A stretch of 56,872 nucleotides of DNA, taken from contig JAIPED010000003.1 in assembly GCA_021737325.1 (NCBI GenBank), positions 1 through 56,872 of the forward strand. The letters are read 5' to 3'. This document shows positions 1-56,872 of the stretch, piece after piece. Each line of letters starts with the position of its first letter. Positions within the stretch are counted from its first letter, which is position 1. The stretch is from Deltaproteobacteria bacterium. Its GTDB lineage: Bacteria > Desulfobacterota > Syntrophia > Syntrophales > JAIPED01. Below the pieces are notes generated by a model that saw nothing but the letters and a program-made list of their open reading frames with translations, made no database searches and had not been told where the DNA came from. The translations under genes were made by a program, and so were the position numbers.

Positions 1-653
1 AAATCCTGGGCAATCTCACTTGCTCGTTTGTTGAGCGCCGCCATTTGTTTTATCGCATTGGCAATAACGGCTTCTGGAGCGGCTTCTCCCTTGATGGCGG
101 TGGAGACTATCCCCATACCCAGAGGCTTGGTCAAAAGCAACGCATCGCCAGCCCTAGCTCCCCGATTAAAAAAGATGCGCGATGGGGCAACAACACCAGT
201 AACGGAAAGGCCATATTTAATCTCGTCATCTTCAACGCTGTGGCCACCAACGAGGAGCGCCCCCGCCTCCCGAATTTTTTCCATCCCACCTTTTAAAATC
301 GCCCGGAAGATATCATTTTCCATCTTGCCGATGGGAAAGCAGACTATGTTCATGGCTGTTAGTGGCTTTCCTCCCATAGCGTAAATATCGCTTAGGGCAT
401 TAGCAACGGCAATCTGTCCAAAAGCGAAGGGGTCATCAACAATAGGCGTAAAAAAATCAAGCGTTTGGATAAGTGCGGTTTCATCGTTAAGCAGATACAC
501 TCCTGCATCCTCGCTATTTTCAAAAGAAGTTAAAAGCCGTTCGTCGGCAAGCAAGGGCAGATCTTTTAGGATATCAGAGAGGTCCCCCGGACCTATCTTA
601 CAGGCTCAACCAGCGGCTTTGACGCACTGTGTTAGGCGGATATTGTTGGCCAT
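1..653 (-). CDS. selD: Selenide, water dikinase (selenophosphate synthetase), selenocysteine-containing; 3' end runs off the window
   Basis: Manual translation from ATG 653: MANNIRLTQCVKAAG-(TGA 608-606)-ACKIGPGDL...SEDAGVY...QTLDFFTPIVDDPFAFGQIAVANALSDIYAMGGKP...GGHSVEDDEIKYGL...LTKPLGMG. The frame stays open to base 1. RBS GGGAGG lies upstream. Absent from the ORF track. Confidence 0.95.
576..598 (-). promoter_or_regulatory. Putative bacterial SECIS hairpin downstream of the in-frame UGA
   Basis: mRNA AGAU-AGGUCC-GGG-GGACCU-CUCU. The core stem begins about 12 nt after the UGA and has a G-rich apical loop. Confidence 0.65.
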
Positions 654-848
654 TTCTTCGCACCTCCCTGTGCTATGTCCCATAACCTACAAGCAAAGTT
701 GGGTCAATGAGAGAAGCATTTCCTGTCAAGATTAAATTCATTGCCCCGTTTTATGATACGCGATTCCTCCTAAAAATTTTAAAAACATTCTTGCCCACTT
801 AAGAAAAATGACAGAAGGTCAAGCCTTCTGGGAGAGAGGGCAAAGAAC

Positions 849-1805
849 ATGACCTACGGCAAAGCAAATAGGGCAACCGCGAGGGTTGCCCCTACATATG
901 CCGATATTCCCGGTTTTTGTGCGTCGGTTTCCATCAATCGGGTGCGCGGACTGGACTATGTGCTCACACTGGGCAGCTATGTCGGACTTCCGGACGATGA
1001 GGACGAACAAAAAGCTATCGCCTCGGTGCTCTCCAGCCTTGATGACAAAATCGACCTGCTCCACCGCCAAAACAAAACCCTCGAAGCCATGGCCGAAACC
1101 CTCTTCCGCCAGTGGTTTATTGAGAATGCGCCTCAACCCTCACCCCAGCCCTCTCCCAGCGGGAGAGGGTGTAAAAAAGAAGCTCAGGAGGATTGGGAGG
1201 AGGGCAAGGTTAAAGATATTGTCGATGTACTCTCTGGATTTGCATTTAAAAGTTCAGTCTTCGTAGAAGCCGGTACATATCGATTGATAACTATCAAGGC
1301 TGTGCAGGATGGTTATCTTGAAGTCAATGGCGCTGTCCAAATTGAGGATGTGCCTTCTCAGACCCCTGGCTACTGCTTCCTAGAACATGGAGACATTCTA
1401 CTTTCGCTCACAGGGAATGTTGGACGATGTTGCATGGTTGATGCTGAAAAGTTGCTGCTTAATCAGCGTGTTGCAAAACTTCGGGCTAAAAATGAGCGTG
1501 ATTGGGCGTTTGTGTATGTAATGTTTCGACAGCAGTCGATGCGGCAAACCCTTGAGGAAACGGGGAAAGGAACTGCTCAATCGAATTTGAGCCCGGTTGA
1601 GATGAGTAACATGCCGATGCAAGTACCTTGGTCAGAGTTGTTGGCGAAGTTCAGCCTCAAAACAACACCAATGCTGAAAAAAGTACTCACGAATAAGATA
1701 CAGATACAAAATCTAGAAAAACTCCGCGACACCCTTCTCCCCAAACTCATGAGCGGTGAAGTGAGGGTCGATATTAACATCGAGCCGAAGGGTGAATGCG
1801 CATGA
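849..1805 (+). CDS. hsdS: Chimeric ORF: HsdM C-terminal remnant fused to half a type I HsdS (conserved region + one TRD + C-terminal conserved region)
   Basis: YADIPGFCASV...LDYVLTLGSYVGLPDDED resembles the HsdM tail. EQKAIASVLSSLDDKIDLLHRQNKTLEAMAETLFRQWF and LEKLRDTLLPKLMSGEVRV are HsdS conserved helices. Only one TRD is present. Confidence 0.85.
   Translation: MTYGKANRATARVAPTYADIPGFCASVSINRVRGLDYVLTLGSYVGLPDDEDEQKAIASVLSSLDDKIDLLHRQNKTLEAMAETLFRQWFIENAPQPSPQPSPSGRGCKKEAQEDWEEGKVKDIVDVLSGFAFKSSVFVEAGTYRLITIKAVQDGYLEVNGAVQIEDVPSQTPGYCFLEHGDILLSLTGNVGRCCMVDAEKLLLNQRVAKLRAKNERDWAFVYVMFRQQSMRQTLEETGKGTAQSNLSPVEMSNMPMQVPWSELLAKFSLKTTPMLKKVLTNKIQIQNLEKLRDTLLPKLMSGEVRVDINIEPKGECA
871..895 (-). 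repeat. GTAG-type REP palindrome in frame in the HsdM remnant
   Basis: GGGCAACC-GCGAG-GGTTGCCC-CTAC. Same arms as 4447-4472 inside the RAYT gene. Confidence 0.8.
1137..1169 (+). repeat. Palindromic repeat CCCTCACCCCAGCCCTCTCCCAGCGGGAGAGGG inserted in frame in hsdS
   Basis: Hairpin CCCTCTCCC-AGC-GGGAGAGGG, translated as PSPQPSPSGRG, between the conserved helix and the TRD. Confidence 0.75.
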
Positions 1806-3556
1806 GTAAGCTGCACTCTATTTCGATAACCAACATAAAAGGGATAGGCGCACAAAAGACATTCGAATTAGGCTTGTTTCCGAATAAGCCGAGCTTGCTC
1901 GTGGCACCAAATGGTTTCGGAAAAAGTTCATTGGCTTGCGCGTTCAACTCAATGAATGGCAATAGAATCGATTTGGCCGAGAAAGACTACCATGAGAAAA
2001 ATGCTGCGAATCTTCCGATAATTTCGATAAATTTTGACGGCACACAGTATGATGCAACGAATGCGACGAATGCCATCGCCGGTGCCTTTGACGTCTTCGT
2101 AATCAACAGTCAGGTTGTGGCTAAGGCTACAAAGCGGAATATGGGACGGTTCACTACTGTGTCGGCAAGTTTAGATGTCACCTCTGTCGTGTTGATTGAC
2201 AGAATTCCTGCCAAAGTGGATTTTGCATATAGTCACCCGCAGTGTAAAAGGACGTTCGGCACTAATGGCAAAATTTTGCCCGACGCGACACCTTTGCTCA
2301 ACAATTTGGAGTTTCTTGCCCGTTTGGAAGCCGGGACTGACTTTCACAATTTCGGGCTGGTAAGGGCGTACAAGCTTCTTGTCGATCCAGTGATTGATAA
2401 TATTAATCGGCAGCCGGGCTCAGGCGACCAGATTAAGGTGTGGATGAGCACAAATGTGATGACCGATCTCGAAGCGATCGCTCCATTGAAAGCGTTGAAA
2501 ACAGTCATTAAGGAAGTGACGGGAAACGATGATGTCGAATCCTATTTGCTTGCGTGGCAGTTGGCACGGGAATCTCAAGATGCAAACTTTAGGGCCGCGT
2601 TGGAGTACAAGCTGTATCTGCGAGAGAAGAAGTTTTACGACGAACTTTTAAAATCCTTTGACACTACACGGCACAACATTTGCACCTCCGAAGACAAAAT
2701 TGATAAAACGAAAAAAAAGCTTGTGGTCAATTTCCCGCGTGCAGATGAAATATCGAATGGACAAAGAGATGTGCTCACTTTTGTGGCTCAATTGCATCGA
2801 GCTAGAAGAAAGCTGAAGAAACCCAACTGTATTTTGATTATCGACGAAATCTTTGATTATTTGGATGATGCCAATCTTGTTGCCTTTCAATATTACATCA
2901 CCCAATTCATAGAAGAGTTCAAAGCGCAAACCAGGAATCTTTATCCGCTTCTGCTAACGCACTTGGATCCTGCGTACTTTCGGCATTTCTGTTTCAATCG
3001 ACACAAATTGCAGGTCAGATATTTGAACAAGGATGCGGCTGCAACTCAGTCGGCCTGCTTGAGCCTTGTTCGGAAGCGGGATGATCCTTCCATTGAAGCC
3101 GCTGTGAGCGCACACCATTTTCACTTCAACCCAGCGGAGCAGGACTTACAGGCTGAGTTTGGTGCTTTGGCGCTGAATGTAGCGTGGGGCAAGTCGCATG
3201 AGTTTTATGTCTATGTAAAGGGTGAGGCGGAGAAATATCTCCGGATCCAGCAATATGATGCGATTGCGGTATTGCTTGCTGTCAGGATTTGTATCGAAAC
3301 TTTAGCGTACAATAAGTTGCCTGCTGATGCAAAGCAGGGGTTCATTGATACACACAAAACCGCAAGTAAACTCGATTATTGTGAAGAACATGGCGTCGCC
3401 ATACCAGAAACATACTACTTGTTAGGTCTGATTTACAACGACGACTTGCACTGGAGGGAGGGCCGGGATTATGACACCCCTTTAAGGGCGAAGCTTGAAA
3501 ACCTGACGATTAGAAATATGATGAAGGAGGTTTTGAGTGAAAAGAGTACAAGTTAA
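1802..3556 (+). CDS. ABC/SMC-type ATPase with C-terminal HEPN-like region (PrrC/RloC-like, AAA_13-like) putative defence nuclease
   Basis: Walker A APNGFGKS, signature ISNGQ, Walker B ILIIDE plus D-loop YLD, H-loop LLTH. C-terminal R-x3-E (RICIE) and N-x3-H (NDDLH). Sits between hsdS and hsdR, with an ATGA overlap on the hsdS stop. Confidence 0.7.
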   Translation: MSKLHSISITNIKGIGAQKTFELGLFPNKPSLLVAPNGFGKSSLACAFNSMNGNRIDLAEKDYHEKNAANLPIISINFDGTQYDATNATNAIAGAFDVFVINSQVVAKATKRNMGRFTTVSASLDVTSVVLIDRIPAKVDFAYSHPQCKRTFGTNGKILPDATPLLNNLEFLARLEAGTDFHNFGLVRAYKLLVDPVIDNINRQPGSGDQIKVWMSTNVMTDLEAIAPLKALKTVIKEVTGNDDVESYLLAWQLARESQDANFRAALEYKLYLREKKFYDELLKSFDTTRHNICTSEDKIDKTKKKLVVNFPRADEISNGQRDVLTFVAQLHRARRKLKKPNCILIIDEIFDYLDDANLVAFQYYITQFIEEFKAQTRNLYPLLLTHLDPAYFRHFCFNRHKLQVRYLNKDAAATQSACLSLVRKRDDPSIEAAVSAHHFHFNPAEQDLQAEFGALALNVAWGKSHEFYVYVKGEAEKYLRIQQYDAIAVLLAVRICIETLAYNKLPADAKQGFIDTHKTASKLDYCEEHGVAIPETYYLLGLIYNDDLHWREGRDYDTPLRAKLENLTIRNMMKEVLSEKSTS

Positions 3557-3661
3557 GAGAAGTTTACGAGAAGACAGCGGAACGGATGTTTTGTAATTTG
3601 CTGATTATCAGAATCTTACTTCTCTTGATTATACTCGTGATTTCTGCGGTTTTAAGAGAAG
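3548..3661 (+). repeat. 114-bp non-coding element, copy A
   Basis: Ungapped alignment with 6612-6725 gives 96/114 identical by hand count. Contains TTAAGAGAA-like 9-mers in both orientations and a central CTGAT-T-ATCAG palindrome. Confidence 0.9.
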
Positions 3662-3684
3662 CTAGACAGGGAACGCACAGTCTT

Positions 3685-3840
3685 ATGAGCAAATTAATTA
3701 CCGAGTCCGCCATCGAAACCTTCGCCATCGAGCTGTTTGAAAAGCTCGGGTATCAGTATGTCTATGCTCCAGATATCGCGCCGGACAGCGTTACGCCCCT
3801 ACCCATAACCATATCCGGAGAAGTGCAGGTGGAAATATGA
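3685..3840 (+). pseudogene. Mini-ORF: hsdR 5' fragment fused to an hsdS 3'-end-like fragment
   Basis: MSKLITESAIETFAIELFEKLGYQYVYAPDIAPDS matches the HsdR start. The following TPLPITISGEVQVEI* parallels TLLPKLMSGEVRVDI of HsdS. The stop overlaps the next ATG. Confidence 0.85.
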
Positions 3841-4127
3841 GCAATAACCATCTCCCGGAAAAAGCTCAAAACTTCGTCATTTTCCAAACGGAAACGGGCA
3901 AAATTAACATAGAAGTCTTTTTTCACAACGAGACCCTTTGGCTTACACAAAAAAAGATTGCAGAACTGTTTGAAAAAGACCGCAGTGTAATCACAAAGCA
4001 CCTGAAAAATATTTTTAACGAAGAAGAATTGGATGAAAAAGTGGTATGTGTAAATTTTGCACACACCACTCAACACGGCGCCATCAAAGGCAAAACCCAG
4101 CGGGGACGGCATGAAACACAATCCTGA
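3837..4127 (+). pseudogene. RhuM-family (virulence protein) N-terminal fragment
   Basis: FVIFQTETG...ETLWLTQKKIAELFEKDRSVITKHLKNIFNEEEL...FAHTTQHGAIKGKTQ is typical of the RhuM N-terminus. Truncated at 96 aa. Confidence 0.75.
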
Positions 4128-4752
4128 CATTCTTCATCGCCGTTCGATTCGTTTGTGTGGTTACGATTATTCACAGGCGGGGTTGTATTTTGTGACGATT
4201 TGCACCCAGGGGCGGCACCATCTGTTCGGCGATATTGTGGATGGCACGGTTCAATTCACCGACGCTGGAGAAATGGTGCGCACCGTATGGGAGGGAATCC
4301 CATCCCATTATCCGGGTGTCGAAATCGATCAATTTGTCGTCATGCCCAACCATTTTCATGGGATCGCGGTCATCGTAGGGGCAGGCCCCCGTGCCTGCCT
4401 TGATGGCGATGGGCAACCGGAACAAACAGGGCAACCACATCCAATCGGGCAACCACGGGGGGTTGCCCCTACGGGGTATTCATTGCCGGACATGGTCCAT
4501 CGGTTCAAAACCATGACCACAAAAAAATATGTGGATGGGGTTAAATTACATGGCTGGCAACGATTCGACGGCAAATTGTGGCAACGCAATTATTGGGAAC
4601 ATATTGTCCGTAACAAACAGGAATTGTTTCGCATCCGGCAGTACATCGAAACCAACCCCGTCCAATGGGAAAACGACAAATTGAACGGCGGTTCGGGCAA
4701 TCAGGTTTTGGAACCGCAAACAGAATACGGCTGGGAATCATGGATGGTATGA
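4111..4752 (+). mobile_element. REP-associated tyrosine (Y1/HUH) transposase, RAYT
   Basis: RRSIRL.GYDYSQAGLYFVTICT, HUH motif MPNHFHGI, WQRNYWEHIVR, YIETNP..W. Internal REPs are translated as VGAGPRAC and GQPRGVAPT. Confidence 0.9.
4375..4472. repeat. Inverted REP pair inside the RAYT gene
   Basis: GTAGGGGCAGGCCCCCGTGCCTGCC (4375-4399) and GGGCAACC-N6-GGTTGCCCCTAC (4447-4472). GGGCAACC recurs at 4411, 4429 and 4447 (18-bp period). Confidence 0.85.
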
Positions 4753-4955
4753 ACATCACCGAATCCGCTATCGAAACCTTTGCCATCGAGTTGTTCGAGA
4801 AGCTCGGGTATCAGTACATCTATGCCCCGGACATCGCACCAGACAGCGAAACGCCAGAGCGCGAACGCTTCGAAGATGTGTTGCTGCTGGAGCGGCTGCA
4901 CTTTGCGGATTCCGGACTAACTGGACAACGAAAATACGATGGAGTTGGACGATGA
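4749..4955 (+). pseudogene. Mini-ORF: second hsdR 5' fragment
   Basis: MNITESAIETFAIELFEKLGYQYIYAPDIAPDSETPERERFEDVLLLERL is near-identical to the start of 6748..9987. ATGA overlaps at both ends. Confidence 0.9.
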
Positions 4956-6601
4956 ACGCATACGACAAACTGAAAGCTTTGCTTGAATTGCCCGCTGAGA
5001 CCGAAACGGTCGAGTTCAAGGAGGCGAAGAACGGCTACGATTTCACGAAGCTGGGACGCTATTTTTCGGCGCTGAGCAACGAGGCAAATCTGAACCGTCA
5101 TTCGAGCGCATGGCTGGTTTTCGGCGTGAACAACGCACGCCAGGTGGTGGGGACGAAGTACCGTAGTAACCGGCCTGATCTGGACCATCTGAAGGAAGAA
5201 ATCGCCAACAAGATCAGTCATCGTATTACATTTATTGAAATCCATGAGGTGCCGCACGAAAACGGGCGCGTTGTTCTGTTTCAGATTCCTGCCGCGCCCA
5301 AGGGGTTGCCGATTGCTTTTGAAGGGCACTATTACGGGCGCGACGGCGAAGCGCTGTCGCCGCTGAATCTGGAAGAGATCGAGCGCATCCGTGCACAGGC
5401 GACGCAGGAGGACTGGAGCGCCGCCGTGGTGTTCGGTGCCGGGCTGGACGATTTGGATGCGGAAGCGCTGGCGGTGGCGCGGAAGAATTTCAAGAACAAA
5501 CTTCCGGATAAAGCTAGTGAGGTGGATGGCTGGGACGATATGACATTTCTGAACAAGGCGAAGCTGACCATCAAGGGGCAGATTACGCGTACGGCGTTAT
5601 TGCTTCTTGGTAAAGAAGAGGCGGAGCATTTCCTGTTACCAGCGGATGCCAAGATCCGCTGGCTGTTGAAGGATCATCAGGGTAACGACCGCGATTATGC
5701 GCTGTTCGGCGTGCCGCTGCTATTGGCGGTGGACAAGGCGTACGCCAAAATCCGTAATCTGAAATATCGTTATATCCGCGAAGGAACATTGTTTCCGGAA
5801 GAGACAGATCAGTATGAACCGTATGCGCTTCGCGAGGCGCTGAATAATTGTATTGCCCATCAGGACTATACGCTGGCCGGACGAATCAATGTGGTTGAGC
5901 GCGAAGACAGTCTGACCTTTACCAATTTGGGGAGTTTTGTGCCGGGGGATGTTCAGCGTGTGGTGATGGAGGATGCACCCGAAGAGCATTACCGCAACCG
6001 GTTTCTGGCGACGGCGATGTTCAACCTGAAAATGGTGGATACGGCAGGCGGCGGTATCCGCAAGCTGTTTATGTTTCAGAAGCAGCGGTTTTTCCCGCTT
6101 CCCGACTATGATCTTTCTAATAATCGGGTTCAGGTTACGCTGACCGGAAAAGTGCTGGATATGGATTATGCGCGATTGCTGGCAGGTAATGGCGATCTGA
6201 CACTTCAGGAGATTATCGCCCTGGACAAAGTGCAGAAACGTAAAGCGTTGGATGCGGGAGAAGAAAAGCTGCTAAAGACCAAGGCTCTCGTCGAAGGGCG
6301 CAAGCCGAATTTCTACATTGCCAAATCCATTGCGCAAAATACGGGACAAAAGGCTTCCTACAGCAAGAACCGGGCGTTTAATAAGCAGTATTATCTCGAT
6401 CTGATCTGTAAGGCGGTTGGCGAGCACGGCACCATGTCCCGCAAGGATATTGACGAGCTTCTCTGGAATAAGTTGCCCGAATGGATGGGTGATAAGCAGA
6501 AGAGGGGGAAAGTCGGGAACCTCATCACTGAGTTGCGCAAGAATGAAATGATAGAAAACATTGGAACGATCAAATACCCGGAATGGGTTCTCTTAAAATG
6601 A
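4952..6601 (+). CDS. Schlafen/AlbA_2 domain + HATPase_c_4 (RecG-C-like) + winged-helix protein
   Basis: ETETVEFKE, SALSN, WLVFGV (Schlafen/AlbA_2). LREALNNCIAHQDY, NLGSF, YRNRFLA, MVDTAGGGI (HATPase_c_4). Confidence 0.85.
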   Translation: MNAYDKLKALLELPAETETVEFKEAKNGYDFTKLGRYFSALSNEANLNRHSSAWLVFGVNNARQVVGTKYRSNRPDLDHLKEEIANKISHRITFIEIHEVPHENGRVVLFQIPAAPKGLPIAFEGHYYGRDGEALSPLNLEEIERIRAQATQEDWSAAVVFGAGLDDLDAEALAVARKNFKNKLPDKASEVDGWDDMTFLNKAKLTIKGQITRTALLLLGKEEAEHFLLPADAKIRWLLKDHQGNDRDYALFGVPLLLAVDKAYAKIRNLKYRYIREGTLFPEETDQYEPYALREALNNCIAHQDYTLAGRINVVEREDSLTFTNLGSFVPGDVQRVVMEDAPEEHYRNRFLATAMFNLKMVDTAGGGIRKLFMFQKQRFFPLPDYDLSNNRVQVTLTGKVLDMDYARLLAGNGDLTLQEIIALDKVQKRKALDAGEEKLLKTKALVEGRKPNFYIAKSIAQNTGQKASYSKNRAFNKQYYLDLICKAVGEHGTMSRKDIDELLWNKLPEWMGDKQKRGKVGNLITELRKNEMIENIGTIKYPEWVLLK

Positions 6602-6611
6602 TGCCAAGCGC

Positions 6612-6725
6612 ACAAGTTAAGAGAAGTTTATGAGAAGGTAGCGGAACGGCTAATTTATAATATGTTGATTATCATAAACTTACTTCTCTTAATTTCACTC
6701 ATGAGTTTTGCTGTTTTAAGAGAAG
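6612..6725 (+). repeat. 114-bp non-coding element, copy B
   Basis: Paralog of 3548-3661. Perfect IHF consensus AATCAACATATTA on the minus strand at 6658-6670. Confidence 0.9.
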
Positions 6726-6747
6726 AGAGGTAGGGGAAACGCAGTCT

Positions 6748-9700
6748 ATGAATAAATTAATCACCGAATCAGCCATCGAAACCTTCGCCATCGAGCTATT
6801 TGAAAAGCTCGGCTATCAGTATATCTATGCCCCGGATATCGCGCCGGACAGCGAAATGCCGGAGCGCGAACGCTTTGAGGATGTGTTGCTGCTGGAGCGG
6901 TTGCGCTCGGCGGTGGCGCGTATCAACCCGTCCATTCCCGCCGATGTTCGTGAGGAGGCGATCAAACAGGTTCAGCGGCTGAACTCGCCGGAACTCATCG
7001 TCAACAACGAAGCCTTCCACCGCATGTTGACCGAGGGCGTCAAGGTCGTCTATCAGGACAGAGGGAATGAACGCGGCGATTTGGTATGGCTGATGGATTT
7101 TGCCAAGCCCGAGAATAACGAGTTCGTCGTGGCGAATCAGTTTACGGTGATTGGCCACCACACAAATCAGGGACACCAGAGCAATCGCCCGGATGTTGTC
7201 TTGTTCGTCAACGGCCTGCCACTGGTGGTGATTGAACTCAAGAACGCCGCCGATGAAAACGCCACGATCAAATCCGCCTACCAACAATTGCAGACCTACA
7301 AAGAGGTAATCCCCGCCTTATTTACCTACAACGGCATGTTGGTGATCTCCGATGGCCTGGAGGCCAAAGTGGGATCACTGTCAGCGGGCCTCTCCCGATT
7401 CATGGCGTGGAAAACAGCGGACGGCAAGCTGGAGGCATCACGGCTGATCAGCCAGTTGGAAACCTTGATCAAGGGCATGTTGAACAAGGCGACTCTGCTG
7501 GATTTGCTGCGCCATTTCATCGTGTTTGAAAAGTCGAAAAGAGAAGACCCGGCAACGGGGGTTATCAGCATCAGCATGTTGAAGAAGCTTGCGGCGTATC
7601 ACCAGTATTATGCGGTCAACGCGGCGGTGGCTTCCACCTTGCGGGCGGCACGAGAAGCGCCACGGATGGCGGCGGAAACGCCAGAGGGTTACGGCTTGGC
7701 GAGTGTGAAAAACCAGCCACCGGGGGATCGCAAGGCCGGTGTGGTGTGGCACACGCAGGGTAGCGGTAAATCGCTGTCAATGCTCTTTTACACCGGCAAG
7801 ATCGTGCTGGCGCTGGATAATCCTACGATTATCATAATCACCGACCGCAACGACCTGGATGATCAATTGTTCGATACTTTTGCCGCCTGTAACCAGTTGT
7901 TGCGGCAGGAGCCGATGCAAGTGGATGACCGCAAAGAGCTGAAGCGGCTATTAAGAGTAGCGTCCGGCGGGGTGATTTTCACCACCATTCAGAAATTTCA
8001 ACCGGAAGAAGGCAATATCTATGAGGAATTGACCGACCGCCGCAATGTGGTGGTGATCGCCGATGAGGCGCATCGCACCCAGTACGGCTTCAAGGCAAAA
8101 ACCGTGGACAAGAAAGATGCTCAAGGCAATATTACCGGCAAACGGGTAGTTTACGGTTTTGCTAAATATCTGCGCGATGCCCTGCCGAACGCAACCTACC
8201 TTGGTTTTACCGGCACGCCCATCGAAAAAACCGATGTCAACACCCCGGCGGTGTTCGGCAATTATGTGGATGTGTACGACATTGCCCAGGCGGTGGAAGA
8301 CGGCGCCACCAAGAAGATTTATTACGAAAGCCGCCTAGCCCGAGTTTCGCTCAGCGACGAGGGCAAGAAGCTTATTGCCGAATTGGACGAGGAACTGGAA
8401 CAGGGCGAGTTGACCGAGACCCAGAAGGCCAAGGCCAAATGGACAAAGATGGAGGCATTGGTCGGCGCAAAGCAGCGCATTCGAAATGTGGCGCAGGACA
8501 TCGTGGAACATTTTGAGAAACGCCAGGAAGTTTTTGCGGGCAAGGCCATGATTGTGGTCATGTCGCGGAGGATTGCGGCAGAGTTGTATGAACAGATCAT
8601 CAAACTGAAACCAGAATGGCATTCACTCGACCTGACCAAGGGCGTCATCAAGGTGGTAATAACGGCGGCCTCTGCAGATGGCCCGAAACTGGCAGGGCAT
8701 CACACCAGCAAAGAACAACGCAGGACGATTGCCGAGCGCATGAAAAACCCCGATAACGAGTTAAAGTTGGTTATCGTGCGCGACATGTGGCTCACTGGTT
8801 TTGATGCACCCTGTATGCATACGCTATACATTGACAAGCCCATGAAGGGCCACAACCTGATGCAGGCTATCGCAAGGGTGAATCGCGTTTACGGTGATAA
8901 GCCTGCGGGTTTGGTGGTGGACTATCTGGGCATTGCGGCTGACCTCAAGCAGGCCTTGTCGTTCTATGCTGATGCCGGTGGCAAGGGCGACCCCATGCTG
9001 GCCCAGGAGCAGGCCGTAAAAATGATGCAGGAAAAGATTGAGGTGGTGACCAGTATGTATCACGGCTTCCCTTACGAGGATTACTTCGATGCCGACACTT
9101 CCGGAAAACTCGCCATGATCCTGGCGGCTGAGGAACATATCCTCGGCTTGGAGGATGGCAAGAAACGCTATATCGACCAAGTTACCGCCTTGTCGCAGGC
9201 ATTCGCCATTGCCATTCCCCACGAGCAGGCCATGGATGTGAAGGATGAAATCGCCTTCTTCCAGGCGGTGAAGGCGCGGCTGGCGAAGTTCGACAGCACG
9301 GGCACGGGGAGAAGCAATGAGGAAATCGAATCAACCATTCGGCAGGTAATCGACAAAGCGCTGGTCTCAGAGCAGGTCATTGATGTGTTCGACGCTGCCG
9401 GAATCAAGAAGCCCGATATTTCGATTCTTTCCGAAGAGTTTTTGCTGGAGCTGAAGAACAAGGAGCATAAAAACATCTCGCTCGAAGTGCTCAAAAAGTT
9501 GCTCAACGACGAAATCAAAGCGCGGGCCAAGAAGAATCTGGTACAAAGCAGAACTTTAATGGAAATGTTGCAAAGTGCCATCAAACGGTATCACGCCAAG
9601 GTACTCACAGCAGCAGAGGTGATGGATGAGCTGATCAACATCAGTAAGGAAATCGTTAAGTCCGACAAGCAAGCCAAAGAGATGGGCATGAGCGACTATG

Positions 9701-9987
9701 AGTACGCCTTCTATACCGCCGTGGCCAGCAACGATAGCGCCAGAGAACTAATGCAACAAGACAAGTTGCGCGAGCTTGCCGTTGTGCTTTTTGAGAGAGT
9801 AAAAGCCAATGCCTCCATTGATTGGACAATCAAGGAAAGCGTAAAGGCAAAACTCAAAGTCATTGTAAAAAGAACCTTGAGAGAATTTGGCTATCCGCCT
9901 GATATGCAGAAGCTGGCAACCGAGACGGTGCTTAAGCAGGCGGAGATGCTGGCGAATGAGTTAACCAGAAACACAACCACGGGATGA
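6748..9987 (+). CDS. hsdR: Type I restriction endonuclease subunit R
   Basis: RPDVVLFVNGLPLVVIELKN (PD-ExK), WHTQGSGKS, DEAHRTQY, FTGTP, MWLTGFDAP, QAIARVNR. Full length, 1079 aa. Confidence 0.97.
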   Translation: MNKLITESAIETFAIELFEKLGYQYIYAPDIAPDSEMPERERFEDVLLLERLRSAVARINPSIPADVREEAIKQVQRLNSPELIVNNEAFHRMLTEGVKVVYQDRGNERGDLVWLMDFAKPENNEFVVANQFTVIGHHTNQGHQSNRPDVVLFVNGLPLVVIELKNAADENATIKSAYQQLQTYKEVIPALFTYNGMLVISDGLEAKVGSLSAGLSRFMAWKTADGKLEASRLISQLETLIKGMLNKATLLDLLRHFIVFEKSKREDPATGVISISMLKKLAAYHQYYAVNAAVASTLRAAREAPRMAAETPEGYGLASVKNQPPGDRKAGVVWHTQGSGKSLSMLFYTGKIVLALDNPTIIIITDRNDLDDQLFDTFAACNQLLRQEPMQVDDRKELKRLLRVASGGVIFTTIQKFQPEEGNIYEELTDRRNVVVIADEAHRTQYGFKAKTVDKKDAQGNITGKRVVYGFAKYLRDALPNATYLGFTGTPIEKTDVNTPAVFGNYVDVYDIAQAVEDGATKKIYYESRLARVSLSDEGKKLIAELDEELEQGELTETQKAKAKWTKMEALVGAKQRIRNVAQDIVEHFEKRQEVFAGKAMIVVMSRRIAAELYEQIIKLKPEWHSLDLTKGVIKVVITAASADGPKLAGHHTSKEQRRTIAERMKNPDNELKLVIVRDMWLTGFDAPCMHTLYIDKPMKGHNLMQAIARVNRVYGDKPAGLVVDYLGIAADLKQALSFYADAGGKGDPMLAQEQAVKMMQEKIEVVTSMYHGFPYEDYFDADTSGKLAMILAAEEHILGLEDGKKRYIDQVTALSQAFAIAIPHEQAMDVKDEIAFFQAVKARLAKFDSTGTGRSNEEIESTIRQVIDKALVSEQVIDVFDAAGIKKPDISILSEEFLLELKNKEHKNISLEVLKKLLNDEIKARAKKNLVQSRTLMEMLQSAIKRYHAKVLTAAEVMDELINISKEIVKSDKQAKEMGMSDYEYAFYTAVASNDSARELMQQDKLRELAVVLFERVKANASIDWTIKESVKAKLKVIVKRTLREFGYPPDMQKLATETVLKQAEMLANELTRNTTTG

Positions 9988-10063
9988 TAAATGAGCTGTT
10001 CCCCCCACATATGGCGCGGTTGATGCGTGGCAAACGAGTTAGCAACAAGAAAGGATTGAAGCT

Positions 10064-10372
10064 ATGTATAAACCACTGGCAAACGATTGGATTGAAGAAA
10101 TGGTGGCAGGAGGAAAGCTTGAAGCCATGTCCACCCAAAAAAGGGAGCAGCTGGCGGAAGAGTATGCCATGATTATTGAAGAAACAATCGCCGCCGAGGC
10201 GCAAAAAACCCTCGCGACGATGGGCAAGGCTGACGAGTACGAGCGGATGAAGCTTTTTGACGGGCAGTATCTTAACAAATATCTAAACCAAACGATCCCT
10301 GCCTTTTTCTCTTTCAAGATGGAGGCGATCGCTTTGGCAAAAGAGATTATTCTTGCAAAGGGAAAGTCATGA
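10064..10372 (+). CDS. Small helical hypothetical protein
   Basis: 102-aa ORF with an RBS-like AAAGGA upstream and an ATGA overlap with the next gene. No family recognised with confidence. Confidence 0.65.
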   Translation: MYKPLANDWIEEMVAGGKLEAMSTQKREQLAEEYAMIIEETIAAEAQKTLATMGKADEYERMKLFDGQYLNKYLNQTIPAFFSFKMEAIALAKEIILAKGKS

Positions 10373-11712
10373 AATTTTTGGCACATAGCCACCCCGATGA
10401 ACCCCTCCAACTGGTTGGCGAACCGCAGGTGGCGGTGGGAATTAGCGAAAAAGCAAGGGCCGTTACGGGAAGGCTACAAGGAACCTTTGTCGTCGCTGGA
10501 AAGACCATCAGCGGTGATTTTAGCGCGGAGATTATTGAGGGGGGAAATGTCCTTTTGCGCAATCCGCGGATAACTATTCGTGCGCCGCGGATCGAATTGG
10601 AAAATCATCAAGGAGGGATTTTTGCGCTTGATGATGTCATTATTGGCAAGGATTTTCATTGGGAGCGGCGAGAAAAACAGGAATTTCGTGGTTCATTGGT
10701 GCTTCAGGCAACGACGGAAGGAATCAGCGTTATCAACGAGATCGGTTTGGAGGAATACCTTAGCGTGGTGATTGCTTCTGAGATGAGCGCCGCGGCGCCG
10801 GTGGAGTTTCTGAAGGCCCAAGCGATTGTCGCAAGAAGTTGGTCTCTTGCTCGCCTGCTTAGCGAGGAAAAGGACGAATATCGGCAGGAAATCCCCCCTA
10901 CAGAGGTTGTTTGCTGGTATGGTCGGGGAAGGCATAACGATTTTGATTTCTGTGCCGATGATCACTGCCAACGCTACCATGGCATTACTCGGGAAACGGC
11001 AACACACAACCTTGCCGCAACCAGACAAACCCGTGGATTATTTTTGGTTAGCGGCACTCAGGTATGTGATGCCCGCTATCACAAGGCATGCGGCGGTCTT
11101 ACGGAACATTTCTCTGTGGCTTGGGAGGATAATGGTGCGCCTTATCTGGTGCCCATTGTCGATTCTCTTGCAAAACAACCCTTTATCACCACTGAAGAAT
11201 CCGCCCACGCTTGGTTATGCAACTCCCCCAACGCGTATTGCCGTGTTTATGATGAAAAATTGCTGGCAACGATTCTCCCTTCGTTTGATAGGGAAACCGC
11301 CGATTTTTTCCGCTGGCAGGTAACATATCGGCGCGAAGAGTTAGAAGCAATCATCCAGGAGAAGGCAAAGAGGCATCTGGGAGAGCTGAAAGAAATTATC
11401 GCGCTCCAGCGGGGAGCTTCAGGAAGGATCTATCGCCTTCGTCTGGTTGGCTCACGGGAGGAAATGACTATCGGGAAGGAACTGGAAATCCGTCGAGTGC
11501 TTGCAATAAATCACCTCTACAGTAGCGCGTTCGTCGTGGAAAAACGGGGTGGAGGAGTCTTTCCTGACGAAATTGTCCTTCACGGTGGCGGTTGGGGGCA
11601 CGGTGTTGGGCCCTGTCAAATTGGTGCCGCCAACATGGCTCTCCAAGGATTTAGCTGTGAGCAGATACTCGGGCACTATTTCCCGCAGACGAATTTGGAG
11701 CAACTTTATTGA
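10369..11712 (+). CDS. SpoIID/LytB domain protein
   Basis: LEEYLSVVIASEM, LKAQAIVARS, CADDHCQRYHG, YHKACGG, GGGWGHGVGPCQIGA, ILGHYFP. Confidence 0.92.
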   Translation: MKFLAHSHPDEPLQLVGEPQVAVGISEKARAVTGRLQGTFVVAGKTISGDFSAEIIEGGNVLLRNPRITIRAPRIELENHQGGIFALDDVIIGKDFHWERREKQEFRGSLVLQATTEGISVINEIGLEEYLSVVIASEMSAAAPVEFLKAQAIVARSWSLARLLSEEKDEYRQEIPPTEVVCWYGRGRHNDFDFCADDHCQRYHGITRETATHNLAATRQTRGLFLVSGTQVCDARYHKACGGLTEHFSVAWEDNGAPYLVPIVDSLAKQPFITTEESAHAWLCNSPNAYCRVYDEKLLATILPSFDRETADFFRWQVTYRREELEAIIQEKAKRHLGELKEIIALQRGASGRIYRLRLVGSREEMTIGKELEIRRVLAINHLYSSAFVVEKRGGGVFPDEIVLHGGGWGHGVGPCQIGAANMALQGFSCEQILGHYFPQTNLEQLY

Positions 11713-11823
11713 TTGATGAAAGGCACCTTGCCTGTGGCTTCAAGTTGCCACTGAGAGCTACACCAGGGCGAATTGAACAACTTCAGGAATGCCGAAAACC
11801 AAGAACTGATTCTCAAGAAAGAA

Positions 11824-11850
11824 GGAGGAGGAGGAGGAGGAGGAGGAGGA
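11824..11850 (+). repeat. (GGA)9 trinucleotide microsatellite
   Basis: Nine perfect GGA units, ending 6 nt before ATG 11857. Confidence 0.95.
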
Positions 11851-11856
11851 ACGGAA

Positions 11857-12177
11857 ATGCCTGCTTTAGACGATGCGATTGATGAAATTTTAGCGACATA
11901 CTTTTACTATGTTGCGGGAATTGCGGAATGGGAAGTTATTCGCCAGCAGGGCTTAGTTGCCGACGACGGGGGCATGATCGCCGCGATAAGCGGCTATGAT
12001 GCTGATTTATTTGCAGAAGTAGCAAAGAGCAAGGGACTTTCCGAATATATCGTTTTGCGATTTAACCCCACCACCTGGGGCGTTTCTCCCACTCCCCACG
12101 AAGGACCCAAGCGCTGTCAGCTTCGGTGCCCAATTATTGGCCCTTGCCTAATTGAGCGGGTCCCATTCTCCCCTTAG
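11857..12177 (+). CDS. Hypothetical protein or gene remnant
   Basis: Open frame after the GGA run. The first ~75 codons look protein-like; no family recognised. Confidence 0.35.
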   Translation: MPALDDAIDEILATYFYYVAGIAEWEVIRQQGLVADDGGMIAAISGYDADLFAEVAKSKGLSEYIVLRFNPTTWGVSPTPHEGPKRCQLRCPIIGPCLIERVPFSP

Positions 12178-12257
12178 GGCATCAAACCTTTACATCACCC
12201 CACCCTTTTGTTAGGTGTCCACCGATTTTCTGATGGGATTTGGTGTCGTTCCGACAA

Positions 12258-15200
12258 ATGCGGCTAAAAAAATTGGAAATTTCTGGCTTTAAATCCTTCC
12301 GTGACAAGGTTGTTTTTGATTTACCCGAGGGAATCAGTGCGTTCGTGGGGCCTAACGGTTCGGGAAAGAGCAATGTTGTTGACGCCATTCGCTGGGCAAT
12401 GGGCGAACAGCGCGTAAAATCGCTTCGCGGCAAAAAGATGGAAGATGTTATCTTTAACGGTTCCGAGGCAGTTGCGGGCGCGGGCATGGCGGAAGTTACC
12501 CTCACTTTAAGCAACGAAAATGGCGTTTTTCCCGCACCCTATGCGGAAATGGCGGAAGTTTCCCTTACCCGTAGGCTCTTTCGGGATTGCGACAGCGATT
12601 ACTACATTAACAATGCTCCTTGCCGTTTGTTAGATATCCGTGAATTTTTCATGGGTACGGGGATGGGGGGTAGAAGCTACGCCATCATTGAACAGAATAG
12701 TGTTACGGGCATAATAGAAGCAAAACCTGAAGAAATTCGCTATTTTATCGAAGAGGCGGCAGGAATTTCCAAGTACCGCTCACGCAAGGAAGCGGCTTTA
12801 AGAAAATTAGAAGCGGCACAGGCAAATGTTACCCGCGTTCACGATGTTTTGCGCGAATTGAAGAACCAGCTTAACACCCTTTCACGGCAAACAAAAAAGG
12901 CGCAGGCTTTTAGGGATGCCCGAGATGAGTTAAAAAACGCTCAACTCCTCTTGGGATTACAGAGATGCTGGGATTTGGCGGCCAAGAAAAAAGAAATTTT
13001 AGAAAAATCTTCCAAACTTGCCAGCGATATTGAGCAGCTATCCGCCACTCAAGAATCTCTGGAAGCGGAGAGCGGCGCACTTAAACTTACGATCTTGGAA
13101 GAAGGCGAACGGCTCGCCAGTGCACAAGAAAATATCTATGCAATTAAAAACGAAATGAGCGCGAAAGAACACCGCATCACATTTAATAAACAGCAGGTAG
13201 CGGAGTTGCTCCTGCGTCGAGAGACGGCGATGCGGGAGATTGCCATCTTAACAGAGAAGGTCGCGACGACGAAAGAGACGATCGGCGCCAATGCCCGCCA
13301 GATGCGGGAATTAAGCGAAGAACTCGCCAAGTTGCTAATAGAAATTGCCGCCGCCGAAAAGTTGGTTGCCCAGCTCAAGGAACGGGAAGCAGAACTTTAC
13401 AGAACGATAGAGCGGATTAAAGCCGATTATGTGGAGGCTGTTACCGCCAAGACAAACCATCGCAATATGCTACTTAACATTGCCAAGGTCTGCGAAGATT
13501 TGGAAAAGCGCCAAAAACGGGGGGCAGGAGATTTAGAACAGATGCGGGTAAATTGGCAAAACGCCGTTTCCGCTCAAAAAAGCTCGCTTCTTGGCGTTGA
13601 GGAACTATCCATCAAAAAAGCTACCAGCGAAGAACAGTTGCGAGAAATCGTGCGCCGTAAAGTGCAATTAAAGGAAGAAATTGCCTTCACGGAGGAGGAT
13701 CTGGAGGAAGCGAAAGCACGGTTGACACAAAAGACCTCACGCTACGAATCTTTGCAGGAATTTCAACGCGGATATTCTTGGTGTTCGGAAGGAGCGCAGG
13801 CCTTGCTATCGGAGAAGGGCAATACCATTCCTGCAGATCTCCGACAGGGTATTGTTGGCACTATTTCCGACCATATTGATGTCGCTCCAGGTTTTGAGAC
13901 GGCAATAGAAGCGCTTCTAGGGGAAAAGATGGGAGCCGTTATCGTTTCCTCATGGGAAAATGGCCTCCGCTCCATAGATTACATCAAATTTTCTGCCTTA
14001 GAGCGCTCCAGCGTTATTGCCCTACAGGCCCAAGGAAGAGTTGCCCTCCCGGATATCCCTGGAATGAAAAAAGCCATGGATGTTGTGCGTACCAATAGCT
14101 CCTCGCAGGAGTTGGTAGAATGGTTATTGCGAGATTCCTACATCGTCCCGAACCTGGCCGAAGGGGTGCTCCTGTGGCAAAAAAATGGCGGCGGGAATTT
14201 TGCAACGCCTGAGGGAGATTTGGTCGTCAGTAGCGGGGTTATCAGTGGCGGAGCACGGCCGCAAGCAAGCCTGTTTAAGAATAAGCGGGAACTTTTTGAG
14301 CTAGCGCAGGAAAAGGAAGAGCTGGTAAAAAATATTGCCCTTGCGGAAGAAAATAAGAAACGCAACGGGGCACTTTTAGAAGCGTTGGAGGAAGAAGAGG
14401 CGCTCACCCGACAATCCGCGCATCGTTTAGCGACAGAGGTGGAAATAGCGATAAGGGAAGCGCAACACCGCGAAAAAGAAGCGAAGATCTTGCAACAACG
14501 AATTGATGTACTGCTCTTTGAAAAGCAAAACATTCAAGAAGAGCTTGTTCAGGCCCAAGCAGGTATTGCCAGCGAACAACAGGGAGAAAAAGAAAGTGCA
14601 CACAAAGAAGATATCCTGAAAAACGAGCTGGCAGCTCTGCAAGAAAAATGGGCGAGGGCAAAGGAAGAGCTTGCCCAGGCTCAAGAAATTCTTACCACCA
14701 AGAAGGTTTCCATCGCTCGATTACAGACGGACATCCGCGCACGAGAGGATGCGGTGCGGATGCAACAAGCGAGCCTTGCCGAAAGCGAAAATACCATAGC
14801 CCAGCGAACCACAACGATTAATGCTGCTGCTATACAAGCAGAAAGCTTGACACAGGAGGAAGAAACGGAACGAGCCTGCATTGGGGAATTAGCGGCACGC
14901 TACACCGCCATGGAAGAAGAGTATCTCTTGCTGAAGCAGGAAAACGCCGCGAAGGAACAACAGCGAATAAAAGCCGAAGAAGCACTACGCGAATTAAACA
15001 GGAAAAAAGAAGCGGAGCAACAGCGAAAGGCGGAGTTGCAGACGGAGTATGCCAACGCTACCTATCAGCAGGAAAGCCTGATAGAATCCTTGGCGGAAAA
15101 GGGCTATGAAAACCTGACGGAGAGCTTGGCAAACTTCCAAGGCTTGTTGCCGCAGGAGATTGACGCGCTTAGCGAAACTGCGGAAAAACGGAAACGCGAA

Positions 15201-15806
15201 ATTGATGGCTTTGGGGAAGTAAACCTTTTGGCGATTAGTGAGTATGAACAGGCAGAGGAAAGGCACAACGCGCTGGCGGCACAGGAAGCGGATATCAACG
15301 ACGCGATTCAGACGCTTCAGCGTACCATCACCCGCATCAATAACATTTCCCGCAGGCGATTCGCCGAAACCTTTGCCGAAATAAATGTCCATTTCCAGAA
15401 AATTTTCCCCCGACTGTTCCTCGGCGGCAGGGGCAAATTGAGCCTTACCAACACCGAGGATTTGCTGGAGACGGGCGTTGATGTGGAAATTCAGGTGCCT
15501 AATAAAAAGATGCAATCGCTATCTTTGCTTTCTGGTGGGGAAAAATCGCTATCCGCCATTGCGCTCATTCTCTCCCTGGTTTTTTATAAGCCGTCATCGT
15601 TCTTAATCATGGACGAGGTTGATGCCGCGTTGGATGATGCGAATGTGATGTTGTTTAACAATATTCTCAAAGATGTTTCCGCTCTTTCCCAGGTACTGCT
15701 CGTTACCCATAACCGTAGCTCTATGGAATTTGCCCACAGCCTCTACGGAATTTCCATGCGTCACGATGGTACTTCAACAAGTCTTTCGGTAAGTCTTAAC
15801 AGTTAA
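12258..15806 (+). CDS. smc: Chromosome segregation protein SMC
   Basis: GFKSF, GPNGSGKSN, coiled coils around a hinge, LSGGEK, MDEVDAALD. Confidence 0.97.
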   Translation: MRLKKLEISGFKSFRDKVVFDLPEGISAFVGPNGSGKSNVVDAIRWAMGEQRVKSLRGKKMEDVIFNGSEAVAGAGMAEVTLTLSNENGVFPAPYAEMAEVSLTRRLFRDCDSDYYINNAPCRLLDIREFFMGTGMGGRSYAIIEQNSVTGIIEAKPEEIRYFIEEAAGISKYRSRKEAALRKLEAAQANVTRVHDVLRELKNQLNTLSRQTKKAQAFRDARDELKNAQLLLGLQRCWDLAAKKKEILEKSSKLASDIEQLSATQESLEAESGALKLTILEEGERLASAQENIYAIKNEMSAKEHRITFNKQQVAELLLRRETAMREIAILTEKVATTKETIGANARQMRELSEELAKLLIEIAAAEKLVAQLKEREAELYRTIERIKADYVEAVTAKTNHRNMLLNIAKVCEDLEKRQKRGAGDLEQMRVNWQNAVSAQKSSLLGVEELSIKKATSEEQLREIVRRKVQLKEEIAFTEEDLEEAKARLTQKTSRYESLQEFQRGYSWCSEGAQALLSEKGNTIPADLRQGIVGTISDHIDVAPGFETAIEALLGEKMGAVIVSSWENGLRSIDYIKFSALERSSVIALQAQGRVALPDIPGMKKAMDVVRTNSSSQELVEWLLRDSYIVPNLAEGVLLWQKNGGGNFATPEGDLVVSSGVISGGARPQASLFKNKRELFELAQEKEELVKNIALAEENKKRNGALLEALEEEEALTRQSAHRLATEVEIAIREAQHREKEAKILQQRIDVLLFEKQNIQEELVQAQAGIASEQQGEKESAHKEDILKNELAALQEKWARAKEELAQAQEILTTKKVSIARLQTDIRAREDAVRMQQASLAESENTIAQRTTTINAAAIQAESLTQEEETERACIGELAARYTAMEEEYLLLKQENAAKEQQRIKAEEALRELNRKKEAEQQRKAELQTEYANATYQQESLIESLAEKGYENLTESLANFQGLLPQEIDALSETAEKRKREIDGFGEVNLLAISEYEQAEERHNALAAQEADINDAIQTLQRTITRINNISRRRFAETFAEINVHFQKIFPRLFLGGRGKLSLTNTEDLLETGVDVEIQVPNKKMQSLSLLSGGEKSLSAIALILSLVFYKPSSFLIMDEVDAALDDANVMLFNNILKDVSALSQVLLVTHNRSSMEFAHSLYGISMRHDGTSTSLSVSLNS

Positions 15807-15813
15807 GGAGGTA

Positions 15814-16695
15814 ATGCGGATGGGAATGTTGAGCGCCCTAAAAAGAGGGCTTGCCAAAACAAAGACCGTCTTTAGTGCGAGTATTGAAGCTATTCAGGGG
15901 CAAACCGCTGGGGAGGATTGGGAATCCTTGCTCATCGCTACCGATATGGGTGCCGCATTTGCCGCTCGGGTGACCAAGCAAATAAAAGCTCAGGGGGGTA
16001 CGGATAAAAAACGGGGAAAGGAAATATTGCGAGAGATTCTAATCGCGACGCTACTGCCGAGGCAGAGCGATTTTTTCAAGGACGCAAAGATGCCGCTGGT
16101 GGTCATGGTTATCGGGGTAAATGGTACGGGAAAAACAACAACCATCGGAAAGATAGGCGGAATGCTCAAAAATGAAGGTTATAGGGTGATGCTTTGTGCG
16201 GGTGATACCTTTCGTTCCGCCGCCAAGGAACAGCTTGCCATCTGGGGCGAACGCAATGACATTCCTGTTGTATCCAAGGTGGCAGGTGCGGATCCCGCTG
16301 CGGTTGTATTTGAGGCGCTGGCAAAGGCGCGTGCAGAAAAGACCGATATTCTCTTAGTTGATACCGCTGGTCGCTTGCACACCAAGTTCAACCTCATGGA
16401 AGAGTTAAAAAAAATAAAAAGGGTAATCGCCAAGGATACGCAGCAGATGAAGACCCTATTGGTTTTGGATGCAACAACGGGGCAAAACGCGGTAGGGCAA
16501 GCAGAAGCCTTTAATGACGCCGTGGGTGTTGATGGCATTGTGCTCACCAAGCTTGACGGCTCCGCCAAGGGTGGCATTATCGTGCGTATTGCCGCAGAGC
16601 TTAGCATTCCTATTGCTTATATCGGAGTTGGCGAGGGTGTTGACGACCTGCGTAGCTTTGATGCCAGAACCTTTGTTGACGCGCTGTTAGATTAG
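15814..16695 (+). CDS. ftsY: SRP receptor FtsY
   Basis: GVNGTGKTTT, DTFRSAA, DTAGRLH, TKLDGSAKGG. Confidence 0.97.
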   Translation: MRMGMLSALKRGLAKTKTVFSASIEAIQGQTAGEDWESLLIATDMGAAFAARVTKQIKAQGGTDKKRGKEILREILIATLLPRQSDFFKDAKMPLVVMVIGVNGTGKTTTIGKIGGMLKNEGYRVMLCAGDTFRSAAKEQLAIWGERNDIPVVSKVAGADPAAVVFEALAKARAEKTDILLVDTAGRLHTKFNLMEELKKIKRVIAKDTQQMKTLLVLDATTGQNAVGQAEAFNDAVGVDGIVLTKLDGSAKGGIIVRIAAELSIPIAYIGVGEGVDDLRSFDARTFVDALLD

Positions 16696-16716
16696 CGGGA
16701 AAAGGGGGATAGGGGC

Positions 16717-17937
16717 ATGGAGGAGCAATTGTATCTCGTAAAACCTGCCGAGCCGTATTGGACGGCAATGCGTCTGATTGCTCATAGGGAACACATCATC
16801 GTTCCCTATGATTCCGAAGGCGCCATGTTCATTGGTGAAATTCCTATAGTCGCTTCTTGTGCCAGCAACATTGAGCCATTGCTGGATGGTCGCCGTGTTG
16901 CGATTATCCGTGAAAAGGGGATCATGATTAGGGCACAAAACAAAAAAATGGCGGGACTGCTCCAGAGCGTGGCTTGCTTTTCTTGCGTGGTAAGGTTTCT
17001 GGTTGATGCGGTAAAACAGCCGCAAAAGGGGTACGCCTCCCATGCGGAGTTCCGCAATCTATTTGCTGGCCTCACCGCCAAGCATCAGGAGGTGGGTGCT
17101 CTCAAGAAGGGGACATTCACCAAAACGGAGATAGCGCGGGAGGCGATGGTTGAAGCGGGGAAAGAGGTTGTTCGCCTAGGTTTGGTCAACGCTTCCTTTG
17201 GGAATATCTCCTATGTCATTGGAGAAACCCTGCTTATCAGCGCTACGGGGAGTTTTTTGGATGACCTAGATAATTCGCTCGTTGCGGTTCCGTTGCTTCA
17301 AAGTAGCCCCCAGGATAAAAGTGCTTCTAGCGAGTTACCCGCGCATCGCAAAATTCTGTTGTTACAAGGGTTGCGGGCTGTCTTACACGGACACCCCCTC
17401 TTTACCGTGGTGGCATCGCTTATTGCTGACTCAGAGAGGATAAACGGCGTGCCGGTGGTTCAGGGGGAAACGGGCGGCGGAAAACGGGGATTGGACAAGG
17501 TTTTGCCACAAGCCTTGCAGAAAAGCCCTATCGCCATTGTTCAAGGGCATGGAGTTTTTTGTGTTGATGGGACCGATTATCGTCAGCCAATAAAGAGGAT
17601 GTTGCAGTTGGAAGAGGACTGCATGCGCGAATATAGCGATGCGTTGGAAGGGAAAATTGTGCACGGGATGAAAGTGAATAATGTTGTGCCCAATGGGGAT
17701 AAGAAGCGCCCCCAACATCCGATGCCCGATTTTGTTAGGCGTTCATTGATCGACAGCGGTTTGTTAGCCGCATATCAAGCCCGTCCACCATATCAGCGGA
17801 ACGACTATATCGGTTGGATAAACAGAGCAAAGCTGCAAAAGACCAAAGAAAAACGGCTCCTCCAGATGCTGGAAGAACTAGCAAAGGGCGGCGTTTATAT
17901 GAATATGGCGCATCCCCCATCCAACAGGGGAAAATAG
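16717..17937 (+). CDS. Class II aldolase/adducin-family protein with C-terminal YdeI/OmpD-associated-like domain
   Basis: GNIS, SATGS, ASSELPAH, HGHP, GHGV (aldolase II). The tail PMPDFV...YQARPPYQRNDYIGWINRAK...RLLQML is YdeI-like. Confidence 0.75.
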   Translation: MEEQLYLVKPAEPYWTAMRLIAHREHIIVPYDSEGAMFIGEIPIVASCASNIEPLLDGRRVAIIREKGIMIRAQNKKMAGLLQSVACFSCVVRFLVDAVKQPQKGYASHAEFRNLFAGLTAKHQEVGALKKGTFTKTEIAREAMVEAGKEVVRLGLVNASFGNISYVIGETLLISATGSFLDDLDNSLVAVPLLQSSPQDKSASSELPAHRKILLLQGLRAVLHGHPLFTVVASLIADSERINGVPVVQGETGGGKRGLDKVLPQALQKSPIAIVQGHGVFCVDGTDYRQPIKRMLQLEEDCMREYSDALEGKIVHGMKVNNVVPNGDKKRPQHPMPDFVRRSLIDSGLLAAYQARPPYQRNDYIGWINRAKLQKTKEKRLLQMLEELAKGGVYMNMAHPPSNRGK

Positions 17938-18032
17938 CCAACAGCCAAATCAGGGGTTGATACGGAACGCACCTTTTTGCCCTTGTGCCTACAATCCCCC
18001 AAAAACCTCGTAGCAACAAAGTTCTCCGATTA

Positions 18033-18184
18033 AAGACCCTTTCGCAACTGCAACACTTGGCTTGTTGTGGTCATTCCCGCGAAAGCGGGAATCCAGATGT
18101 ATCTGAAGTAATTCGGTTATTTTGGCAAGCAAACAAGATTCTGCTTCCGTTACCGTTTGGAAGAATAGGTCATGCAACAGTCTC
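18033..18184 (+). mobile_element. MITE-like element, copy 1
   Basis: Ends AAGACCCTTTCGCAAC and GTCATGCAACAGTCTC. Internal GTCATTCCCGC-GAAA-GCGGGAATCCAG hairpin. Colinear with 38944-39117. Confidence 0.7.
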
Positions 18185-18299
18185 ATGATTACATTTTTCA
18201 CAGCATCGGTCATTAGCCACAAGATAGCCGTAAGTGTGATGTTGGTTATGCAAGGGTCTTGATTATTGACAGAGCGGCAGAGTCGGTATCGCGCCTGCC

Positions 18300-18524
18300 T
18301 TAAGGAAGAGGATAAACACCCTCAACTGTTACCTTGCCCTGCAAGGCGATGATAACCGCTTCTTCGCTATCCGCAGAAAATTTGAGGCAAACGCCACAAT
18401 CGGAGCTAAGTTGTCGTGGCACGGGGATTATTTTATAATTTAATCCCTTTTCTACGAGGATCTTTTCGGCACATAAAACATGATAGATGGATTCGAAAAT
18501 CGCCACCTTCTGTTTTTCTTCCAT
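18300..18524 (-). CDS. DUF3343 family small protein
   Basis: FESIYHVLCAEKIL...IIPVPRQLSSDCGVCL. RBS GGAG upstream of ATG 18524. Confidence 0.85.
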   Translation of the reverse strand: MEEKQKVAIFESIYHVLCAEKILVEKGLNYKIIPVPRQLSSDCGVCLKFSADSEEAVIIALQGKVTVEGVYPLP

Positions 18525-18565
18525 GCCACCTTCTCCTCCCTTATCGTTGGAGAGTTTAATTGGTG

Positions 18566-20503
18566 CTACCATGTAAATGTTATCCCGCTGTTAGGAAAGA
18601 CCCATTCAGAAATTGCCACCTCAATCCGTTTGCCTTCTTGATGGTTAACATTTGGATAGAGGCTTTTACCCGCAAAAAAGCAAACCTCCTTAGGGTTAGT
18701 GATATCCGTTTGTGAATAATCAAAAGTAACTTCCACGCCGCGGGTGGGATATACCAGAAACACCGAAAAGGTGTTCGCATCTTTGCGCTTGCGGGTGATA
18801 ATCTCCAACGCCAGGCGTGTCTGCTTTGGTGGCTGAACTTCAGCCACTTGACACCAAACCTCCAAGCCACGAGAGTTTTTTTTGACACTCGTAACTAGCG
18901 CTTCTTGTCCCCCCACCCTCGCTCGCGTTAAGCGAAAATCTTGCGGGGTAATTTCCCCTTGGGGTTGATCCAGCAACCAGCGATATTCGCAGGATTTTTC
19001 TTGGAAGAGCGCTTTTAGTTGTTCGGAGTTTTGCGCACATCCGACCATGAACCGACTGCCGGAGAAGGATTTTTGGTATTCAATCTTTATGGTAACCTTG
19101 TAGAAATTTTTTAACGAAGCGTTATTCACTAGCTCCGCCTTGCCAAATTCGCTAAGCTTTATGCGATAGCGGAGATTTTCCCGCAGTTCTAGCGGCGTAT
19201 CATCCCTACCGAAAAGCATCTCCAAGACTTCGGAATAGATTGCATCACCAACCTCAACACTTTTTGTTCGCACTTGCAGACTTTGGCGGATAATCTTGCT
19301 GATACGCGAGAGGGATTTTTCTTCGTCGGGAATGAACATGCGTCTTAAGCGGGGTTCCACGCTGGCAGTTTTGCCGTTTTTGACAAAAATTCTTGGGGCG
19401 CGTTTACCCAGCGAACAAAGGATTTCGTAGCCAATAGTTCGGGCGTGGCGGGCGATCTCCTCGGCATCAATGGATGCTCTTCCCTGGGAGCCGAGCAAAA
19501 CCACCTCATCGCCAACAGCACACTGAGGCAGGCGGGAAACATCAATTGTACACATATCCATCGAGATACGACCAACCAAAGGGCACCTCCTGCCCTGCAC
19601 CAAAACCTCCCCACAGTTCGATAGTAGCCTAGGCAAGCCATCCGCATAGCCCACGGGAATAGTGGCGATGGTCGTTTTTTTCTTCGTGATGAAGGTCCTA
19701 CCGTAGCCAATGCTACTTCCCGCAGGGAATGCTTTTAGCAAAATGATGAGCGTTTTAAACGAAAGAACCGGTTGGAGTTTTACTTTTCCCTTAAGCGATT
19801 CATCGGGATAAACTCCATAGCTCATAAGACCAGGACGCACTAAATTGAGAGAAAAATTGGGAAAGTTAAGAATCGCGCCGCTGTTGGCGATGTGTTTTAG
19901 GGGGATAATGATGCCCTCTTTTTCAAGAGCGTAAACCAGCTCGTTAAAAAGGCGGAATTGCTCCTCGTTGCAGGCATCCGGCGTTTCACTAACGGCAAGA
20001 TGGGTGAAAATGCCTTCAATAAAAACATTAGGCAGGGCGGCGATTTTTTTAATCACCTTCAAGCCTTCTTGGCACATAATTCCGCCTCTGCCCATACCCG
20101 TATCAACCTCAATATGGAGTGGCAGAATGCTCTGGCTTTTTTTCCCCCTGCGGGAAAGCTCCTGCGCGAAGGAGAACAGCGAGACCGAAGGGATAAGAGA
20201 GTGGAGCTGAATTTCAGGAATCTCCCCTTCGTCCGAAGGGCTGAGGATAACTATGGGGGCGGAAATCCCCCCTATCCGTAACTGCGCCCCTTCGTCGGCG
20301 TTGGCAACACCAAGCATTGTTGCGCCGCAAGATAACGCATTGCTGGCAATTTCCACCGCTCCATGCCCGTAGGCATCGGCTTTTACCACCTGCAAAATAT
20401 TGGCACGCCCATTGATGAGCTTTTTAATTTGATGAAAATTATGCCGAAAAGCGCCCAGATTAACTTCCGTCCAACTACGGTAGGGCTTCGTGGTGGTTAG
20501 CAA
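18566..20503 (-). CDS. alr: Alanine racemase with long C-terminal extension
   Basis: VVKADAYGHG (PLP Lys), VDTGMGRGG, VRPG, IGYG, GYADG, VGRISMD. About 270 extra C-terminal residues. Confidence 0.93.
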   Translation of the reverse strand: MLTTTKPYRSWTEVNLGAFRHNFHQIKKLINGRANILQVVKADAYGHGAVEIASNALSCGATMLGVANADEGAQLRIGGISAPIVILSPSDEGEIPEIQLHSLIPSVSLFSFAQELSRRGKKSQSILPLHIEVDTGMGRGGIMCQEGLKVIKKIAALPNVFIEGIFTHLAVSETPDACNEEQFRLFNELVYALEKEGIIIPLKHIANSGAILNFPNFSLNLVRPGLMSYGVYPDESLKGKVKLQPVLSFKTLIILLKAFPAGSSIGYGRTFITKKKTTIATIPVGYADGLPRLLSNCGEVLVQGRRCPLVGRISMDMCTIDVSRLPQCAVGDEVVLLGSQGRASIDAEEIARHARTIGYEILCSLGKRAPRIFVKNGKTASVEPRLRRMFIPDEEKSLSRISKIIRQSLQVRTKSVEVGDAIYSEVLEMLFGRDDTPLELRENLRYRIKLSEFGKAELVNNASLKNFYKVTIKIEYQKSFSGSRFMVGCAQNSEQLKALFQEKSCEYRWLLDQPQGEITPQDFRLTRARVGGQEALVTSVKKNSRGLEVWCQVAEVQPPKQTRLALEIITRKRKDANTFSVFLVYPTRGVEVTFDYSQTDITNPKEVCFFAGKSLYPNVNHQEGKRIEVAISEWVFPNSGITFTW

Positions 20504-20645
20504 CGGGGATTCTCCTTAGAGGCATTGGTGTGGCAGATAGCAGAAATGGCTTTGTTAGCCAAACTAAAAGACCACACTTGCACATCCCCGTGCCTGATGG
20601 AGTATCGGATTGCAAGCACGCAACGATTAGGCTACAAGCGAATTC

Positions 20646-22244
20646 ATGAAAAAGTTTGGCATTTTACTTATAGGTTTTCTTTTTTTGGTGGGATGTTCCG
20701 TTGCCGAACATCCTCAAAACACCTCGGGAGACATTATCGTTACTGGTTCCATCGGTGATGCGAGTAACCTCCTGCCGCTACTCGCAAGCGATAAAACATC
20801 GCATGACATTGCTTCCCTTGTTTACAACGGGCTCGTTAAATATGATAAAGATGTTAAAATCGTTGGCGATTTGGCGCGTTCTTGGGAAGTCTCTCAAGAT
20901 GGTCTTACCATTACCTTTTTCCTGCGCGACGATGTGCGTTGGCATGATGGTGTGCCCTTCACCGCTAACGATGTTCTTTTCACCTATCAGTTAACGATAG
21001 ATCCGCAAACGCCAACCGCTTACTCAGGCGATTTTCTCAAGGTGAAAACGGCACGGGTTATTGATAATCACACCTTCCAAGTAACCTACGGTGCACCCTT
21101 TGCCCCCGCCTTGATGAGCTGGGGGAGCGCAATTCTTCCCCGCCATCTACTTGAAGGGCAAAACATCACCGAAACTCCACTGGCACGGAATCCTGTGGGT
21201 ACGGGCCCTTTTAAGTTTAAGGAATGGATTGGAACGGAGAAGATCGTGCTGGTTGCCAATCCCGATTATTTTGGGGGCAAGTCAAAGCTCAGCGCCTTTG
21301 TTATGCGCGTCATCCCCGATCCTGCTACGATGTTTTTACAGTTGCGCAGTGGTGGGATTGACCTAATGCGTTTAACGCCGATGCAGTTTTCTCGTCAGAC
21401 CGATACGGTTGCCTTTCGGCGCGATTTTAACAAATGCCGCTACCCAGCTTTTAGTTATACCTATCTGGGCTTCAACCTCGCCTCACCCACATTTAGCGAT
21501 AGAAGAGTACGGAGGGCAATTGCCCATGCAATAAATAAACGAGAAATCATTGACGGGGTGATGCTGGGTTTAGCACAGGAGGCAACAGGTCCCTATCCCA
21601 CTAGTTCTTGGGCCTACAACCCAAGGGTAACAAAATATGAGTACAGCCCGCAAAAGGCTAGGAAATTATTGGCCAGCGCGGGGTGGAGCGATACGAACGG
21701 TGATGGCATTCTGGACAAGGAGGGCAAAGCATTCGAGATTGAGATTATCACCAATCAAGGTAACGATGTCCGTGCCAAAACCGCAGAGATAATTCAGCGC
21801 CGCTTGTTGGAAGTCGGTATTGTTGTCAAAATTAGGATTGTAGAGTGGGCAGCATTCGTTAAGGACTTTATCGGCAAACGCCGTTTTGATGTGGTCATCC
21901 TCGGGTGGAGCGTGCCCTTTGATCCTGATAACTACGATATCTGGCACTCGCACAAGACTGGTCCTAACGAGCTTAATTTTGTTTCTTTCAAGAATGCCGA
22001 GGTTGACAAGCTCTTAGAGGCAGGTAGGAACACCTTTAATACAGAGCTCCGTAAGCGCTACTATTGGCGCTTCCAAGAAATCCTCGCCGAAGAGGTTCCC
22101 TACATTTTTCTTTATGTACCCGATGAGTTAATCGCTTTGCAATCCCGTTTTCAGGGGGTGCTTCCTGCAAAATTAGGAATCGAATACAACCTCCACGAGT
22201 GGTTCGTTGCCGCCGAGCAGCGGCGCTATGTTTTTGCCCCCTAG
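20646..22244 (+). CDS. ABC peptide/nickel-type substrate-binding lipoprotein
   Basis: Lipobox LVGC; VYNGLVKYD, GDLARSW, WHDG.PFTA.DV, PVGTGPF. Confidence 0.92.
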   Translation: MKKFGILLIGFLFLVGCSVAEHPQNTSGDIIVTGSIGDASNLLPLLASDKTSHDIASLVYNGLVKYDKDVKIVGDLARSWEVSQDGLTITFFLRDDVRWHDGVPFTANDVLFTYQLTIDPQTPTAYSGDFLKVKTARVIDNHTFQVTYGAPFAPALMSWGSAILPRHLLEGQNITETPLARNPVGTGPFKFKEWIGTEKIVLVANPDYFGGKSKLSAFVMRVIPDPATMFLQLRSGGIDLMRLTPMQFSRQTDTVAFRRDFNKCRYPAFSYTYLGFNLASPTFSDRRVRRAIAHAINKREIIDGVMLGLAQEATGPYPTSSWAYNPRVTKYEYSPQKARKLLASAGWSDTNGDGILDKEGKAFEIEIITNQGNDVRAKTAEIIQRRLLEVGIVVKIRIVEWAAFVKDFIGKRRFDVVILGWSVPFDPDNYDIWHSHKTGPNELNFVSFKNAEVDKLLEAGRNTFNTELRKRYYWRFQEILAEEVPYIFLYVPDELIALQSRFQGVLPAKLGIEYNLHEWFVAAEQRRYVFAP

Positions 22245-22278
22245 CGTCTTTCACTCCTTTTGCCCCTGTCAGGTAACC

Positions 22279-22306
22279 TTGACACCCCCGATATCGTGGC
22301 TATATT
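22279..22306 (+). promoter_or_regulatory. Sigma70-type promoter for gmhA-grpE-dnaK
   Basis: TTGACA-N16-TATATT. Confidence 0.6.
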
Positions 22307-22339
22307 CGCTCGCACGAAACATAAGGAATGGGGTTGGCG

Positions 22340-22924
22340 ATGGAAGATTACATAGTGCGCTCAGCACAGGAAAGCATCAAGGTTGTTGATGCCTTTTTCC
22401 GTGATAACACCAAGGATGTCGCCAAGGCGATTAATGTTATCGTTGCTGCATTAAAGGCAGGTAACAAGGTGATGTTTTGTGGCAACGGAGGAAGCGCGGC
22501 AGATGCCCAACATCTCACAGCAGAATTTGTGAATCGCTTTCAGATTGAGCGGCCACCGCTTCCCGCTATTGCCCTGTCCACGGACAGTTCGGTACTCACT
22601 AGCATCGGTAACGATTATAGCTTTGATGATATTTTTTCCAAGCAAATACGGGCGCTGGGCAAGGATGGTGATATCTTGGTCGCCATTAGCACCAGTGGAG
22701 CTTCCGCCAACATCCTTAAGGCGTTGGAACAAGCGAAACGGCAAAAAATGTTTTCCATCGCGTTTCTGGGCAAGGATGGCGGCGCGGCGCGGCAACTGGC
22801 AGATTTATCCCTGGTCGTACCTGCCAACTCCACGCCGAGGATTCAAGAGGCACACATTCTGCTGGGGCATATAATTTGTGAGATGATTGACATGAGATTG
22901 TTTCAGAATCCTTATGAGAAATAG
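22340..22924 (+). CDS. gmhA: Phosphoheptose isomerase
   Basis: CGNGGSAADAQH, GNDYSF, ISTSG, RIQEAH. Confidence 0.95.
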   Translation: MEDYIVRSAQESIKVVDAFFRDNTKDVAKAINVIVAALKAGNKVMFCGNGGSAADAQHLTAEFVNRFQIERPPLPAIALSTDSSVLTSIGNDYSFDDIFSKQIRALGKDGDILVAISTSGASANILKALEQAKRQKMFSIAFLGKDGGAARQLADLSLVVPANSTPRIQEAHILLGHIICEMIDMRLFQNPYEK

Positions 22925-23515
22925 GTGGCGACAGTGTTGAAGAAAGACTCCAAAAATATTGAGACGCAGGAAGAAGAATTCGTAATTGCTGAAGAATTAC
23001 CAGATGATAATAGATCGTCAACTGTTCTTCAAGAGGGACAGGTTGTCAAAGGACTCATCGCCGCGGAAGCGGAGGCGCTTGCCAATTACGATAAATATTT
23101 ACGCGCCGTTGCCGAGCTAGAAAATTACAAAAAGCGGGCACTGCGAGAAAAGGCGGAGGCGATAAAATTCGGTAATGAGCGACTAATCCGCGACCTATTG
23201 CCCATTTATGATGCGATTGGTTGGGCGATTGCCCAAATGGTTGCCGCAGGTGGCGAGCAGGCGCTGGGCATCAAGGAGGGGTTAACGATGTTGCAGGGAA
23301 AGCTTATTGATGCCCTCGCCAAGCACGGAGTGGAAGCTATTGAATGTCTGCATCGTGCTTTTGACCCCAATTTTCACGAAGCATTATTGCGGAGGGCAAC
23401 TGAAGAGTTTCCCCACAACACCGTTATCACCGAGATAGAGAAAGGGTTCACGCTTAATGGAAGGTTGCTCCGACCAGCGAGAGTGGAAGTTAGTCAGAAG
23501 CAGGAATGTTTATAA
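22925..23515 (+). CDS. grpE: Nucleotide exchange factor GrpE
   Basis: LRAVAELENYKKR, FDPNFHEA, KGFTLNGRLLRPARV. Confidence 0.95.
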   Translation: MATVLKKDSKNIETQEEEFVIAEELPDDNRSSTVLQEGQVVKGLIAAEAEALANYDKYLRAVAELENYKKRALREKAEAIKFGNERLIRDLLPIYDAIGWAIAQMVAAGGEQALGIKEGLTMLQGKLIDALAKHGVEAIECLHRAFDPNFHEALLRRATEEFPHNTVITEIEKGFTLNGRLLRPARVEVSQKQECL

Positions 23516-23550
23516 AACAAAAAACAACAAAGGATTAACAAGGAGGATTT

Positions 23551-25443
23551 ATGGGAAAGATAATCGGAATAGACTTAGGAACGACAAACTCTTGTGTGGC
23601 AATAATGGAGGGCGGCGATCCTGTTGTCATAGCGAATCAGGAGGGCAACCGCACCACTCCATCAATGGTCGCATTCACGGAGAATGGCGAGCGGGTGGTG
23701 GGACAGGTGGCAAAACGACAAGCGGTAACGAACCCCGAGAATACGGTGTATGCGATTAAAAGACTCATCGGTCGTAAGTATTCTTCCAAAGAGACGCAAT
23801 TAGACAAGGCTACCGCGCCTTACAAAATAGTGGAGGCCAGCAACGGTGATGCGCAGGTGGAATGCCGTGGCAAGAGCTACTCGCCCACGGAAATTTCCTC
23901 CTTCGTTCTCACCAAGATGAAGCAAACGGCGGAGGAGTTTCTTGGCGAAAAGGTTAGTGATGCGATTATAACTGTGCCCGCTTATTTTAACGATGCACAA
24001 AGACAAGCGACCAAGGACGCGGGAAAAATAGCAGGGCTTAATGTTTTACGCATCATTAACGAGCCTACAGCCGCCGCGCTTGCTTACGGTTTGGAGAAAA
24101 AGAAAGATGAAAAAATCGCCGTTTTTGATTTGGGTGGTGGCACTTTTGATATTTCCATTTTGGAAATAGGCGATGGTGTCTTTGAAGTTAAATCTACCAA
24201 TGGCGATACCCATCTCGGTGGTGAAGATTTTGACCAGCGCATAATTGATTTCCTTGTTACCGAGTTTAAGAAAGACCAAGGGATAGACTTAAGAAATGAC
24301 TGTATGGCTCTACAAAGGCTAAAAGAAGCGGCGGAAAAAGCAAAAATGGAGCTTTCGGGCGCAATGGAAACCGATATAAATCTGCCCTTCATCACCGCCG
24401 ACGCCAGTGGTCCAAAACACATGAACATCAAAATGACACGAGCGAAGTTGGAATCGTTGGTTGGAGACTTGGTAAATCGTACCGAGCATCCTTGCAAAAC
24501 CGCGCTCAAGGATGCCGGTTTAACGCCCGCCGATATTGATGAAGTTATCCTTGTTGGTGGAATGACGAGAATGCCCTTGGTGCAACAGAAGGTTAAGGCG
24601 ATGTTTGGCAAGGAACCGCATCGTGGGGTTAATCCCGATGAAGTGGTTGCTATCGGGGCGGCGATTCAAGGCGGGGTCTTAGCGGGAGATGTTAAAGATG
24701 TGCTGTTGTTAGATGTTACGCCACTTTCTTTGGGCATTGAAACCCTCGGCGGGGTGATGACAAAAATTATCGAAAAGAACACAACGATACCAACAAAGAA
24801 AAGTCAGATATTTTCCACCGCAGCGGATAATCAACCTGCTGTTTCCATCCATGTTTTACAGGGTGAGCGTTCCATGGCAAATGATAACCGCACCCTCGGA
24901 AGGTTCGATTTGGTGGGTATTCCTGTTGCTCCACGAGGAATGCCGCAGATTGAAGTTACCTTTAACATTGACGCCAACGGAATAGTCAATGTTGCGGCGA
25001 AGGACTTGGGTACGGGCAAAGAGCAGAGCATTCAGATAACCGCATCTTCTGGCTTGGACGATAAAGAGATCGAAAAACTGGTAAAAGAAGCGGAAGCGCA
25101 CTCCGATGAGGACAAAAAGAGGAAGGAATTGGTAGAGACACGCAACCAAGCCGATGGTTTTGCCTACTCCGTAGAGAAAAATTTGAAGGAATTTGGGGAT
25201 AAGATTGATGCCGCCGAAAAAGCAAAGGTAGAAGAGGCACTTGCTAAAATGCGGAAAGCCTTGGAAGGCGATGATGTTGCCGCCATTAAACAGGCGCAGG
25301 AGGAGTTGACAACCGCCTCGCATAAACTCGCAGAGGCAATGTATTCAAAGGCTTCCGAGGAAGGCAAGGAGAAAGAAGCACAGGCAAAGCCGCAACCTGC
25401 TAGCGACGATGTTGTTGACGCTGATTTTGAGGATGTGAAGTAG
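23551..25443 (+). CDS. dnaK: Chaperone DnaK
   Basis: [26 protein letters not shown]-terminal VVDADFE. Confidence 0.99.
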
Positions 25444-25566
25444 TTAGCATATTGCTTTTCCATCCGTAGTTGATTTATCGGACAGAAAAGTGCTGATAGC
25501 TCGGGAATGTTTTACGGATGAGATAATAATCCTGTAGCGATTCCGGTAAATGCAAAAACATATTCA

Positions 25567-25602
25567 AGCGGCGAGGCGAGAAAATACGCCTCGCCGTTTT
25601 TT
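25567..25602 (+). terminator. Intrinsic terminator after dnaK
   Basis: GCGGCGAGGCG-loop-CGCCTCGCCGT followed by a T run. Confidence 0.75.
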
Positions 25603-25731
25603 ATAACGGCGCCATCATGTAAACTCCATTTTTCTGGCAAAAATGAGGATATTTTTCCCTTGGCTGCAACAAGGAGCAACATTTGCGTTGCCATTGAAAT
25701 GGCTTTTTGTTATCTGCCGCAAGCTTCGGAT

Positions 25732-25809
25732 GGTGGGTGTAGCTCAGTTGGTTAGAGCGCCAGGTTGTGGCCCTGGAGGCCGAGGGTTCGAGCCCCTTCA
25801 CTCACCCCA
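25732..25809 (+). tRNA. tRNA-His(GUG)
   Basis: G-1 plus GTGGGTG/CACTCAC acceptor stem, anticodon arm CCAGG-TTGTGGC-CCTGG, TTCGA, C73, encoded CCA. Confidence 0.97.
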
Positions 25810-25829
25810 TTCTCTCGTTGGTTGCATTT

Positions 25830-26972
25830 ATGGAACAGAACCATTTACCTTGCCATGATCGCATTAATCTCGGCAGTTATTATACAAAGCCCGCGATAGT
25901 TTCCTTGGTTCTCTCTCTCTTGCATAAAAATGTGGGCGACATTGCGGCTTATGCGTTGGTGGATACCTCCTGCGGGTATGGTTCATTTCTCGCCACCGAC
26001 TTCCCTTGCCGCAAAATTGGTGCGGACATTGATAAAGAGGCGCTGAAGGTGGCTTCTGCACAAGTACCTGCCGCTACCCTTTTTTATCATAACAGTCTTA
26101 GGCATGTTTCCCGTAGGCAATACGGTTTATCCGCCCATGATAAAATCATTATCATCGGTAACCCTCCTTATAACGATGCCACATCGCTGGTAAGGAGGCA
26201 GTTGAAACGGAAGGCCATGGAGGTGGATTGTGAATTGAAAACACGGGACATTGGAATTTCGTTTTTGCGTGCCTTTAGCAAACTCCAAGCCGACTACATT
26301 TGCATTCTGCATCCCTTATCATACCTAATAAAGCGGGCCAATTTTGCCCTGCTAAAGGATTTTGCGCAGGGATATAGGCTCCTTGCCGCACGGGTTATCA
26401 GTAGCGCCGAATTTGCGGAGACTTCCAAGGCAACCACTTTTCCTATCATCGCTGCTTTGTATCAACGCAATGCTGCGGGGATGGATTTTGCCTTCATCGA
26501 AGGCTATCCTTTTATTACTACAGAGGAAAAGACTTTTCGGCTCTCGGATTTCGACTATGTAACTGGTTATCTTCATAAGTATCCCAACCAGCGCCATATC
26601 CGCCAGAGCGAGGCGGTTGCTAAATTTTGGACATTGAGGGATATCAATGCGCTTAGAAGGAGCCGAACATTTGTTCAGAAAACAACTGCCAGCACCGTAT
26701 TAGTAACGACACAGATGCTGGATTATTACTGTTATGTCGATGTTTTTAAACGCCATATCACGCACATTCCCTACTATCTCGGGAATTGCGACATTATTAT
26801 TGACAATTATGCTTTTCTGGAAATCAAGGATGCTTTCCGATTCCTCAGCCTGCAACACAACCCACAACTCGGGTTGGAAATTGGTAGCGGTTGGGATGGC
26901 GATAATTCCCGTAAAGCGGTTAGTAGCTATATGAAAAATTTACTGCATGAGCATTACATTAATGGCGTATAG
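25830..26972 (+). CDS. Amino (probably N6-adenine) DNA methyltransferase, solitary
   Basis: LGSYYT (motif X), DTSCGYGSF (motif I), GADID, IIGNPPY (motif IV). The ORF track start overlaps the tRNA, so ATG 25830 is used. Confidence 0.85.
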   Translation: MEQNHLPCHDRINLGSYYTKPAIVSLVLSLLHKNVGDIAAYALVDTSCGYGSFLATDFPCRKIGADIDKEALKVASAQVPAATLFYHNSLRHVSRRQYGLSAHDKIIIIGNPPYNDATSLVRRQLKRKAMEVDCELKTRDIGISFLRAFSKLQADYICILHPLSYLIKRANFALLKDFAQGYRLLAARVISSAEFAETSKATTFPIIAALYQRNAAGMDFAFIEGYPFITTEEKTFRLSDFDYVTGYLHKYPNQRHIRQSEAVAKFWTLRDINALRRSRTFVQKTTASTVLVTTQMLDYYCYVDVFKRHITHIPYYLGNCDIIIDNYAFLEIKDAFRFLSLQHNPQLGLEIGSGWDGDNSRKAVSSYMKNLLHEHYINGV

Positions 26973-26992
26973 ACACTGAATGGAGGAATACT

Positions 26993-28192
26993 GTGGGAAG
27001 CTTTGCTATCTTTGTTGTTGGTCTTGTTGTTGGTCTCATTATCGGTACGCTCGTTACGATGCTTTTTAAGGGAGTTACTTCACGGGAAAAGGAAGAGCTT
27101 GCCAGCAGGATGATAGAAGAAGCGAAGAGGTACCATAGCGAAGCTACCAGCGCTATCTTGGAACAGGCAAGAATGTCGTTTGGCTCGCTTTCCCGTAATG
27201 CACTCTTAGAAAATTCTGAAGAATTTCTTAGGCTTGCCAATTCGACGCTGGCAAAAGAGCGGAGCATGGGTGCGGGCGAATTGGAAGGTAAGAAAGCACT
27301 GATTGATGGGCAACTGGAATTGATGCGCAAGGAGCTCCAAAATGTAGCAACAATCGCCAGTGATTTGGAAAAAGATCGCGTGGAAAAATTCGCCCAACTC
27401 AGCAAGCAGATACAGATGACCAGCGATGTTACCAGCCAATTGGCGCAAACCACAGGAGCGTTGAAAGAAGCGCTTTCCTCATCACAAAAACGAGGGCAAT
27501 GGGGTGAGCGAATGGCGGAGGATATCTTCCGCACGGTGGGGCTTAAAGAGGGAATTAACTACACCAAACAAACCACCATTGAAGGAACGGGCAAGCGCCC
27601 CGATTTTACCTTTCTGCTGCCCGGCGGGGTTAAGATGCATATGGATGTCAAGTTTCCGTTGGATAACTATCTGCGGTTTTTGGAGACAAGCTCCCCTGCG
27701 GAAAAGGAAAAATATCGGCGCGATTTCCTCGCGGATGTGAAGATGAAAATAAAGGACATAGCCCGCCGTGAATATATCAACCCCGCCGAAGGAACGGTTG
27801 ATTGCGCCTTGTGCTTCATTCCCAACGAGCAGGTTTTTTCGTTTATTTATGAAACTGATGCGGGGATAACCATGGAGGCGATGCAAAGCAAGGTGGTCAT
27901 TTGCTCGCCAATAACCGTTTTTGCGGTACTTGCCCTAATCCGACAGGCGACGGAAAATTTTAATCTGAGTAAAACTACCGATGAGTTGCTGGGGCTATTA
28001 GGCGCATTCCGCAAGCAATGGGAGGAATTTGCCGCCAAGATGGATGGGCTGGGTAACGATATTAATAAATTGCAAAATAATTATGAGGCCTTGGTAACAA
28101 CGCGCCGTCGTGCCTTAGAAAGACCACTAAATAGAATAGAGAGCATCAGGGAGCAAAAAGGAGTGCTCGCGATTCCGAGCATCACAGAGTAG
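26993..28192 (+). CDS. rmuC: DNA recombination protein RmuC
   Basis: N-terminal TM, coiled coil, RGQWGE, RPDF, MDVKFP, FIPNE, CSP.T. Confidence 0.93.
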   Translation: MGSFAIFVVGLVVGLIIGTLVTMLFKGVTSREKEELASRMIEEAKRYHSEATSAILEQARMSFGSLSRNALLENSEEFLRLANSTLAKERSMGAGELEGKKALIDGQLELMRKELQNVATIASDLEKDRVEKFAQLSKQIQMTSDVTSQLAQTTGALKEALSSSQKRGQWGERMAEDIFRTVGLKEGINYTKQTTIEGTGKRPDFTFLLPGGVKMHMDVKFPLDNYLRFLETSSPAEKEKYRRDFLADVKMKIKDIARREYINPAEGTVDCALCFIPNEQVFSFIYETDAGITMEAMQSKVVICSPITVFAVLALIRQATENFNLSKTTDELLGLLGAFRKQWEEFAAKMDGLGNDINKLQNNYEALVTTRRRALERPLNRIESIREQKGVLAIPSITE

Positions 28193-28281
28193 ATAGTTGA
28201 CAGGTGCCACTGAAGGTGGCAGTGGCGGCACCGCCCTTCTTTTATTGTTAAGTAAGCTGGAAAAACGAACAAGTAACAAAC

Positions 28282-28358
28282 GCGCCCGTAGCTCAGTTGG
28301 ATAGAGTCGCAGACTTCGAATCTGTTGGTCGCACGTTCGAGTCGTGCCGGGCGCACCA
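28282..28358 (+). tRNA. tRNA-Arg(UCG)
   Basis: GCGCCCG/CGGGCGC acceptor stem, anticodon arm GCAGA-CTTCGAA-TCTGT, encoded CCA. Confidence 0.95.
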
Positions 28359-28469
28359 TAATTCTATACAAAATTGCACCTGACACAAGCTCCTCCCACC
28401 AAAATGTAGTGGAATAATTTTCCCCTTTCATATATCCCCCCGAGCCACTAATTTTAGGGATGGAACAGG

Positions 28470-29774
28470 ATGAGATTCGAAATTTCCAAAATCGGTAGCG
28501 GGCAAACCTATGAAATTCGCAACATTGTTGCGATAGCGCAAAAGTTAGAAAAACACGGGATAAAGGTTCATTACGAAAACATCGGCGATCCGGTTGCAAA
28601 GGGAGAGCCTCTGCCGGGATGGATGCGAGAAACCATCAAGAGTGTTTTGGCGAACGATTCGGCTTTTGCCTACTGCCATACCAAGGGAGTTACGGCAACT
28701 CGCGAGTATCTGGCGAAGAATAACAACAAGCGAGGAGGATGCCAGATAACGCCTGAAGACATCATTTTTTTTAACGGGTTAGGTGACGCCATTGCGCGTT
28801 GCTACAGCGCGTTACAAATAGATGCACGGGTTATCTTGCCAGAGCCGACATACACTACGCATTTTTTATCGGAGATACATCACGCTTCATTTCCGCCAAT
28901 AACCTACAAAATGCTCCATAATTCCTGTTGGCATCCCGATATTGCAGAAATGGAGAAAAAGGTAAAAAGCCATCCGAATATCGTGGGGATACTGGTAATC
29001 AATCCCGATAATCCCACGGGGTTCGTCTATCAAAAGAGCACCCTGGAACAAATTGTAAAAATCGCCAAGCGCCACAACCTCTTCCTTATCTTTGATGAAA
29101 CTTACATCAATATCGTTTATAACGACAAAAGCACAGCATTGCTATCCGATGTTGTCGGCGATGTGCCTGCCATCAGCATGAAGAGCATCTCGAAGGATTT
29201 TCCCTGGCCTGGAGCCCGTTGTGGTTGGTTGGAGATTTATAACGGCGACAAAGACCCCGCTTTTCAGCGCTACATTGATTTCATCTACCACCAAAAGATG
29301 TCTGAAGTTTGCTCCACAACCTTGCCACAGGTTAGCATCCCGTTGATAATGGAAAACCCCGAGTACAAAAATTATATGCGCGAACGGGTCGAGCATTACC
29401 AAAAGCTTTCTAATATCGCCTTCGACACGCTTAAAAGCAACAAGTATGTTATCGTGAACCGCACCAACGGTGCGTTTTACTTCACGGTAGTATTCAAAGA
29501 TATGTTGCTCAACAATAGACAAAGCCTAAAAATAGAAAACGGGGAAATAGAAAAATTAATCACATCGCTCTGCGGTGACAAGCTGGAGTTGGATAAGCGG
29601 TTTGTGTATAATTTACTTGGTGCCACAGGGATTTGTGTGGTGCCGCTTACTTCGTTTTCCACTTCTTTGCAGGGATTTAGAATGACGCTACTGGAAAAGG
29701 ACATTCCCACCTTTGAACGCATTGTGCGCTTAATCGGGGAGAAAATTACCGAGTATGTGGAATCGGCAGGTTAG
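28470..29774 (+). CDS. PLP-dependent class I/II aminotransferase (AlaA-like)
   Basis: ENIGDP, INPDNPTG, DETY, SISKDFPWPGARCGW. Confidence 0.9.
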   Translation: MRFEISKIGSGQTYEIRNIVAIAQKLEKHGIKVHYENIGDPVAKGEPLPGWMRETIKSVLANDSAFAYCHTKGVTATREYLAKNNNKRGGCQITPEDIIFFNGLGDAIARCYSALQIDARVILPEPTYTTHFLSEIHHASFPPITYKMLHNSCWHPDIAEMEKKVKSHPNIVGILVINPDNPTGFVYQKSTLEQIVKIAKRHNLFLIFDETYINIVYNDKSTALLSDVVGDVPAISMKSISKDFPWPGARCGWLEIYNGDKDPAFQRYIDFIYHQKMSEVCSTTLPQVSIPLIMENPEYKNYMRERVEHYQKLSNIAFDTLKSNKYVIVNRTNGAFYFTVVFKDMLLNNRQSLKIENGEIEKLITSLCGDKLELDKRFVYNLLGATGICVVPLTSFSTSLQGFRMTLLEKDIPTFERIVRLIGEKITEYVESAG

Positions 29775-29900
29775 GTTTTGTGCAAGAAACCGCGACGGGG
29801 CATCCTTGGTAATTTGTAAGGGACAGCGAGCGCTTAGTTCCTTGACAATGCCCACGCTTTGCTGTTACTCGTCGCCACCATTCAGAAAGGGTATTTCAGT

Positions 29901-29963
29901 ATGTTAGCAAAAAAAATAACCATTATCGGCATAATTATTAGCGGAGGTTTTCCGGCTAGGTAG
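29901..29963 (+). CDS. Ile-rich attenuator leader peptide MLAKKITIIGIIISGGFPAR
   Basis: 20 codons with 6 Ile and 1 Leu, preceded by AGAAAGG, immediately upstream of a terminator and ilvB. Confidence 0.85.
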   Translation: MLAKKITIIGIIISGGFPAR

Positions 29964-29982
29964 TGGTTTTCCTTTTATTTTT

Positions 29983-30021
29983 AACCGTTGCCAGTCGCAA
30001 AGCTGGCAACGGTTTTTTTTT
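29983..30021 (+). terminator. Attenuator terminator of the ilv operon
   Basis: AACCGTTGCCAG/CTGGCAACGGTT stem plus T run. GGTAGTGGTT (29959-29968) can pair with the 5' arm as an antiterminator. Confidence 0.88.
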
Positions 30022-30046
30022 GTAAAAATCTTCAAGGAGGTGAAAG

Positions 30047-31786
30047 GTGAAAATTTCGGGAGCGCAGATTTTATTCAAGGCGTTAGCGATGGAGGGGGTG
30101 GAAGTGATTTTTGGCTATCCCGGCGGAGCCGTAATCGGCATTTATGACGAGATGACGCGACAGAACATTCGTCATATCTTAGTGCGTCATGAGCAAGGGG
30201 CAATACATGCTGCCGATGGTTATGCGCGAGCTTCGGGCAAGGTTGGAGTTTGCCTCGCCACTTCTGGACCAGGGGCAACCAATACCGTAACGGGTATTGC
30301 TAATGCCTATCTGGATTCCATCCCTGTGGTAATTCTTACCGGACAGGTGCCAACAGCGCTGATAGGCACGGATGCATTTCAGGAGGTTGATATCACGGGG
30401 ATAACCCGCCCCTGTACCAAGCATAACTTTTTGGTGCGTAATGTCTCCGATGTGGGAAGGATTACGCGAGACGCTTTTGCCATCGCTCGTTCGGGGCGCC
30501 CAGGCCCTGTTTTGATAGATCTACCCAAAGATATCATGCAGATGGAGCTGGAAGAAGCGGATGTTAATTTTAACGGTGAGTATAACTGTGAAGAAGAACC
30601 CGTTGATCGTAGCCAAATTAACAGGGCTGTTGAAATGATAAGGGAAGCGCGAAAACCCGTTATCTTTTCTGGCGGCGGTGTTGTCATGGGCGGAGCATCT
30701 GCAGAATTACGCGAGTTGGCACGGATAACGGGTGCACCGGTAACTTCTTCGCTGATGGGATTGGGAGCATTTAACGCTTCCTCACCTCTTTGGATGGGAA
30801 TGCCTGGAATGCACGGAACCTACTGCGCGAACATGGCATTTAGCCATTGCGATTTGATTATCGGTGTGGGGGTGCGTTTTGATGACCGCGTAACCTCAAA
30901 GGTGGATCTCTTTGCGCCTAATGCCCGTATAATCCATATTGATATTGATCCCGTCTCAATTGATAAAATTATCAAGACAAGCCTTGCCATCGTGGCGGGG
31001 GCAAAAAGTGCCCTATCCGCCATCAATGCGGAGCTAGCTGAATATAGCCCCTCTTCCCATGTTTCCATTTGGCAGGAGCAGGTGCTAAAATGGAAGCGGG
31101 AAAAACCGCTCAGCTACAAAAAAAGCGAGGCAATTAAGCCACAGTTTGTGGTGGAAAAGCTCTACGAAGTTTCTCGGGGAGAAGCGATTATCGCTACCGA
31201 GGTCGGGCAGAATCAAATGTGGGGAGCGCAGTTTTACCATTACAAAAAGCCGAACACCTTTATTACCTCGGGTGGCCTAGGAACAATGGGATTTGGCTTA
31301 CCGGCGGCTATTGGAGCCCAGGTAGCGCGCCCTGATGCTATCGTTGTTGATCTTGCTGGTGACGGCAGCATTCAGATGAACATCCAGGAACTGGCAACGG
31401 CGGTACAGAACAACATCCCCGTGAAGATAGCAATCCTCAACAACAACTTCTTGGGAATGGTGCGCCAATGGCAGGAAATTTTTTATCAAAAACGCTATTC
31501 GCATACCGATTTGCTGGGCAACCCTGATTTCGTCAAGATTGCCGAAGCCTACGGTGCGAAGGGACTGAGGGCAAGCAAGGTCGAAGAGGTGGAGATGATT
31601 ATCAAAGAAGCATTTGCGACAGAAGGAGTGGTGGTGATGGAATTTATCGTGGATAGAGAAGAAGGGGTTTATCCGATGGTAAAGCCAGGATCTCCACTTA
31701 CCGATATGGACCTTGGTCCAATGGCTCCCGAGGAGGACAGCAGAGCGGAGATAGGCGACGATCCCTCGACACGCTCGTTTAATTAG
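30047..31786 (+). CDS. ilvB: Acetolactate synthase large subunit
   Basis: FGYPGGA, VRHEQGA, TSGPGATN, GDGSIQMN, GMVRQWQ. Confidence 0.97.
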   Translation: MKISGAQILFKALAMEGVEVIFGYPGGAVIGIYDEMTRQNIRHILVRHEQGAIHAADGYARASGKVGVCLATSGPGATNTVTGIANAYLDSIPVVILTGQVPTALIGTDAFQEVDITGITRPCTKHNFLVRNVSDVGRITRDAFAIARSGRPGPVLIDLPKDIMQMELEEADVNFNGEYNCEEEPVDRSQINRAVEMIREARKPVIFSGGGVVMGGASAELRELARITGAPVTSSLMGLGAFNASSPLWMGMPGMHGTYCANMAFSHCDLIIGVGVRFDDRVTSKVDLFAPNARIIHIDIDPVSIDKIIKTSLAIVAGAKSALSAINAELAEYSPSSHVSIWQEQVLKWKREKPLSYKKSEAIKPQFVVEKLYEVSRGEAIIATEVGQNQMWGAQFYHYKKPNTFITSGGLGTMGFGLPAAIGAQVARPDAIVVDLAGDGSIQMNIQELATAVQNNIPVKIAILNNNFLGMVRQWQEIFYQKRYSHTDLLGNPDFVKIAEAYGAKGLRASKVEEVEMIIKEAFATEGVVVMEFIVDREEGVYPMVKPGSPLTDMDLGPMAPEEDSRAEIGDDPSTRSFN

Positions 31787-31804
31787 CGGAAAGGAAAGAA
31801 AAAC

Positions 31805-32284
31805 ATGGACGAAAGAGAAAATGTCATTTCCATCTTGGTAAACAACAAACCCGATGTGCTTGCCCGAATCTCGGGAACACTTAGCGGGAGAGGTTTTAAT
31901 ATTGAGAGTATCTCCGCTAATATAACTAAAGACCCGAACAAAACAAAAATTATTCTTACTACGATTGGTAACAAAACAACCCTGGCGAAGATACTAAAAC
32001 AAATCGCCAAGCTTGTGGATATTATCACGGTGGAAGATTTAACGGGGAGAAAAGCGGTGCGTCGTGAAATGTTCTTGGTGCGGTTCAATTGGCAACTTGA
32101 GGGCAGAAAAGAAAAAATAGCCGCGCTGGTGGAAAAGAAAAAATGGAAACTGCTATGCGCCAACGATGATACCTGTATAGTAGAAATTACGGGAGAAAAC
32201 GGCTTGGCTGAGGTGATGGCGCTCACCGATTTGGGAATGGAAGACTTCACCCGAACGGGTGTTGTGGCTATCGAAAAGGCTTGA
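31805..32284 (+). CDS. ilvN: Acetolactate synthase small (ACT) subunit
   Basis: ISILVNNKPDVLARISGTLSGRGFNIESI, KQIAKLVD, RTG. Confidence 0.9.
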   Translation: MDERENVISILVNNKPDVLARISGTLSGRGFNIESISANITKDPNKTKIILTTIGNKTTLAKILKQIAKLVDIITVEDLTGRKAVRREMFLVRFNWQLEGRKEKIAALVEKKKWKLLCANDDTCIVEITGENGLAEVMALTDLGMEDFTRTGVVAIEKA

Positions 32285-32344
32285 AGAGAATGGCCGTAAA
32301 GGCACCATGCTGATGCTGCTCTATCTGAAGAAAGGAAAAGAAAA

Positions 32345-33400
32345 ATGGCGAAGATAAATTTTGGCGGGGTTGTTGAAGAGATTGTTACTGCGGAGGAGTT
32401 TACCCTTGCTAAGGCGCAAGAAACGCTTGCCCATGAGACCGTGGCGATCATTGGCTATGGTGTCCAAGGCCCCGGACAGGCCTTGAACCTCCGCGACAAT
32501 GGCATCAAAGTTATTGTAGGACAAAGGCAGGGGGGATATTCTTGGGATAAAGCCGTTGCCGATGGTTTTGTTCCTGGCGAAACGCTTTTTAGTATTGAGG
32601 ATGCCCTCCAGAGAGCGACAATTATCGCGTATTTGCTTTCCGACGCGGGGCAAAAAGAAATGTGGAACACCGTAAAACCGCTCTTGAAAAAAGGGGCTGC
32701 GCTCTATTTTTCACATGGGTTTTCCATTGTTTACCATGATCTCACGGGCGTTGTGCCGCCCGCGGATGTTGATGTTATTTTAGTTGCCCCTAAGGGCTCA
32801 GGAAGAACGGTACGAACAAATTTTCTCGCCGGTAGTGGGATTAACGCATCATATGCTGTGTATCAGGATGCCACAGGACGGGCACAAGAAAGGGTATTAG
32901 CGCTGGGGATTGCTATTGGTTCTGGGTATCTCTTCCCCACAACTTTCCCTAAGGAAGTTTACAGCGATTTGACGGGCGAGCGAGGTGTGCTGATGGGCTG
33001 CATCGCGGGGGTAATGGAAGCGCAATACGAAACGCTGCGCAAAAACGGACATTCCCCTAGCGAAGCCTTCAACGAAACGGTGGAGGAGCTAACACAGAGT
33101 CTAATTCGGCTCATTGCCGATAACGGAATGGATTGGATGTATGCCAACTGTAGCACGACCGCGCAAAGGGGTGCCCTTGATTGGAAGGGCAGGTTTCGCG
33201 CTGCTGTTGAGCCCGTTTTTGCCGAATTGTATGAAAAGGTTATCTCCGGCCATGAGGTTAAAATCGTTTTGGAGAGTAACTCCGCACCTGATTACCGTAA
33301 AAAATTAGACAAAGAATTAACCGCAATGAAGGACATGGAGATGTGGCAGGCCGGGCAAGCGGTGCGCGCCCTGCGTCCCGAGAATAGGAAAAAAGGGTAG
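32345..33400 (+). CDS. ilvC: Ketol-acid reductoisomerase (Bacteroidota/fungal-like type)
   Basis: IGYGVQGPGQALNLRDNG, FSHGF, VAPKGSG, SDLTGERG, CSTTAQRGALDW. Confidence 0.95.
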   Translation: MAKINFGGVVEEIVTAEEFTLAKAQETLAHETVAIIGYGVQGPGQALNLRDNGIKVIVGQRQGGYSWDKAVADGFVPGETLFSIEDALQRATIIAYLLSDAGQKEMWNTVKPLLKKGAALYFSHGFSIVYHDLTGVVPPADVDVILVAPKGSGRTVRTNFLAGSGINASYAVYQDATGRAQERVLALGIAIGSGYLFPTTFPKEVYSDLTGERGVLMGCIAGVMEAQYETLRKNGHSPSEAFNETVEELTQSLIRLIADNGMDWMYANCSTTAQRGALDWKGRFRAAVEPVFAELYEKVISGHEVKIVLESNSAPDYRKKLDKELTAMKDMEMWQAGQAVRALRPENRKKG

Positions 33401-33511
33401 CTTTGCCTTTGTCGGGAAGTTTCTTCTCCTCTGCGGGCTTTTGTCCGTTGAAATCACCAATACCGTATGTTAGCGGTACAAACCAGGCTTGATTATTAGC
33501 GAGGTGGAACG

Positions 33512-36091
33512 ATGGAAGAGCGATATAATCCCCAAGCGGTAGAAGAAAAGTGGCAAAAACGATGGGAACAGGAAGGCACTTTTACCTGCAACGAAGATGG
33601 TAAAAAACCCAAGTTTTACCTGCTGGAGATGTTTCCCTATCCTTCAGGAAGAATACACATGGGGCATGTGCGCAACTACTCCATCGGCGATGTCGTTGCA
33701 CGGCATAAAAAAATGCGTGGCTTTAATGTGCTACACCCCATGGGGTGGGATTCCTTCGGGATGCCCGCAGAAAATGCGGCGATTGAGAACAAAATCCATC
33801 CGGCGACATGGACCAGGACAAACATCGCCACGATGAAAAAGCAACTCCAGCGCATGGGCTTCAGCTACGATTGGCAGAGAGAAATTTCCACCTGTGAGCC
33901 GGAATACTACCGCTGGGAGCAACTTTTTTTCTTGTGGATGTTGAAAAAAGGGCTGGCGTATAAGAAAGAAGCACTAGTAAATTTTTGTGAATCCTGTCAA
34001 ACGGTGCTGGCAAATGAGCAGGTTGAGGGCGGCCTTTGCTGGCGGTGTCAGAAAGAAGTGAAGCAAAAACAGTTAGAGCAATGGTTCTTTCGTATTACCC
34101 AGTACGCGGAAGAGCTGTTAACCGACACGGACAAGCTAACTGGCTGGCCTGAAAAAGTCTTAACCCAACAGCGCAACTGGATTGGCAAAAGCGTTGGTTG
34201 CCATGTTTATTTTCCTATGGAGAATGGAACGGAAGCGCTAAGCGTTTTCACTACCAGACAGGATACCTTGTTTGGCGCCTCGTTCATGCTGATTGCTGCG
34301 GAACATCCACGAGTAACCGAAATTGCCAAGGGAAAAGATAACGAAGCTGAGGTTATCGCCTTTGTCAAAAAGGTGAAGAAGCAAGATAGGGTGCTTCGCA
34401 CCGCGGAGAATTATGAAAAAGAGGGAGTATTTTTAGGTTGCCACTGCATCAATCCCCTCACCGGCAAAAAAATGCCCATCTATGCCGCCAATTATGTCTT
34501 AGCCGATTATGGCACGGGTTGTGTCATGGCGGTTCCTACCCACGATCAACGCGATTTTGAATTTGCTAAAAAATATGAGTTGCCACTGATTGTGGTAATT
34601 CAACCCCCAGATAAGGCGCTAAACATCACCACGATGACGGAAGCCTACACCGAAGAGGGTGTTTTGGTTAATTCTGGGCAATTCAACGGCATGAAAAATA
34701 CGCAAGCAATGGAGATTATTGCTGATTATCTAGAGCAGGAGGGAAAAGGCAAGCGCGCCGTGCAATACCGACTCCGCGACTGGGGAATATCGCGCCAACG
34801 CTACTGGGGTGCGCCGATTCCGCTTATTTATTGCGATAAATGTGGAGTTGTTCCCGTTCGCGAGGAGGACTTGCCCGTTCTTCTGCCACAGGGCGTGCAG
34901 ATAACAGGGGAAGGAAAATCACCCCTCGCTACCCTGCCAGAGTTTGTCAATACAACCTGTCCGCAGTGCGGAGGGCCCGCAAAGCGAGAAACCGATACGA
35001 TGGACACCTTTGTAGAATCATCGTGGTATTTCAATCGTTTCTGCTCCCCGAAAGAGGAAAAAGCCCCAGGGCTCAACACGCAAAAGGTTCACTACTGGAT
35101 GCCCATAGACCAATACATCGGCGGGATTGAACATGCGATTATGCACCTGCTATATTCGCGATTTTATACCAAGGTCTTGCGTGATTTGGGGGTGCTGAAC
35201 TTTGCTGAACCCATTAGCAGGTTACTCACCCAAGGCATGGTTTGCAAGGAGAGCTTGACTTGCCCTGAGCATGGTTACCTCTATCCCAATCAGGTGGAAA
35301 ATTCTCGTTGTACCATCTGCGGGCGGGAGGTGGTGGTCGGCAAAACAGAAAAGATGTCCAAAACGAAGAAAAATGTCATTGATCCCGATACCCTGGTGCA
35401 GCTCTATGGCGCGGATACGGTGAGGGTTTTTTGCCTCTTTGCCGCCCCGCCCGAAAAAGATTTGGAATGGAGCGATCAAGGCATTGAAGGATCCTATCGT
35501 TTTCTTAACAGAGTTTGGCGCATTGTTATGGAACATCTTGACCTCATTGCGGACATTGAAAAATACCACGGTAATGAAGATTTACCCGAACCCCTACGCA
35601 ACCTAAGGAAAAAGACGCATCAGACGATTCGCAAAGTTTCCTCCGATTTGGAGGACAGGTTCCGCTTCAACACGGCTATCAGCGCCATAATGGAATTGGT
35701 CAATGCCCTCTATCTTCTGGAAAAGAGCCACGACACACTAACGCGACGGGTTGTTAGAGAGACCGTTGAAGCAATACTTTCCTTGTTGGCACCCATTGCG
35801 CCGCATATTGCCGAGGAACTTTGGGGGCGTATTGGTAACAAGGATATGCTTGTTACCAGTCAGTGGCCTGATTACGATAGAAATGTGGCTTCCGAAGAAG
35901 AGATAACGATAGTCATCCAAATCAATGGCAAGGTGCGCTCGCGCATTGCCGTCCCTGCAGACGAGAACGAAGAGAACATCAAGAAAACCGTGCATGAGGA
36001 TGAAAGGATCATCAGGGCACTAGCCGACAAGATTCTCGTTAAAGAGATTTATGTCCCCGGTAAGCTCCTAAACATCGTTGCGCGGGATTGA
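33512..36091 (+). CDS. leuS: Leucine--tRNA ligase
   Basis: [28 protein letters not shown]. Confidence 0.98.
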
Positions 36092-36621
36092 TGCAAATGA
36101 AGAGAATTTTTACGCTAATTATCTGCTTGGCAACCATTATCAACTCTTGCGGGTATGGCTTTTACGGCAGGGGGGCTACTATTCGTACTGATATTGTCAC
36201 TGTATTCGTCGAGAGTTGGGAAAACTTTTCCAACGAAGGTAATATTGAAGTCGGCATCCGTAACGGCCTGATAGATGCCATTGTTGCAGGCGGGGGCGCA
36301 CGGTTGGTATCCGATAAAAACTCCGCGGATGCCGTAATCACAGGAAAGGTGGAAAGCGTTACCATCGCTCCCCTATCTTTAACCTCCGCAAACATCGCCA
36401 CCCAAGCAAGAGTCACAATGGTAATCAGCGCCAGCCTATCGCGGCGGGATGATGGGACAACGATCTGGGAAACGCGGCAACTAGCGAAAAGCGGGGATTA
36501 TTCCGTCGCTTCTTCTAATGTTGGCACTGATTTTATGGGAGCGCAAAAACAAGAAGCGCTCACCAATCTTTGCAGAGATGTGAGCGCCCTTTTATATTCA
36601 CTTATGTTTTCAGGATTTTAA
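36091..36621 (+). CDS. lptE: LPS assembly lipoprotein LptE-like
   Basis: Signal peptide with CGYGF; canonical position after leuS. Confidence 0.8.
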   Translation: MQMKRIFTLIICLATIINSCGYGFYGRGATIRTDIVTVFVESWENFSNEGNIEVGIRNGLIDAIVAGGGARLVSDKNSADAVITGKVESVTIAPLSLTSANIATQARVTMVISASLSRRDDGTTIWETRQLAKSGDYSVASSNVGTDFMGAQKQEALTNLCRDVSALLYSLMFSGF

Positions 36622-36905
36622 GCAAGTTTGTTGATTTTCTTGGCCATGCGGGAAATCCTACGAGCAGCGTTCTTTTTGTGCAACACTCCCCCCGCCACCG
36701 CTTTTTGCAATGCAGGAGCGGCAATGGCAAATAACATTATGGCGCCTTCCTTATCCGATTGCATAACAGCCTTGACAACCTTCTTCACCGCTGTTTTAGC
36801 ACCGCTATTTATTGAAGAATTTCTCTTGCGACGAGCTTCATTCTGAATGCTTCTTTTTCTCGCCGATTTATGTCTCGCCGATTTTTTTTCCTCTACCTTT
36901 GCCAA
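36618..36905 (-). CDS. rpsT: 30S ribosomal protein S20
   Basis: HKSARKRSIQNEARRKRN, LHKKNAARRISR. Confidence 0.95.
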   Translation of the reverse strand: MAKVEEKKSARHKSARKRSIQNEARRKRNSSINSGAKTAVKKVVKAVMQSDKEGAIMLFAIAAPALQKAVAGGVLHKKNAARRISRMAKKINKLA

Positions 36906-36941
36906 GATACCCCAACCTCCGTTTTATTTTCCGATTGTCGG

Positions 36942-36970
36942 CGGCTACATAAGAACATAACCCCTGTCAA
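36942..36970 (-). promoter_or_regulatory. Probable sigma70 promoter for rpsT
   Basis: TTGACA-N17-TAGCCG on the minus strand. Confidence 0.45.
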
Positions 36971-37265
36971 GGCGAAAATCCCTCAATGAAGTAGCATCGG
37001 CAATCAGACTTTTGGGGATTTTGGATAAGTTGGCACGACTTGCGAACATAAATCTCCATTATAGCACACTTGCAAGACTTCCATTTGAAGCCGCACCAGC
37101 AACTATAAAGACCGCAAGGTCAAATACAAATTTGAGCCCCACCAGCATCGTGTTGATGGCTATCTCGTGGCGAATAGGTGATGCAATGGAACGGGAAATC
37201 ATTACAAAATATTCTGGATGCGTTTTTTGTTGCATTTTGTTTTTTGCGGTTGCTCGCTTTCGTGT

Positions 37266-37361
37266 AAATCAAGATGTACCTAAAATATCTCGATTATTTC
37301 ATAAAACATGTAAGTTTCTTCGTTCGTTACTGCTTGAATGAATAGGTTGTGCGGGGGGCTT
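37266..37361 (+). mobile_element. MITE-like element, copy 2 (right half, degenerate)
   Basis: AATCAAGATGTACC...GATTATTT...TTCGTTACTGCTTGAATGAATAGGTTGTGCGG aligns with copies 1 and 3. Confidence 0.65.
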
Positions 37362-37436
37362 CATACTTGAGTTTCCGCCAGAAATGCTCGCTGTAGATAT
37401 TGTCCGTTGCACGATTCAAGCCGTCCATGCAGAACA
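37361..37436 (-). pseudogene. IS3-family transposase integrase-core remnant
   Basis: FCMDGLNRATDNIYSEHFWRKLKYE resembles the IS3 motif SMDGKGR.xDN.xxERxWRSLKYE. Confidence 0.7.
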
Positions 37437-37578
37437 GCTTTACGAAAAATCCAAGCCAACCATCCCGCAAGCAAGATATTTTGACTTGGCTGTGGAAGAT
37501 GGCACATTTTTTCTTGACAATGATAATTGAAGCACATAGAGCCACGCCTCTAAAATTACAGTGGAAGTGAAAGATATC

Positions 37579-38001
37579 ATGAAGACCTTCAATCCCAAGG
37601 AAGTTAAGCAAGATTGGTATTTGGTTGATGCAGAAAAAAAGGTGCTCGGAAGAGTCGCGAGTGAAATTGCTTCAGTTTTACGGGGAAAAAATAAGCCCAT
37701 TTTTACTCCGCATTTGGACGCGGGTGATTTTGTAATAGTGGTGAACGCTGATAAAATCCGTCTCACGGGGAAAAAGCTTACCGATAAGATTTATTATTCC
37801 TATTCGGGGTATCCGGGTGGTTTAACCGAAATGCCCGCGGGAAAGATGTTAGGCAAATATCCTACAAGGTTGCTCCATCTTGCAGTCAGAGGAATGCTTC
37901 CCAAAAACTCGCTGGGACGCAAGATGCTTAAAAAACTGAAAATCTATGCGGGAGCAGAACATCCTCACGAAGCCCAGACTCCCAAAATGATGGAAATATA
38001 A
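37579..38001 (+). CDS. rplM: 50S ribosomal protein L13
   Basis: [36 protein letters not shown]. Confidence 0.98.
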
Positions 38002-38019
38002 CGCTGGAGAAAACGGATA

Positions 38020-38418
38020 ATGACAAAACGGGTAGCCAGATACTACGGTACGGGGAAAAGAAAAACATCCATAGCGCGGGTTTATATGAAGGCCGGTAGC
38101 GGTGTCGTTATTGTTAATAAAAAAAGCTTTGACGATTATTTTTGCCGTGAAACTTTAAAAACGCTGGCGGTACAACCGCTGGAATTGACCTCCAACCGGA
38201 CAAATTTTGATATCTATGCCAATATTACTGGCGGTGGAATGTCGGGACAGGCTGGTGCCATGCGGCATGGAATTGCCAGGGCGTTGTTAGAAATGAACGC
38301 GGATTTGCGGGCGCCGCTCCGCAAGGCGGGGTTTTTGACCAGAGATTCGCGGATTAAAGAAAGAAAGAAGTACGGTCAGCCTGGAGCAAGAAAGCGCTTC
38401 CAGTTCTCCAAGAGATAA
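38020..38418 (+). CDS. rpsI: 30S ribosomal protein S9
   Basis: [29 protein letters not shown]. Confidence 0.98.
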
Positions 38419-38614
38419 TTTTACTCCTAACACCAACTTTCTGTTACAGAAGTTTTGCTGAGTGATTATAAAAGCTGGGTGCACCCGTCATGAAATGGAT
38501 GGTTCATTAATTTCCTCAAGGGTTCATTCCTATTTCTTAGCAAGAATAGATACTGCTCTTTTGGGATTTACTGTAAGAGTTGCGCAAAAAAAGTAACGCA
38601 AGATTTTTGGCTTT

Positions 38615-38690
38615 GTCCCTATCGTCTAGAGGCCTAGGACACCGGCCTTTCACGCCGGCAGCCGGGGTTCGAATCCCCGTAGGGACGCCA
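38615..38690 (+). tRNA. tRNA-Glu(UUC)
   Basis: GTCCCTA/TAGGGAC acceptor stem, CCGGC-CTTTCAC-GCCGG, encoded CCA. Confidence 0.97.
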
Positions 38691-38943
38691 TCTTTCCCGC
38701 CTCTCCGCTCACAACGGTTAAAAGTTAGCTTTGCCCTCTCGGCTTTAATGTTTCTGGACGCTATCAAAACCTATCTGAAGAATAATGGAAGAGTTGGCTA
38801 TTTCCCCACCTTAAAAACCTTTGTACAACTAGCTCGTTAACCCGCAATAAAAAAACCCCTGCTGAAGAAAATAACTGACACATTTTAAACACCGCTGGGC
38901 CTGCTGAAGACGGATAGGCGAACCTCCCCAGGTGGATATATTG

Positions 38944-39117
38944 AAGACTCTTGCACAACTGTACCTCTTTGCTTCCGACCGTCATTCCCGCACCCGTTTT
39001 CACGAGTGCAGGCTTCAGCGGGAATCCAGAGGTGTTTGAAATATTTTGATTATTTTAACCAGAAGACAAGCTCCTTCTTTCGTTACTGCTTGGAGGAATA
39101 GGTTGTGCGGTGGTCTT
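38944..39117 (+). mobile_element. MITE-like element, copy 3, apparently nested inside another element (38814-39152)
   Basis: AAGACTCTTGCACAAC...GTTGTGCGGTGGTCTT, flanked by the direct repeat GGTGGATATATTG (38931-38943 and 39120-39132). Outer ends AAAACCTTTGTACAAC and GTTGTGCAAGGGTCTT. Confidence 0.7.
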
Positions 39118-39196
39118 TGGGTGGATATATTGTGCGGTTGTGCAAGGGTCTTTTGAGTTTCTCTTGGCTGCTGTTTCGTTGCCCCACGGGTTGCGC

Positions 39197-39236
39197 AAAA
39201 AAAGCGGGGATGGGTGTGCAACCCATCCCCGCTTTA
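39197..39236 (-). terminator. Intrinsic terminator after glnA
   Basis: GCGGGGATGGGT-loop-ACCCATCCCCGC, with an A run on + (U run on the minus strand). Confidence 0.85.
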
Positions 39237-39253
39237 AGAATTGTAACAGAAAC

Positions 39254-40585
39254 TTATAGCATTGGCAGGTAGCGATCTAACTCGTACTGGCTGATGTGCG
39301 TACGATATAAATCCCACTCAATGCGTTTATTTTCTACAAACTTATCAAAAATATGCTCGCCCAGCGTTTCTTTTACCAAAGAGCTTTTCGATAGTAGCTC
39401 TGTTGCCTCGAAAAGCGAACCCGGCAAAGAAATGATGCCTGCCGCTTGCCGTGACTTAGCATCCATCTCAAAGATGTCTTCTTCAAAAGGAGCTGGCAGT
39501 GGCAACTTTCCTTCAATGCCTTTTAATCCCGCCGCCAACATTAGGGCAAAAGCAAGATAGGGGTTACAGGCAGGATCGGGGGAACGGAACTCAATGCGGG
39601 TTGCCTTTTCTTTTCCCGGTTTGTACATGGGAACGCGAATCATTGTGGAACGGTTTCGCCTTGCCCAGGCAACATAAACGGGGGCTTCATAGCCGGGCAC
39701 CAAGCGCTTATATGAATTTATCCACTGGTTACAAACAGCGGTAATTTCCGGCGCGTATTTGAGTAGTCCCGCAATATAATGATTTGCAAACTGTGATAGC
39801 CCTGTTTGAGTCCCAGCATCAAAGAAGAGATTCTTGTCTCCCTTAAACAGAGATTGGTGGGTGTGCATCCCCGAGCCGTTCTGACCGAAGATGGGCTTGG
39901 GCATAAAGGTCGCATAAACACCGTTCTGACGGGCAATTTCCTTGACGCAGGTGCGGTATGTCATGACCTTATCAGCCATCGCCAACCCTTCATCATACCG
40001 AAGATCAATTTCATGCTGGGAAGGTGCGACTTCGTGGTGAGAATATTCCACGCGAATGCCGATATCTTGCAAGGCAAAGATGGTTTTGCGCCGTAAATCG
40101 GTGGCGCGGTCCACGGGAACACCATCGAAATAGCCGCCCTGATCAAGACATTCGGTGTCCCTATCGCTGGCAAAGTAGAAGAATTCCAACTCTGGCCCCG
40201 TGTAGAAAGTGTACCCTTCCTTGGCCACCTTCGCGAGCATTTTCTTCAAAACAAAGCGGGGGTCACCCTCGTAGTGCGTGCCATCAGGGTTAAGAATATC
40301 GCAAAACATCCTCGCCACTGGTTTGTCGGAGGGCCTCCACGGTATGAGGGCAAAGGTTGTAGGATCGGGCATGGCAATCATATCCGACTCTTCTATGCGG
40401 CAAAATCCTTGAATGGATGATCCATCGAAACCCATTCCTTCTTCCATGCCCTCCTCCAACTCTGAGGGGGTTACGGAAAAGGTCTTCAGCGCACCTAAAA
40501 CATCGGTGAACCAAAACTGGATAAAGCTTACATTGTGTTCTTTAACCGCGGCTAAAACATCCTTTTTTGTCTTACAGGTAATCAT
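39254..40585 (-). CDS. glnA: Glutamine synthetase type I
   Basis: FDGSSI.GF..IEESDM, HHEVAPSQHEI, FMPKP, GSGMH, YKRLVPGYEAP, RIEFRSPD. Confidence 0.97.
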   Translation of the reverse strand: MITCKTKKDVLAAVKEHNVSFIQFWFTDVLGALKTFSVTPSELEEGMEEGMGFDGSSIQGFCRIEESDMIAMPDPTTFALIPWRPSDKPVARMFCDILNPDGTHYEGDPRFVLKKMLAKVAKEGYTFYTGPELEFFYFASDRDTECLDQGGYFDGVPVDRATDLRRKTIFALQDIGIRVEYSHHEVAPSQHEIDLRYDEGLAMADKVMTYRTCVKEIARQNGVYATFMPKPIFGQNGSGMHTHQSLFKGDKNLFFDAGTQTGLSQFANHYIAGLLKYAPEITAVCNQWINSYKRLVPGYEAPVYVAWARRNRSTMIRVPMYKPGKEKATRIEFRSPDPACNPYLAFALMLAAGLKGIEGKLPLPAPFEEDIFEMDAKSRQAAGIISLPGSLFEATELLSKSSLVKETLGEHIFDKFVENKRIEWDLYRTHISQYELDRYLPML

Positions 40586-40614
40586 CTCTTCTTCCTTTCT
40601 TTTGTGTTTATTCT

Positions 40615-42936
40615 TTATAAAATATTAGCATTTTCTTCCAACTGCCAAATCCCGCAGGGGCAGGCAGAGGCACAAAACCCGCACCCAATACAAGCATTCT
40701 CGTTTACCTTATAGGTAAAATCATCATCTGGTGTTTCCTCTCTGGTAATTGCTCCTTGTGGACAGATGGCCACACAAACACCACAATCACGGCACATCCC
40801 ACAAGAAAAACAAGCGCAAGCGTTGCCATTCATATCTCCCATGCCGCTATCGCCAGGGGGATAGTACTCCATCCTGATCCGCTCCTTGTTCACCGGTTGA
40901 AGCTTTTTCGTTATTGTTCCTCGTACTTCGCTATCAATAGCCTGCACAGCAACCCTGCCCGCGCCAATAGCCTCAGTTAAGAGCCCTAGGCGAACAGCAT
41001 CGCCAATGGCAAAAACTTGGTTGAGAGAGGTGCGAAAATTCTCATCAACAGCGATAAAACCACGGTTTGTCTTTATTTCTGCAGGAAGAAAGCCCAACTC
41101 TGGGGTATCGCCAATGGCAAAGATAACCGTATCTGCAGGGAGAAAGGATCCATCCGTACATTCCACTCCCCGATCGCTAATTTTTTTGCTGATCCTCGGC
41201 CACAGAAAATTCGCACCAATGGCTTCCGCGTACTTTCTTTCAATACCAAAAGAAGAAGGCTCTTGAATGTCAATGAGGGTTATTTCTTTGGCGCCCAAGC
41301 GATGCGCTTCGCTGGCGACATCACAACCGACATTTCCCGCGCCGATAATAACCACCTTATCGCCAACGCCCGTCTCGTTACGCTTACTTTGGCGGAGAAA
41401 ATTGTTCGCGTTAAGCGCCTTTTCCGCCCCTTCCACCGCCAGAATACGAGGTTTCTGCGCTCCGACGGCGATGATGATGAAATCGTTTTTCTCACACAGA
41501 CGGGCAAAGCAATTCTGATCAAGCGTCATGCGAACCACCTTTATTCGCTCTTTAACCCTGGCCAGCTCAGCGTGGATAACTTCTTCAGGGATACGGCTCT
41601 GGGGAATTGTGGCGCTTACCTTACCCCCCAATTCTTCCCTTTCTTCATAGATGGTAGCGTTATAACCCGCCAGATAGAGTTGCCATGCTGCGGACATTCC
41701 TGCAACGCCGCCGCCAAGAACAGCGACATTTCTTCCCGTGGGAGGAGCTGGTTGTGGAGCTATTGCAGATATGGATGCTTTTCCTAGAAGCCGCACATCA
41801 ACCGCAGCAAGGCTTGCCATCGTTCGAGTGCAGGAGCTCATGCACAGATTGGGGCAGAGGTAGCCACAAACAGTTGCAGGTAGTGGCGAATAACACAAAG
41901 CTAAATCAATCGCCTTATCCATCATTCCACGACGCACCAAACTCCAGCGTTTTTGTACGGGTATGCCCGTCGGGCAAGCATTCTGGCAAGGCGCCAGCTT
42001 TTCTTCATTCTTCCAAAGAGGAAGATAACGACGCAAATCCCCCGTCGGCAGCAATGTAATTTGTGAACGGTCAACCTTGATGGTGGATAAGCCACCCAGA
42101 ACTCCCCCTTCGCCTAACTCCTTGTTCCAGACATCACTAGCAAAGGCTTTTACGGAGCGGCGGTTTGCAGCAAGTTTTTCAAAGGGTTTTCTTGCTCGTA
42201 ACACCTGCCAGTCGCTACGAATGGTGAGAGTTGCTAAAAGGTCGGGCTTTCTTATGGCATTTAAAAATTCCACGAGCTCTTGAGAGAGCCATTTCCAATC
42301 GTCATCACCAACTGTAGTAAGTATAGCGTCGTTGGTACTATAGCCACGGTGATTACCACGGAAGAAAACTTTTCCCCCAACCATCCCAACGCAAGGACGG
42401 TAGCCCAACACATTTTCGTAAGCGCTTGCATACCCACAGATAACCGCTCTTCCACCCGCCATAAATTCGGCAAAGAAGTCGCCAACTCCGCCTAGCACCC
42501 AAACCTCTGGCTCTGTAAAGCGAGGGTTATGCTTGGTCATTGTCATTGCCCGCGCACCCACATCGCCCGCGATATAAATTTTTCCCTGCCCCATGGCGTT
42601 AGCAACCCCGTTAGTCGCATGACCATGAATAATTATTTTAGCCCCCACATTGAGCCAGCCCACATCGTCGGAAGCGGGACCTTCCACTTCGATGGTTGTG
42701 TTGGAAAAACCCATGCTACCAACCCTTTGGCCTACCGAACCATTTACTCTAAGATAGACGGGTTCTTCCCCCGCCGCCCATAGCCTGCCACCTATCCCCT
42801 GTTGCCCAGAAGCCACTATTTCCAGCTTCCTCGCACCATCCCGCACGGCTTTTTGTATCTTTTCTTCCAGCCGCCTCGGATCCAGGCGTTTGCCATTTTC
42901 ATTTCCATCTATTCGCATATAATCGTTGTTATTCAT
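40615..42936 (-). CDS. Glutamate synthase-related subunit: GXGXG domain + GltD-like FAD/NAD(P) oxidoreductase + 2x4Fe-4S
   Basis: GXGXG repeats, APCQNACP, GGGVAG, GAGNVG, FAIGDA, and C-terminal CxxCxxCxxxCP twice. Confidence 0.85.
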   Translation of the reverse strand: MNNNDYMRIDGNENGKRLDPRRLEEKIQKAVRDGARKLEIVASGQQGIGGRLWAAGEEPVYLRVNGSVGQRVGSMGFSNTTIEVEGPASDDVGWLNVGAKIIIHGHATNGVANAMGQGKIYIAGDVGARAMTMTKHNPRFTEPEVWVLGGVGDFFAEFMAGGRAVICGYASAYENVLGYRPCVGMVGGKVFFRGNHRGYSTNDAILTTVGDDDWKWLSQELVEFLNAIRKPDLLATLTIRSDWQVLRARKPFEKLAANRRSVKAFASDVWNKELGEGGVLGGLSTIKVDRSQITLLPTGDLRRYLPLWKNEEKLAPCQNACPTGIPVQKRWSLVRRGMMDKAIDLALCYSPLPATVCGYLCPNLCMSSCTRTMASLAAVDVRLLGKASISAIAPQPAPPTGRNVAVLGGGVAGMSAAWQLYLAGYNATIYEEREELGGKVSATIPQSRIPEEVIHAELARVKERIKVVRMTLDQNCFARLCEKNDFIIIAVGAQKPRILAVEGAEKALNANNFLRQSKRNETGVGDKVVIIGAGNVGCDVASEAHRLGAKEITLIDIQEPSSFGIERKYAEAIGANFLWPRISKKISDRGVECTDGSFLPADTVIFAIGDTPELGFLPAEIKTNRGFIAVDENFRTSLNQVFAIGDAVRLGLLTEAIGAGRVAVQAIDSEVRGTITKKLQPVNKERIRMEYYPPGDSGMGDMNGNACACFSCGMCRDCGVCVAICPQGAITREETPDDDFTYKVNENACIGCGFCASACPCGIWQLEENANIL

Positions 42937-42939
42937 TCG

Positions 42940-44574
42940 CTACACCACATAAGATATTGATAGCCGTCGCGCCGCCGCCTCATCGCTAATGCCCAAAGCA
43001 TCCGACATTCCTATCGGTAAAGAGGTTGAACGACCCAATGGGGCAATGATTTTTTTAAGCTCCTGGTCGAAGCTTAAAAAGATATCAACCACCCTCTGGG
43101 CAACATCGTCAGGATTAAGCCTGCGATAAAGGCGGGGGTCCTGTGAGGTTATCCCCTTGGGACAGATGCCGAGATTACAGACATTGCAACGGTCTGTTTC
43201 CGAACCCACACAACCTGCCGCGGCCTGCATGATATATTTACCGATTTGTATGCCACTGGCTCCCAGCATTATTAGTGCCAGAGCGTTTGCGGCAAGATTG
43301 CCATTTTTGCCAACTCCGCCACCCGCGAATAAAGGCAACTCGTTTTGCTTCCCCATCTTTACCAGATTGAGATAGGCATCGCGGATATTGCTGGCAATGG
43401 GATGCCCCATGGAATCCATGGAAACATTATAGGCAGCACCAGTGCCGCCATCCTCACCATCAATGGCAAGCCCCCCCGCGTAGGGATTACGGACGAGGTT
43501 ATTAAGAACCGCCAATGTCGTTGTGGAACCCGATATCTTCGGATACACGGGAACGCGAAAATCCCAAGCCATGGACATTGACTGAATCATCTTTGCCACC
43601 GCCTCTTCAATAGAATACTTGGTTTGGTGGGTGGGTGGACTTGGCAGGCTAATGCCCATCGGAACACCACGAATTGCGGCGATCATCTGGTTCACCTTGT
43701 GCCACATTAACAGACCACCATCGCCAGGTTTTGCTCCTTGCCCATACTTTATTTCAATGGCGCAGGGGTCCTCTTTTATTTCGGGAAGGGCGCGGAGAAT
43801 CTCATCCCAACCAAAATAGCCGCTGGCGATTTGCAGAATGAGATAGCGAAGAAAGCGCGAACGAAGTAACTTCGGGGGGCAACCGCCCTCACCAGAACAA
43901 ATGACAACGGGCATTTTCATTTCTTCATTCAAATACGCCACTCCCATTTGCAGTCCTTCCCACATGTTAGGCGAAAGAGCTCCCAGGGACATTGAACCGA
44001 TCATGAGGGGGTATATCTCACGCACGGGGGGAAGGTAGCCTCCCTCACGGGTGATTTTCATCATGTCCTCCGCTGGTATAAGTCTGCCTAGGAGGGTGCG
44101 GACTTCAAATTCATGCCTCCCCGCGTCTAAAGCGGGATCAGTAAGCATGGATATTCGGGTAAACTTGATGGCATCTAAAAGAGAGGCTGGGTTATTGCGT
44201 CGCCCACCCCTTCGTCGCGGATTCCCTCCCTCATTGATATGGAAACGGGCTTTATCCATCTCTTCGTTGCGGACAACCAATATCGCTCGGTTAGGACAAA
44301 CTAACTCACACATCCCACAGCCCACACAGAGATGTGATAAATCCGTCTTTTGCCGAATACCATGGAAGATGCCATAAACATTGCTGGGCGTTTCTGTAAT
44401 GCCCAACGCGATGTTAACAACCCGCTTCCGTTGCACCCCCAAATCTAACGCTTGCACCGGGCACACGGCGGTGCAACGACCGCATAGCCGACACTTCTCC
44501 TTATCCCACAGGATGCGCCAGAGAAGATCTTTAGGGCTTAGTTTTGAAGGGTTAATGCTTCCCACTGACTCCAT
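42940..44574 (-). CDS. Glutamate synthase FMN-binding subunit with N-terminal ferredoxin
   Basis: CRLCGRCTAVCP, CVGCGMCELVCP, MSLGALS, SGEGG, QIASGYFG, EIKYGQGAKPGDGG. Confidence 0.88.
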   Translation of the reverse strand: MESVGSINPSKLSPKDLLWRILWDKEKCRLCGRCTAVCPVQALDLGVQRKRVVNIALGITETPSNVYGIFHGIRQKTDLSHLCVGCGMCELVCPNRAILVVRNEEMDKARFHINEGGNPRRRGGRRNNPASLLDAIKFTRISMLTDPALDAGRHEFEVRTLLGRLIPAEDMMKITREGGYLPPVREIYPLMIGSMSLGALSPNMWEGLQMGVAYLNEEMKMPVVICSGEGGCPPKLLRSRFLRYLILQIASGYFGWDEILRALPEIKEDPCAIEIKYGQGAKPGDGGLLMWHKVNQMIAAIRGVPMGISLPSPPTHQTKYSIEEAVAKMIQSMSMAWDFRVPVYPKISGSTTTLAVLNNLVRNPYAGGLAIDGEDGGTGAAYNVSMDSMGHPIASNIRDAYLNLVKMGKQNELPLFAGGGVGKNGNLAANALALIMLGASGIQIGKYIMQAAAGCVGSETDRCNVCNLGICPKGITSQDPRLYRRLNPDDVAQRVVDIFLSFDQELKKIIAPLGRSTSLPIGMSDALGISDEAAARRLSISYVV

Positions 44575-45668
44575 TTTTCCACCTTTTCGCGTTGCGCAGA
44601 AACGCAAACCGTATCGTATTTCATCGGCTGAAAATCCAAATGCTTGTTTCTTTCGGGAACAACAACATCTAAACCACATTCCTCAGATGAAAAGACAAAC
44701 TTTCCTACCCGACCGCCAACAACCCCAGGTCGTAATTTTTTGCTATCCTGCACCATGAACATTGTTTTATCGGGCAGACAACCAATAATACAGTTAGGAC
44801 CATCAATCACCAAAGGACGACAGGAATGCTTGATCAGTTTCAAAATTTCTCTGTTGGGATGACTTTCCAGCTCGTTATCCATGAGTGGTGTAATTATATG
44901 TTTATAAAAAGGCAAGCCCAAGCATAACTGATTTTGCGCATAGTGGAGAATATGGGTAAAAACCTCCGAATCGGATTGATAACCCGTATAGCCTAAAAAA
45001 TTTCGCGACATTAAATACTCACGGATTGGCACAAAAGCGGTATTCTCCCCGTTAGTCATTGTGGAAAACCCTTGAATGAAAAAGGGGTGACAAGCGTAGA
45101 GGTTAATGGCGTAGTTGGTGTTCTGCCTGCCTTGCGCCATGATAATGCGAGAACTGATACCCTGCGAATCTAATGACAGATAATCGTTTATTGCCAGAGG
45201 ATCTCCCGTTTCTTTTAACATCATAACATCGTACCAGAAGCTGAAAACGGTCATTGCCTCATTTGCAAGTCCTTGTTGTCTCAACTTCATTCTGGTTTCT
45301 AACAAACGAAATCCAATATTTTTCTGTGATAAATCCTCCCACTCCGTGGGAATGTTATAGGCGCGGATGAGGTAATTATCTCTTTTTGGCGTACCAACCG
45401 GCGGCTCAAAAGTTGGCCTTATCAAAACTTCATCCTCACAACGAAAACCCTTCGATATCATTAATTCATCCAGTTCTCGTAACCCGTCATCGCTAAAAAT
45501 TCCGGAAAGGGTAGGAAGGTTTTTATAGTCCTCCCATCTTCCCCCCAGGTCGGTTAGGAATAAACCTACCCCAGAACCATCGTGCCCCTCGCGCATGACA
45601 TCAAGGGCCTTAAGAGCGGTACTAGGAACAAGTGGTTCACTGCTGGTTACGGCAAATAGCCTGCACAT
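44538..45668 (-). CDS. Class II (Ntn) glutamine amidotransferase subunit of split glutamate synthase
   Basis: Start MCRLFA (Cys2 nucleophile), GHDGSG, RQNTN, ACHPF, NGE, SDSE, LRPG. Confidence 0.88.
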   Translation of the reverse strand: MCRLFAVTSSEPLVPSTALKALDVMREGHDGSGVGLFLTDLGGRWEDYKNLPTLSGIFSDDGLRELDELMISKGFRCEDEVLIRPTFEPPVGTPKRDNYLIRAYNIPTEWEDLSQKNIGFRLLETRMKLRQQGLANEAMTVFSFWYDVMMLKETGDPLAINDYLSLDSQGISSRIIMAQGRQNTNYAINLYACHPFFIQGFSTMTNGENTAFVPIREYLMSRNFLGYTGYQSDSEVFTHILHYAQNQLCLGLPFYKHIITPLMDNELESHPNREILKLIKHSCRPLVIDGPNCIIGCLPDKTMFMVQDSKKLRPGVVGGRVGKFVFSSEECGLDVVVPERNKHLDFQPMKYDTVCVSAQREKVEKWSQWEALTLQN

Positions 45669-45703
45669 AGGAGATGACTCCATTCCCTTTTTTCTTATTT
45701 AAT

Positions 45704-45720
45704 AGCAAAAATCGTGCCAA
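45704..45720 (-). promoter_or_regulatory. Sigma54 (-24/-12) promoter of the glt-glnA operon
   Basis: TTGGCACGATTTTTGCT on the minus strand is a perfect consensus. IHF-like AATCAGCGATTTA at 45745-45757. Confidence 0.9.
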
Positions 45721-45964
45721 AACCATCAGAAATAAAATGAGTAAAATCAGCGATTTAACATGTTACACCGATGATTAAAGGTACATTTTGGGGCTTTATC
45801 AGTCATCTGGTTGTGAAGAAACATCAATACGGTAGAAATCATTCATTTATTACAGCTACATGCGTGATCGACACAATTTTGTCATTTTGCTTCTCCCCGT
45901 GTTTCCCTTTGGGCGTTCATTGAACTTTTTTGTTTTGTCAGGATACAGGAGAATGCGCTCACTC

Positions 45965-46001
45965 AAGAAAAAAGGTCGCCAGCAAAACTGGCGACCTTTT
46001 G
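45965..46001 (-). terminator. Bidirectional-type intrinsic terminator after the Cache gene
   Basis: AAAAGGTCGCCAG-CAAAA-CTGGCGACCTTTT with flanking A/T runs. Confidence 0.85.
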
Positions 46002-46020
46002 GTGATGGCTAAAAAGCTAA

Positions 46021-47328
46021 CTAGTTTTCGTCCTCATCGTCTTCGGACAGTGGATTCTTCGCTTCCTCAGGAACGGAAGCATTAACAGAGCGCATGATAC
46101 CACGGGCAAGAATCGCCGCGATGCCAAAGAGGAGCAACACCGAGATAACGATAATCACTATAATCGTGCTCGCCCACGATCTGGATTCCTCGCGGATCTG
46201 CTTTGCCGCATCCGCGCCTAGAGAGTTGAACTTATCAACATCGACACCCATGCCAATCCAGCCAAATCCCTCGGGTGAGGAATAGCCGACGCAGTAGAAC
46301 TTAATCGGCGCATAGGCAACCAACTTGGTATGTCCTGCGAAACTGTATGTCCTGATGCCCGTTTTTCCGGCAGCCGCTTCAAGAGCAACCTTCTGCAATT
46401 CGGCATCAATAAATCCCATGAGGCGAAGGTTAAGAACTTCCGTTCCCTCCTTGGCTTTGATGGCTGTATTCTCCTTGGTTAGCGGTAAGACTTGCTTGCC
46501 AGCTTTATCAAGCCCCACTACATGATAATCGGCGGGGTGGGAAATAACGAAACCGCGATTATCCACCATATACGCGTAGTTTCCTGTTGAAGGATCGGCT
46601 TCAAAAACATAATCCGATTGAGTGGGAACGATCCTATCCGTCATTTGCATTAGGTGACGGGCGTCAAGTGTCATGACCAAAACACCGGCAAACCCGTTCC
46701 GATCAAAAACGGGAGATGCGATGCGATAAATGCCCGCAAAGCGTTTGCCTTTTTCAAAGGAGGTGCGATCAACATACCAACCGGTCAACGGGGAAATGTA
46801 AATCTCGCCGCGGTTGAGTTTTTTTGACTTGGCAAAATAATCTTCGGAGAGGTATTCCGTATTCCGTATGTCGGCAACATTTCTCAGCTCCTTTGCAGGG
46901 ACAACCTTGCCATTGGCAACCCTGATAACTTCCTGCCCGGCGGGGTTAATGAGCGCCATCTCTTGATAGAGCGGCAATAAAACCCGCGTTAGCTTACCAT
47001 CTCTTTTTTCCCAGATGGACCTGCTTTTCTTCTCCAGAAAGTTTTTGTAAACACTACCATCTGTAGGCAGTATCGTGGCTACCATTAAATCATCCTGCCT
47101 CTCGGTTAGGAAACTTGCCACCTCATCCGCCAGCGCAATGGCACGAACCTTAATACTTCCTTGATACTTTTGGTCCATCACAACGACAGCACTTTGCTCT
47201 GCAACATCTCCCACTTTGAGAATGCTGGTCGCAAGCAAGACAGAAACTAAGGCGAGGGGAATGACGATAAGCAGGAAAAAGATTCTTCCCACAGTGAATA
47301 ACTGTTTCTCTCTTTTGGACGCTGTCAT
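46021..47328 (-). CDS. Membrane-anchored Cache-domain protein without cytoplasmic output domain
   Basis: Two TM helices flank an extracytoplasmic region with EDYF, IYIS, IASPVF, GVLVMTLD, YAYMVD..GFVISHP, AYAPI. Short acidic tail. Confidence 0.75.
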   Translation of the reverse strand: MTASKREKQLFTVGRIFFLLIVIPLALVSVLLATSILKVGDVAEQSAVVVMDQKYQGSIKVRAIALADEVASFLTERQDDLMVATILPTDGSVYKNFLEKKSRSIWEKRDGKLTRVLLPLYQEMALINPAGQEVIRVANGKVVPAKELRNVADIRNTEYLSEDYFAKSKKLNRGEIYISPLTGWYVDRTSFEKGKRFAGIYRIASPVFDRNGFAGVLVMTLDARHLMQMTDRIVPTQSDYVFEADPSTGNYAYMVDNRGFVISHPADYHVVGLDKAGKQVLPLTKENTAIKAKEGTEVLNLRLMGFIDAELQKVALEAAAGKTGIRTYSFAGHTKLVAYAPIKFYCVGYSSPEGFGWIGMGVDVDKFNSLGADAAKQIREESRSWASTIIVIIVISVLLLFGIAAILARGIMRSVNASVPEEAKNPLSEDDEDEN

Positions 47329-47368
47329 TTCTCTATCCCCCTAGAATGTAGTTTTTGTTAAGTTTAGC

Positions 47369-47743
47369 TTATCCCAAAAAATACACCTTGAAGGGGTTTG
47401 CGAATAATAGAACGAGAGAAACGACGAGCGCGTAGATGGCAATTGACTCTGCCATTGCCATACCAATAAGCATTGTCATCATGATCTTTCCCTGTGCACC
47501 AGGATTTCTTCCGACTGCCTGACAGGCACCGCCTGCGGCAATACCAATACCGGCGCCCGCGCCGATTGCCCCACATCCGATCGCGATGCCTGAAGCGACC
47601 ATCGCTCCTAAAGCAAAGAGAACATTGGAAGAAGAATCACCAGAGGGGATAACCTCTGTAGCGAAACCCGCAGAAGAAGTTGCAATTAACACACTGATAG
47701 TCACAAACAAAAACAGGAGCTTCTTTCCATGAATCGTTAGCAT
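47369..47743 (-). CDS. atpE: ATP synthase F0 subunit c, with N-terminal signal-like extension; orphan
   Basis: GxGxGxG helix, [39 protein letters not shown]. Confidence 0.9.
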
Positions 47744-47826
47744 TGTACTTTTTCTCCTTTCATCTTGGTAAAACATTTTATTCCTCTCTGGTTAATAACC
47801 GCTTGAGGTTTTCGGTATATTCCTAA

Positions 47827-47843
47827 AGCAACAATTGTGCCAC
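47827..47843 (-). promoter_or_regulatory. Sigma54 promoter upstream of orphan atpE
   Basis: GTGGCACAATTGTTGCT on the minus strand (TGGCAC-N5-TTGC). Confidence 0.8.
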
Positions 47844-48021
47844 AAAGCGATTTCCTGTTGATTGCCGTTGCGAAACAGTTGTAACGATTAACAATATGGC
47901 AAATAATCGCCACCCCAACGCATTGTTTTAGGGGATGCTGTGGCAATCATCTCGTTAAAAAACCGACCATGAAATTTAACGGATATTGCAACGAACACCA
48001 TGAGGCCCTTCCACAAAACAT

Positions 48022-48885
48022 CTAAACACCTCTCGCAAGGCAAGCAAGTTCCGCCGCCATGAGTGTGTTTTTTAAAAGCATCGCTATTGTCATTGGACCT
48101 ACGCCGCCGGGAACGGGGGTTATTTTAGCGGCACAAGGGGATACCGCATGGAAATCAACATCGCCAACCAGAGAACCATCGGCAAGCCTGTTTACTCCTA
48201 CATCAACAACTACCGCGCCATTTTTTACCATCTGGGCTCCGACGAAATTTGCCTTGCCGATAGCGGCGATGAGCAGATCCGCTTGAGAAGCGATGGCTGG
48301 TAGCCCGACAGTACGGGAATGGCAAATGGTTACGGTGGCATGGCGTTCGAGGAGCATCAGCGACAGGGGTTTGCCCACGATGTTGCTTCTTCCGATAATA
48401 ACGGCCCTTTTCCCCGCAATATCAACACCGCTTTGATCTAAGAGTTCCACTATTCCCGCGGGGGTGCAGGCGCGAGGGGCGGGCAAGCCGGCAAAAAGCC
48501 GGCCGATATTATAGGGATGAAAACCATCGACATCCTTATGGGGCACAATGGCCTCAATGATAGATTCAGGCGAAATGTGTTTAGGTAGGGGAAGCTGCAC
48601 GAGGATTCCATGAATCATGTTGTCGCTGTTCAATTCGACTATCCTTTTTAGGAGCTCAGCTTCCGTGGTGCTAGACGGAAGGGTTATCTCTTGGGAATAA
48701 AAACCCGCCATGGCGCAGGCGTTTTTTTTGTTGCGGACATACACCTCTGAGGCAGGGTCGCTACCGACCAATACTACCGCCAAACCTGGCGTTATTCCGT
48801 AGGCGTCTTTCAGCGCTAGCGCCTTTCTTTTGATTCCCTCCCTGATTTGGAGGGCAATTTTTTTGCCATCAATAATTTGCGCCAC
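48022..48885 (-). CDS. folD: Methylenetetrahydrofolate dehydrogenase/cyclohydrolase
   Basis: IIDGK, YVRNK, GILVQLPLP, KDVDGFH, GRSNIVGKP, TPVPGGVGPMT. Confidence 0.97.
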   Translation of the reverse strand: MAQIIDGKKIALQIREGIKRKALALKDAYGITPGLAVVLVGSDPASEVYVRNKKNACAMAGFYSQEITLPSSTTEAELLKRIVELNSDNMIHGILVQLPLPKHISPESIIEAIVPHKDVDGFHPYNIGRLFAGLPAPRACTPAGIVELLDQSGVDIAGKRAVIIGRSNIVGKPLSLMLLERHATVTICHSRTVGLPAIASQADLLIAAIGKANFVGAQMVKNGAVVVDVGVNRLADGSLVGDVDFHAVSPCAAKITPVPGGVGPMTIAMLLKNTLMAAELACLARGV

Positions 48886-48951
48886 AACTACTTCCTCCAC
48901 AAAAAATCCCCCGCCAGCAAGCGGGGGATTGAAGCTCTGCAACAATATTTT

Positions 48952-49395
48952 TTAGTTCGTGCGATACCAATACTGGGTGCGACCGGCAAAAGAAAATCCG
49001 ATAAATCCACGCACCTTTAACTTTGCGCCACCATCTTCAAGGGCGATTTTACAACTGTACACCTTACCTTTGTTGGGATCCATTATCGTGCCGTCCACAT
49101 ACTCATTTCCCTTTTGCACGAGGTTTTTAAGAATTACCAAACCGACCAGAGGCTTATTTTTGTCCTCTCCCGTACACTTTTCACAAAGGCTATTTTCTTT
49201 TCCTGGTGTCAGTATCTTGATGATTTTACCATATAACTTTCCATCAACATCGTAGATTTCCACTATCGACTTTTCGGCCTTGGTTTCATCATCAATGGTC
49301 TTCCACTTTCCTACCGGGCTATTTGCCCACAGAGCGCTCACGGAAAAGAGCACGGCAACAACAATGGCAACAAACAAACTTTTTTTCATTATCAC
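48952..49395 (-). CDS. DUF2147 family exported protein
   Basis: Signal peptide, GKWKTIDDET, GTIMDPNKGKVY, LKVRGFIG...GRTQYW. Confidence 0.9.
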   Translation of the reverse strand: MIMKKSLFVAIVVAVLFSVSALWANSPVGKWKTIDDETKAEKSIVEIYDVDGKLYGKIIKILTPGKENSLCEKCTGEDKNKPLVGLVILKNLVQKGNEYVDGTIMDPNKGKVYSCKIALEDGGAKLKVRGFIGFSFAGRTQYWYRTN

Positions 49396-49526
49396 ATAAC
49401 CTCCTTGAAGTTTGGCAGGCGGGCTACAACACCTCCACGGATAAAGTCAATGCTCCGCAAGCGCTCCTTCCGTCGGTGAAAGGAGAAACTATTTTGATTT
49501 TACTATTGTTTTATCGCTCCTCAGGG

Positions 49527-50888
49527 TTAGCCAAGCTCTCGAACTATAGTTTCAGCGATTCTTTGACAGATAGTTTTTGCCTGCTGAAAGTCTGGTGCTT
49601 CAACCATCACCCGGCAAAGGGTTTGTGTCCCCGAATAGCGCACGAGAACCCTGCCCGTTTCTCCCAGCTCTTTTTGTGCCACGTTGATTGCCGTCGCCAC
49701 CGTGGGAACACCCATGAAATCGGTGCGGGCGGCGGTCTCCACACTTATTAAAACCTGCGGCAGCACCTCCATCTGATCGGCCAATTGCGCCAATGGCCTT
49801 TTTTCAGCTACCATCACCGCCAGGACATTTAGCGCGGTGAGAATGCCGTCACCTGTCGGAAGCGTGTTCGCAAAGATGATATGCCCAGAATCCTCACCGC
49901 CAATTGCCGCGCCGCTTTTGTCCATTCCTTCAGCGACAAATTTATCGCCAACATCCGTTATGAGGTAATCAATTCCGTGATCCTTAAGCGCGTTCGTCAT
50001 GCCCTGGTTGCTCATCACCGTCCGCACAACAATGTTGTTAGTTAAGCGGCCTTGCCGTTTTAGCCACAAGGCGCAAAGGGTGATTAGCTGATCCCCCGTT
50101 AGCGTTCTGCCATGGGCATCAACGGCAATTACTCTATCGCCATCGCCATCAAAGGCAAAGCCACAGGATGCCTGCTGAGCAACAACCGTCTGCGATAGAG
50201 ATGCGGTATGCTGCGAACCGCAATTAAGATTGATATTTTTGCCATTGGGCTCGTTGTGGATGGCAATGACATCAACCCCTAACTCGGCGAAAACGGCAGG
50301 GGCAACCTTGTAGGTAGAGCCATTGGCACAATCAAGGATTACCTTCATGCTGTGTGGTTTTTGGCTGAGGGGATAAGCTCTCAGGAGGAAATCAATATAG
50401 CGTCTCTCGGACAGCGCAAAAATACCGCTGGTGCCAATACTTGTTGGAAACGCAAGCGGCATTATCGTGGCAAGGAGGTGGGCTTCAATTGCCTCTTCGG
50501 CAGCGGTAGCGAGCTTGCATCCTTGGTGGGAAAAAAGCTTGATACCGTTATCCCCAAAGGGGTTATGAGAGGCCGAGATGACAATTCCGGCGTCAAATCC
50601 TCCTTCGGGGGTGAGATAGGATATCGCGGGCGTGGGAATAACCCCAGCAAGGGCGATATTAACTCCACCAGCGGTAAGCCCCGCCATGAGAGCGCTTTCC
50701 ACCATGTCTCCCGAAAGCCTAGTGTCTCTGCCAATGATAACACTTGGCGAGTTGTCTTCCTTGATCGCCGTACTTCGTAAAAAAGCGGCTATAGCCAAAC
50801 CCAGTTTGGTGATGGTCATCGGTGTCAGTGGTTCGCGATTAACCAACCCACGAACACCATCGGTGCCAAAAAATTTTCCCATTGCCAC
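49527..50888 (-). CDS. glmM: Phosphoglucosamine mutase
   Basis: FFGTDGVRG, ISASHNP, FDGDGDR, GGEDSGH, VRYSGT. Confidence 0.95.
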   Translation of the reverse strand: MAMGKFFGTDGVRGLVNREPLTPMTITKLGLAIAAFLRSTAIKEDNSPSVIIGRDTRLSGDMVESALMAGLTAGGVNIALAGVIPTPAISYLTPEGGFDAGIVISASHNPFGDNGIKLFSHQGCKLATAAEEAIEAHLLATIMPLAFPTSIGTSGIFALSERRYIDFLLRAYPLSQKPHSMKVILDCANGSTYKVAPAVFAELGVDVIAIHNEPNGKNINLNCGSQHTASLSQTVVAQQASCGFAFDGDGDRVIAVDAHGRTLTGDQLITLCALWLKRQGRLTNNIVVRTVMSNQGMTNALKDHGIDYLITDVGDKFVAEGMDKSGAAIGGEDSGHIIFANTLPTGDGILTALNVLAVMVAEKRPLAQLADQMEVLPQVLISVETAARTDFMGVPTVATAINVAQKELGETGRVLVRYSGTQTLCRVMVEAPDFQQAKTICQRIAETIVRELG

Positions 50889-52279
50889 TACTTCTCCGCA
50901 GATGGTTGCATCGTCGCCACATCAACTAAACGCACATACTTCTCCACCAGTGAATAGCTTCCCACCACTTTTAACTTCTCAAAAAGAAAAGAGAATTGTT
51001 CTTTCAGGTCGCTCCTTATACCTTCCCGTAGCGTTTCATCCATACACCACAACTCCCGCTTGAAGGGGGCAAAACCTTTTTTACGGGTTTTATAGATAAA
51101 TTGTTCTTCGGTGTCGTTTTCCTTGCGCTCGCTTGCCAGCTCCTTTTTCAGGTACTCGTATATTTTCGCCTTTATTTCTCTCGGTAGGTGCCCACCATCG
51201 TAGATCTTGTTTTGGAAGCCCGTGGCAAGATGCACCTCGGCAGTTTGGCAAGCGGGGAATTTATCAAAAGCTTCTTCGGGAAGGGTAGAAGCTCCATGCT
51301 GAACGGCTCCGGCTAAGCCATATTCGCTTATGCTTGCTAAGGAAAGATCGCGCAGAGTGTCAAAATCAAGCTTTACCTTGGCAATGCTACCATCTGGCAT
51401 GGGGACGCCGCCATGCGAAGTGCCAGTTTGTACGCTGATTTTGCTAATACCTTTTATCTCGGTACCATGTTTGTCGAGTTCCTTACGGTAGCCATCCATG
51501 AATGCTTGTAACTCTGCCACGGTGGAATTTTTCCCCCCAACCTCGCCAATCTCACCGCCCACCGAAACGCAAATTCCCTCAGGCTCCAAATCCCGAACCA
51601 GCAGGGTTAACTCCGCGGCTATGGTAAAGTTTTCCCTTTGTTGCTCCAGCAAGTTGTCCTTCCCTATATCAACAAGGGTGGAGCTATCAATATCAATGTT
51701 GTAGAATCCCGCTTCCAGTGCCTCCCAAATAAGGTCCTTTACCTCCTTCAGCTCGGTACTGGCAGATTGGGCATAGCGCTTGGCGGAAACCTGGAAATGG
51801 TCTCCTTGTAAAAAAATGGCTCCCGCAAAGCCCGCCTTAATAGCTCCGGCAAGGATCGCAACGGCGTATTCGTCAGGGCTTTGCTTGGTATATTCTATTT
51901 CAGAACGAGCAATCTCAAAAACAACGGCACCAACATTTTTTTCCCGCGCCGTTTCTAAAATAGCCCGTGAAAAATCGTAGGTCAGGGTGCGAATGTTAAC
52001 CGCAGGAACGGTAAAACCGCCCACCTCTTGCGCACCCATCGCATCATAAAGTCCTTGAATGGAAGCGGGAATCGCCCCTAACTTGGCAGCGCAACGGCGG
52101 ATAAGCCAGCGGGCAAGAGCTATGGTATCGGCATCGACAGAAAATACAGCGCTGAAAACCATGGTATCAATCACGGTGTCGCGGAGAGTTTTTTCATCCA
52201 GGATAACGACATCGCCATCCCTGATGGCTAACACTCCGACAATATTATCCTTCAATTCATTAATGCTCTCACAAATCAT
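50888..52279 (-). CDS. fba: Class II fructose-bisphosphate aldolase (long form)
   Basis: FTVPAVN, QGDHFQ, GGEIGEVGG, GTSHGG, VQHGAS. Coupled to fbp. Confidence 0.85.
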   Translation of the reverse strand: MICESINELKDNIVGVLAIRDGDVVILDEKTLRDTVIDTMVFSAVFSVDADTIALARWLIRRCAAKLGAIPASIQGLYDAMGAQEVGGFTVPAVNIRTLTYDFSRAILETAREKNVGAVVFEIARSEIEYTKQSPDEYAVAILAGAIKAGFAGAIFLQGDHFQVSAKRYAQSASTELKEVKDLIWEALEAGFYNIDIDSSTLVDIGKDNLLEQQRENFTIAAELTLLVRDLEPEGICVSVGGEIGEVGGKNSTVAELQAFMDGYRKELDKHGTEIKGISKISVQTGTSHGGVPMPDGSIAKVKLDFDTLRDLSLASISEYGLAGAVQHGASTLPEEAFDKFPACQTAEVHLATGFQNKIYDGGHLPREIKAKIYEYLKKELASERKENDTEEQFIYKTRKKGFAPFKRELWCMDETLREGIRSDLKEQFSFLFEKLKVVGSYSLVEKYVRLVDVATMQPSAEK

Positions 52280-53226
52280 GCCTTCCCCCTTGCTGTGTGT
52301 TGTTTGGCTAAAGCCACCTCATGTTTGCTTCCGATATAGATTGGCGCACATTGGTCAAGATGGTCAACTTTGATATCTAGGATATCTTTCTCTCCATTTG
52401 TTGCGGCACCGCCCGCACCTTCAAAGAGAAAAGCCATCGGCTGTAACTCAAAGAGCAAACGAAGCTTCCCTCGCGGATTGCTCCTTAATTGTGGATAGGA
52501 AAAAATGCCCCCTTGCTTAATTAATATCTGGTTAAGATCGGGGACTAAACCCCCGCTGTAGCGCAATTTGTAACCTTGCTCCTCTAGTGAATTAGCAAAA
52601 GCGGCATGCCCAGAAAGCCAGTCTTTGCGCAGACCTCCCAAGCTATAAATGGAACCTTTTTCCTTTAACTGGATGTTTGCTTGAGAAAGGACATACTCGC
52701 CCTCGCGGTTCAAGACAAATTCATGGGAACCCTTCCCTGCCGAATACACCATGGTGATTAGCGGTCCGTAGAGGATGTAAAGAGCCCCGCACAGGGTCTT
52801 TCTTCCTGTTGATCCTAGTGGTTCCTTTTTATGAATGCCGATTATTGTGCCGATAGTGAGATTTGTTTCCACAAGTGAAGAACCATCAAGAGGATCAGCG
52901 GTAATAATGTATTTTTCCGTCCCTGTGCCCAGCTTAATCGGTGCTTCCCGTTCTTCAGAGAGATACTCGCGAACCAATCCCGTGTTCGCAAGTTGGGCAA
53001 CGAGGATTTCATCGGAGCTTCTGTCTAAGGCTAGTTGTTCTTCATGGTAGATGTTTTGCAATCCTGCCAATTTGCGGTTAGACTCCTGTATCTTGGCGGA
53101 GATGTATTTACCCGTTGTTGCTACCTGCCAAATGAGCCTTCTTAACTCGGTAGGAACGCCGCTAAGCCACATGTGTCTCCGCAGATCAACTATGTATTGT
53201 GTATAGTCAGAGATACCGCCACTCAT
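52276..53226 (-). CDS. fbp: Class 1 fructose-1,6-bisphosphatase
   Basis: SEE, DPLDGSS, LRYSGGLVPD, GGIFSYP, GKLRLLFE. Confidence 0.95.
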   Translation of the reverse strand: MSGGISDYTQYIVDLRRHMWLSGVPTELRRLIWQVATTGKYISAKIQESNRKLAGLQNIYHEEQLALDRSSDEILVAQLANTGLVREYLSEEREAPIKLGTGTEKYIITADPLDGSSLVETNLTIGTIIGIHKKEPLGSTGRKTLCGALYILYGPLITMVYSAGKGSHEFVLNREGEYVLSQANIQLKEKGSIYSLGGLRKDWLSGHAAFANSLEEQGYKLRYSGGLVPDLNQILIKQGGIFSYPQLRSNPRGKLRLLFELQPMAFLFEGAGGAATNGEKDILDIKVDHLDQCAPIYIGSKHEVALAKQHTARGKA

Positions 53227-53520
53227 ATTTCTTACCTCTCCTTCTTTGGTCTGGCCTCGCTAACAGCAAACCCTCCTTTTGACAAGGGTAGGCGGTTATT
53301 TTGTAATGGCAGGCTATGCCTTGGTAGCAGAAAATGCGGGTGGAAGGGCGAATCAACTCAGGTCTCAAGAAATGGGGAGAAACCGTCCACAACAATTACC
53401 CTGTAAAAATTTGCTTCACAATGGCGGGTTGCTGTTGGCTTGAGGAAAAAAGCTCCTTTGATTATCTTCCCTTTTTTGGTAGCCTCCGCCCTCCTAAATA
53501 AGAGGAAGGGGAGGAAGCGT

Positions 53521-53916
53521 ATGGAAGAGGGAAAAAAGGGATTTGTGGTCAAGGACCGGCGGGGAAGCGAGAGGGATGATAACGCCAAGATTGCGGAAGG
53601 CGGTAAAGCTACCGACACATTATCTAACGGGGAAGGTGAAGGGGTAACAGCCAGTAGTGATTCAGCGCTGGAGGAGGTTAATTTCTCCAGTTTTATTATA
53701 TCGCTAAGCACGACCGCGATGCTCCACTTCGGTTTGTTCCCAGATCCTGAAACAAAACAAGCAACTCAAAATCTGCCCGCCGCCAAGCAGGTGATTGACA
53801 TCATCGCCTTGCTACAAAAAAAGACAGAGGGTAACCTCACCACAGAAGAGGCTTCTCTCATTAAAGATGCCCTGTACAATCTGCGTATGTCCTACATACA
53901 ATTGACCAAGCAGTGA
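53521..53916 (+). CDS. DUF1844 family protein
   Basis: FVVKDRR, VNFSSFIISL, AKQVIDII..LQKKTEGNL. Canonical position before ispE. Confidence 0.88.
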   Translation: MEEGKKGFVVKDRRGSERDDNAKIAEGGKATDTLSNGEGEGVTASSDSALEEVNFSSFIISLSTTAMLHFGLFPDPETKQATQNLPAAKQVIDIIALLQKKTEGNLTTEEASLIKDALYNLRMSYIQLTKQ

Positions 53917-53920
53917 AATA

Positions 53921-54772
53921 ATGAGCAAGCTTTATCACGCACCAGCAAAAGTTAACCTACGCCTAACGGTTAAGAGCCGCCGTCCTGATGGCTACCATGA
54001 AATCGAATCGCTGATGCAAGCGGTAACCCTCCGTGATTCCCTGTTGTTTACCCCGATTGAGGAGGGGATAGAGGTTTATGCGGATAGCAAGGATGTCCCT
54101 AATGGCGAGAGTAACATCGCCTGGCGGGCGGCGCGCTTGATACTGGATGAGGCAAAATACAACCGGGGTGTTAGAATCGACATACAGAAAGAAATACCTG
54201 TAGCGGCGGGATTGGGAGGGGGTAGTTCCAACGCGGCGACAACGCTAACGGCACTCAACGAGATGTTCACACTCGGTTTTGACCAGGCGGATCTGCTCCG
54301 CCTAGGGACACAGCTGGGCGCGGATGTACCCTTTTTCCTGTTCCGAAAAAGCGCGTGGGCACGGGGAATTGGGGAGATTTTAACCCCCGCGGGCATCATT
54401 CCCCAATTTAACTATCTGATAATTAATCCTCTTTTCCCATTATCAACCGCCGCCGTTTATCGCGGAGTCAAAATTGGTTTGACAAACCCTACAAACGATT
54501 ATAGCCCGCCCGGGCATCTTGCGGACTTGCATTATTTAGAAACATTGCTCGTCAACGATTTAGAGTCCGTATCGCTTGCAATGCACCCCAAAATAGGAGA
54601 AATTAAGCAGTTTTTGGTTAACGAGGGGGCTCTTGGCACGCTGATGTCGGGAAGCGGCCCTTCCGTTTTTGGTATTTTTGCCGATAGAGAAATATCCCTG
54701 AAGTTGGCACAAAAAGTCAGGAAAGAAACAAAATGGCTTGCCTTTGCCGTAACAGGGTTGAATAGCTGGTAA
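53921..54772 (+). CDS. ispE: 4-(cytidine 5'-diphospho)-2-C-methyl-D-erythritol kinase
   Basis: APAKVNL, IPVAAGLGGGSSNAA, GADVPFF, MSGSGPSVF. Confidence 0.97.
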   Translation: MSKLYHAPAKVNLRLTVKSRRPDGYHEIESLMQAVTLRDSLLFTPIEEGIEVYADSKDVPNGESNIAWRAARLILDEAKYNRGVRIDIQKEIPVAAGLGGGSSNAATTLTALNEMFTLGFDQADLLRLGTQLGADVPFFLFRKSAWARGIGEILTPAGIIPQFNYLIINPLFPLSTAAVYRGVKIGLTNPTNDYSPPGHLADLHYLETLLVNDLESVSLAMHPKIGEIKQFLVNEGALGTLMSGSGPSVFGIFADREISLKLAQKVRKETKWLAFAVTGLNSW

Positions 54773-54778
54773 ATCTGC

Positions 54779-54853
54779 TGGGGCGTCGTCAAGCGGTAAG
54801 ACACAAGATTTTGGATCTTGCATTCGGAGGTTCGAATCCTTCCGCCCCAGCCA
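54779..54853 (+). tRNA. tRNA-Gln(UUG)
   Basis: TGGGGCG/CGCCCCA acceptor stem, CAAGA-TTTTGGA-TCTTG, encoded CCA. Confidence 0.97.
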
Positions 54854-54864
54854 AGAATAAAGGA

Positions 54865-55818
54865 ATGAGTCAGATGAGGGAAGATCTGAAGATATTTGCC
54901 GGTAACGCCAGTAGAAATTTGGCTAGCGCGGTCGCCGAAAAACTGTCCACCCCCCTTGGTAAAGCAAGTGTTACAACATTCATGGATGGCGAGACCAGGG
55001 TAGAGATTAACGAGAATGTGCGCGGCGCGGATGTCTTCATTATCCAATCCACCTGTTATCCCGCGAATACGACCCTGATGGAGTTGTTGGTAATGATTGA
55101 CGCGATGAAACGCGCTTCCGCTGGAAGGGTTACCGCTGTCATGCCTTATTATGGCTATGCCCGCCAAGATCGCAAGGCCGCACCGCGAGCGCCAATCACC
55201 GCCAAGTTAGTGGCGGATTTAATCACCACCGCGGGGGCAAACAGGGTTCTATCCTTGGACCTACACGCGGCGCAAATCCAGGGTTTCTTTAATATCCCCG
55301 TGGATAACCTTTTTGCCATGCCGGTGCTAATTGATTACATTAAATCTCGTTACGATAACCGTAACCTTGTTATTGTTTCTCCCGATACGGGAGGGGTTGT
55401 ACGAGCGCGAGCCTTTGGTTCACGGCTAGGGGTTAACATCGCCATTGTGGATAAACGGCGCGAAGGTCCCAACGAATCAGAGGTAATGAACATCATCGGG
55501 AATGTGGAGGGAAGGGATGTGCTCCTTCTTGACGACATCATTGATACTGCTGGAACGGTAACTAATGCCGCGGAGGCTTTAATGAAGGCGGGTGTAAGAG
55601 GTGTGTCGGTTTGCTGTACCCACCCTGTTTTGTCAGGGCCCGCAATGGAAAGACTAAACCAATCTTGTATTGAGGAGCTGATTGTTACAGACACCATTCC
55701 CCTGCAAGAGATTGCCGCAAAGTCTAAGCGCATCGTTGTTTTATCCGTTGCAGGGCTCATTAGCGAAGCCTTATCACGGATCCATAGTAACGATTCGGTA
55801 AGTTCTTTATTTGTATAG
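54865..55818 (+). CDS. prs: Ribose-phosphate pyrophosphokinase
   Basis: PYYGYARQDRK, DLHAAQIQGFF, VSPDTGG, DDIIDTAGT. Confidence 0.98.
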   Translation: MSQMREDLKIFAGNASRNLASAVAEKLSTPLGKASVTTFMDGETRVEINENVRGADVFIIQSTCYPANTTLMELLVMIDAMKRASAGRVTAVMPYYGYARQDRKAAPRAPITAKLVADLITTAGANRVLSLDLHAAQIQGFFNIPVDNLFAMPVLIDYIKSRYDNRNLVIVSPDTGGVVRARAFGSRLGVNIAIVDKRREGPNESEVMNIIGNVEGRDVLLLDDIIDTAGTVTNAAEALMKAGVRGVSVCCTHPVLSGPAMERLNQSCIEELIVTDTIPLQEIAAKSKRIVVLSVAGLISEALSRIHSNDSVSSLFV

Positions 55819-55833
55819 GAAGGAGTAAAGTTG

Positions 55834-56484
55834 ATGGAAACATTGGATTTGAATGCTTGTTTGCGTGAGGGAACGAAAAAGGGAAACTGTCGGAGAATGA
55901 GAGCGGAAGGATTAGTCCCCGCAGTTTTATACGGGTTACACAAACAGAATCTCCTGCTTGCTGTGAACGCGAAAGAACTAAAAATGGTTGCCGAGAAGAG
56001 CGTTGATGCATTGCCCTTCATCCAGTTGGTATTCGCCTCTGGCAAGGATGAGGAAAAGCGCTTAAGCGTAATAAAAGAAGTGCAGAAGGATCCTGTTTCA
56101 CGGCGCTTTTGGCATATTGACTTTTTTGAGTTAGACGCGCAATCGGCGACGACCTTTGAGGTGCAGATCCACTTCCAAGGAATGCCCATCGGGGTTAAAA
56201 AAAATGGGGGAGAAATGTTGCCGATAAAGACGAAGGTGCTCGTTTCTTGCCTCCCCAACGACTTCGTTCCTGTGATGGATGTGGATATCAGCGACCTTGA
56301 TATCGGCGATACGCTAAAGGTTAGCGATATTTCCTTTGGTGAAAAAATAAAGGTGCTTGAGCCGCAGGATGCTCCGCTCCTCTCCGTTCATGTGATGCGC
56401 GCCGAGGAGAGTGTTGCCCCAGAAGAAGGAGCAGCCAAGGCAGAGCCTGAGGTTATCAAGCAAAAGTCCGAAAAAAAGGAATAG
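55834..56484 (+). CDS. rplY: 50S ribosomal protein L25/Ctc
   Basis: RRMRAEGLVPAVLYG, EVQKDPV, HIDF, DISDLDIGD. Confidence 0.93.
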   Translation: METLDLNACLREGTKKGNCRRMRAEGLVPAVLYGLHKQNLLLAVNAKELKMVAEKSVDALPFIQLVFASGKDEEKRLSVIKEVQKDPVSRRFWHIDFFELDAQSATTFEVQIHFQGMPIGVKKNGGEMLPIKTKVLVSCLPNDFVPVMDVDISDLDIGDTLKVSDISFGEKIKVLEPQDAPLLSVHVMRAEESVAPEEGAAKAEPEVIKQKSEKKE

Positions 56485-56507
56485 CTATCAATAACTATGG
56501 AAGCAAA

Positions 56508-56540
56508 CAAGGGCTGCCATGCTGGGTGAGCCCTTTTTTT
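56508..56540 (+). terminator. Probable terminator between rplY and pth
   Basis: AAGGGCT...AGCCCTT plus T run. Confidence 0.55.
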
Positions 56541-56574
56541 ATGGCGTAGTCCAAGAAATCTCTGGAGCAGAACA

Positions 56575-56872
56575 GTGACAACACTCATCGTTGGATTGGG
56601 CAATCCCGGAGAAAAATACCGCTTTACTCGTCATAATAGCGGATTTTTGGCACTGGAAGAGCTTTCCGCTCGCTGGAATATTCCCCTCAACCAAAAAGGT
56701 TTTCGTAGCGTTTACGGCAAAGGCTTATGGGAAGGCAGGCAGGTGGTCCTGTCGCAGCCCCAAACATACATGAATGCCAGTGGTGGCGCCGTGAGGGATA
56801 TCGCCGCTTTTTTTAAAATTATTCCGCAAAACATCATCGTCATTCATGACGACTTGGATTTTCCCCTTGGGA
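56575..56872 (+). CDS. pth: Peptidyl-tRNA hydrolase, truncated by the window end
   Basis: From GTG 56575: LIVGLGNPGEKYRFTRHNSGF...QPQTYMNASG...IVIHDDLDFPLG. Missed by the ORF track. Confidence 0.95.
   Translation, partial: MTTLIVGLGNPGEKYRFTRHNSGFLALEELSARWNIPLNQKGFRSVYGKGLWEGRQVVLSQPQTYMNASGGAVRDIAAFFKIIPQNIIVIHDDLDFPLG

Follow-up and report, generated by a model that had tools for sequence, protein, structure and literature searches.

Remnants of hsdS and hsdR gene ends between stacked embedded genes in a decayed type I restriction–modification locus

The window analyzed here, a 56,872-nt stretch from a metagenome-assembled genome (MAG) of a Deltaproteobacteria bacterium (contig JAIPED010000003.1), contains near its left end a decayed type I restriction–modification (RM) locus that retains an intact hsdR and three intact cargo genes, whereas hsdM has been lost, half of hsdS is left and a fourth cargo gene, rhuM, is truncated. 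All four cargo genes are encoded on the + strand between hsdS and hsdR, as is characteristic of embedded genes according to Payne et al. (2024). Extra hsdR 5′ or hsdS 3′ remnants within the hsdS–hsdR gap are hereafter referred to as scars, and related loci used for comparison carry L numbers. The features of the locus are the following:

869–893, no strand: REP-like palindrome, a terminator-like hairpin that borders the hsd remnant on the left
897–1007, + strand: hsdM remnant of 37 codons, corresponding to residues 440–476 of a 515-aa HsdM (tblastn with L040 HsdM, 68% identity)
1004–1805, + strand: half hsdS, consisting of the central conserved region, a single target-recognition domain (TRD) and the C-terminus, within the ORF 849–1805
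1796–3556, + strand: cargo 1, an ABC/SMC-type ATPase of 586 aa whose C-terminal domain is helical (weak SMC_N/AAA_21 matches)
3542–3684, + strand: spacer copy 1, a pre-hsdR spacer 80% identical to 6606–6747
3685–3840, + strand: scar ORF 1, hsdR codons 1–37 continuing in frame into the final 15 codons of an hsdS
3837–4103, + strand: cargo 2, a RhuM fragment, codons 1–89 of about 350, whose ORF continues to 4127 (PADLOC PDC-S05, E 2.5e-31)
4101–4113, + strand: third hsdS 3′ vestige, about 13 nt, at junction J2, collinear with the hsdS–RAYT boundary of L039
4111–4752, + strand: cargo 3, a REP-associated tyrosine transposase (RAYT; Y1_Tnp)
4749–4955, + strand: scar ORF 2, hsdR codons 1 to about 52 followed by 43 nt not assigned to a parent sequence (HSDR_N Pfam match)
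4952–6601, + strand: cargo 4, a 549-aa SLFN_AlbA_2 and HATPase_c_4 protein (Pfam)
6602–6747, + strand: spacer copy 2, between the Schlafen (Slfn) gene and hsdR, collinear with the spacers of L119 and L121
6748–9987, + strand: intact hsdR, 1079 aa (REase_I, 1242 bits)

The hsdR product contains all HsdR Pfam domains (HSDR_N, SWI2_SNF2/ResIII, T1R_D3-like and T1RH-like_C) and matches TIGR00348 at 598 bits, and its gene is 87.7% identical to the hsdR of L040 over 3217 nt. The HsdR domain set of a type I system is thereby present, and HsdM is missing from the locus: the hsdM remnant is matched by blastn to the hsdM 3′ parts of L039 and L040, and no hsdM of the same family was found in the MAG (89% complete), where the best other hsdM, on contig C32, is 28% identical. 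The half hsdS has a single Methylase_S domain (Pfam) and is 68% identical to residues 169–407 of L040 HsdS, the region matching TRD1 of that protein being missing, which leaves one TRD rather than two. Half-size HsdS proteins can act as dimers, though not without HsdM. Because hsdM is lost and hsdS halved, the RM module in the window is probably dead, and placing the array inside a type I RM operon, as the initial annotation did, was an overstatement. GC content varies between units from 43 to 55%. Promoter and terminator scans of the window performed no better than on shuffled sequences, and there were no Rfam matches in 1–10500.

The 5′ end of hsdR occurs three times, at 3685, at 4749 and in the intact gene at 6748. 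Copy 1 (3542–3790) comprises 142 nt of upstream spacer and 37 codons from the ATG at 3685, and is 84.3% identical to 6606–6853 over 249 nt (blastn, E 7.6e-72), while copy 2 (4755–4908, with its ATG at 4749) is 87.0% identical to 6760–6913 over 154 nt (blastn, E 2.0e-47). The proposal that each copy has its own synonymous changes holds at this 84–87% DNA identity, the codon differences being 15 synonymous and 3 non-synonymous between copy 2 and the intact gene, 12 and 2 between copies 1 and 2, and 6 and 3 between copy 1 and the intact gene. The two hsdS-like 3′ ends proposed with them were likewise recovered, the first at 1630–1775 by profile and the second at 3795–3840 (TPLPITISGEVQVEI); the latter was missed by the hsdS profile and is supported by the collinearity of 3817–4101 with the hsdS end and RhuM start of L040 (87%). 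Judged by its collinearity with L039, the third vestige, at 4101–4113, is a piece that arrived together with the RAYT gene.

Scar ORF 1 covers hsdR profile positions 7–113 and its stop codon overlaps the next ATG (ATGA at 3837), and scar ORF 2 covers positions 9–166 and has ATGA at both ends, its start overlapping the RAYT stop and its stop the Slfn start. Upstream of the first scar, the ATPase ORF runs into the spacer, and its last five codons and stop inside spacer copy 1 mark junction J0 at about 3542. Junction J1 falls within an imperfect patch (CCGGACAGCG versus CCGCGACACC) and J2 within 2 nt common to both parents, microhomology at the junctions of the window being slight (2–5 nt). Both spacers contain an inverted repeat with 54 nt between its arms (AAGAGAAGT/ACTTCTCTT in copy 1; TTAAGAGAAGT in copy 2, reached by 0 of 200 shuffles). 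Spacer copy 1 folds better as RNA than shuffled sequences (z −2.8) and copy 2 does not (z +0.14), and RNAalifold gave no consensus on nine spacers, for which the alignment was out of register. A phase-variable hsdS shufflon, with inverted hsdS repeats and a recombinase, does not fit the locus, where the repeats are all direct and a recombinase is absent.

The start of the ATPase gene overlaps the end of hsdS (1796 versus 1805). A Rad50/SMC-like head is supported by its structure model (pLDDT 87.8), for which the best fold matches are Rad50, SMC and PtuA heads, and the ATPase half of an initial assignment as ATPase–HEPN therefore stands as ABC/SMC-type. The HEPN half is unconfirmed: residues 401–586 match no HEPN family at E ≤ 5, and R497 and H552, which with E501 and D558 are invariant among the homologues, lie 55 residues apart, outside the Rx4-6H motif of HEPN domains. 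None of the 2061 homologues carries a name, the best PADLOC matches (mad8, AriA and AbiLi) are weak at about 1e-5, no PADLOC PrrC model matches at E ≤ 0.01, and a PDB sequence search with the ATPase profile returned nothing below E 0.66. The RhuM fragment shares 87.6% amino acid identity with residues 1–89 of L040 RhuM, and the homology stops at 4101. The RAYT protein is 76% identical to that of L039, contains an in-frame palindromic insert at 4374–4473 and scores 62.5 bits with NF047646 (REP_Tyr_transpos), under the cut-off of 80. Both genes had been recognized from the start, but as one unit, and they are two units joined inside rhuM. The Schlafen–HATPase identity of cargo 4 was borne out by Pfam; its relatives in metagenomes number 293, and 25 of the best 80 are found in this RM context.

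For three of the four cargo units, collinear single-cargo loci exist in other phyla. Window 3817–4101 matches L040 (hsdM–hsdS–rhuM–hsdR) at 87%, 4100–4908 matches L039 (hsdS–RAYT–hsdR) at 86%, and 4952–9584 is collinear at 72% with L119 and L121 (hsdS–Slfn–spacer–hsdR); L120 and about 20 hsdS–Slfn–hsdR loci elsewhere have the same gene junctions. The expectation of single-cargo loci with the same gene junctions was thus realized for RhuM, RAYT and Slfn and failed for the ATPase, for which no hsdS–ATPase–hsdR counterpart was found by tblastn in 160 related loci (80 + 80) or in a further 400 genomes from the phylum. Viral contigs contained no relative, and three plasmid homologues are standalone genes with 31% identity. 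Long homologous anchors are available in these operons, hsdR showing 72–88% DNA identity between bacterial phyla along roughly 3.2 kb, and HsdR 70–91% identity in its N-terminal 120 aa when bacteria and archaea are compared. No close relative of the MAG was found among 60 genomes of the same order (best hsdR 53% identical), and all matches of the hsdR N-terminus to plasmids were below 60% identity.

These matches bear on whether the array could be purely home-grown, through tandem duplication of the hsdS–hsdR gap in one lineage followed by divergence, with nothing imported and no continuing role for the scars. A duplication running from the hsdS 3′ end to the hsdR 5′ end would yield exactly the hsdR′|hsdS′ type of junction, and the locus is visibly decaying in its loss of hsdM and truncation of rhuM. 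However, the cargo genes between the repeats are mutually unrelated, the units find their matches in different foreign single-cargo loci, GC content is not uniform across the units, and hsdR copy 2 shares 92.2% identity with the hsdR 5′ end of L039 but only 86–87% with the resident hsdR. Such plain local decay is decidedly unlikely, and the evidence instead agrees with the idea in the initial annotation that the units derive from different related RM loci and brought flanks from their donors. Duplication followed by allelic replacement is retained as part of the preferred explanation below.

The architecture is not confined to the window. Among 80 related loci, which were picked by similarity rather than at random and include the near-duplicate pairs L094/L095, L110/L114 and L125/L126, extra hsdR 5′ pieces occur in 20 and hsdS 3′ pieces alone in another 3; scars were found in 20 of the 66 related loci having both hsdS and hsdR ends, in 7 of the 25 Slfn loci of this RM context, and in 4 further genomes from a sample of an archaeal order. 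Multi-unit arrays with remnants, predicted from the window, accordingly recur. The window's own three breakpoints were found in no other locus compared. Cargo is present in 61 of the 66 related gaps and includes RhuM, RAYT, Slfn, Gabija-like pairs, AbiE, MNT–HepT, Abi_C, reverse transcriptases, GmrSD, ABC-3C and HerA, so that, going by gene families, the hsdS–hsdR slot is a defense slot. The distance from the end of a scar ORF to the following ORF, counting those of 60 aa or longer, is −4 to +14 nt in 14 of 24 cases, and in 5 of 8 in a second set. In-frame hsdR′–hsdS′ fusions make up five of eight junction classes by our own grouping, which is not significant against one third (binomial P of about 0.09). 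All scar-bearing relatives are MAGs or metagenome contigs; the two isolate-derived loci of set 1 (L102 and L068) have no scars, and in L212, from the only closed genome inspected, RhuM is accompanied by a fragment of RhuM and hsdR is truncated, but an hsdR scar is absent.

The extent of the remnants varies from locus to locus. All hsdR pieces that run from the start of the gene begin at profile positions 2–16 and their 3′ ends span positions 43 to 181, and all hsdS pieces reach the end of the gene with breakpoints from position 34 to 117; such variation speaks against the action of a site-specific enzyme. A dedicated cassette system, integron-like or RAYT-driven, in which a site-specific or HUH enzyme inserts units at a defined hsdR 5′ site, would account for the single direction of all units, and the array does contain a RAYT gene, a type that abuts hsdR in other loci and is present in 12 of the 80, along with REP-like palindromes inside that gene and at 869–893, the arm motifs of the latter occurring 7–19 times in the MAG. 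Besides the variable breakpoints, however, no integrase or recombinase ORF or Pfam match is found in 1–11 kb, where RAYT is the sole DNA-processing enzyme, no REP hairpin lies at J1, J2 or J3, and RAYT is present in only L048 among the 20 scar-bearing loci of set 1. Junctions without a shared core, and stacking without RAYT or other recombinases, have both largely been seen already, which renders a cassette enzyme very unlikely and accords with the integrase-free array first proposed.

With the window being a contig from a short-read MAG, and the related arrays all coming from metagenome assemblies, alternative strain alleles of one locus might have been concatenated during assembly. This artefact is extremely improbable. 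The repeats, at merely 84–87% identity, share few assembly words, the junctions are open, start-to-start coupled ORFs, and the same architecture is seen in dozens of independent assemblies. In addition, a second assembler (Logan) produced from run X1 one contig spanning 8–6591 with 0 differences, and a contig of run X2, from another study, spans 4811–5194 with 0 differences and crosses J3 exactly. X1 is probably the source sample of the MAG and thus not independent; J1 and J2 are bridged only in this run. Run X2 has no cover at about 6401–10000 with both flanks covered, a pattern not readable as absence of hsdR. The run data, which at the contig level cannot reveal rare variants, contain no deletion variant, no circle and no recombination event. 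We disregarded the 1760→8059 joints in X1 and several joints in X4, whose sides are short and which probably stem from conserved hsd genes of other organisms.

The clearest indication of how scars behave once formed comes from a junction shared by L090, L093 and L097, in which the final 110 nt of hsdS follow directly on hsdR position 180. This junction is identical in five copies from three genomes (three in L090 and one in each of the others) and precedes different cargo, namely a DEAD helicase unit, RhuM and GmrSD. The hsdR′ parts of the five copies are mosaic and of two allelic types, one resembling the resident hsdR. An identical junction before different cargo with mosaic hsdR′ parts suggests that scars are reused as homology arms, and this fivefold reuse, the best evidence on the point, suggests that the repeats may drive gain and loss of units. 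In the hsdS-derived part of the same copies dN/dS is 0.09–0.26, with dS up to 0.77, which could also indicate that scars are kept as useful small proteins of 51–116 aa with an HsdR N-terminus and an HsdS C-terminus, for example as RM modulators, and the scar ORFs are mostly intact with their start codons kept. Equal dN/dS is nevertheless expected if crossovers import functional hsdS alleles, lengths and fusion points vary widely, the scars of L042, L097, L122 and L125 are frameshifted or startless, and no family match beyond HSDR_N was found, making such a protein function highly improbable.

We consider it probable that the hsdS–hsdR gap was filled stepwise from sister operons through integrase-independent recombination between allelic type I RM operons. 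Under this explanation, region 849–9987 would represent an operon belonging to a family of broad mobility across phyla, whose gap was filled step by step with embedded genes from sister operons bearing other cargo. Each step would be a recombination between two allelic operons in which one crossover side used true homology, provided by the conserved hsdR or by the hsdS 3′ end, and the other side was an illegitimate join, leaving as residue a fusion in which the final few codons of the donor hsdS follow either the former hsdR start or what is left of an earlier, truncated cargo gene. The first junction may have arisen by homology-facilitated illegitimate recombination or by tandem duplication and subsequent allelic replacement. 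An existing scar could then, as comparison of the loci suggests, act as a homology arm, after which ordinary homologous recombination, again with no integrase, would suffice for later stacking, swapping or loss of units. In sequence the scars remain open as short ORFs, and because their stops overlap the start codons of the next genes, the whole row would still read as one translationally coupled operon, a function predicted from the overlaps.

In homology-facilitated illegitimate recombination, a homologous anchor and an illegitimate joint insert foreign DNA beside the anchor. It was reportedly described in naturally transformable bacteria by de Vries and Wackernagel in 2002 and in later work. 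The process fits the junction anatomy, with its long hsdR anchor, although it is known from laboratory crosses and microhomology is weak here, and to our knowledge it has not been described as a builder of defense gene arrays. Integron cassette arrays also consist of same-direction, mostly promoterless units stacked with repeats between them, but the present locus has neither an integrase nor attC-type sites, and its repeats are pieces of the neighboring genes that end at variable points. In EcoprrI the gene order is hsdM–hsdS–prrC–hsdR. Anticodon nucleases of the PrrC/RloC group combine an ABC ATPase head with a C-terminal nuclease domain bearing conserved Arg, Glu and His, which the invariant R-x3-E...H residues of cargo 1 may resemble. 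PrrC, embedded in a type IC locus (PMC12707154), occupies the same slot, and cargo 1 shares with it the make-up of an ABC-type ATPase whose C-terminal domain is helical; PrrC, however, is a single cargo without scars, and cargo 1 lacks the PrrC match noted above. TgvAB, a GmrSD-like pair embedded in the type I RM cluster of Vibrio cholerae VPI-2, is comparable as a defense module nested in a working type I operon, with GmrSD in the same slot of L090, but consists of one unit, and the portion of the report used here mentions no flanking remnants (PMC11411939). A tandem paralogue cluster of Staphylococcus aureus has, as far as the text drawn on goes, a "unit of evolution spanning two adjacent genes" (PMC2568036), in which the exchanged unit is similarly the 3′ part of one ORF, the spacer and the 5′ part of the next, though between paralogous lipoprotein genes and not unrelated RM cargo (PMC2568036).

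The embedding of defense genes in type I RM, BREX, DISARM and Hma operons is established (Payne, Hughes, Fineran and Jackson, 2024, bioRxiv 10.1101/2024.01.29.577857), including accessory genes in the same orientation between hsd genes, and the RhuM fragment corresponds to candidate PDC-S05 of that work; by family name, much of the gap cargo reported here would likewise be known or candidate defense genes. The origin of embedding was left open there, a "genomic sink" being the one idea offered in the parts used here, and gene-end remnants, stacked units or a recombination route are not described in those parts. A literature search confined to main texts found no description of hsdR or hsdS remnants flanking embedded genes.

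While embedding in RM and BREX operons is thus known, the route of arrival has been open, and the remnants provide a direct record of events in that they show which sequences were joined. They indicate that the operon's own conserved gene ends would serve as anchors, and that units from different phyla could be stacked and later re-used. Searching the gap for hsdR and hsdS fragments would be a cheap key to new embedded defense genes and to dating their arrival. A broader proposal, which we advance tentatively and hold at somewhat below even chances, is that the conserved hsdS 3′ and hsdR 5′ ends of this cross-domain type I RM family act as universal homology arms, forming an integrase-free, recombination-driven platform for collecting, stacking and exchanging defense genes across bacteria and archaea, with scars kept as portable linkers and translationally coupled leader ORFs. 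If true, this would supply a concrete and testable mechanism for the embedding of defense genes.

The locus lies in a window that spans one entire contig (C46) of a MAG of 1.49 Mb in 72 contigs that is 89% complete, and ORF calling in the window placed every gene from 849 to 9987 on the + strand. It is bordered upstream by an AIR-synthase-type gene on the opposite strand and downstream by a SpoIID-family gene, and gene and Pfam annotation detected neither a tRNA nor an integrase around it. Between hsdS and hsdR, cargo genes alternate with leftover pieces of hsdR 5' ends and hsdS 3' ends, referred to here as scars, and with the short reading frames that they form (scar ORFs), and neighboring genes overlap by ATGA at 3837, 4749, and 4952.

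Features of the locus (window positions)
869-893, REP-like palindrome marking the left cut-off point of the hsd locus; its arm motifs are found 7-19 times across the MAG
897-1007, + strand, hsdM remnant of 37 codons, in one ORF with the half hsdS
1004-1805, + strand, half hsdS: central conserved region, one TRD, and the C-terminal end
1796-3556, + strand, ATPase gene (cargo 1), 586 aa
3542-3684, + strand, spacer copy 1, 142 nt
3685-3840, + strand, scar ORF 1, 51 codons: hsdR codons 1-37 followed by the 15 terminal codons of an hsdS
3837-4103, + strand, RhuM fragment, 89 of ~350 codons
4101-4113, + strand, additional hsdS end, ~13 nt
4111-4752, + strand, RAYT gene
4749-4955, + strand, scar ORF 2, 68 codons: hsdR codons 1 to ~52, then 43 nt
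4952-6601, + strand, gene with SLFN_AlbA_2 and HATPase_c_4 domains (Slfn)
6602-6747, + strand, spacer copy 2
6748-9987, + strand, intact hsdR

Comparison of 501-10100 with the whole MAG by blastn aligned 3542-3790 to 6606-6853 (84.3% identity over 249 nt, E 7.6e-72) and 4755-4908 to 6760-6913 (87.0% over 154 nt, E 2.0e-47), and returned no sequence like the hsdR-start repeats elsewhere in the MAG, which bears out as more than chance the two extra hsdR 5' ends of the initial annotation, copy 1 at 3685 and copy 2 at 4749. Copy 2 differs from the intact gene by 15 synonymous and three non-synonymous codon changes, and because the differences are mostly synonymous, the copies fit pieces of once-functional alleles that were severed recently. 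The second hsdS 3' end, at 3795-3840, is too short and diverged to be found by an hsdS DNA profile; its presence is supported by the collinearity (87%) of 3817-4101 with the end of hsdS and start of RhuM in a related locus, L040. That the array was stacked by the assembler rather than in the genome is unlikely: an independent (Logan) assembly of sequencing run X1 covers 8-6591 in one contig with 0 differences, though this is not independent data because X1 is probably the source sample, and a contig of run X2, from another study, covers 4811-5194 with 0 differences and bridges the junction between truncated hsdR and Slfn. Repeats that are 84-87% identical moreover have few assembly words in common.

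The stacking of units, originally counted as three, holds, but the anatomy of the joints, one of them falling within a cargo gene instead of hsdR, means that they are better read as four. At ~3542 (J0), the ATPase ORF runs 5 codons beyond the usual end of its family and into the spacer. The next joint (J1, ~3794-3800) lies in an imperfectly similar patch (CCGGACAGCG versus CCGCGACACC), with hsdR homology extending to 3797 and hsdS-end homology beginning at ~3788. RhuM homology ends at ~4101 (J2), and the following 13 nt match the last bases of the hsdS of locus L039, including its ATGA overlap onto RAYT. Homology to hsdR ends again at 4908 (J3), and of the 43 nt that follow, the last ~20 resemble the stretch preceding Slfn in locus L119.

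Single-cargo counterparts of these units exist elsewhere for all but one. Scanning one genome per species with HsdR residues 1-120 identified 233 relatives, the best 80 of which (L039-L118) represent many bacterial phyla as well as archaea and are 70-91% identical over that N-terminal region. Among them, L040, from a Dissulfurispiraceae MAG, has the order hsdM-hsdS-RhuM (350 aa)-hsdR with overlapping gene ends, and L039, from a Competibacteraceae MAG, has the order hsdS-RAYT-hsdR and is 86% identical to window 4100-4908 straight across the RAYT/hsdR boundary. The hsdR start of copy 2 is closer to that of L039 (92.2% identity) than to the resident gene (86-87%). When metagenomes were scanned with the Slfn protein, 293 relatives were found, and 25 of the best 80 share this RM context, most of them ordered hsdS-Slfn-spacer-hsdR; two of these loci, L119 and L121, are collinear with window 4952-9584. 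Matching single-cargo loci are thus known for RhuM, RAYT, and Slfn; no hsdS-ATPase-hsdR counterpart was found in the related loci, other genomes, plasmids, and viral contigs searched. The core of the earlier interpretation, namely that segments of several related RM loci were stacked here together with flanks of their donors, gains its support from these foreign loci. Locus L039 also contains, between hsdM and hsdS (4947-6694), a 135-aa ORF followed by a 447-aa ORF, the latter judged by eye to have a nucleotidyltransferase-like N-terminus and an hsdS C-terminus at its end, and the two may represent a toxin-antitoxin-type pair embedded in the operon's other gap and fused there with a half hsdS.

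Multi-unit arrays recur in other genomes. Two DNA profiles built from related loci, one for the hsdR 5' end (186 nt) and one for the hsdS 3' end (~150 nt), detected extra hsdR pieces upstream of the intact gene in 20/80 loci and extra hsdS pieces only in three more, and 7 of the 25 Slfn loci in RM context also have extra hsdR pieces; these counts concern loci that were chosen by similarity, many on contigs cut short, with L094/L095, L110/L114, and L125/L126 as near-duplicates, and every scar-bearing locus is from a MAG or metagenome assembly. In an archaeal order sample, 75 of 201 genomes matched a 60-residue query, and stacked arrays are present in four of the seven regions examined (L213-L216). 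In L212, from a closed genome of 4.56 Mb, RhuM is accompanied by a RhuM fragment and hsdR is truncated, but there is no hsdR scar. Where a near-complete hsdS end and an intact-type hsdR start are both present (66 loci), the gap spans 319-7758 nt and holds cargo in 61; remnants lie within it in 20, with a median gap of 3.0 kb, versus 1.6 kb in loci without them. Rows of two or three RhuM genes or fragments in one gap, with hsdS-end remnants between them, were observed in L213, L216, and L072, and RhuM appears to be stacked and truncated more often than any other unit. Short pieces of the hsdR N-terminus, 31-37 residues long and 68-75% identical to the query, also occur apart from the main locus in two Desulfobacteraceae genomes (G455:C349:21366-22685; G456:C29:17295-17390 and C40:380555-380647) and may be orphan scars in other loci.

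The scars have a fixed polarity. From-start hsdR pieces always begin at profile position 2-16 and end anywhere from 43 to 181, and hsdS pieces begin at position 34 to 117 and always reach the gene end; a few short internal hsdR pieces (positions 40-82) occur in L067, L110, and L114, and the longest scar found by full-length tblastn is ~60 codons. The start codon is retained in nearly all scars, and the scar ORF ends -4 to +14 nt from the start of the next ORF (≥60 aa) in 14 of 24 from-start scars, the two of the window included, and in 5 of 8 scars of a second set, with nine and three exact ATGA overlaps, respectively, among these closely spaced ORFs. Four further loci (L054, L059, L094, and L095) have a scar ORF ending in ATGA ahead of a degraded RhuM start. 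On a plain reading, the former hsdR initiation region would now serve as a leader for the gene placed behind it. Junctions of truncated hsdR with hsdS ends are in frame in 5 of 8 classes, as grouped by the author (P ~0.09 against an expected one third), which is only suggestive of selection on in-frame fusions.

One in-frame junction, which fuses hsdR at position 180 with the final 110 nt of hsdS, is base-identical in five copies: three in L090 (an ANME-1 MAG) and one each in L097 (Methanophagales) and L093 (Desulfobacteraceae). The genes behind it differ (an uncharacterized gene with a DEAD-box helicase, RhuM, or GmrSD), and the hsdR parts are of two allelic types. Scar 3 of L090 differs from the resident hsdR start at 19/159 nt and from scar 1 at 47/159, as would be expected from homologous exchange between an existing scar and the start of an intact hsdR. 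The hsdS-derived part of the five copies has a dN/dS of 0.09-0.26, with dS up to 0.77, which could reflect either the import of functional hsdS alleles or selection acting on the small ORF.

Pfam annotation of 120 gap ORFs identified RhuM as the commonest cargo, with RhuM-like sequence upstream of hsdR in 45/80 loci and RAYT in 12/80. Other gap cargo includes Slfn, Gabija-like AAA_15/TOPRIM and UvrD pairs, AbiEi/AbiEii, MNT-HepT, Abi_C, reverse transcriptases, GmrSD, ABC-3C components, HerA, and PD-(D/E)XK and Mrr nucleases. Cargo 1, the ATPase, falls in a nameless family (2061 homologs at E ≤ 1e-5, each ~580 aa), and its model (pLDDT 87.8) has a Rad50/SMC/PtuA-like head and a helical C-terminal domain (from about residue 415 to 586) with invariant R428, H443, R497, E501, H552, and D558. 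The family search did not confirm the HEPN label first given to it, and a PADLOC search did not place it in PrrC; its R-x3-E...H arrangement resembles the PrrC catalytic residues, which is a lead only. Distant plasmid homologs stand alone beside TIR-domain genes or a methyltransferase/helicase pair. The RAYT ORF contains an in-frame GC-rich palindrome at 4374-4473 (arms 4374-4399 and 4448-4473, 85% complementary), and in at least five contigs of run X4, 47-50 nt of this region are replaced by 8-14 other letters, which points to a hypervariable hairpin insert. The spacers that precede hsdR after Slfn or ATPase carry two to three direct copies of a short motif and one inverted copy, both in the window (3542-3684 and 6602-6747) and in L119, L120, L122, L131, L143, and L150. 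In the best-supported spacers, the arms are 35-59 nt apart and the motif is locus-specific (AAGAGAAGT, TAAGAGAAG, ATTTAAAAGAG, TTTACGAAA, and TACGAAAAGG); for 7 of the 15 distinct spacers, no more than 2.5% of 200 shuffles equalled the best inverted repeat. Its role may be that of an operator, or of a hairpin co-varying with a binding protein.

The intact hsdR, originally described as kept within an RM operon, is indeed complete, as are ATPase, RAYT, and Slfn (RhuM is truncated), but the host operon has decayed. The RM module is probably dead: just 37 codons of hsdM remain, the 89% complete MAG contains no hsdM from this family (best match 28% identical, on contig C32), and hsdS lacks one TRD. 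It is possible that the palindrome at 869-893 played a part in the loss of hsdM. Contig C32 (1-5286) carries another type I RM locus, unrelated to this one, in which genes are likewise embedded, in the order hsdM, 369-aa ORF, hsdS, 281-aa ORF, and an hsdR-like ORF beginning at the contig end.

The gap cargo agrees with the "embedded" defense genes described by Payne et al. (2024), where embedding is in the same orientation in 96.7% of cases and its origin is left open. Full-text literature searches returned papers on embedded genes (PMC11411939; PMC12707154; Payne et al., 2024), and in the main text consulted neither hsdR or hsdS remnants at the flanks of such genes nor stacked units are described; PMC2568036 concerns a unit of evolution consisting of 3'-ORF/spacer/5'-ORF. 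The mosaic structure, foreign single-cargo counterparts, variable breakpoints of fixed polarity, re-used junction, open and coupled scar ORFs, and lack of an integrase are documented here. The proposed route is recombination, in which each step would be homologous on one side and illegitimate on the other, either by homology-facilitated illegitimate recombination or by tandem duplication followed by allelic replacement; existing scars may later serve as arms, and the coupling of scar ORFs to the next gene may be selected.

Identity of hsdR DNA to the window gene over its full length is 81-88% in L039-L044 and 72-74% in metagenome loci. Across ~3.2 kb (6748-9987 against L039-L044 and L119-L132), the 72-88% range includes Competibacteraceae, Dissulfurispiraceae, a cyanobacterium, and Nitrospirae, and the HsdR N-termini of Methanosarcinales and ANME archaea are 70-91% identical. 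This suggests that one type I RM family has spread recently across phyla and between domains. The family appears to be very mobile and to offer the long near-identical stretches that a homologous anchor needs. Given the re-used junction, arrays could therefore, after a first illegitimate event, grow and reshuffle by ordinary homologous recombination, and an expandable cassette array is, on comparative support, a plausible description of the locus.

Follow-up and report, generated by a model that had tools for sequence, protein, structure and literature searches.

Introduction

Control of restriction genes by a helix-turn-helix (HTH) protein encoded within the restriction-modification (RM) locus itself is described, in passages of PMC12255303 and PMC12707154, for the C proteins and C-boxes of type II systems and for RptR of type I RM islands. 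Short repeated DNA sites lie ahead of the restriction genes in these systems, and expression of the restriction subunit needs to be limited or timed. The type I locus described here appears similar in all three respects. According to the same passages, C proteins and RptR are small proteins dedicated to regulation, and their binding sites precede their own gene or operon; the passages of PMC12255303 add that RptR binds direct repeats, the palindrome TAGCTA being the minimal site. In contrast, the putative binder in our locus is a 549-aa Schlafen nuclease-GHKL ATPase, and the candidate sites are 11-bp tandem units whose sequence is clade-specific; they lie downstream of the gene that encodes the protein, from its stop codon onward.

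The Schlafen protein resembles the pSlfn HisKinase-HTH class (PMC13056530) and the 'Schlatpase' supradomain (10.64898/2026.05.29.728809), which in passages of these sources also combine SLFN_AlbA_2 with a PF13749 GHKL ATPase and a C-terminal HTH, with genes located in defence and RM neighbourhoods. The experimentally studied members in these passages differ in having Ig-like or Argonaute sensors instead of an HTH, and the passages do not describe DNA repeats beside Schlafen genes or a DNA target of the HTH. Defence genes between hsdS and hsdR, as found here, are also known from type I RM operons that carry PrrC, a tRNA nuclease in a type IC locus (PMC12707154), DarTG2 or TgvAB (passages of PMC12707154, PMC12255303 and PMC11411939). 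The passages and abstracts of these three papers mention neither hsdR 5' stubs nor hsdS 3' tails, and no serial cargo accretion at the hsdR start.

Tyrosine-recombinase sites such as dif/Xer, phage att and integron attC resemble the element discussed below: short direct and inverted repeats surround a central palindrome, and the site lies where variable genes meet conserved ones. They differ from our locus, where the crossover point is not fixed, the ORFs scanned include no cognate recombinase, an IHF site is not conserved, and homology continues into coding sequence. In homology-facilitated illegitimate recombination and Campbell-type circle insertion a homologous anchor is combined with an illegitimate or micro-homologous join, giving an insertion with a duplicated anchor segment; the direct repeats then permit loop-out and re-insertion. 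The anchor in our locus would be hsdR. In contrast to these processes, the one considered here is known from its presumed products alone, and the recurrent joining of hsdR 5' ends to hsdS 3' tails is particular to these loci.

Results

Organization of the locus

The window, i.e. the whole stretch of 56,872 nucleotides analysed, contains a type I restriction locus in which two hsdR 5' stubs precede an intact hsdR. Its parts are as follows.

849..1805, + strand: 5'-shortened hsdS with one Methylase_S domain, matching 147-397 of the 406-position PADLOC Specificity_I model; C-terminus ..LRDTLLPKLMSGEVRV..
1796..3556, + strand: cargo 1, a 586-aa ABC/SMC-type ATPase (weak SMC_N and AAA_21 matches; weak AriA, AbiLi and mad8 matches in PADLOC)
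3545..3684, + strand: element copy A, a relic spacer (alignment and box scan); boxes at 3553-3562 (+), 3564-3573 (+), 3619-3628 (-) and 3652-3661 (+), central TGATTATCA at 3602-3610
3685..3790, + strand: hsdR 5' stub A, 35 codons, hsdR nt 1-106; 97/107 identical to the full gene, 7/9 differing codons synonymous
3791..3840, + strand: hsdS 3' tail of the presumed first imported module (..LPITISGEVQVEI and stop), from comparing the frame-2 translation with HsdS C-termini
3837..4127, + strand: cargo 2a, N-terminal fragment of a RhuM-like gene (PADLOC PDC-S05, E = 2.5e-31)
4057..4752, + strand: cargo 2b, IS200-like Y1 (RAYT-like) transposase gene (Y1_Tnp)
4755..4899, + strand: hsdR 5' stub 2, hsdR nt 13-157; 128/145 identical, 15/16 differing codons synonymous, HSDR_N match in ORF 4665-4955
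4900..4955, + strand: possible hsdS 3' tail of the presumed second imported module (..GLTGQRKYDGVGR and stop); the resemblance is weak and the assignment doubtful
4952..6601, + strand: cargo 3, a 549-aa Schlafen (AlbA_2)-GHKL ATPase protein with a predicted C-terminal winged helix (Pfam SLFN_AlbA_2, HATPase_c_4)
6606..6747, + strand: element copy B, the present-day Schlafen-hsdR spacer (alignment and box scan); boxes at 6617-6626 (+), 6628-6637 (+), 6683-6692 (-) and 6716-6725 (+), central TGATTATCA at 6666-6674
6748..9987, + strand: intact hsdR, 1079 aa (HSDR_N, SWI2_SNF2, T1R_D3-like, T1RH-like_C; PADLOC REase_I)

hsdS is preceded by an AIR-synthase-type gene, which lies on the minus strand. 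No hsdM adjoins hsdS, N6_Mtase genes being present only on other contigs, and with its shortened hsdS the locus may be in partial decay. HsdR is 78-79% identical to the products of two hsdR genes of a Gallionella MAG. The cargo 1 ATPase is 56% identical to that encoded at the same position in locus L072 (2029-3798), which also shares with the window the gene order ATPase, stub, rhuM fragment, Schlafen gene, element and hsdR. The stop of the first hsdS tail overlaps the start of the RhuM-like fragment, for which no Pfam match was found at E <= 0.01, and the stop of the possible second tail overlaps the Schlafen start. The RAYT-like gene contains a GC-rich inverted repeat at 4374-4473, and RAYT-like genes abut hsdR or a stub also in L020, L041 and L049. 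The C-terminal 110 residues of the Schlafen protein model as a winged helix, with three helices and a two-strand wing predicted at a pLDDT of about 90; the top Foldseek rows were winged-helix proteins, every E-value being above 1e-3.

The duplication and its element

A preliminary description of this DNA reported gap-free 114-bp copies at 3548-3661 and 6612-6725, each joined to an hsdR start. Both copies are present and align without gaps. The repeat is thus real, and it was under-described: the 114 bp are part of a homology of ~249 bp (3542-3790 versus 6606-6854, 84% identical) that comprises the spacer and runs 106 nt into hsdR. The second of the two starts belongs to the intact gene; the first is the 35-codon stub, and the further hsdR 5' copy at 4755-4899 had been missed. 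A reading of the element as an hsdR leader carried along by duplication, raised in the same description as an objection, essentially describes the duplication. Codons that differ among the three hsdR 5' copies are mostly synonymous (7/9, 15/16 and 13/14), which indicates that the copies diverged as working hsdR alleles and not by recent duplication in place. A Logan contig of sequencing run X1, which may be the source sample, covers 8-6591 with zero differences; the arrangement is therefore not a MAG assembly artefact.

Both element copies have the same layout of TTAAGAGAAG boxes: two tandem copies 11 bp apart just 3' of the stop codon, an inverted copy ~55 bp further on, and then one direct copy. 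The TAA of cargo 1 sits within box 1 of copy A. Copy A adjoins the ATPase gene without a Schlafen gene, so the element can outlast its presumed partner. With at most one mismatch the window contains 11 matches to the box; 3.57 were expected, and 0/100 shuffles reach 11. Of these matches, 9 fall in or beside the two element copies. The whole 1.49-Mb genome has 8 exact copies, 5 of them here, and 10 matches to the reversed control pattern. Between the copies, 33/37 box positions and 78/103 spacer positions are identical, a difference that is not significant (p = 0.10).

The perfect IHF match at 6658-6670 in copy B is genuine, but the pattern occurs at chance level in the window (3 matches versus 3.47 expected) and the site is not kept in copy A. 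The reported double change from ACGAG/CTCGT to ATGAG/CTCAT is present, but it occurs only once. A further inverted TTCTCTTAA, at 6588-6596, is part of the final codons of the Schlafen gene (..EWVLLK and stop), which are themselves conserved in homologues. On the + strand no sigma-70-like promoter was found within either copy, and hence no direct sign of the way in which hsdR transcription would be influenced; the RptR site TAGCTA was not seen in either copy.

hsdR stubs and hsdS tails in related loci

Comparison with Gallionellaceae and other genomes showed that hsdR stubs recur. Upstream copies of the hsdR 5' motif occur on the forward strand in 8 of 17 loci of this hsdR clade, with one weak match on the reverse strand, and the stub end points differ by insertion (hsdR nt 25, 50, 72, 77, 80, 85, 106, 132, 157 and 197). 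At 5 of the 11 junctions the stub is directly followed by an hsdS C-terminal tail (..LLPKLMSGEVRV..); at two others the tail is doubtful, and at four it is absent. The same stub-tail joint would result from a deletion joining two tandem type I loci.

Most cargo in the related loci, i.e. RAYT, AbiEii, HepT, a RhuM-like or Fic-like gene and small antitoxin-like genes, abuts the hsdR ATG without any element, which argues that the element is not the crossover site. One join, in L061, was located in a shared GAGGTG. An MNT-HepT cassette with the same tail is found behind the stub that follows the element in L064 and behind the RAYT-associated stub in L065. An excised or cargo-free variant was not seen in the sequencing-run contigs compared. 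These sequence comparisons support accretion of cargo by import of whole modules, each consisting of an hsdS 3' tail, cargo and an hsdR 5' end, with stubs of variable length left behind.

Tandem 11-bp repeats at Schlafen gene ends

Window copy B and loci L012, L071, L072 and L073 have element-like spacers 3' of a Schlafen gene, and L064 has one after a Schlafen C-terminal fragment; the spacer in L014/L015 is read as following a Schlafen 3' remnant of ~20 nt. Those of L071, L072 and L064 are degenerate. Except for copy A, the element thus follows a Schlafen gene or what is left of its 3' end. This linkage could stem from common descent of the module and not from function.

Arrays of at least three tandem units of 10-13 nt with a match of at least 80% were sought at 411 gene ends irrespective of gene family. 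They were present at 12 ends, 11 of which belong to Schlafen-like genes, and the period was 11 bp in all 11. An earlier count gave 10/38 Schlafen-like ends versus 2/361 others (p = 1e-9, with related genes that are not independent). In three sampled groups, homologues of the Schlafen gene carry 2-4 tandem 11-bp repeats at or near the stop, starting from 15 nt before to 15 nt after the stop codon. Their sequence is clade-specific, with at least eight unit types, and perfect units are kept in several clades that differ in sequence. The unit TTTAGAYAAAC occurs together with the helix ..RNL[VL]YAMSKRD.. both in L089 and in L078/L079/L081, which represent two different groups of the sample. Clean tandem arrays were seen in only ~1/4 to 1/3 of the sampled Schlafen-like genes, some clades having inverted repeats or nothing obvious, and the array of the window itself comprises only two tandem units (score 0.64 in the three-unit test). 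Among 19 ORFs scanned as the next gene on the same strand, 12 encode a restriction subunit (HSDR_N and/or ResIII). Taken together, the comparisons support the element as native to the interval between the Schlafen-GHKL-winged-helix gene and hsdR.

Discussion

We consider an explanation in two layers reasonably probable: the repeat would have arisen by module import, and the element would be the Schlafen-hsdR spacer with putative winged-helix binding sites. We take the TTAAGAGAAG boxes as candidate sites at which the Schlafen protein binds through its C-terminal winged helix; ATP-driven tetramers are reported for a relative of this protein in passages of a preprint (10.64898/2026.05.29.728809). 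The operator role that the preliminary description offered as its second option thus gains comparative support from the Schlafen-linked spacers and the clade-specific 11-bp repeats, with binding itself predicted.

The same comparative evidence would fit a docking or guard site, at which the cognate repeats beside the restriction gene retain a tetramer of the Schlafen nuclease, to be freed or activated upon attack on the restriction system or locus, any control of hsdR being incidental. Passages of PMC13056530 and 10.64898/2026.05.29.728809 present bacterial Schlafen proteins as tRNA-cleaving defence effectors with a variable C-terminal domain as sensor, and there is an analogy with PrrC, which EcoprrI keeps latent. 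PrrC is embedded in a type IC locus (passage of PMC12707154). At the sequence level such a site looks the same as simple regulation; copy A persists without a Schlafen gene, and we regard this role as unlikely.

A function in RNA appears rather improbable. The spacer would then be an hsdR 5' leader in which alternative hairpins, pairing the inverted box with either box 1 or the last direct box, attenuate transcription or mask the ribosome-binding site. A 12-14-bp helix of box 1 and the inverted box is indeed predicted in both copies and in a five-sequence alignment, the pairing with the last box can also form, and one double change is present. However, the + strand folding energies are ordinary (z = -1.39 and -0.70), the covariation term is just -0.12 kcal/mol with double changes at 2/14 pairs in a small, closely related set, and there is no Rfam match. 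In other clades (L089, L078) the arrays are purely tandem, sometimes filling the whole spacer, with no inverted partner, so in-phase protein sites on DNA fit better than a hairpin.

Equally improbable, in our estimate, is a functionless relic in which local slippage or duplication in an AT-rich spacer produced boxes that were carried along by the Schlafen-hsdR linkage. The lack of significant box conservation in the window, the degenerate spacers of three related loci and the clearly fossil copy A would agree with this. It is countered by the confinement of 11 of 12 arrays from an unbiased scan to Schlafen-like genes at a constant 11-bp period, by the perfect units kept in clades of differing sequence, and by the unit and recognition-helix sequence common to two sampled groups.

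The main proposal of the preliminary description, exchange of upstream cargo by a tyrosine recombinase and IHF crossing over at or beside the 114-bp element, is hardly credible: homology does start within a few nt of the stop codons of two unrelated genes, direct and inverted boxes do flank a palindrome and one IHF-consensus match is perfect, but the duplication extends 106 nt into hsdR, stub ends range from hsdR nt 25 to 197, most related cargo lacks the element, the IHF pattern is at chance and not kept in copy A, no phage-integrase-type recombinase was found among 13 ORFs scanned in 849-16695, the genome has only two element copies, and no joint between them was seen in the sequencing-run contigs compared. 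Cargo exchange at this junction was right in spirit; the homology that recombines would lie in the 5' part of the hsdR coding sequence, together with the 3' end of hsdS, and not in the 114-bp element.

Under the two-layer explanation, the locus would have grown through nested insertions of modules drawn from other type I loci. A module would be a donor hsdS-to-hsdR stretch, with the last ~6-17 hsdS codons, the cargo gene(s) and the donor hsdR 5' end. The right-hand join would form by homologous recombination inside hsdR and the left-hand join would fall within the resident hsdR 5' end, so that the resident start survives as a stub and a complete hsdR is restored downstream of it. The likeliest order starts from a resident ATPase gene, element copy A and hsdR; a module with tail, rhuM fragment, RAYT-like gene and hsdR would then have entered at hsdR nt 106, and lastly one with tail, Schlafen gene, element copy B and hsdR at nt 157. 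A stub and the full hsdR form direct repeats and may serve as homology arms by which a cassette is moved or excised without a dedicated recombinase. Within the Schlafen-hsdR transcription unit the array would most likely act as an internal operator or roadblock that sets the amount of HsdR.

Organization of the locus

The preliminary description had placed a gap-free 114-bp repeat at 3548-3661 and 6612-6725. Both copies were recovered there and align without gaps, but the homology is longer, running over 3542-3790 and 6606-6854 at 84% identity. The duplicated stretch comprises the whole spacer and hsdR nucleotides 1-106 (97 of 107 positions identical to the full gene). A third copy of the hsdR start, nucleotides 13-157 with 128 of 145 positions identical, lies at 4755-4899.

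Features of the restriction locus (source of the assignment in brackets)
849-1805, shortened hsdS (Pfam and PADLOC)
1796-3556, ABC-type ATPase (Pfam and PADLOC)
3545-3790, element copy A and hsdR stub A
3837-4127, RhuM-like fragment (Pfam and PADLOC layout)
4057-4752, RAYT-like Y1 transposase (Pfam and PADLOC layout)
4755-4899, hsdR stub 2
4952-6601, Schlafen AlbA_2 and GHKL ATPase protein (Pfam and PADLOC layout)
6606-6747, element copy B
6748-9987, intact hsdR (Pfam and PADLOC layout)
downstream of hsdR, housekeeping genes SpoIID, SMC and FtsY

A Logan contig from the probable source run covers 8-6591 with zero differences, so the nesting did not arise from binning. A marine metagenome run (X2) contained exact pieces of 845-5767, in the left part of the island, and a diverged piece of 1833-2445 (54 differences in 613); a close relative thus occurs in a second study. 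Cover of 6240-9900 was not seen in X2, from which we draw nothing. An RNA run (X15) yielded 151-nt contigs that match parts of the Schlafen gene and of hsdR exactly; they are no proof of transcription.

The HsdR protein has a nuclease N-terminus, an SF2 motor and a C-terminal domain (HSDR_N, SWI2_SNF2, T1R_D3-like and T1RH-like_C; PADLOC REase_I). The hsdS gene matches only the C-terminal two thirds of its model and is not full length. No hsdM adjoins it; the upstream neighbor is an AIR-synthase (AIRS)-family gene on the minus strand (1-850). N6_Mtase matches were found on three other contigs (C32, C71 and C52) of the genome, which measures 1.49 Mb and is 89% complete. GC-rich REP-like palindromes (GGGCAACC..GGTTGCCCC) occur at 4374-4473 inside the RAYT-like gene and at 871-897, right where the shortened hsdS ORF begins. 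Their placement suggests that REP/RAYT-type DNA replaced the 5' part of hsdS. Since the window HsdR is 78-79% identical to two HsdR genes in one Gallionella MAG, Gallionellaceae genomes were sampled for comparison; an HsdR N-terminal match was present in 69 of 201.

Probable import of defense cargo at the hsdR 5' end

The presence of defense genes inside type I operons is well documented in the available text of earlier reports (PMC11411939, PMC12255303, PMC12707154). The three hsdR starts of the window differ mainly synonymously (7 of 9, 15 of 16 and 13 of 14 differing codons); they diverged as working alleles before being brought together. Cargo in the Gallionellaceae clade mostly abuts or overlaps the hsdR ATG without a spacer element and includes RAYT, AbiEii, HepT, a Fic-like gene and small antitoxin-like genes; cargo therefore varies independently of the element. 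Short hsdR 5' copies recur upstream of an intact hsdR; they were present on the forward strand at 8 of 17 loci, while the reverse strand gave one weak match.

The HsdS C-terminus (..LLPKLMSGEVRV..) follows directly 3' of the stub at 5 of 11 junctions, including stub A of the window (..LPITISGEVQVEI*). It is doubtful at two, among them stub 2 of the window, and absent at four. Because stub junctions read into the HsdS C-terminus, the inserted unit would extend from the donor hsdS 3' end through the cargo into the donor hsdR. An MNT-HepT toxin-antitoxin cassette with one common hsdS tail (..KLMSG(E/K)V..DTQG..YNRANVA.*) occurs behind element and stub at one locus (L064) and behind RAYT and stub at another (L065), the arrangement expected of transfer by recombination within the hsdR 5' repeat. 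Locus L072 and the window have the order ATPase, stub, rhuM fragment, Schlafen, element and hsdR in common; part of the organization was thus passed on as one block, by inheritance or by transfer.

The duplication probably arose as a side effect of importing cargo modules into the hsdR 5' end. The right-hand join would be made by homologous recombination inside hsdR and the left-hand join would be illegitimate or micro-homologous; at one locus (L061) the junction falls within a shared GAGGTG. The same structure would also result from insertion of a circularized cassette or from deletion between two tandem type I loci.

At several loci, in Gallionellaceae and in the window, the stop codon of one and the same RAYT-like Y1 transposase gene overlaps the start codon of hsdR or a stub.

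RAYT-like Y1 transposase genes at an hsdR or stub start
L020, 4779-5250, minus strand
L065, 5596-6300
L070, 5705-6283, minus strand
Window, 4057-4760

Three Gallionellaceae genomes carry decayed type I loci beside PFK and H+-PPase genes (L062, L066 and L070), where hsdR 5' stubs persist and no full hsdR was found with the query used. A stub is cut by an integrase gene in L068 and by an HTH transposase-like gene in L069.

The preliminary description had interpreted the element as a tyrosine-recombinase/IHF site for cargo swapping. Attachment or dif-like sites of such enzymes have a shared crossover point, a cognate recombinase nearby and conserved IHF arms, none of which was found for the window element. 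The stubs end at hsdR nucleotides 25, 50, 72, 77, 80, 85, 106, 132, 157 and 197; this scatter over nucleotides 25-197, together with homology that extends 106 nt past the element into hsdR, argues against a fixed crossover point. Scanning 13 ORFs in 849-16695 gave no Phage_integrase match, and the sole transposase-like gene there encodes a Y1 (IS200-like) enzyme. The IHF pattern WATCAANNNNTTR occurs at chance level (three times in the window versus 3.47 expected) and in copy B only. No contig joining copy A to copy B, or skipping the cargo, was present in the sequencing runs searched. Other contig joints in these runs (1760 to 8059 and others) rest on short flanks and probably stem from other organisms. 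The element is unlikely to be a recombinase site.

The element as a spacer between Schlafen gene and hsdR

Short boxes (TTAAGAGAAG) occur in the element as two direct copies 11 bp apart, one inverted copy and one further direct copy. With up to one mismatch, 11 boxes were counted in the window versus 3.57 expected, nine of them in or beside the two element copies. Better conservation of boxes than of the intervening positions between copies A and B was not borne out statistically (33 of 37 versus 78 of 103 positions, p = 0.10, not significant), and the case for a function must therefore rest on other genomes.

Exact-pattern scans recovered the architecture at three further places. In a Chlamydiota MAG (L012), in which no hsdR was found, the element lies at the end of a contig behind a Schlafen homologue with 45% identity. 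In the Gallionella MAG (L014) it precedes an hsdR stub, and a metagenome contig (L015) is a near-copy of this locus; just before the element, both resemble, as read by eye, the end of a Schlafen coding sequence. Four Gallionellaceae loci (L071, L072, L073 and L064) have spacers of 135-190 bp with related boxes and a Schlafen gene (76-80% identical) or fragment upstream. Since related spacers occur where a Schlafen gene or fragment lies upstream, the element is the Schlafen-to-hsdR spacer. Copy A, behind the ATPase gene and joined to a dead stub, is the exception. The extra inverted box that had been noted at 6588-6596 consists of the conserved ..EWVLLK* codons of the Schlafen gene.

Searches with the element and hsdR 5' DNA in the window's family (the window genome itself only) and 400 genomes of its phylum gave only hsdR coding matches and two chance gene-internal matches (L010 and L011). 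A distant-mode search of a plasmid collection gave zero matches, and none of six viral loci with an HsdR N-terminus (50-55% identity) had the element upstream. A three-box pattern matched three loci in genome contigs, one of which (L013, a Bacteroides MAG) looks unrelated to the element: perfect ACTTCTCTTAAGAGAAGT palindromes and GAAAAGTCACC repeats form an array at 5990-6120 between rplT and a phenylacetate-CoA-ligase-like gene. The metagenome pattern scan gave four loci (L015-L018), of which L017 and L018 are chance matches. A small peptide encoded in the element (ORF 3586-3840; a 23-codon ORF in copy B) was rejected, the differences between the copies being mostly non-synonymous and including a stop, as read by eye.

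Repeat arrays behind Schlafen-like genes

Schlafen-like homologues were collected from 12 of 201 Gallionellaceae genomes, 21 of 401 genomes of the window's phylum (its own included) and 8 of 401 genomes of the class of the Gallionella MAG. Many of these genes are followed by three to four tandem 11-bp direct repeats that start within 15 nt before or after the stop codon; clean arrays occur in only about one quarter to one third of the homologues. We also scanned 411 distinct gene ends (ORFs of at least 150 aa, from all collected loci and the whole window) irrespective of gene family. At least three tandem units at a match of at least 80% were present at 12 ends, 11 of them Schlafen-like and one that of an H+-pyrophosphatase gene. 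This sole non-Schlafen array (L066, minus strand, gene ending near 772) consists of a 13-nt unit, ATTATGAACCCCA, in three copies. With two tandem units, the array of the window reached a score of 0.64 in the three-unit test.

The repeat unit varies from clade to clade, with at least eight types in this small sample, in which kin are not independent.

Unit types of the arrays
TTAAGAGAAG(T)
TTTAAGAGAGT
TTTAAAAGAGT
TTTATTAGAG
TATGAGAG
TTTAGAYAAAC
ATTATTTAGAC
TGAGAGAGATT
GAGTAAATGCA
TTAAACGATTT

Loci from two different sampled groups (L089 and L078/L079/L081) have both the unit TTTAGAYAAAC and a helix ..RNL[VL]YAMSKRD.. in common, the same limits of sample size and kinship applying. In several arrays, as in the window, an inverted copy follows after another 50-60 nt. 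The gene next to the Schlafen homologue encodes a restriction subunit in 12 of 19 next ORFs scanned. In one Schlafen clade (L076, L109, L110 and L111) the DNA downstream of the gene has no tandem array; ahead of the restriction-subunit gene it carries instead the inverted repeat TTATTGAT..ATCAATAA, whose arms are separated by about 30-40 nt and which resembles the central TGATTATCA of the window.

A short motif repeated in helical phase (10-11 bp) at a fixed position characterizes operator and iteron arrays of HTH proteins, and copies at 11-bp spacing occur both in the window and, from the stop codon on, in the homologue arrays. The element is one of a wider class of clade-specific 11-bp arrays behind Schlafen-GHKL-HTH genes that has apparently not been described. 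In the literature text available, no account was found of repeat arrays beside such genes or of hsdR stubs that occur together with hsdS tails; HTH-class neighborhoods may be listed in the supplements of PMC13056530 or of a preprint. Arrays and stub-tail pairs are provisionally considered new.

The Schlafen protein and its proposed function

The protein encoded at 4952-6601 contains an SLFN_AlbA_2 domain (PF04326, E = 7.9e-15) followed by a GHKL ATPase domain (PF13749, E = 5.3e-08). An AF2 model of the last 110 residues has helices at 39-53, 58-66 and 75-91 and strands at 95-97 and 105-108, with pLDDT of about 87-92 across residues 41-110, and the C-terminus thus models as a winged helix of three helices and two strands. 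Top Foldseek matches were MarR, ArsR, BlaI, Z-alpha, cullin-WHB and forkhead winged helices, at E values of 0.017-0.07 with none at or below 1e-3; the protein had no match among sequences of solved structures. The domain order is that of Schlafen-GHKL-HTH ('Schlatpase'-HTH) proteins, the HTH being assigned by the model. At L099 a second SLFN_AlbA_2-domain ORF (2502-2996) lies behind the Schlafen homologue.

According to the available text of a preprint (10.64898/2026.05.29.728809), HTH domains occur in >90% of the C-terminal tails of Schlafen-GHKL proteins and one relative shows ATP-driven tetramerization. Bacterial Schlafens are established defense nucleases; among the catalogued ones, 19.2% have the HisKinase-HTH architecture (PMC13056530). 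Experiments described in the literature at hand concern Ig-like, Argonaute and CRISPR-linked members.

The preliminary description had alternatively viewed the element as an operator for the Schlafen winged helix. The Schlafen-linked 11-bp arrays lend this reading comparative support, while the box conservation within the window does not add to it. On balance we lean slightly towards the boxes being DNA sites of this winged helix; four sites in helical phase would suit a tetramer. Promoter scanning gave no plus-strand site inside either copy, and minus-strand sites at non-equivalent positions. Because the spacer has no plus-strand promoter-like site and the repeats of some homologues reach the restriction gene (in L089 they occupy the entire spacer up to its ATG), the likeliest effect of the array would be control of read-through or initiation into hsdR, a suggestion we make tentatively.

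The main variant is a docking or guard role for the boxes; a guarding Schlafen array would be comparable to PrrC, which resides in a type IC locus (available text of PMC12707154). An RNA switch in the spacer is possible and weakly supported: plus-strand folding is unremarkable and no Rfam match was obtained, the sole sub-threshold match in 3000-7500 being IRES_Bip (13.7 bits versus a gathering score of 40), outside the element.

Combining putative protein-bound boxes with cargo import leads to a broader proposal, which we regard as conceivable rather than probable. Each Schlafen-GHKL-HTH protein, among the commonest bacterial Schlafen architectures, would recognize its own clade-specific 11-bp array at its stop codon, ahead of a type I or III restriction-subunit gene. 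One winged helix of an ATP-dependent tetramer would occupy each repeat, so that a tRNA-cleaving effector would be tied to the restriction enzyme both physically and through regulation. Alongside this, hsdR 5' stubs and hsdS 3' tails would mark a recombinase-free, homology-driven cassette system by which defense cargo builds up and is passed from one type I locus to another.

The stub-and-tail pattern offers a simple signature for reconstructing how defense genes were stacked in restriction operons and for finding cassette boundaries elsewhere. If the repeats are the target of the winged helix, they would give the HTH-class bacterial Schlafens a concrete and readily testable ligand, and would link a tRNA nuclease, at the level of transcription or by docking, to type I and III restriction subunits, whose regulation is poorly known.
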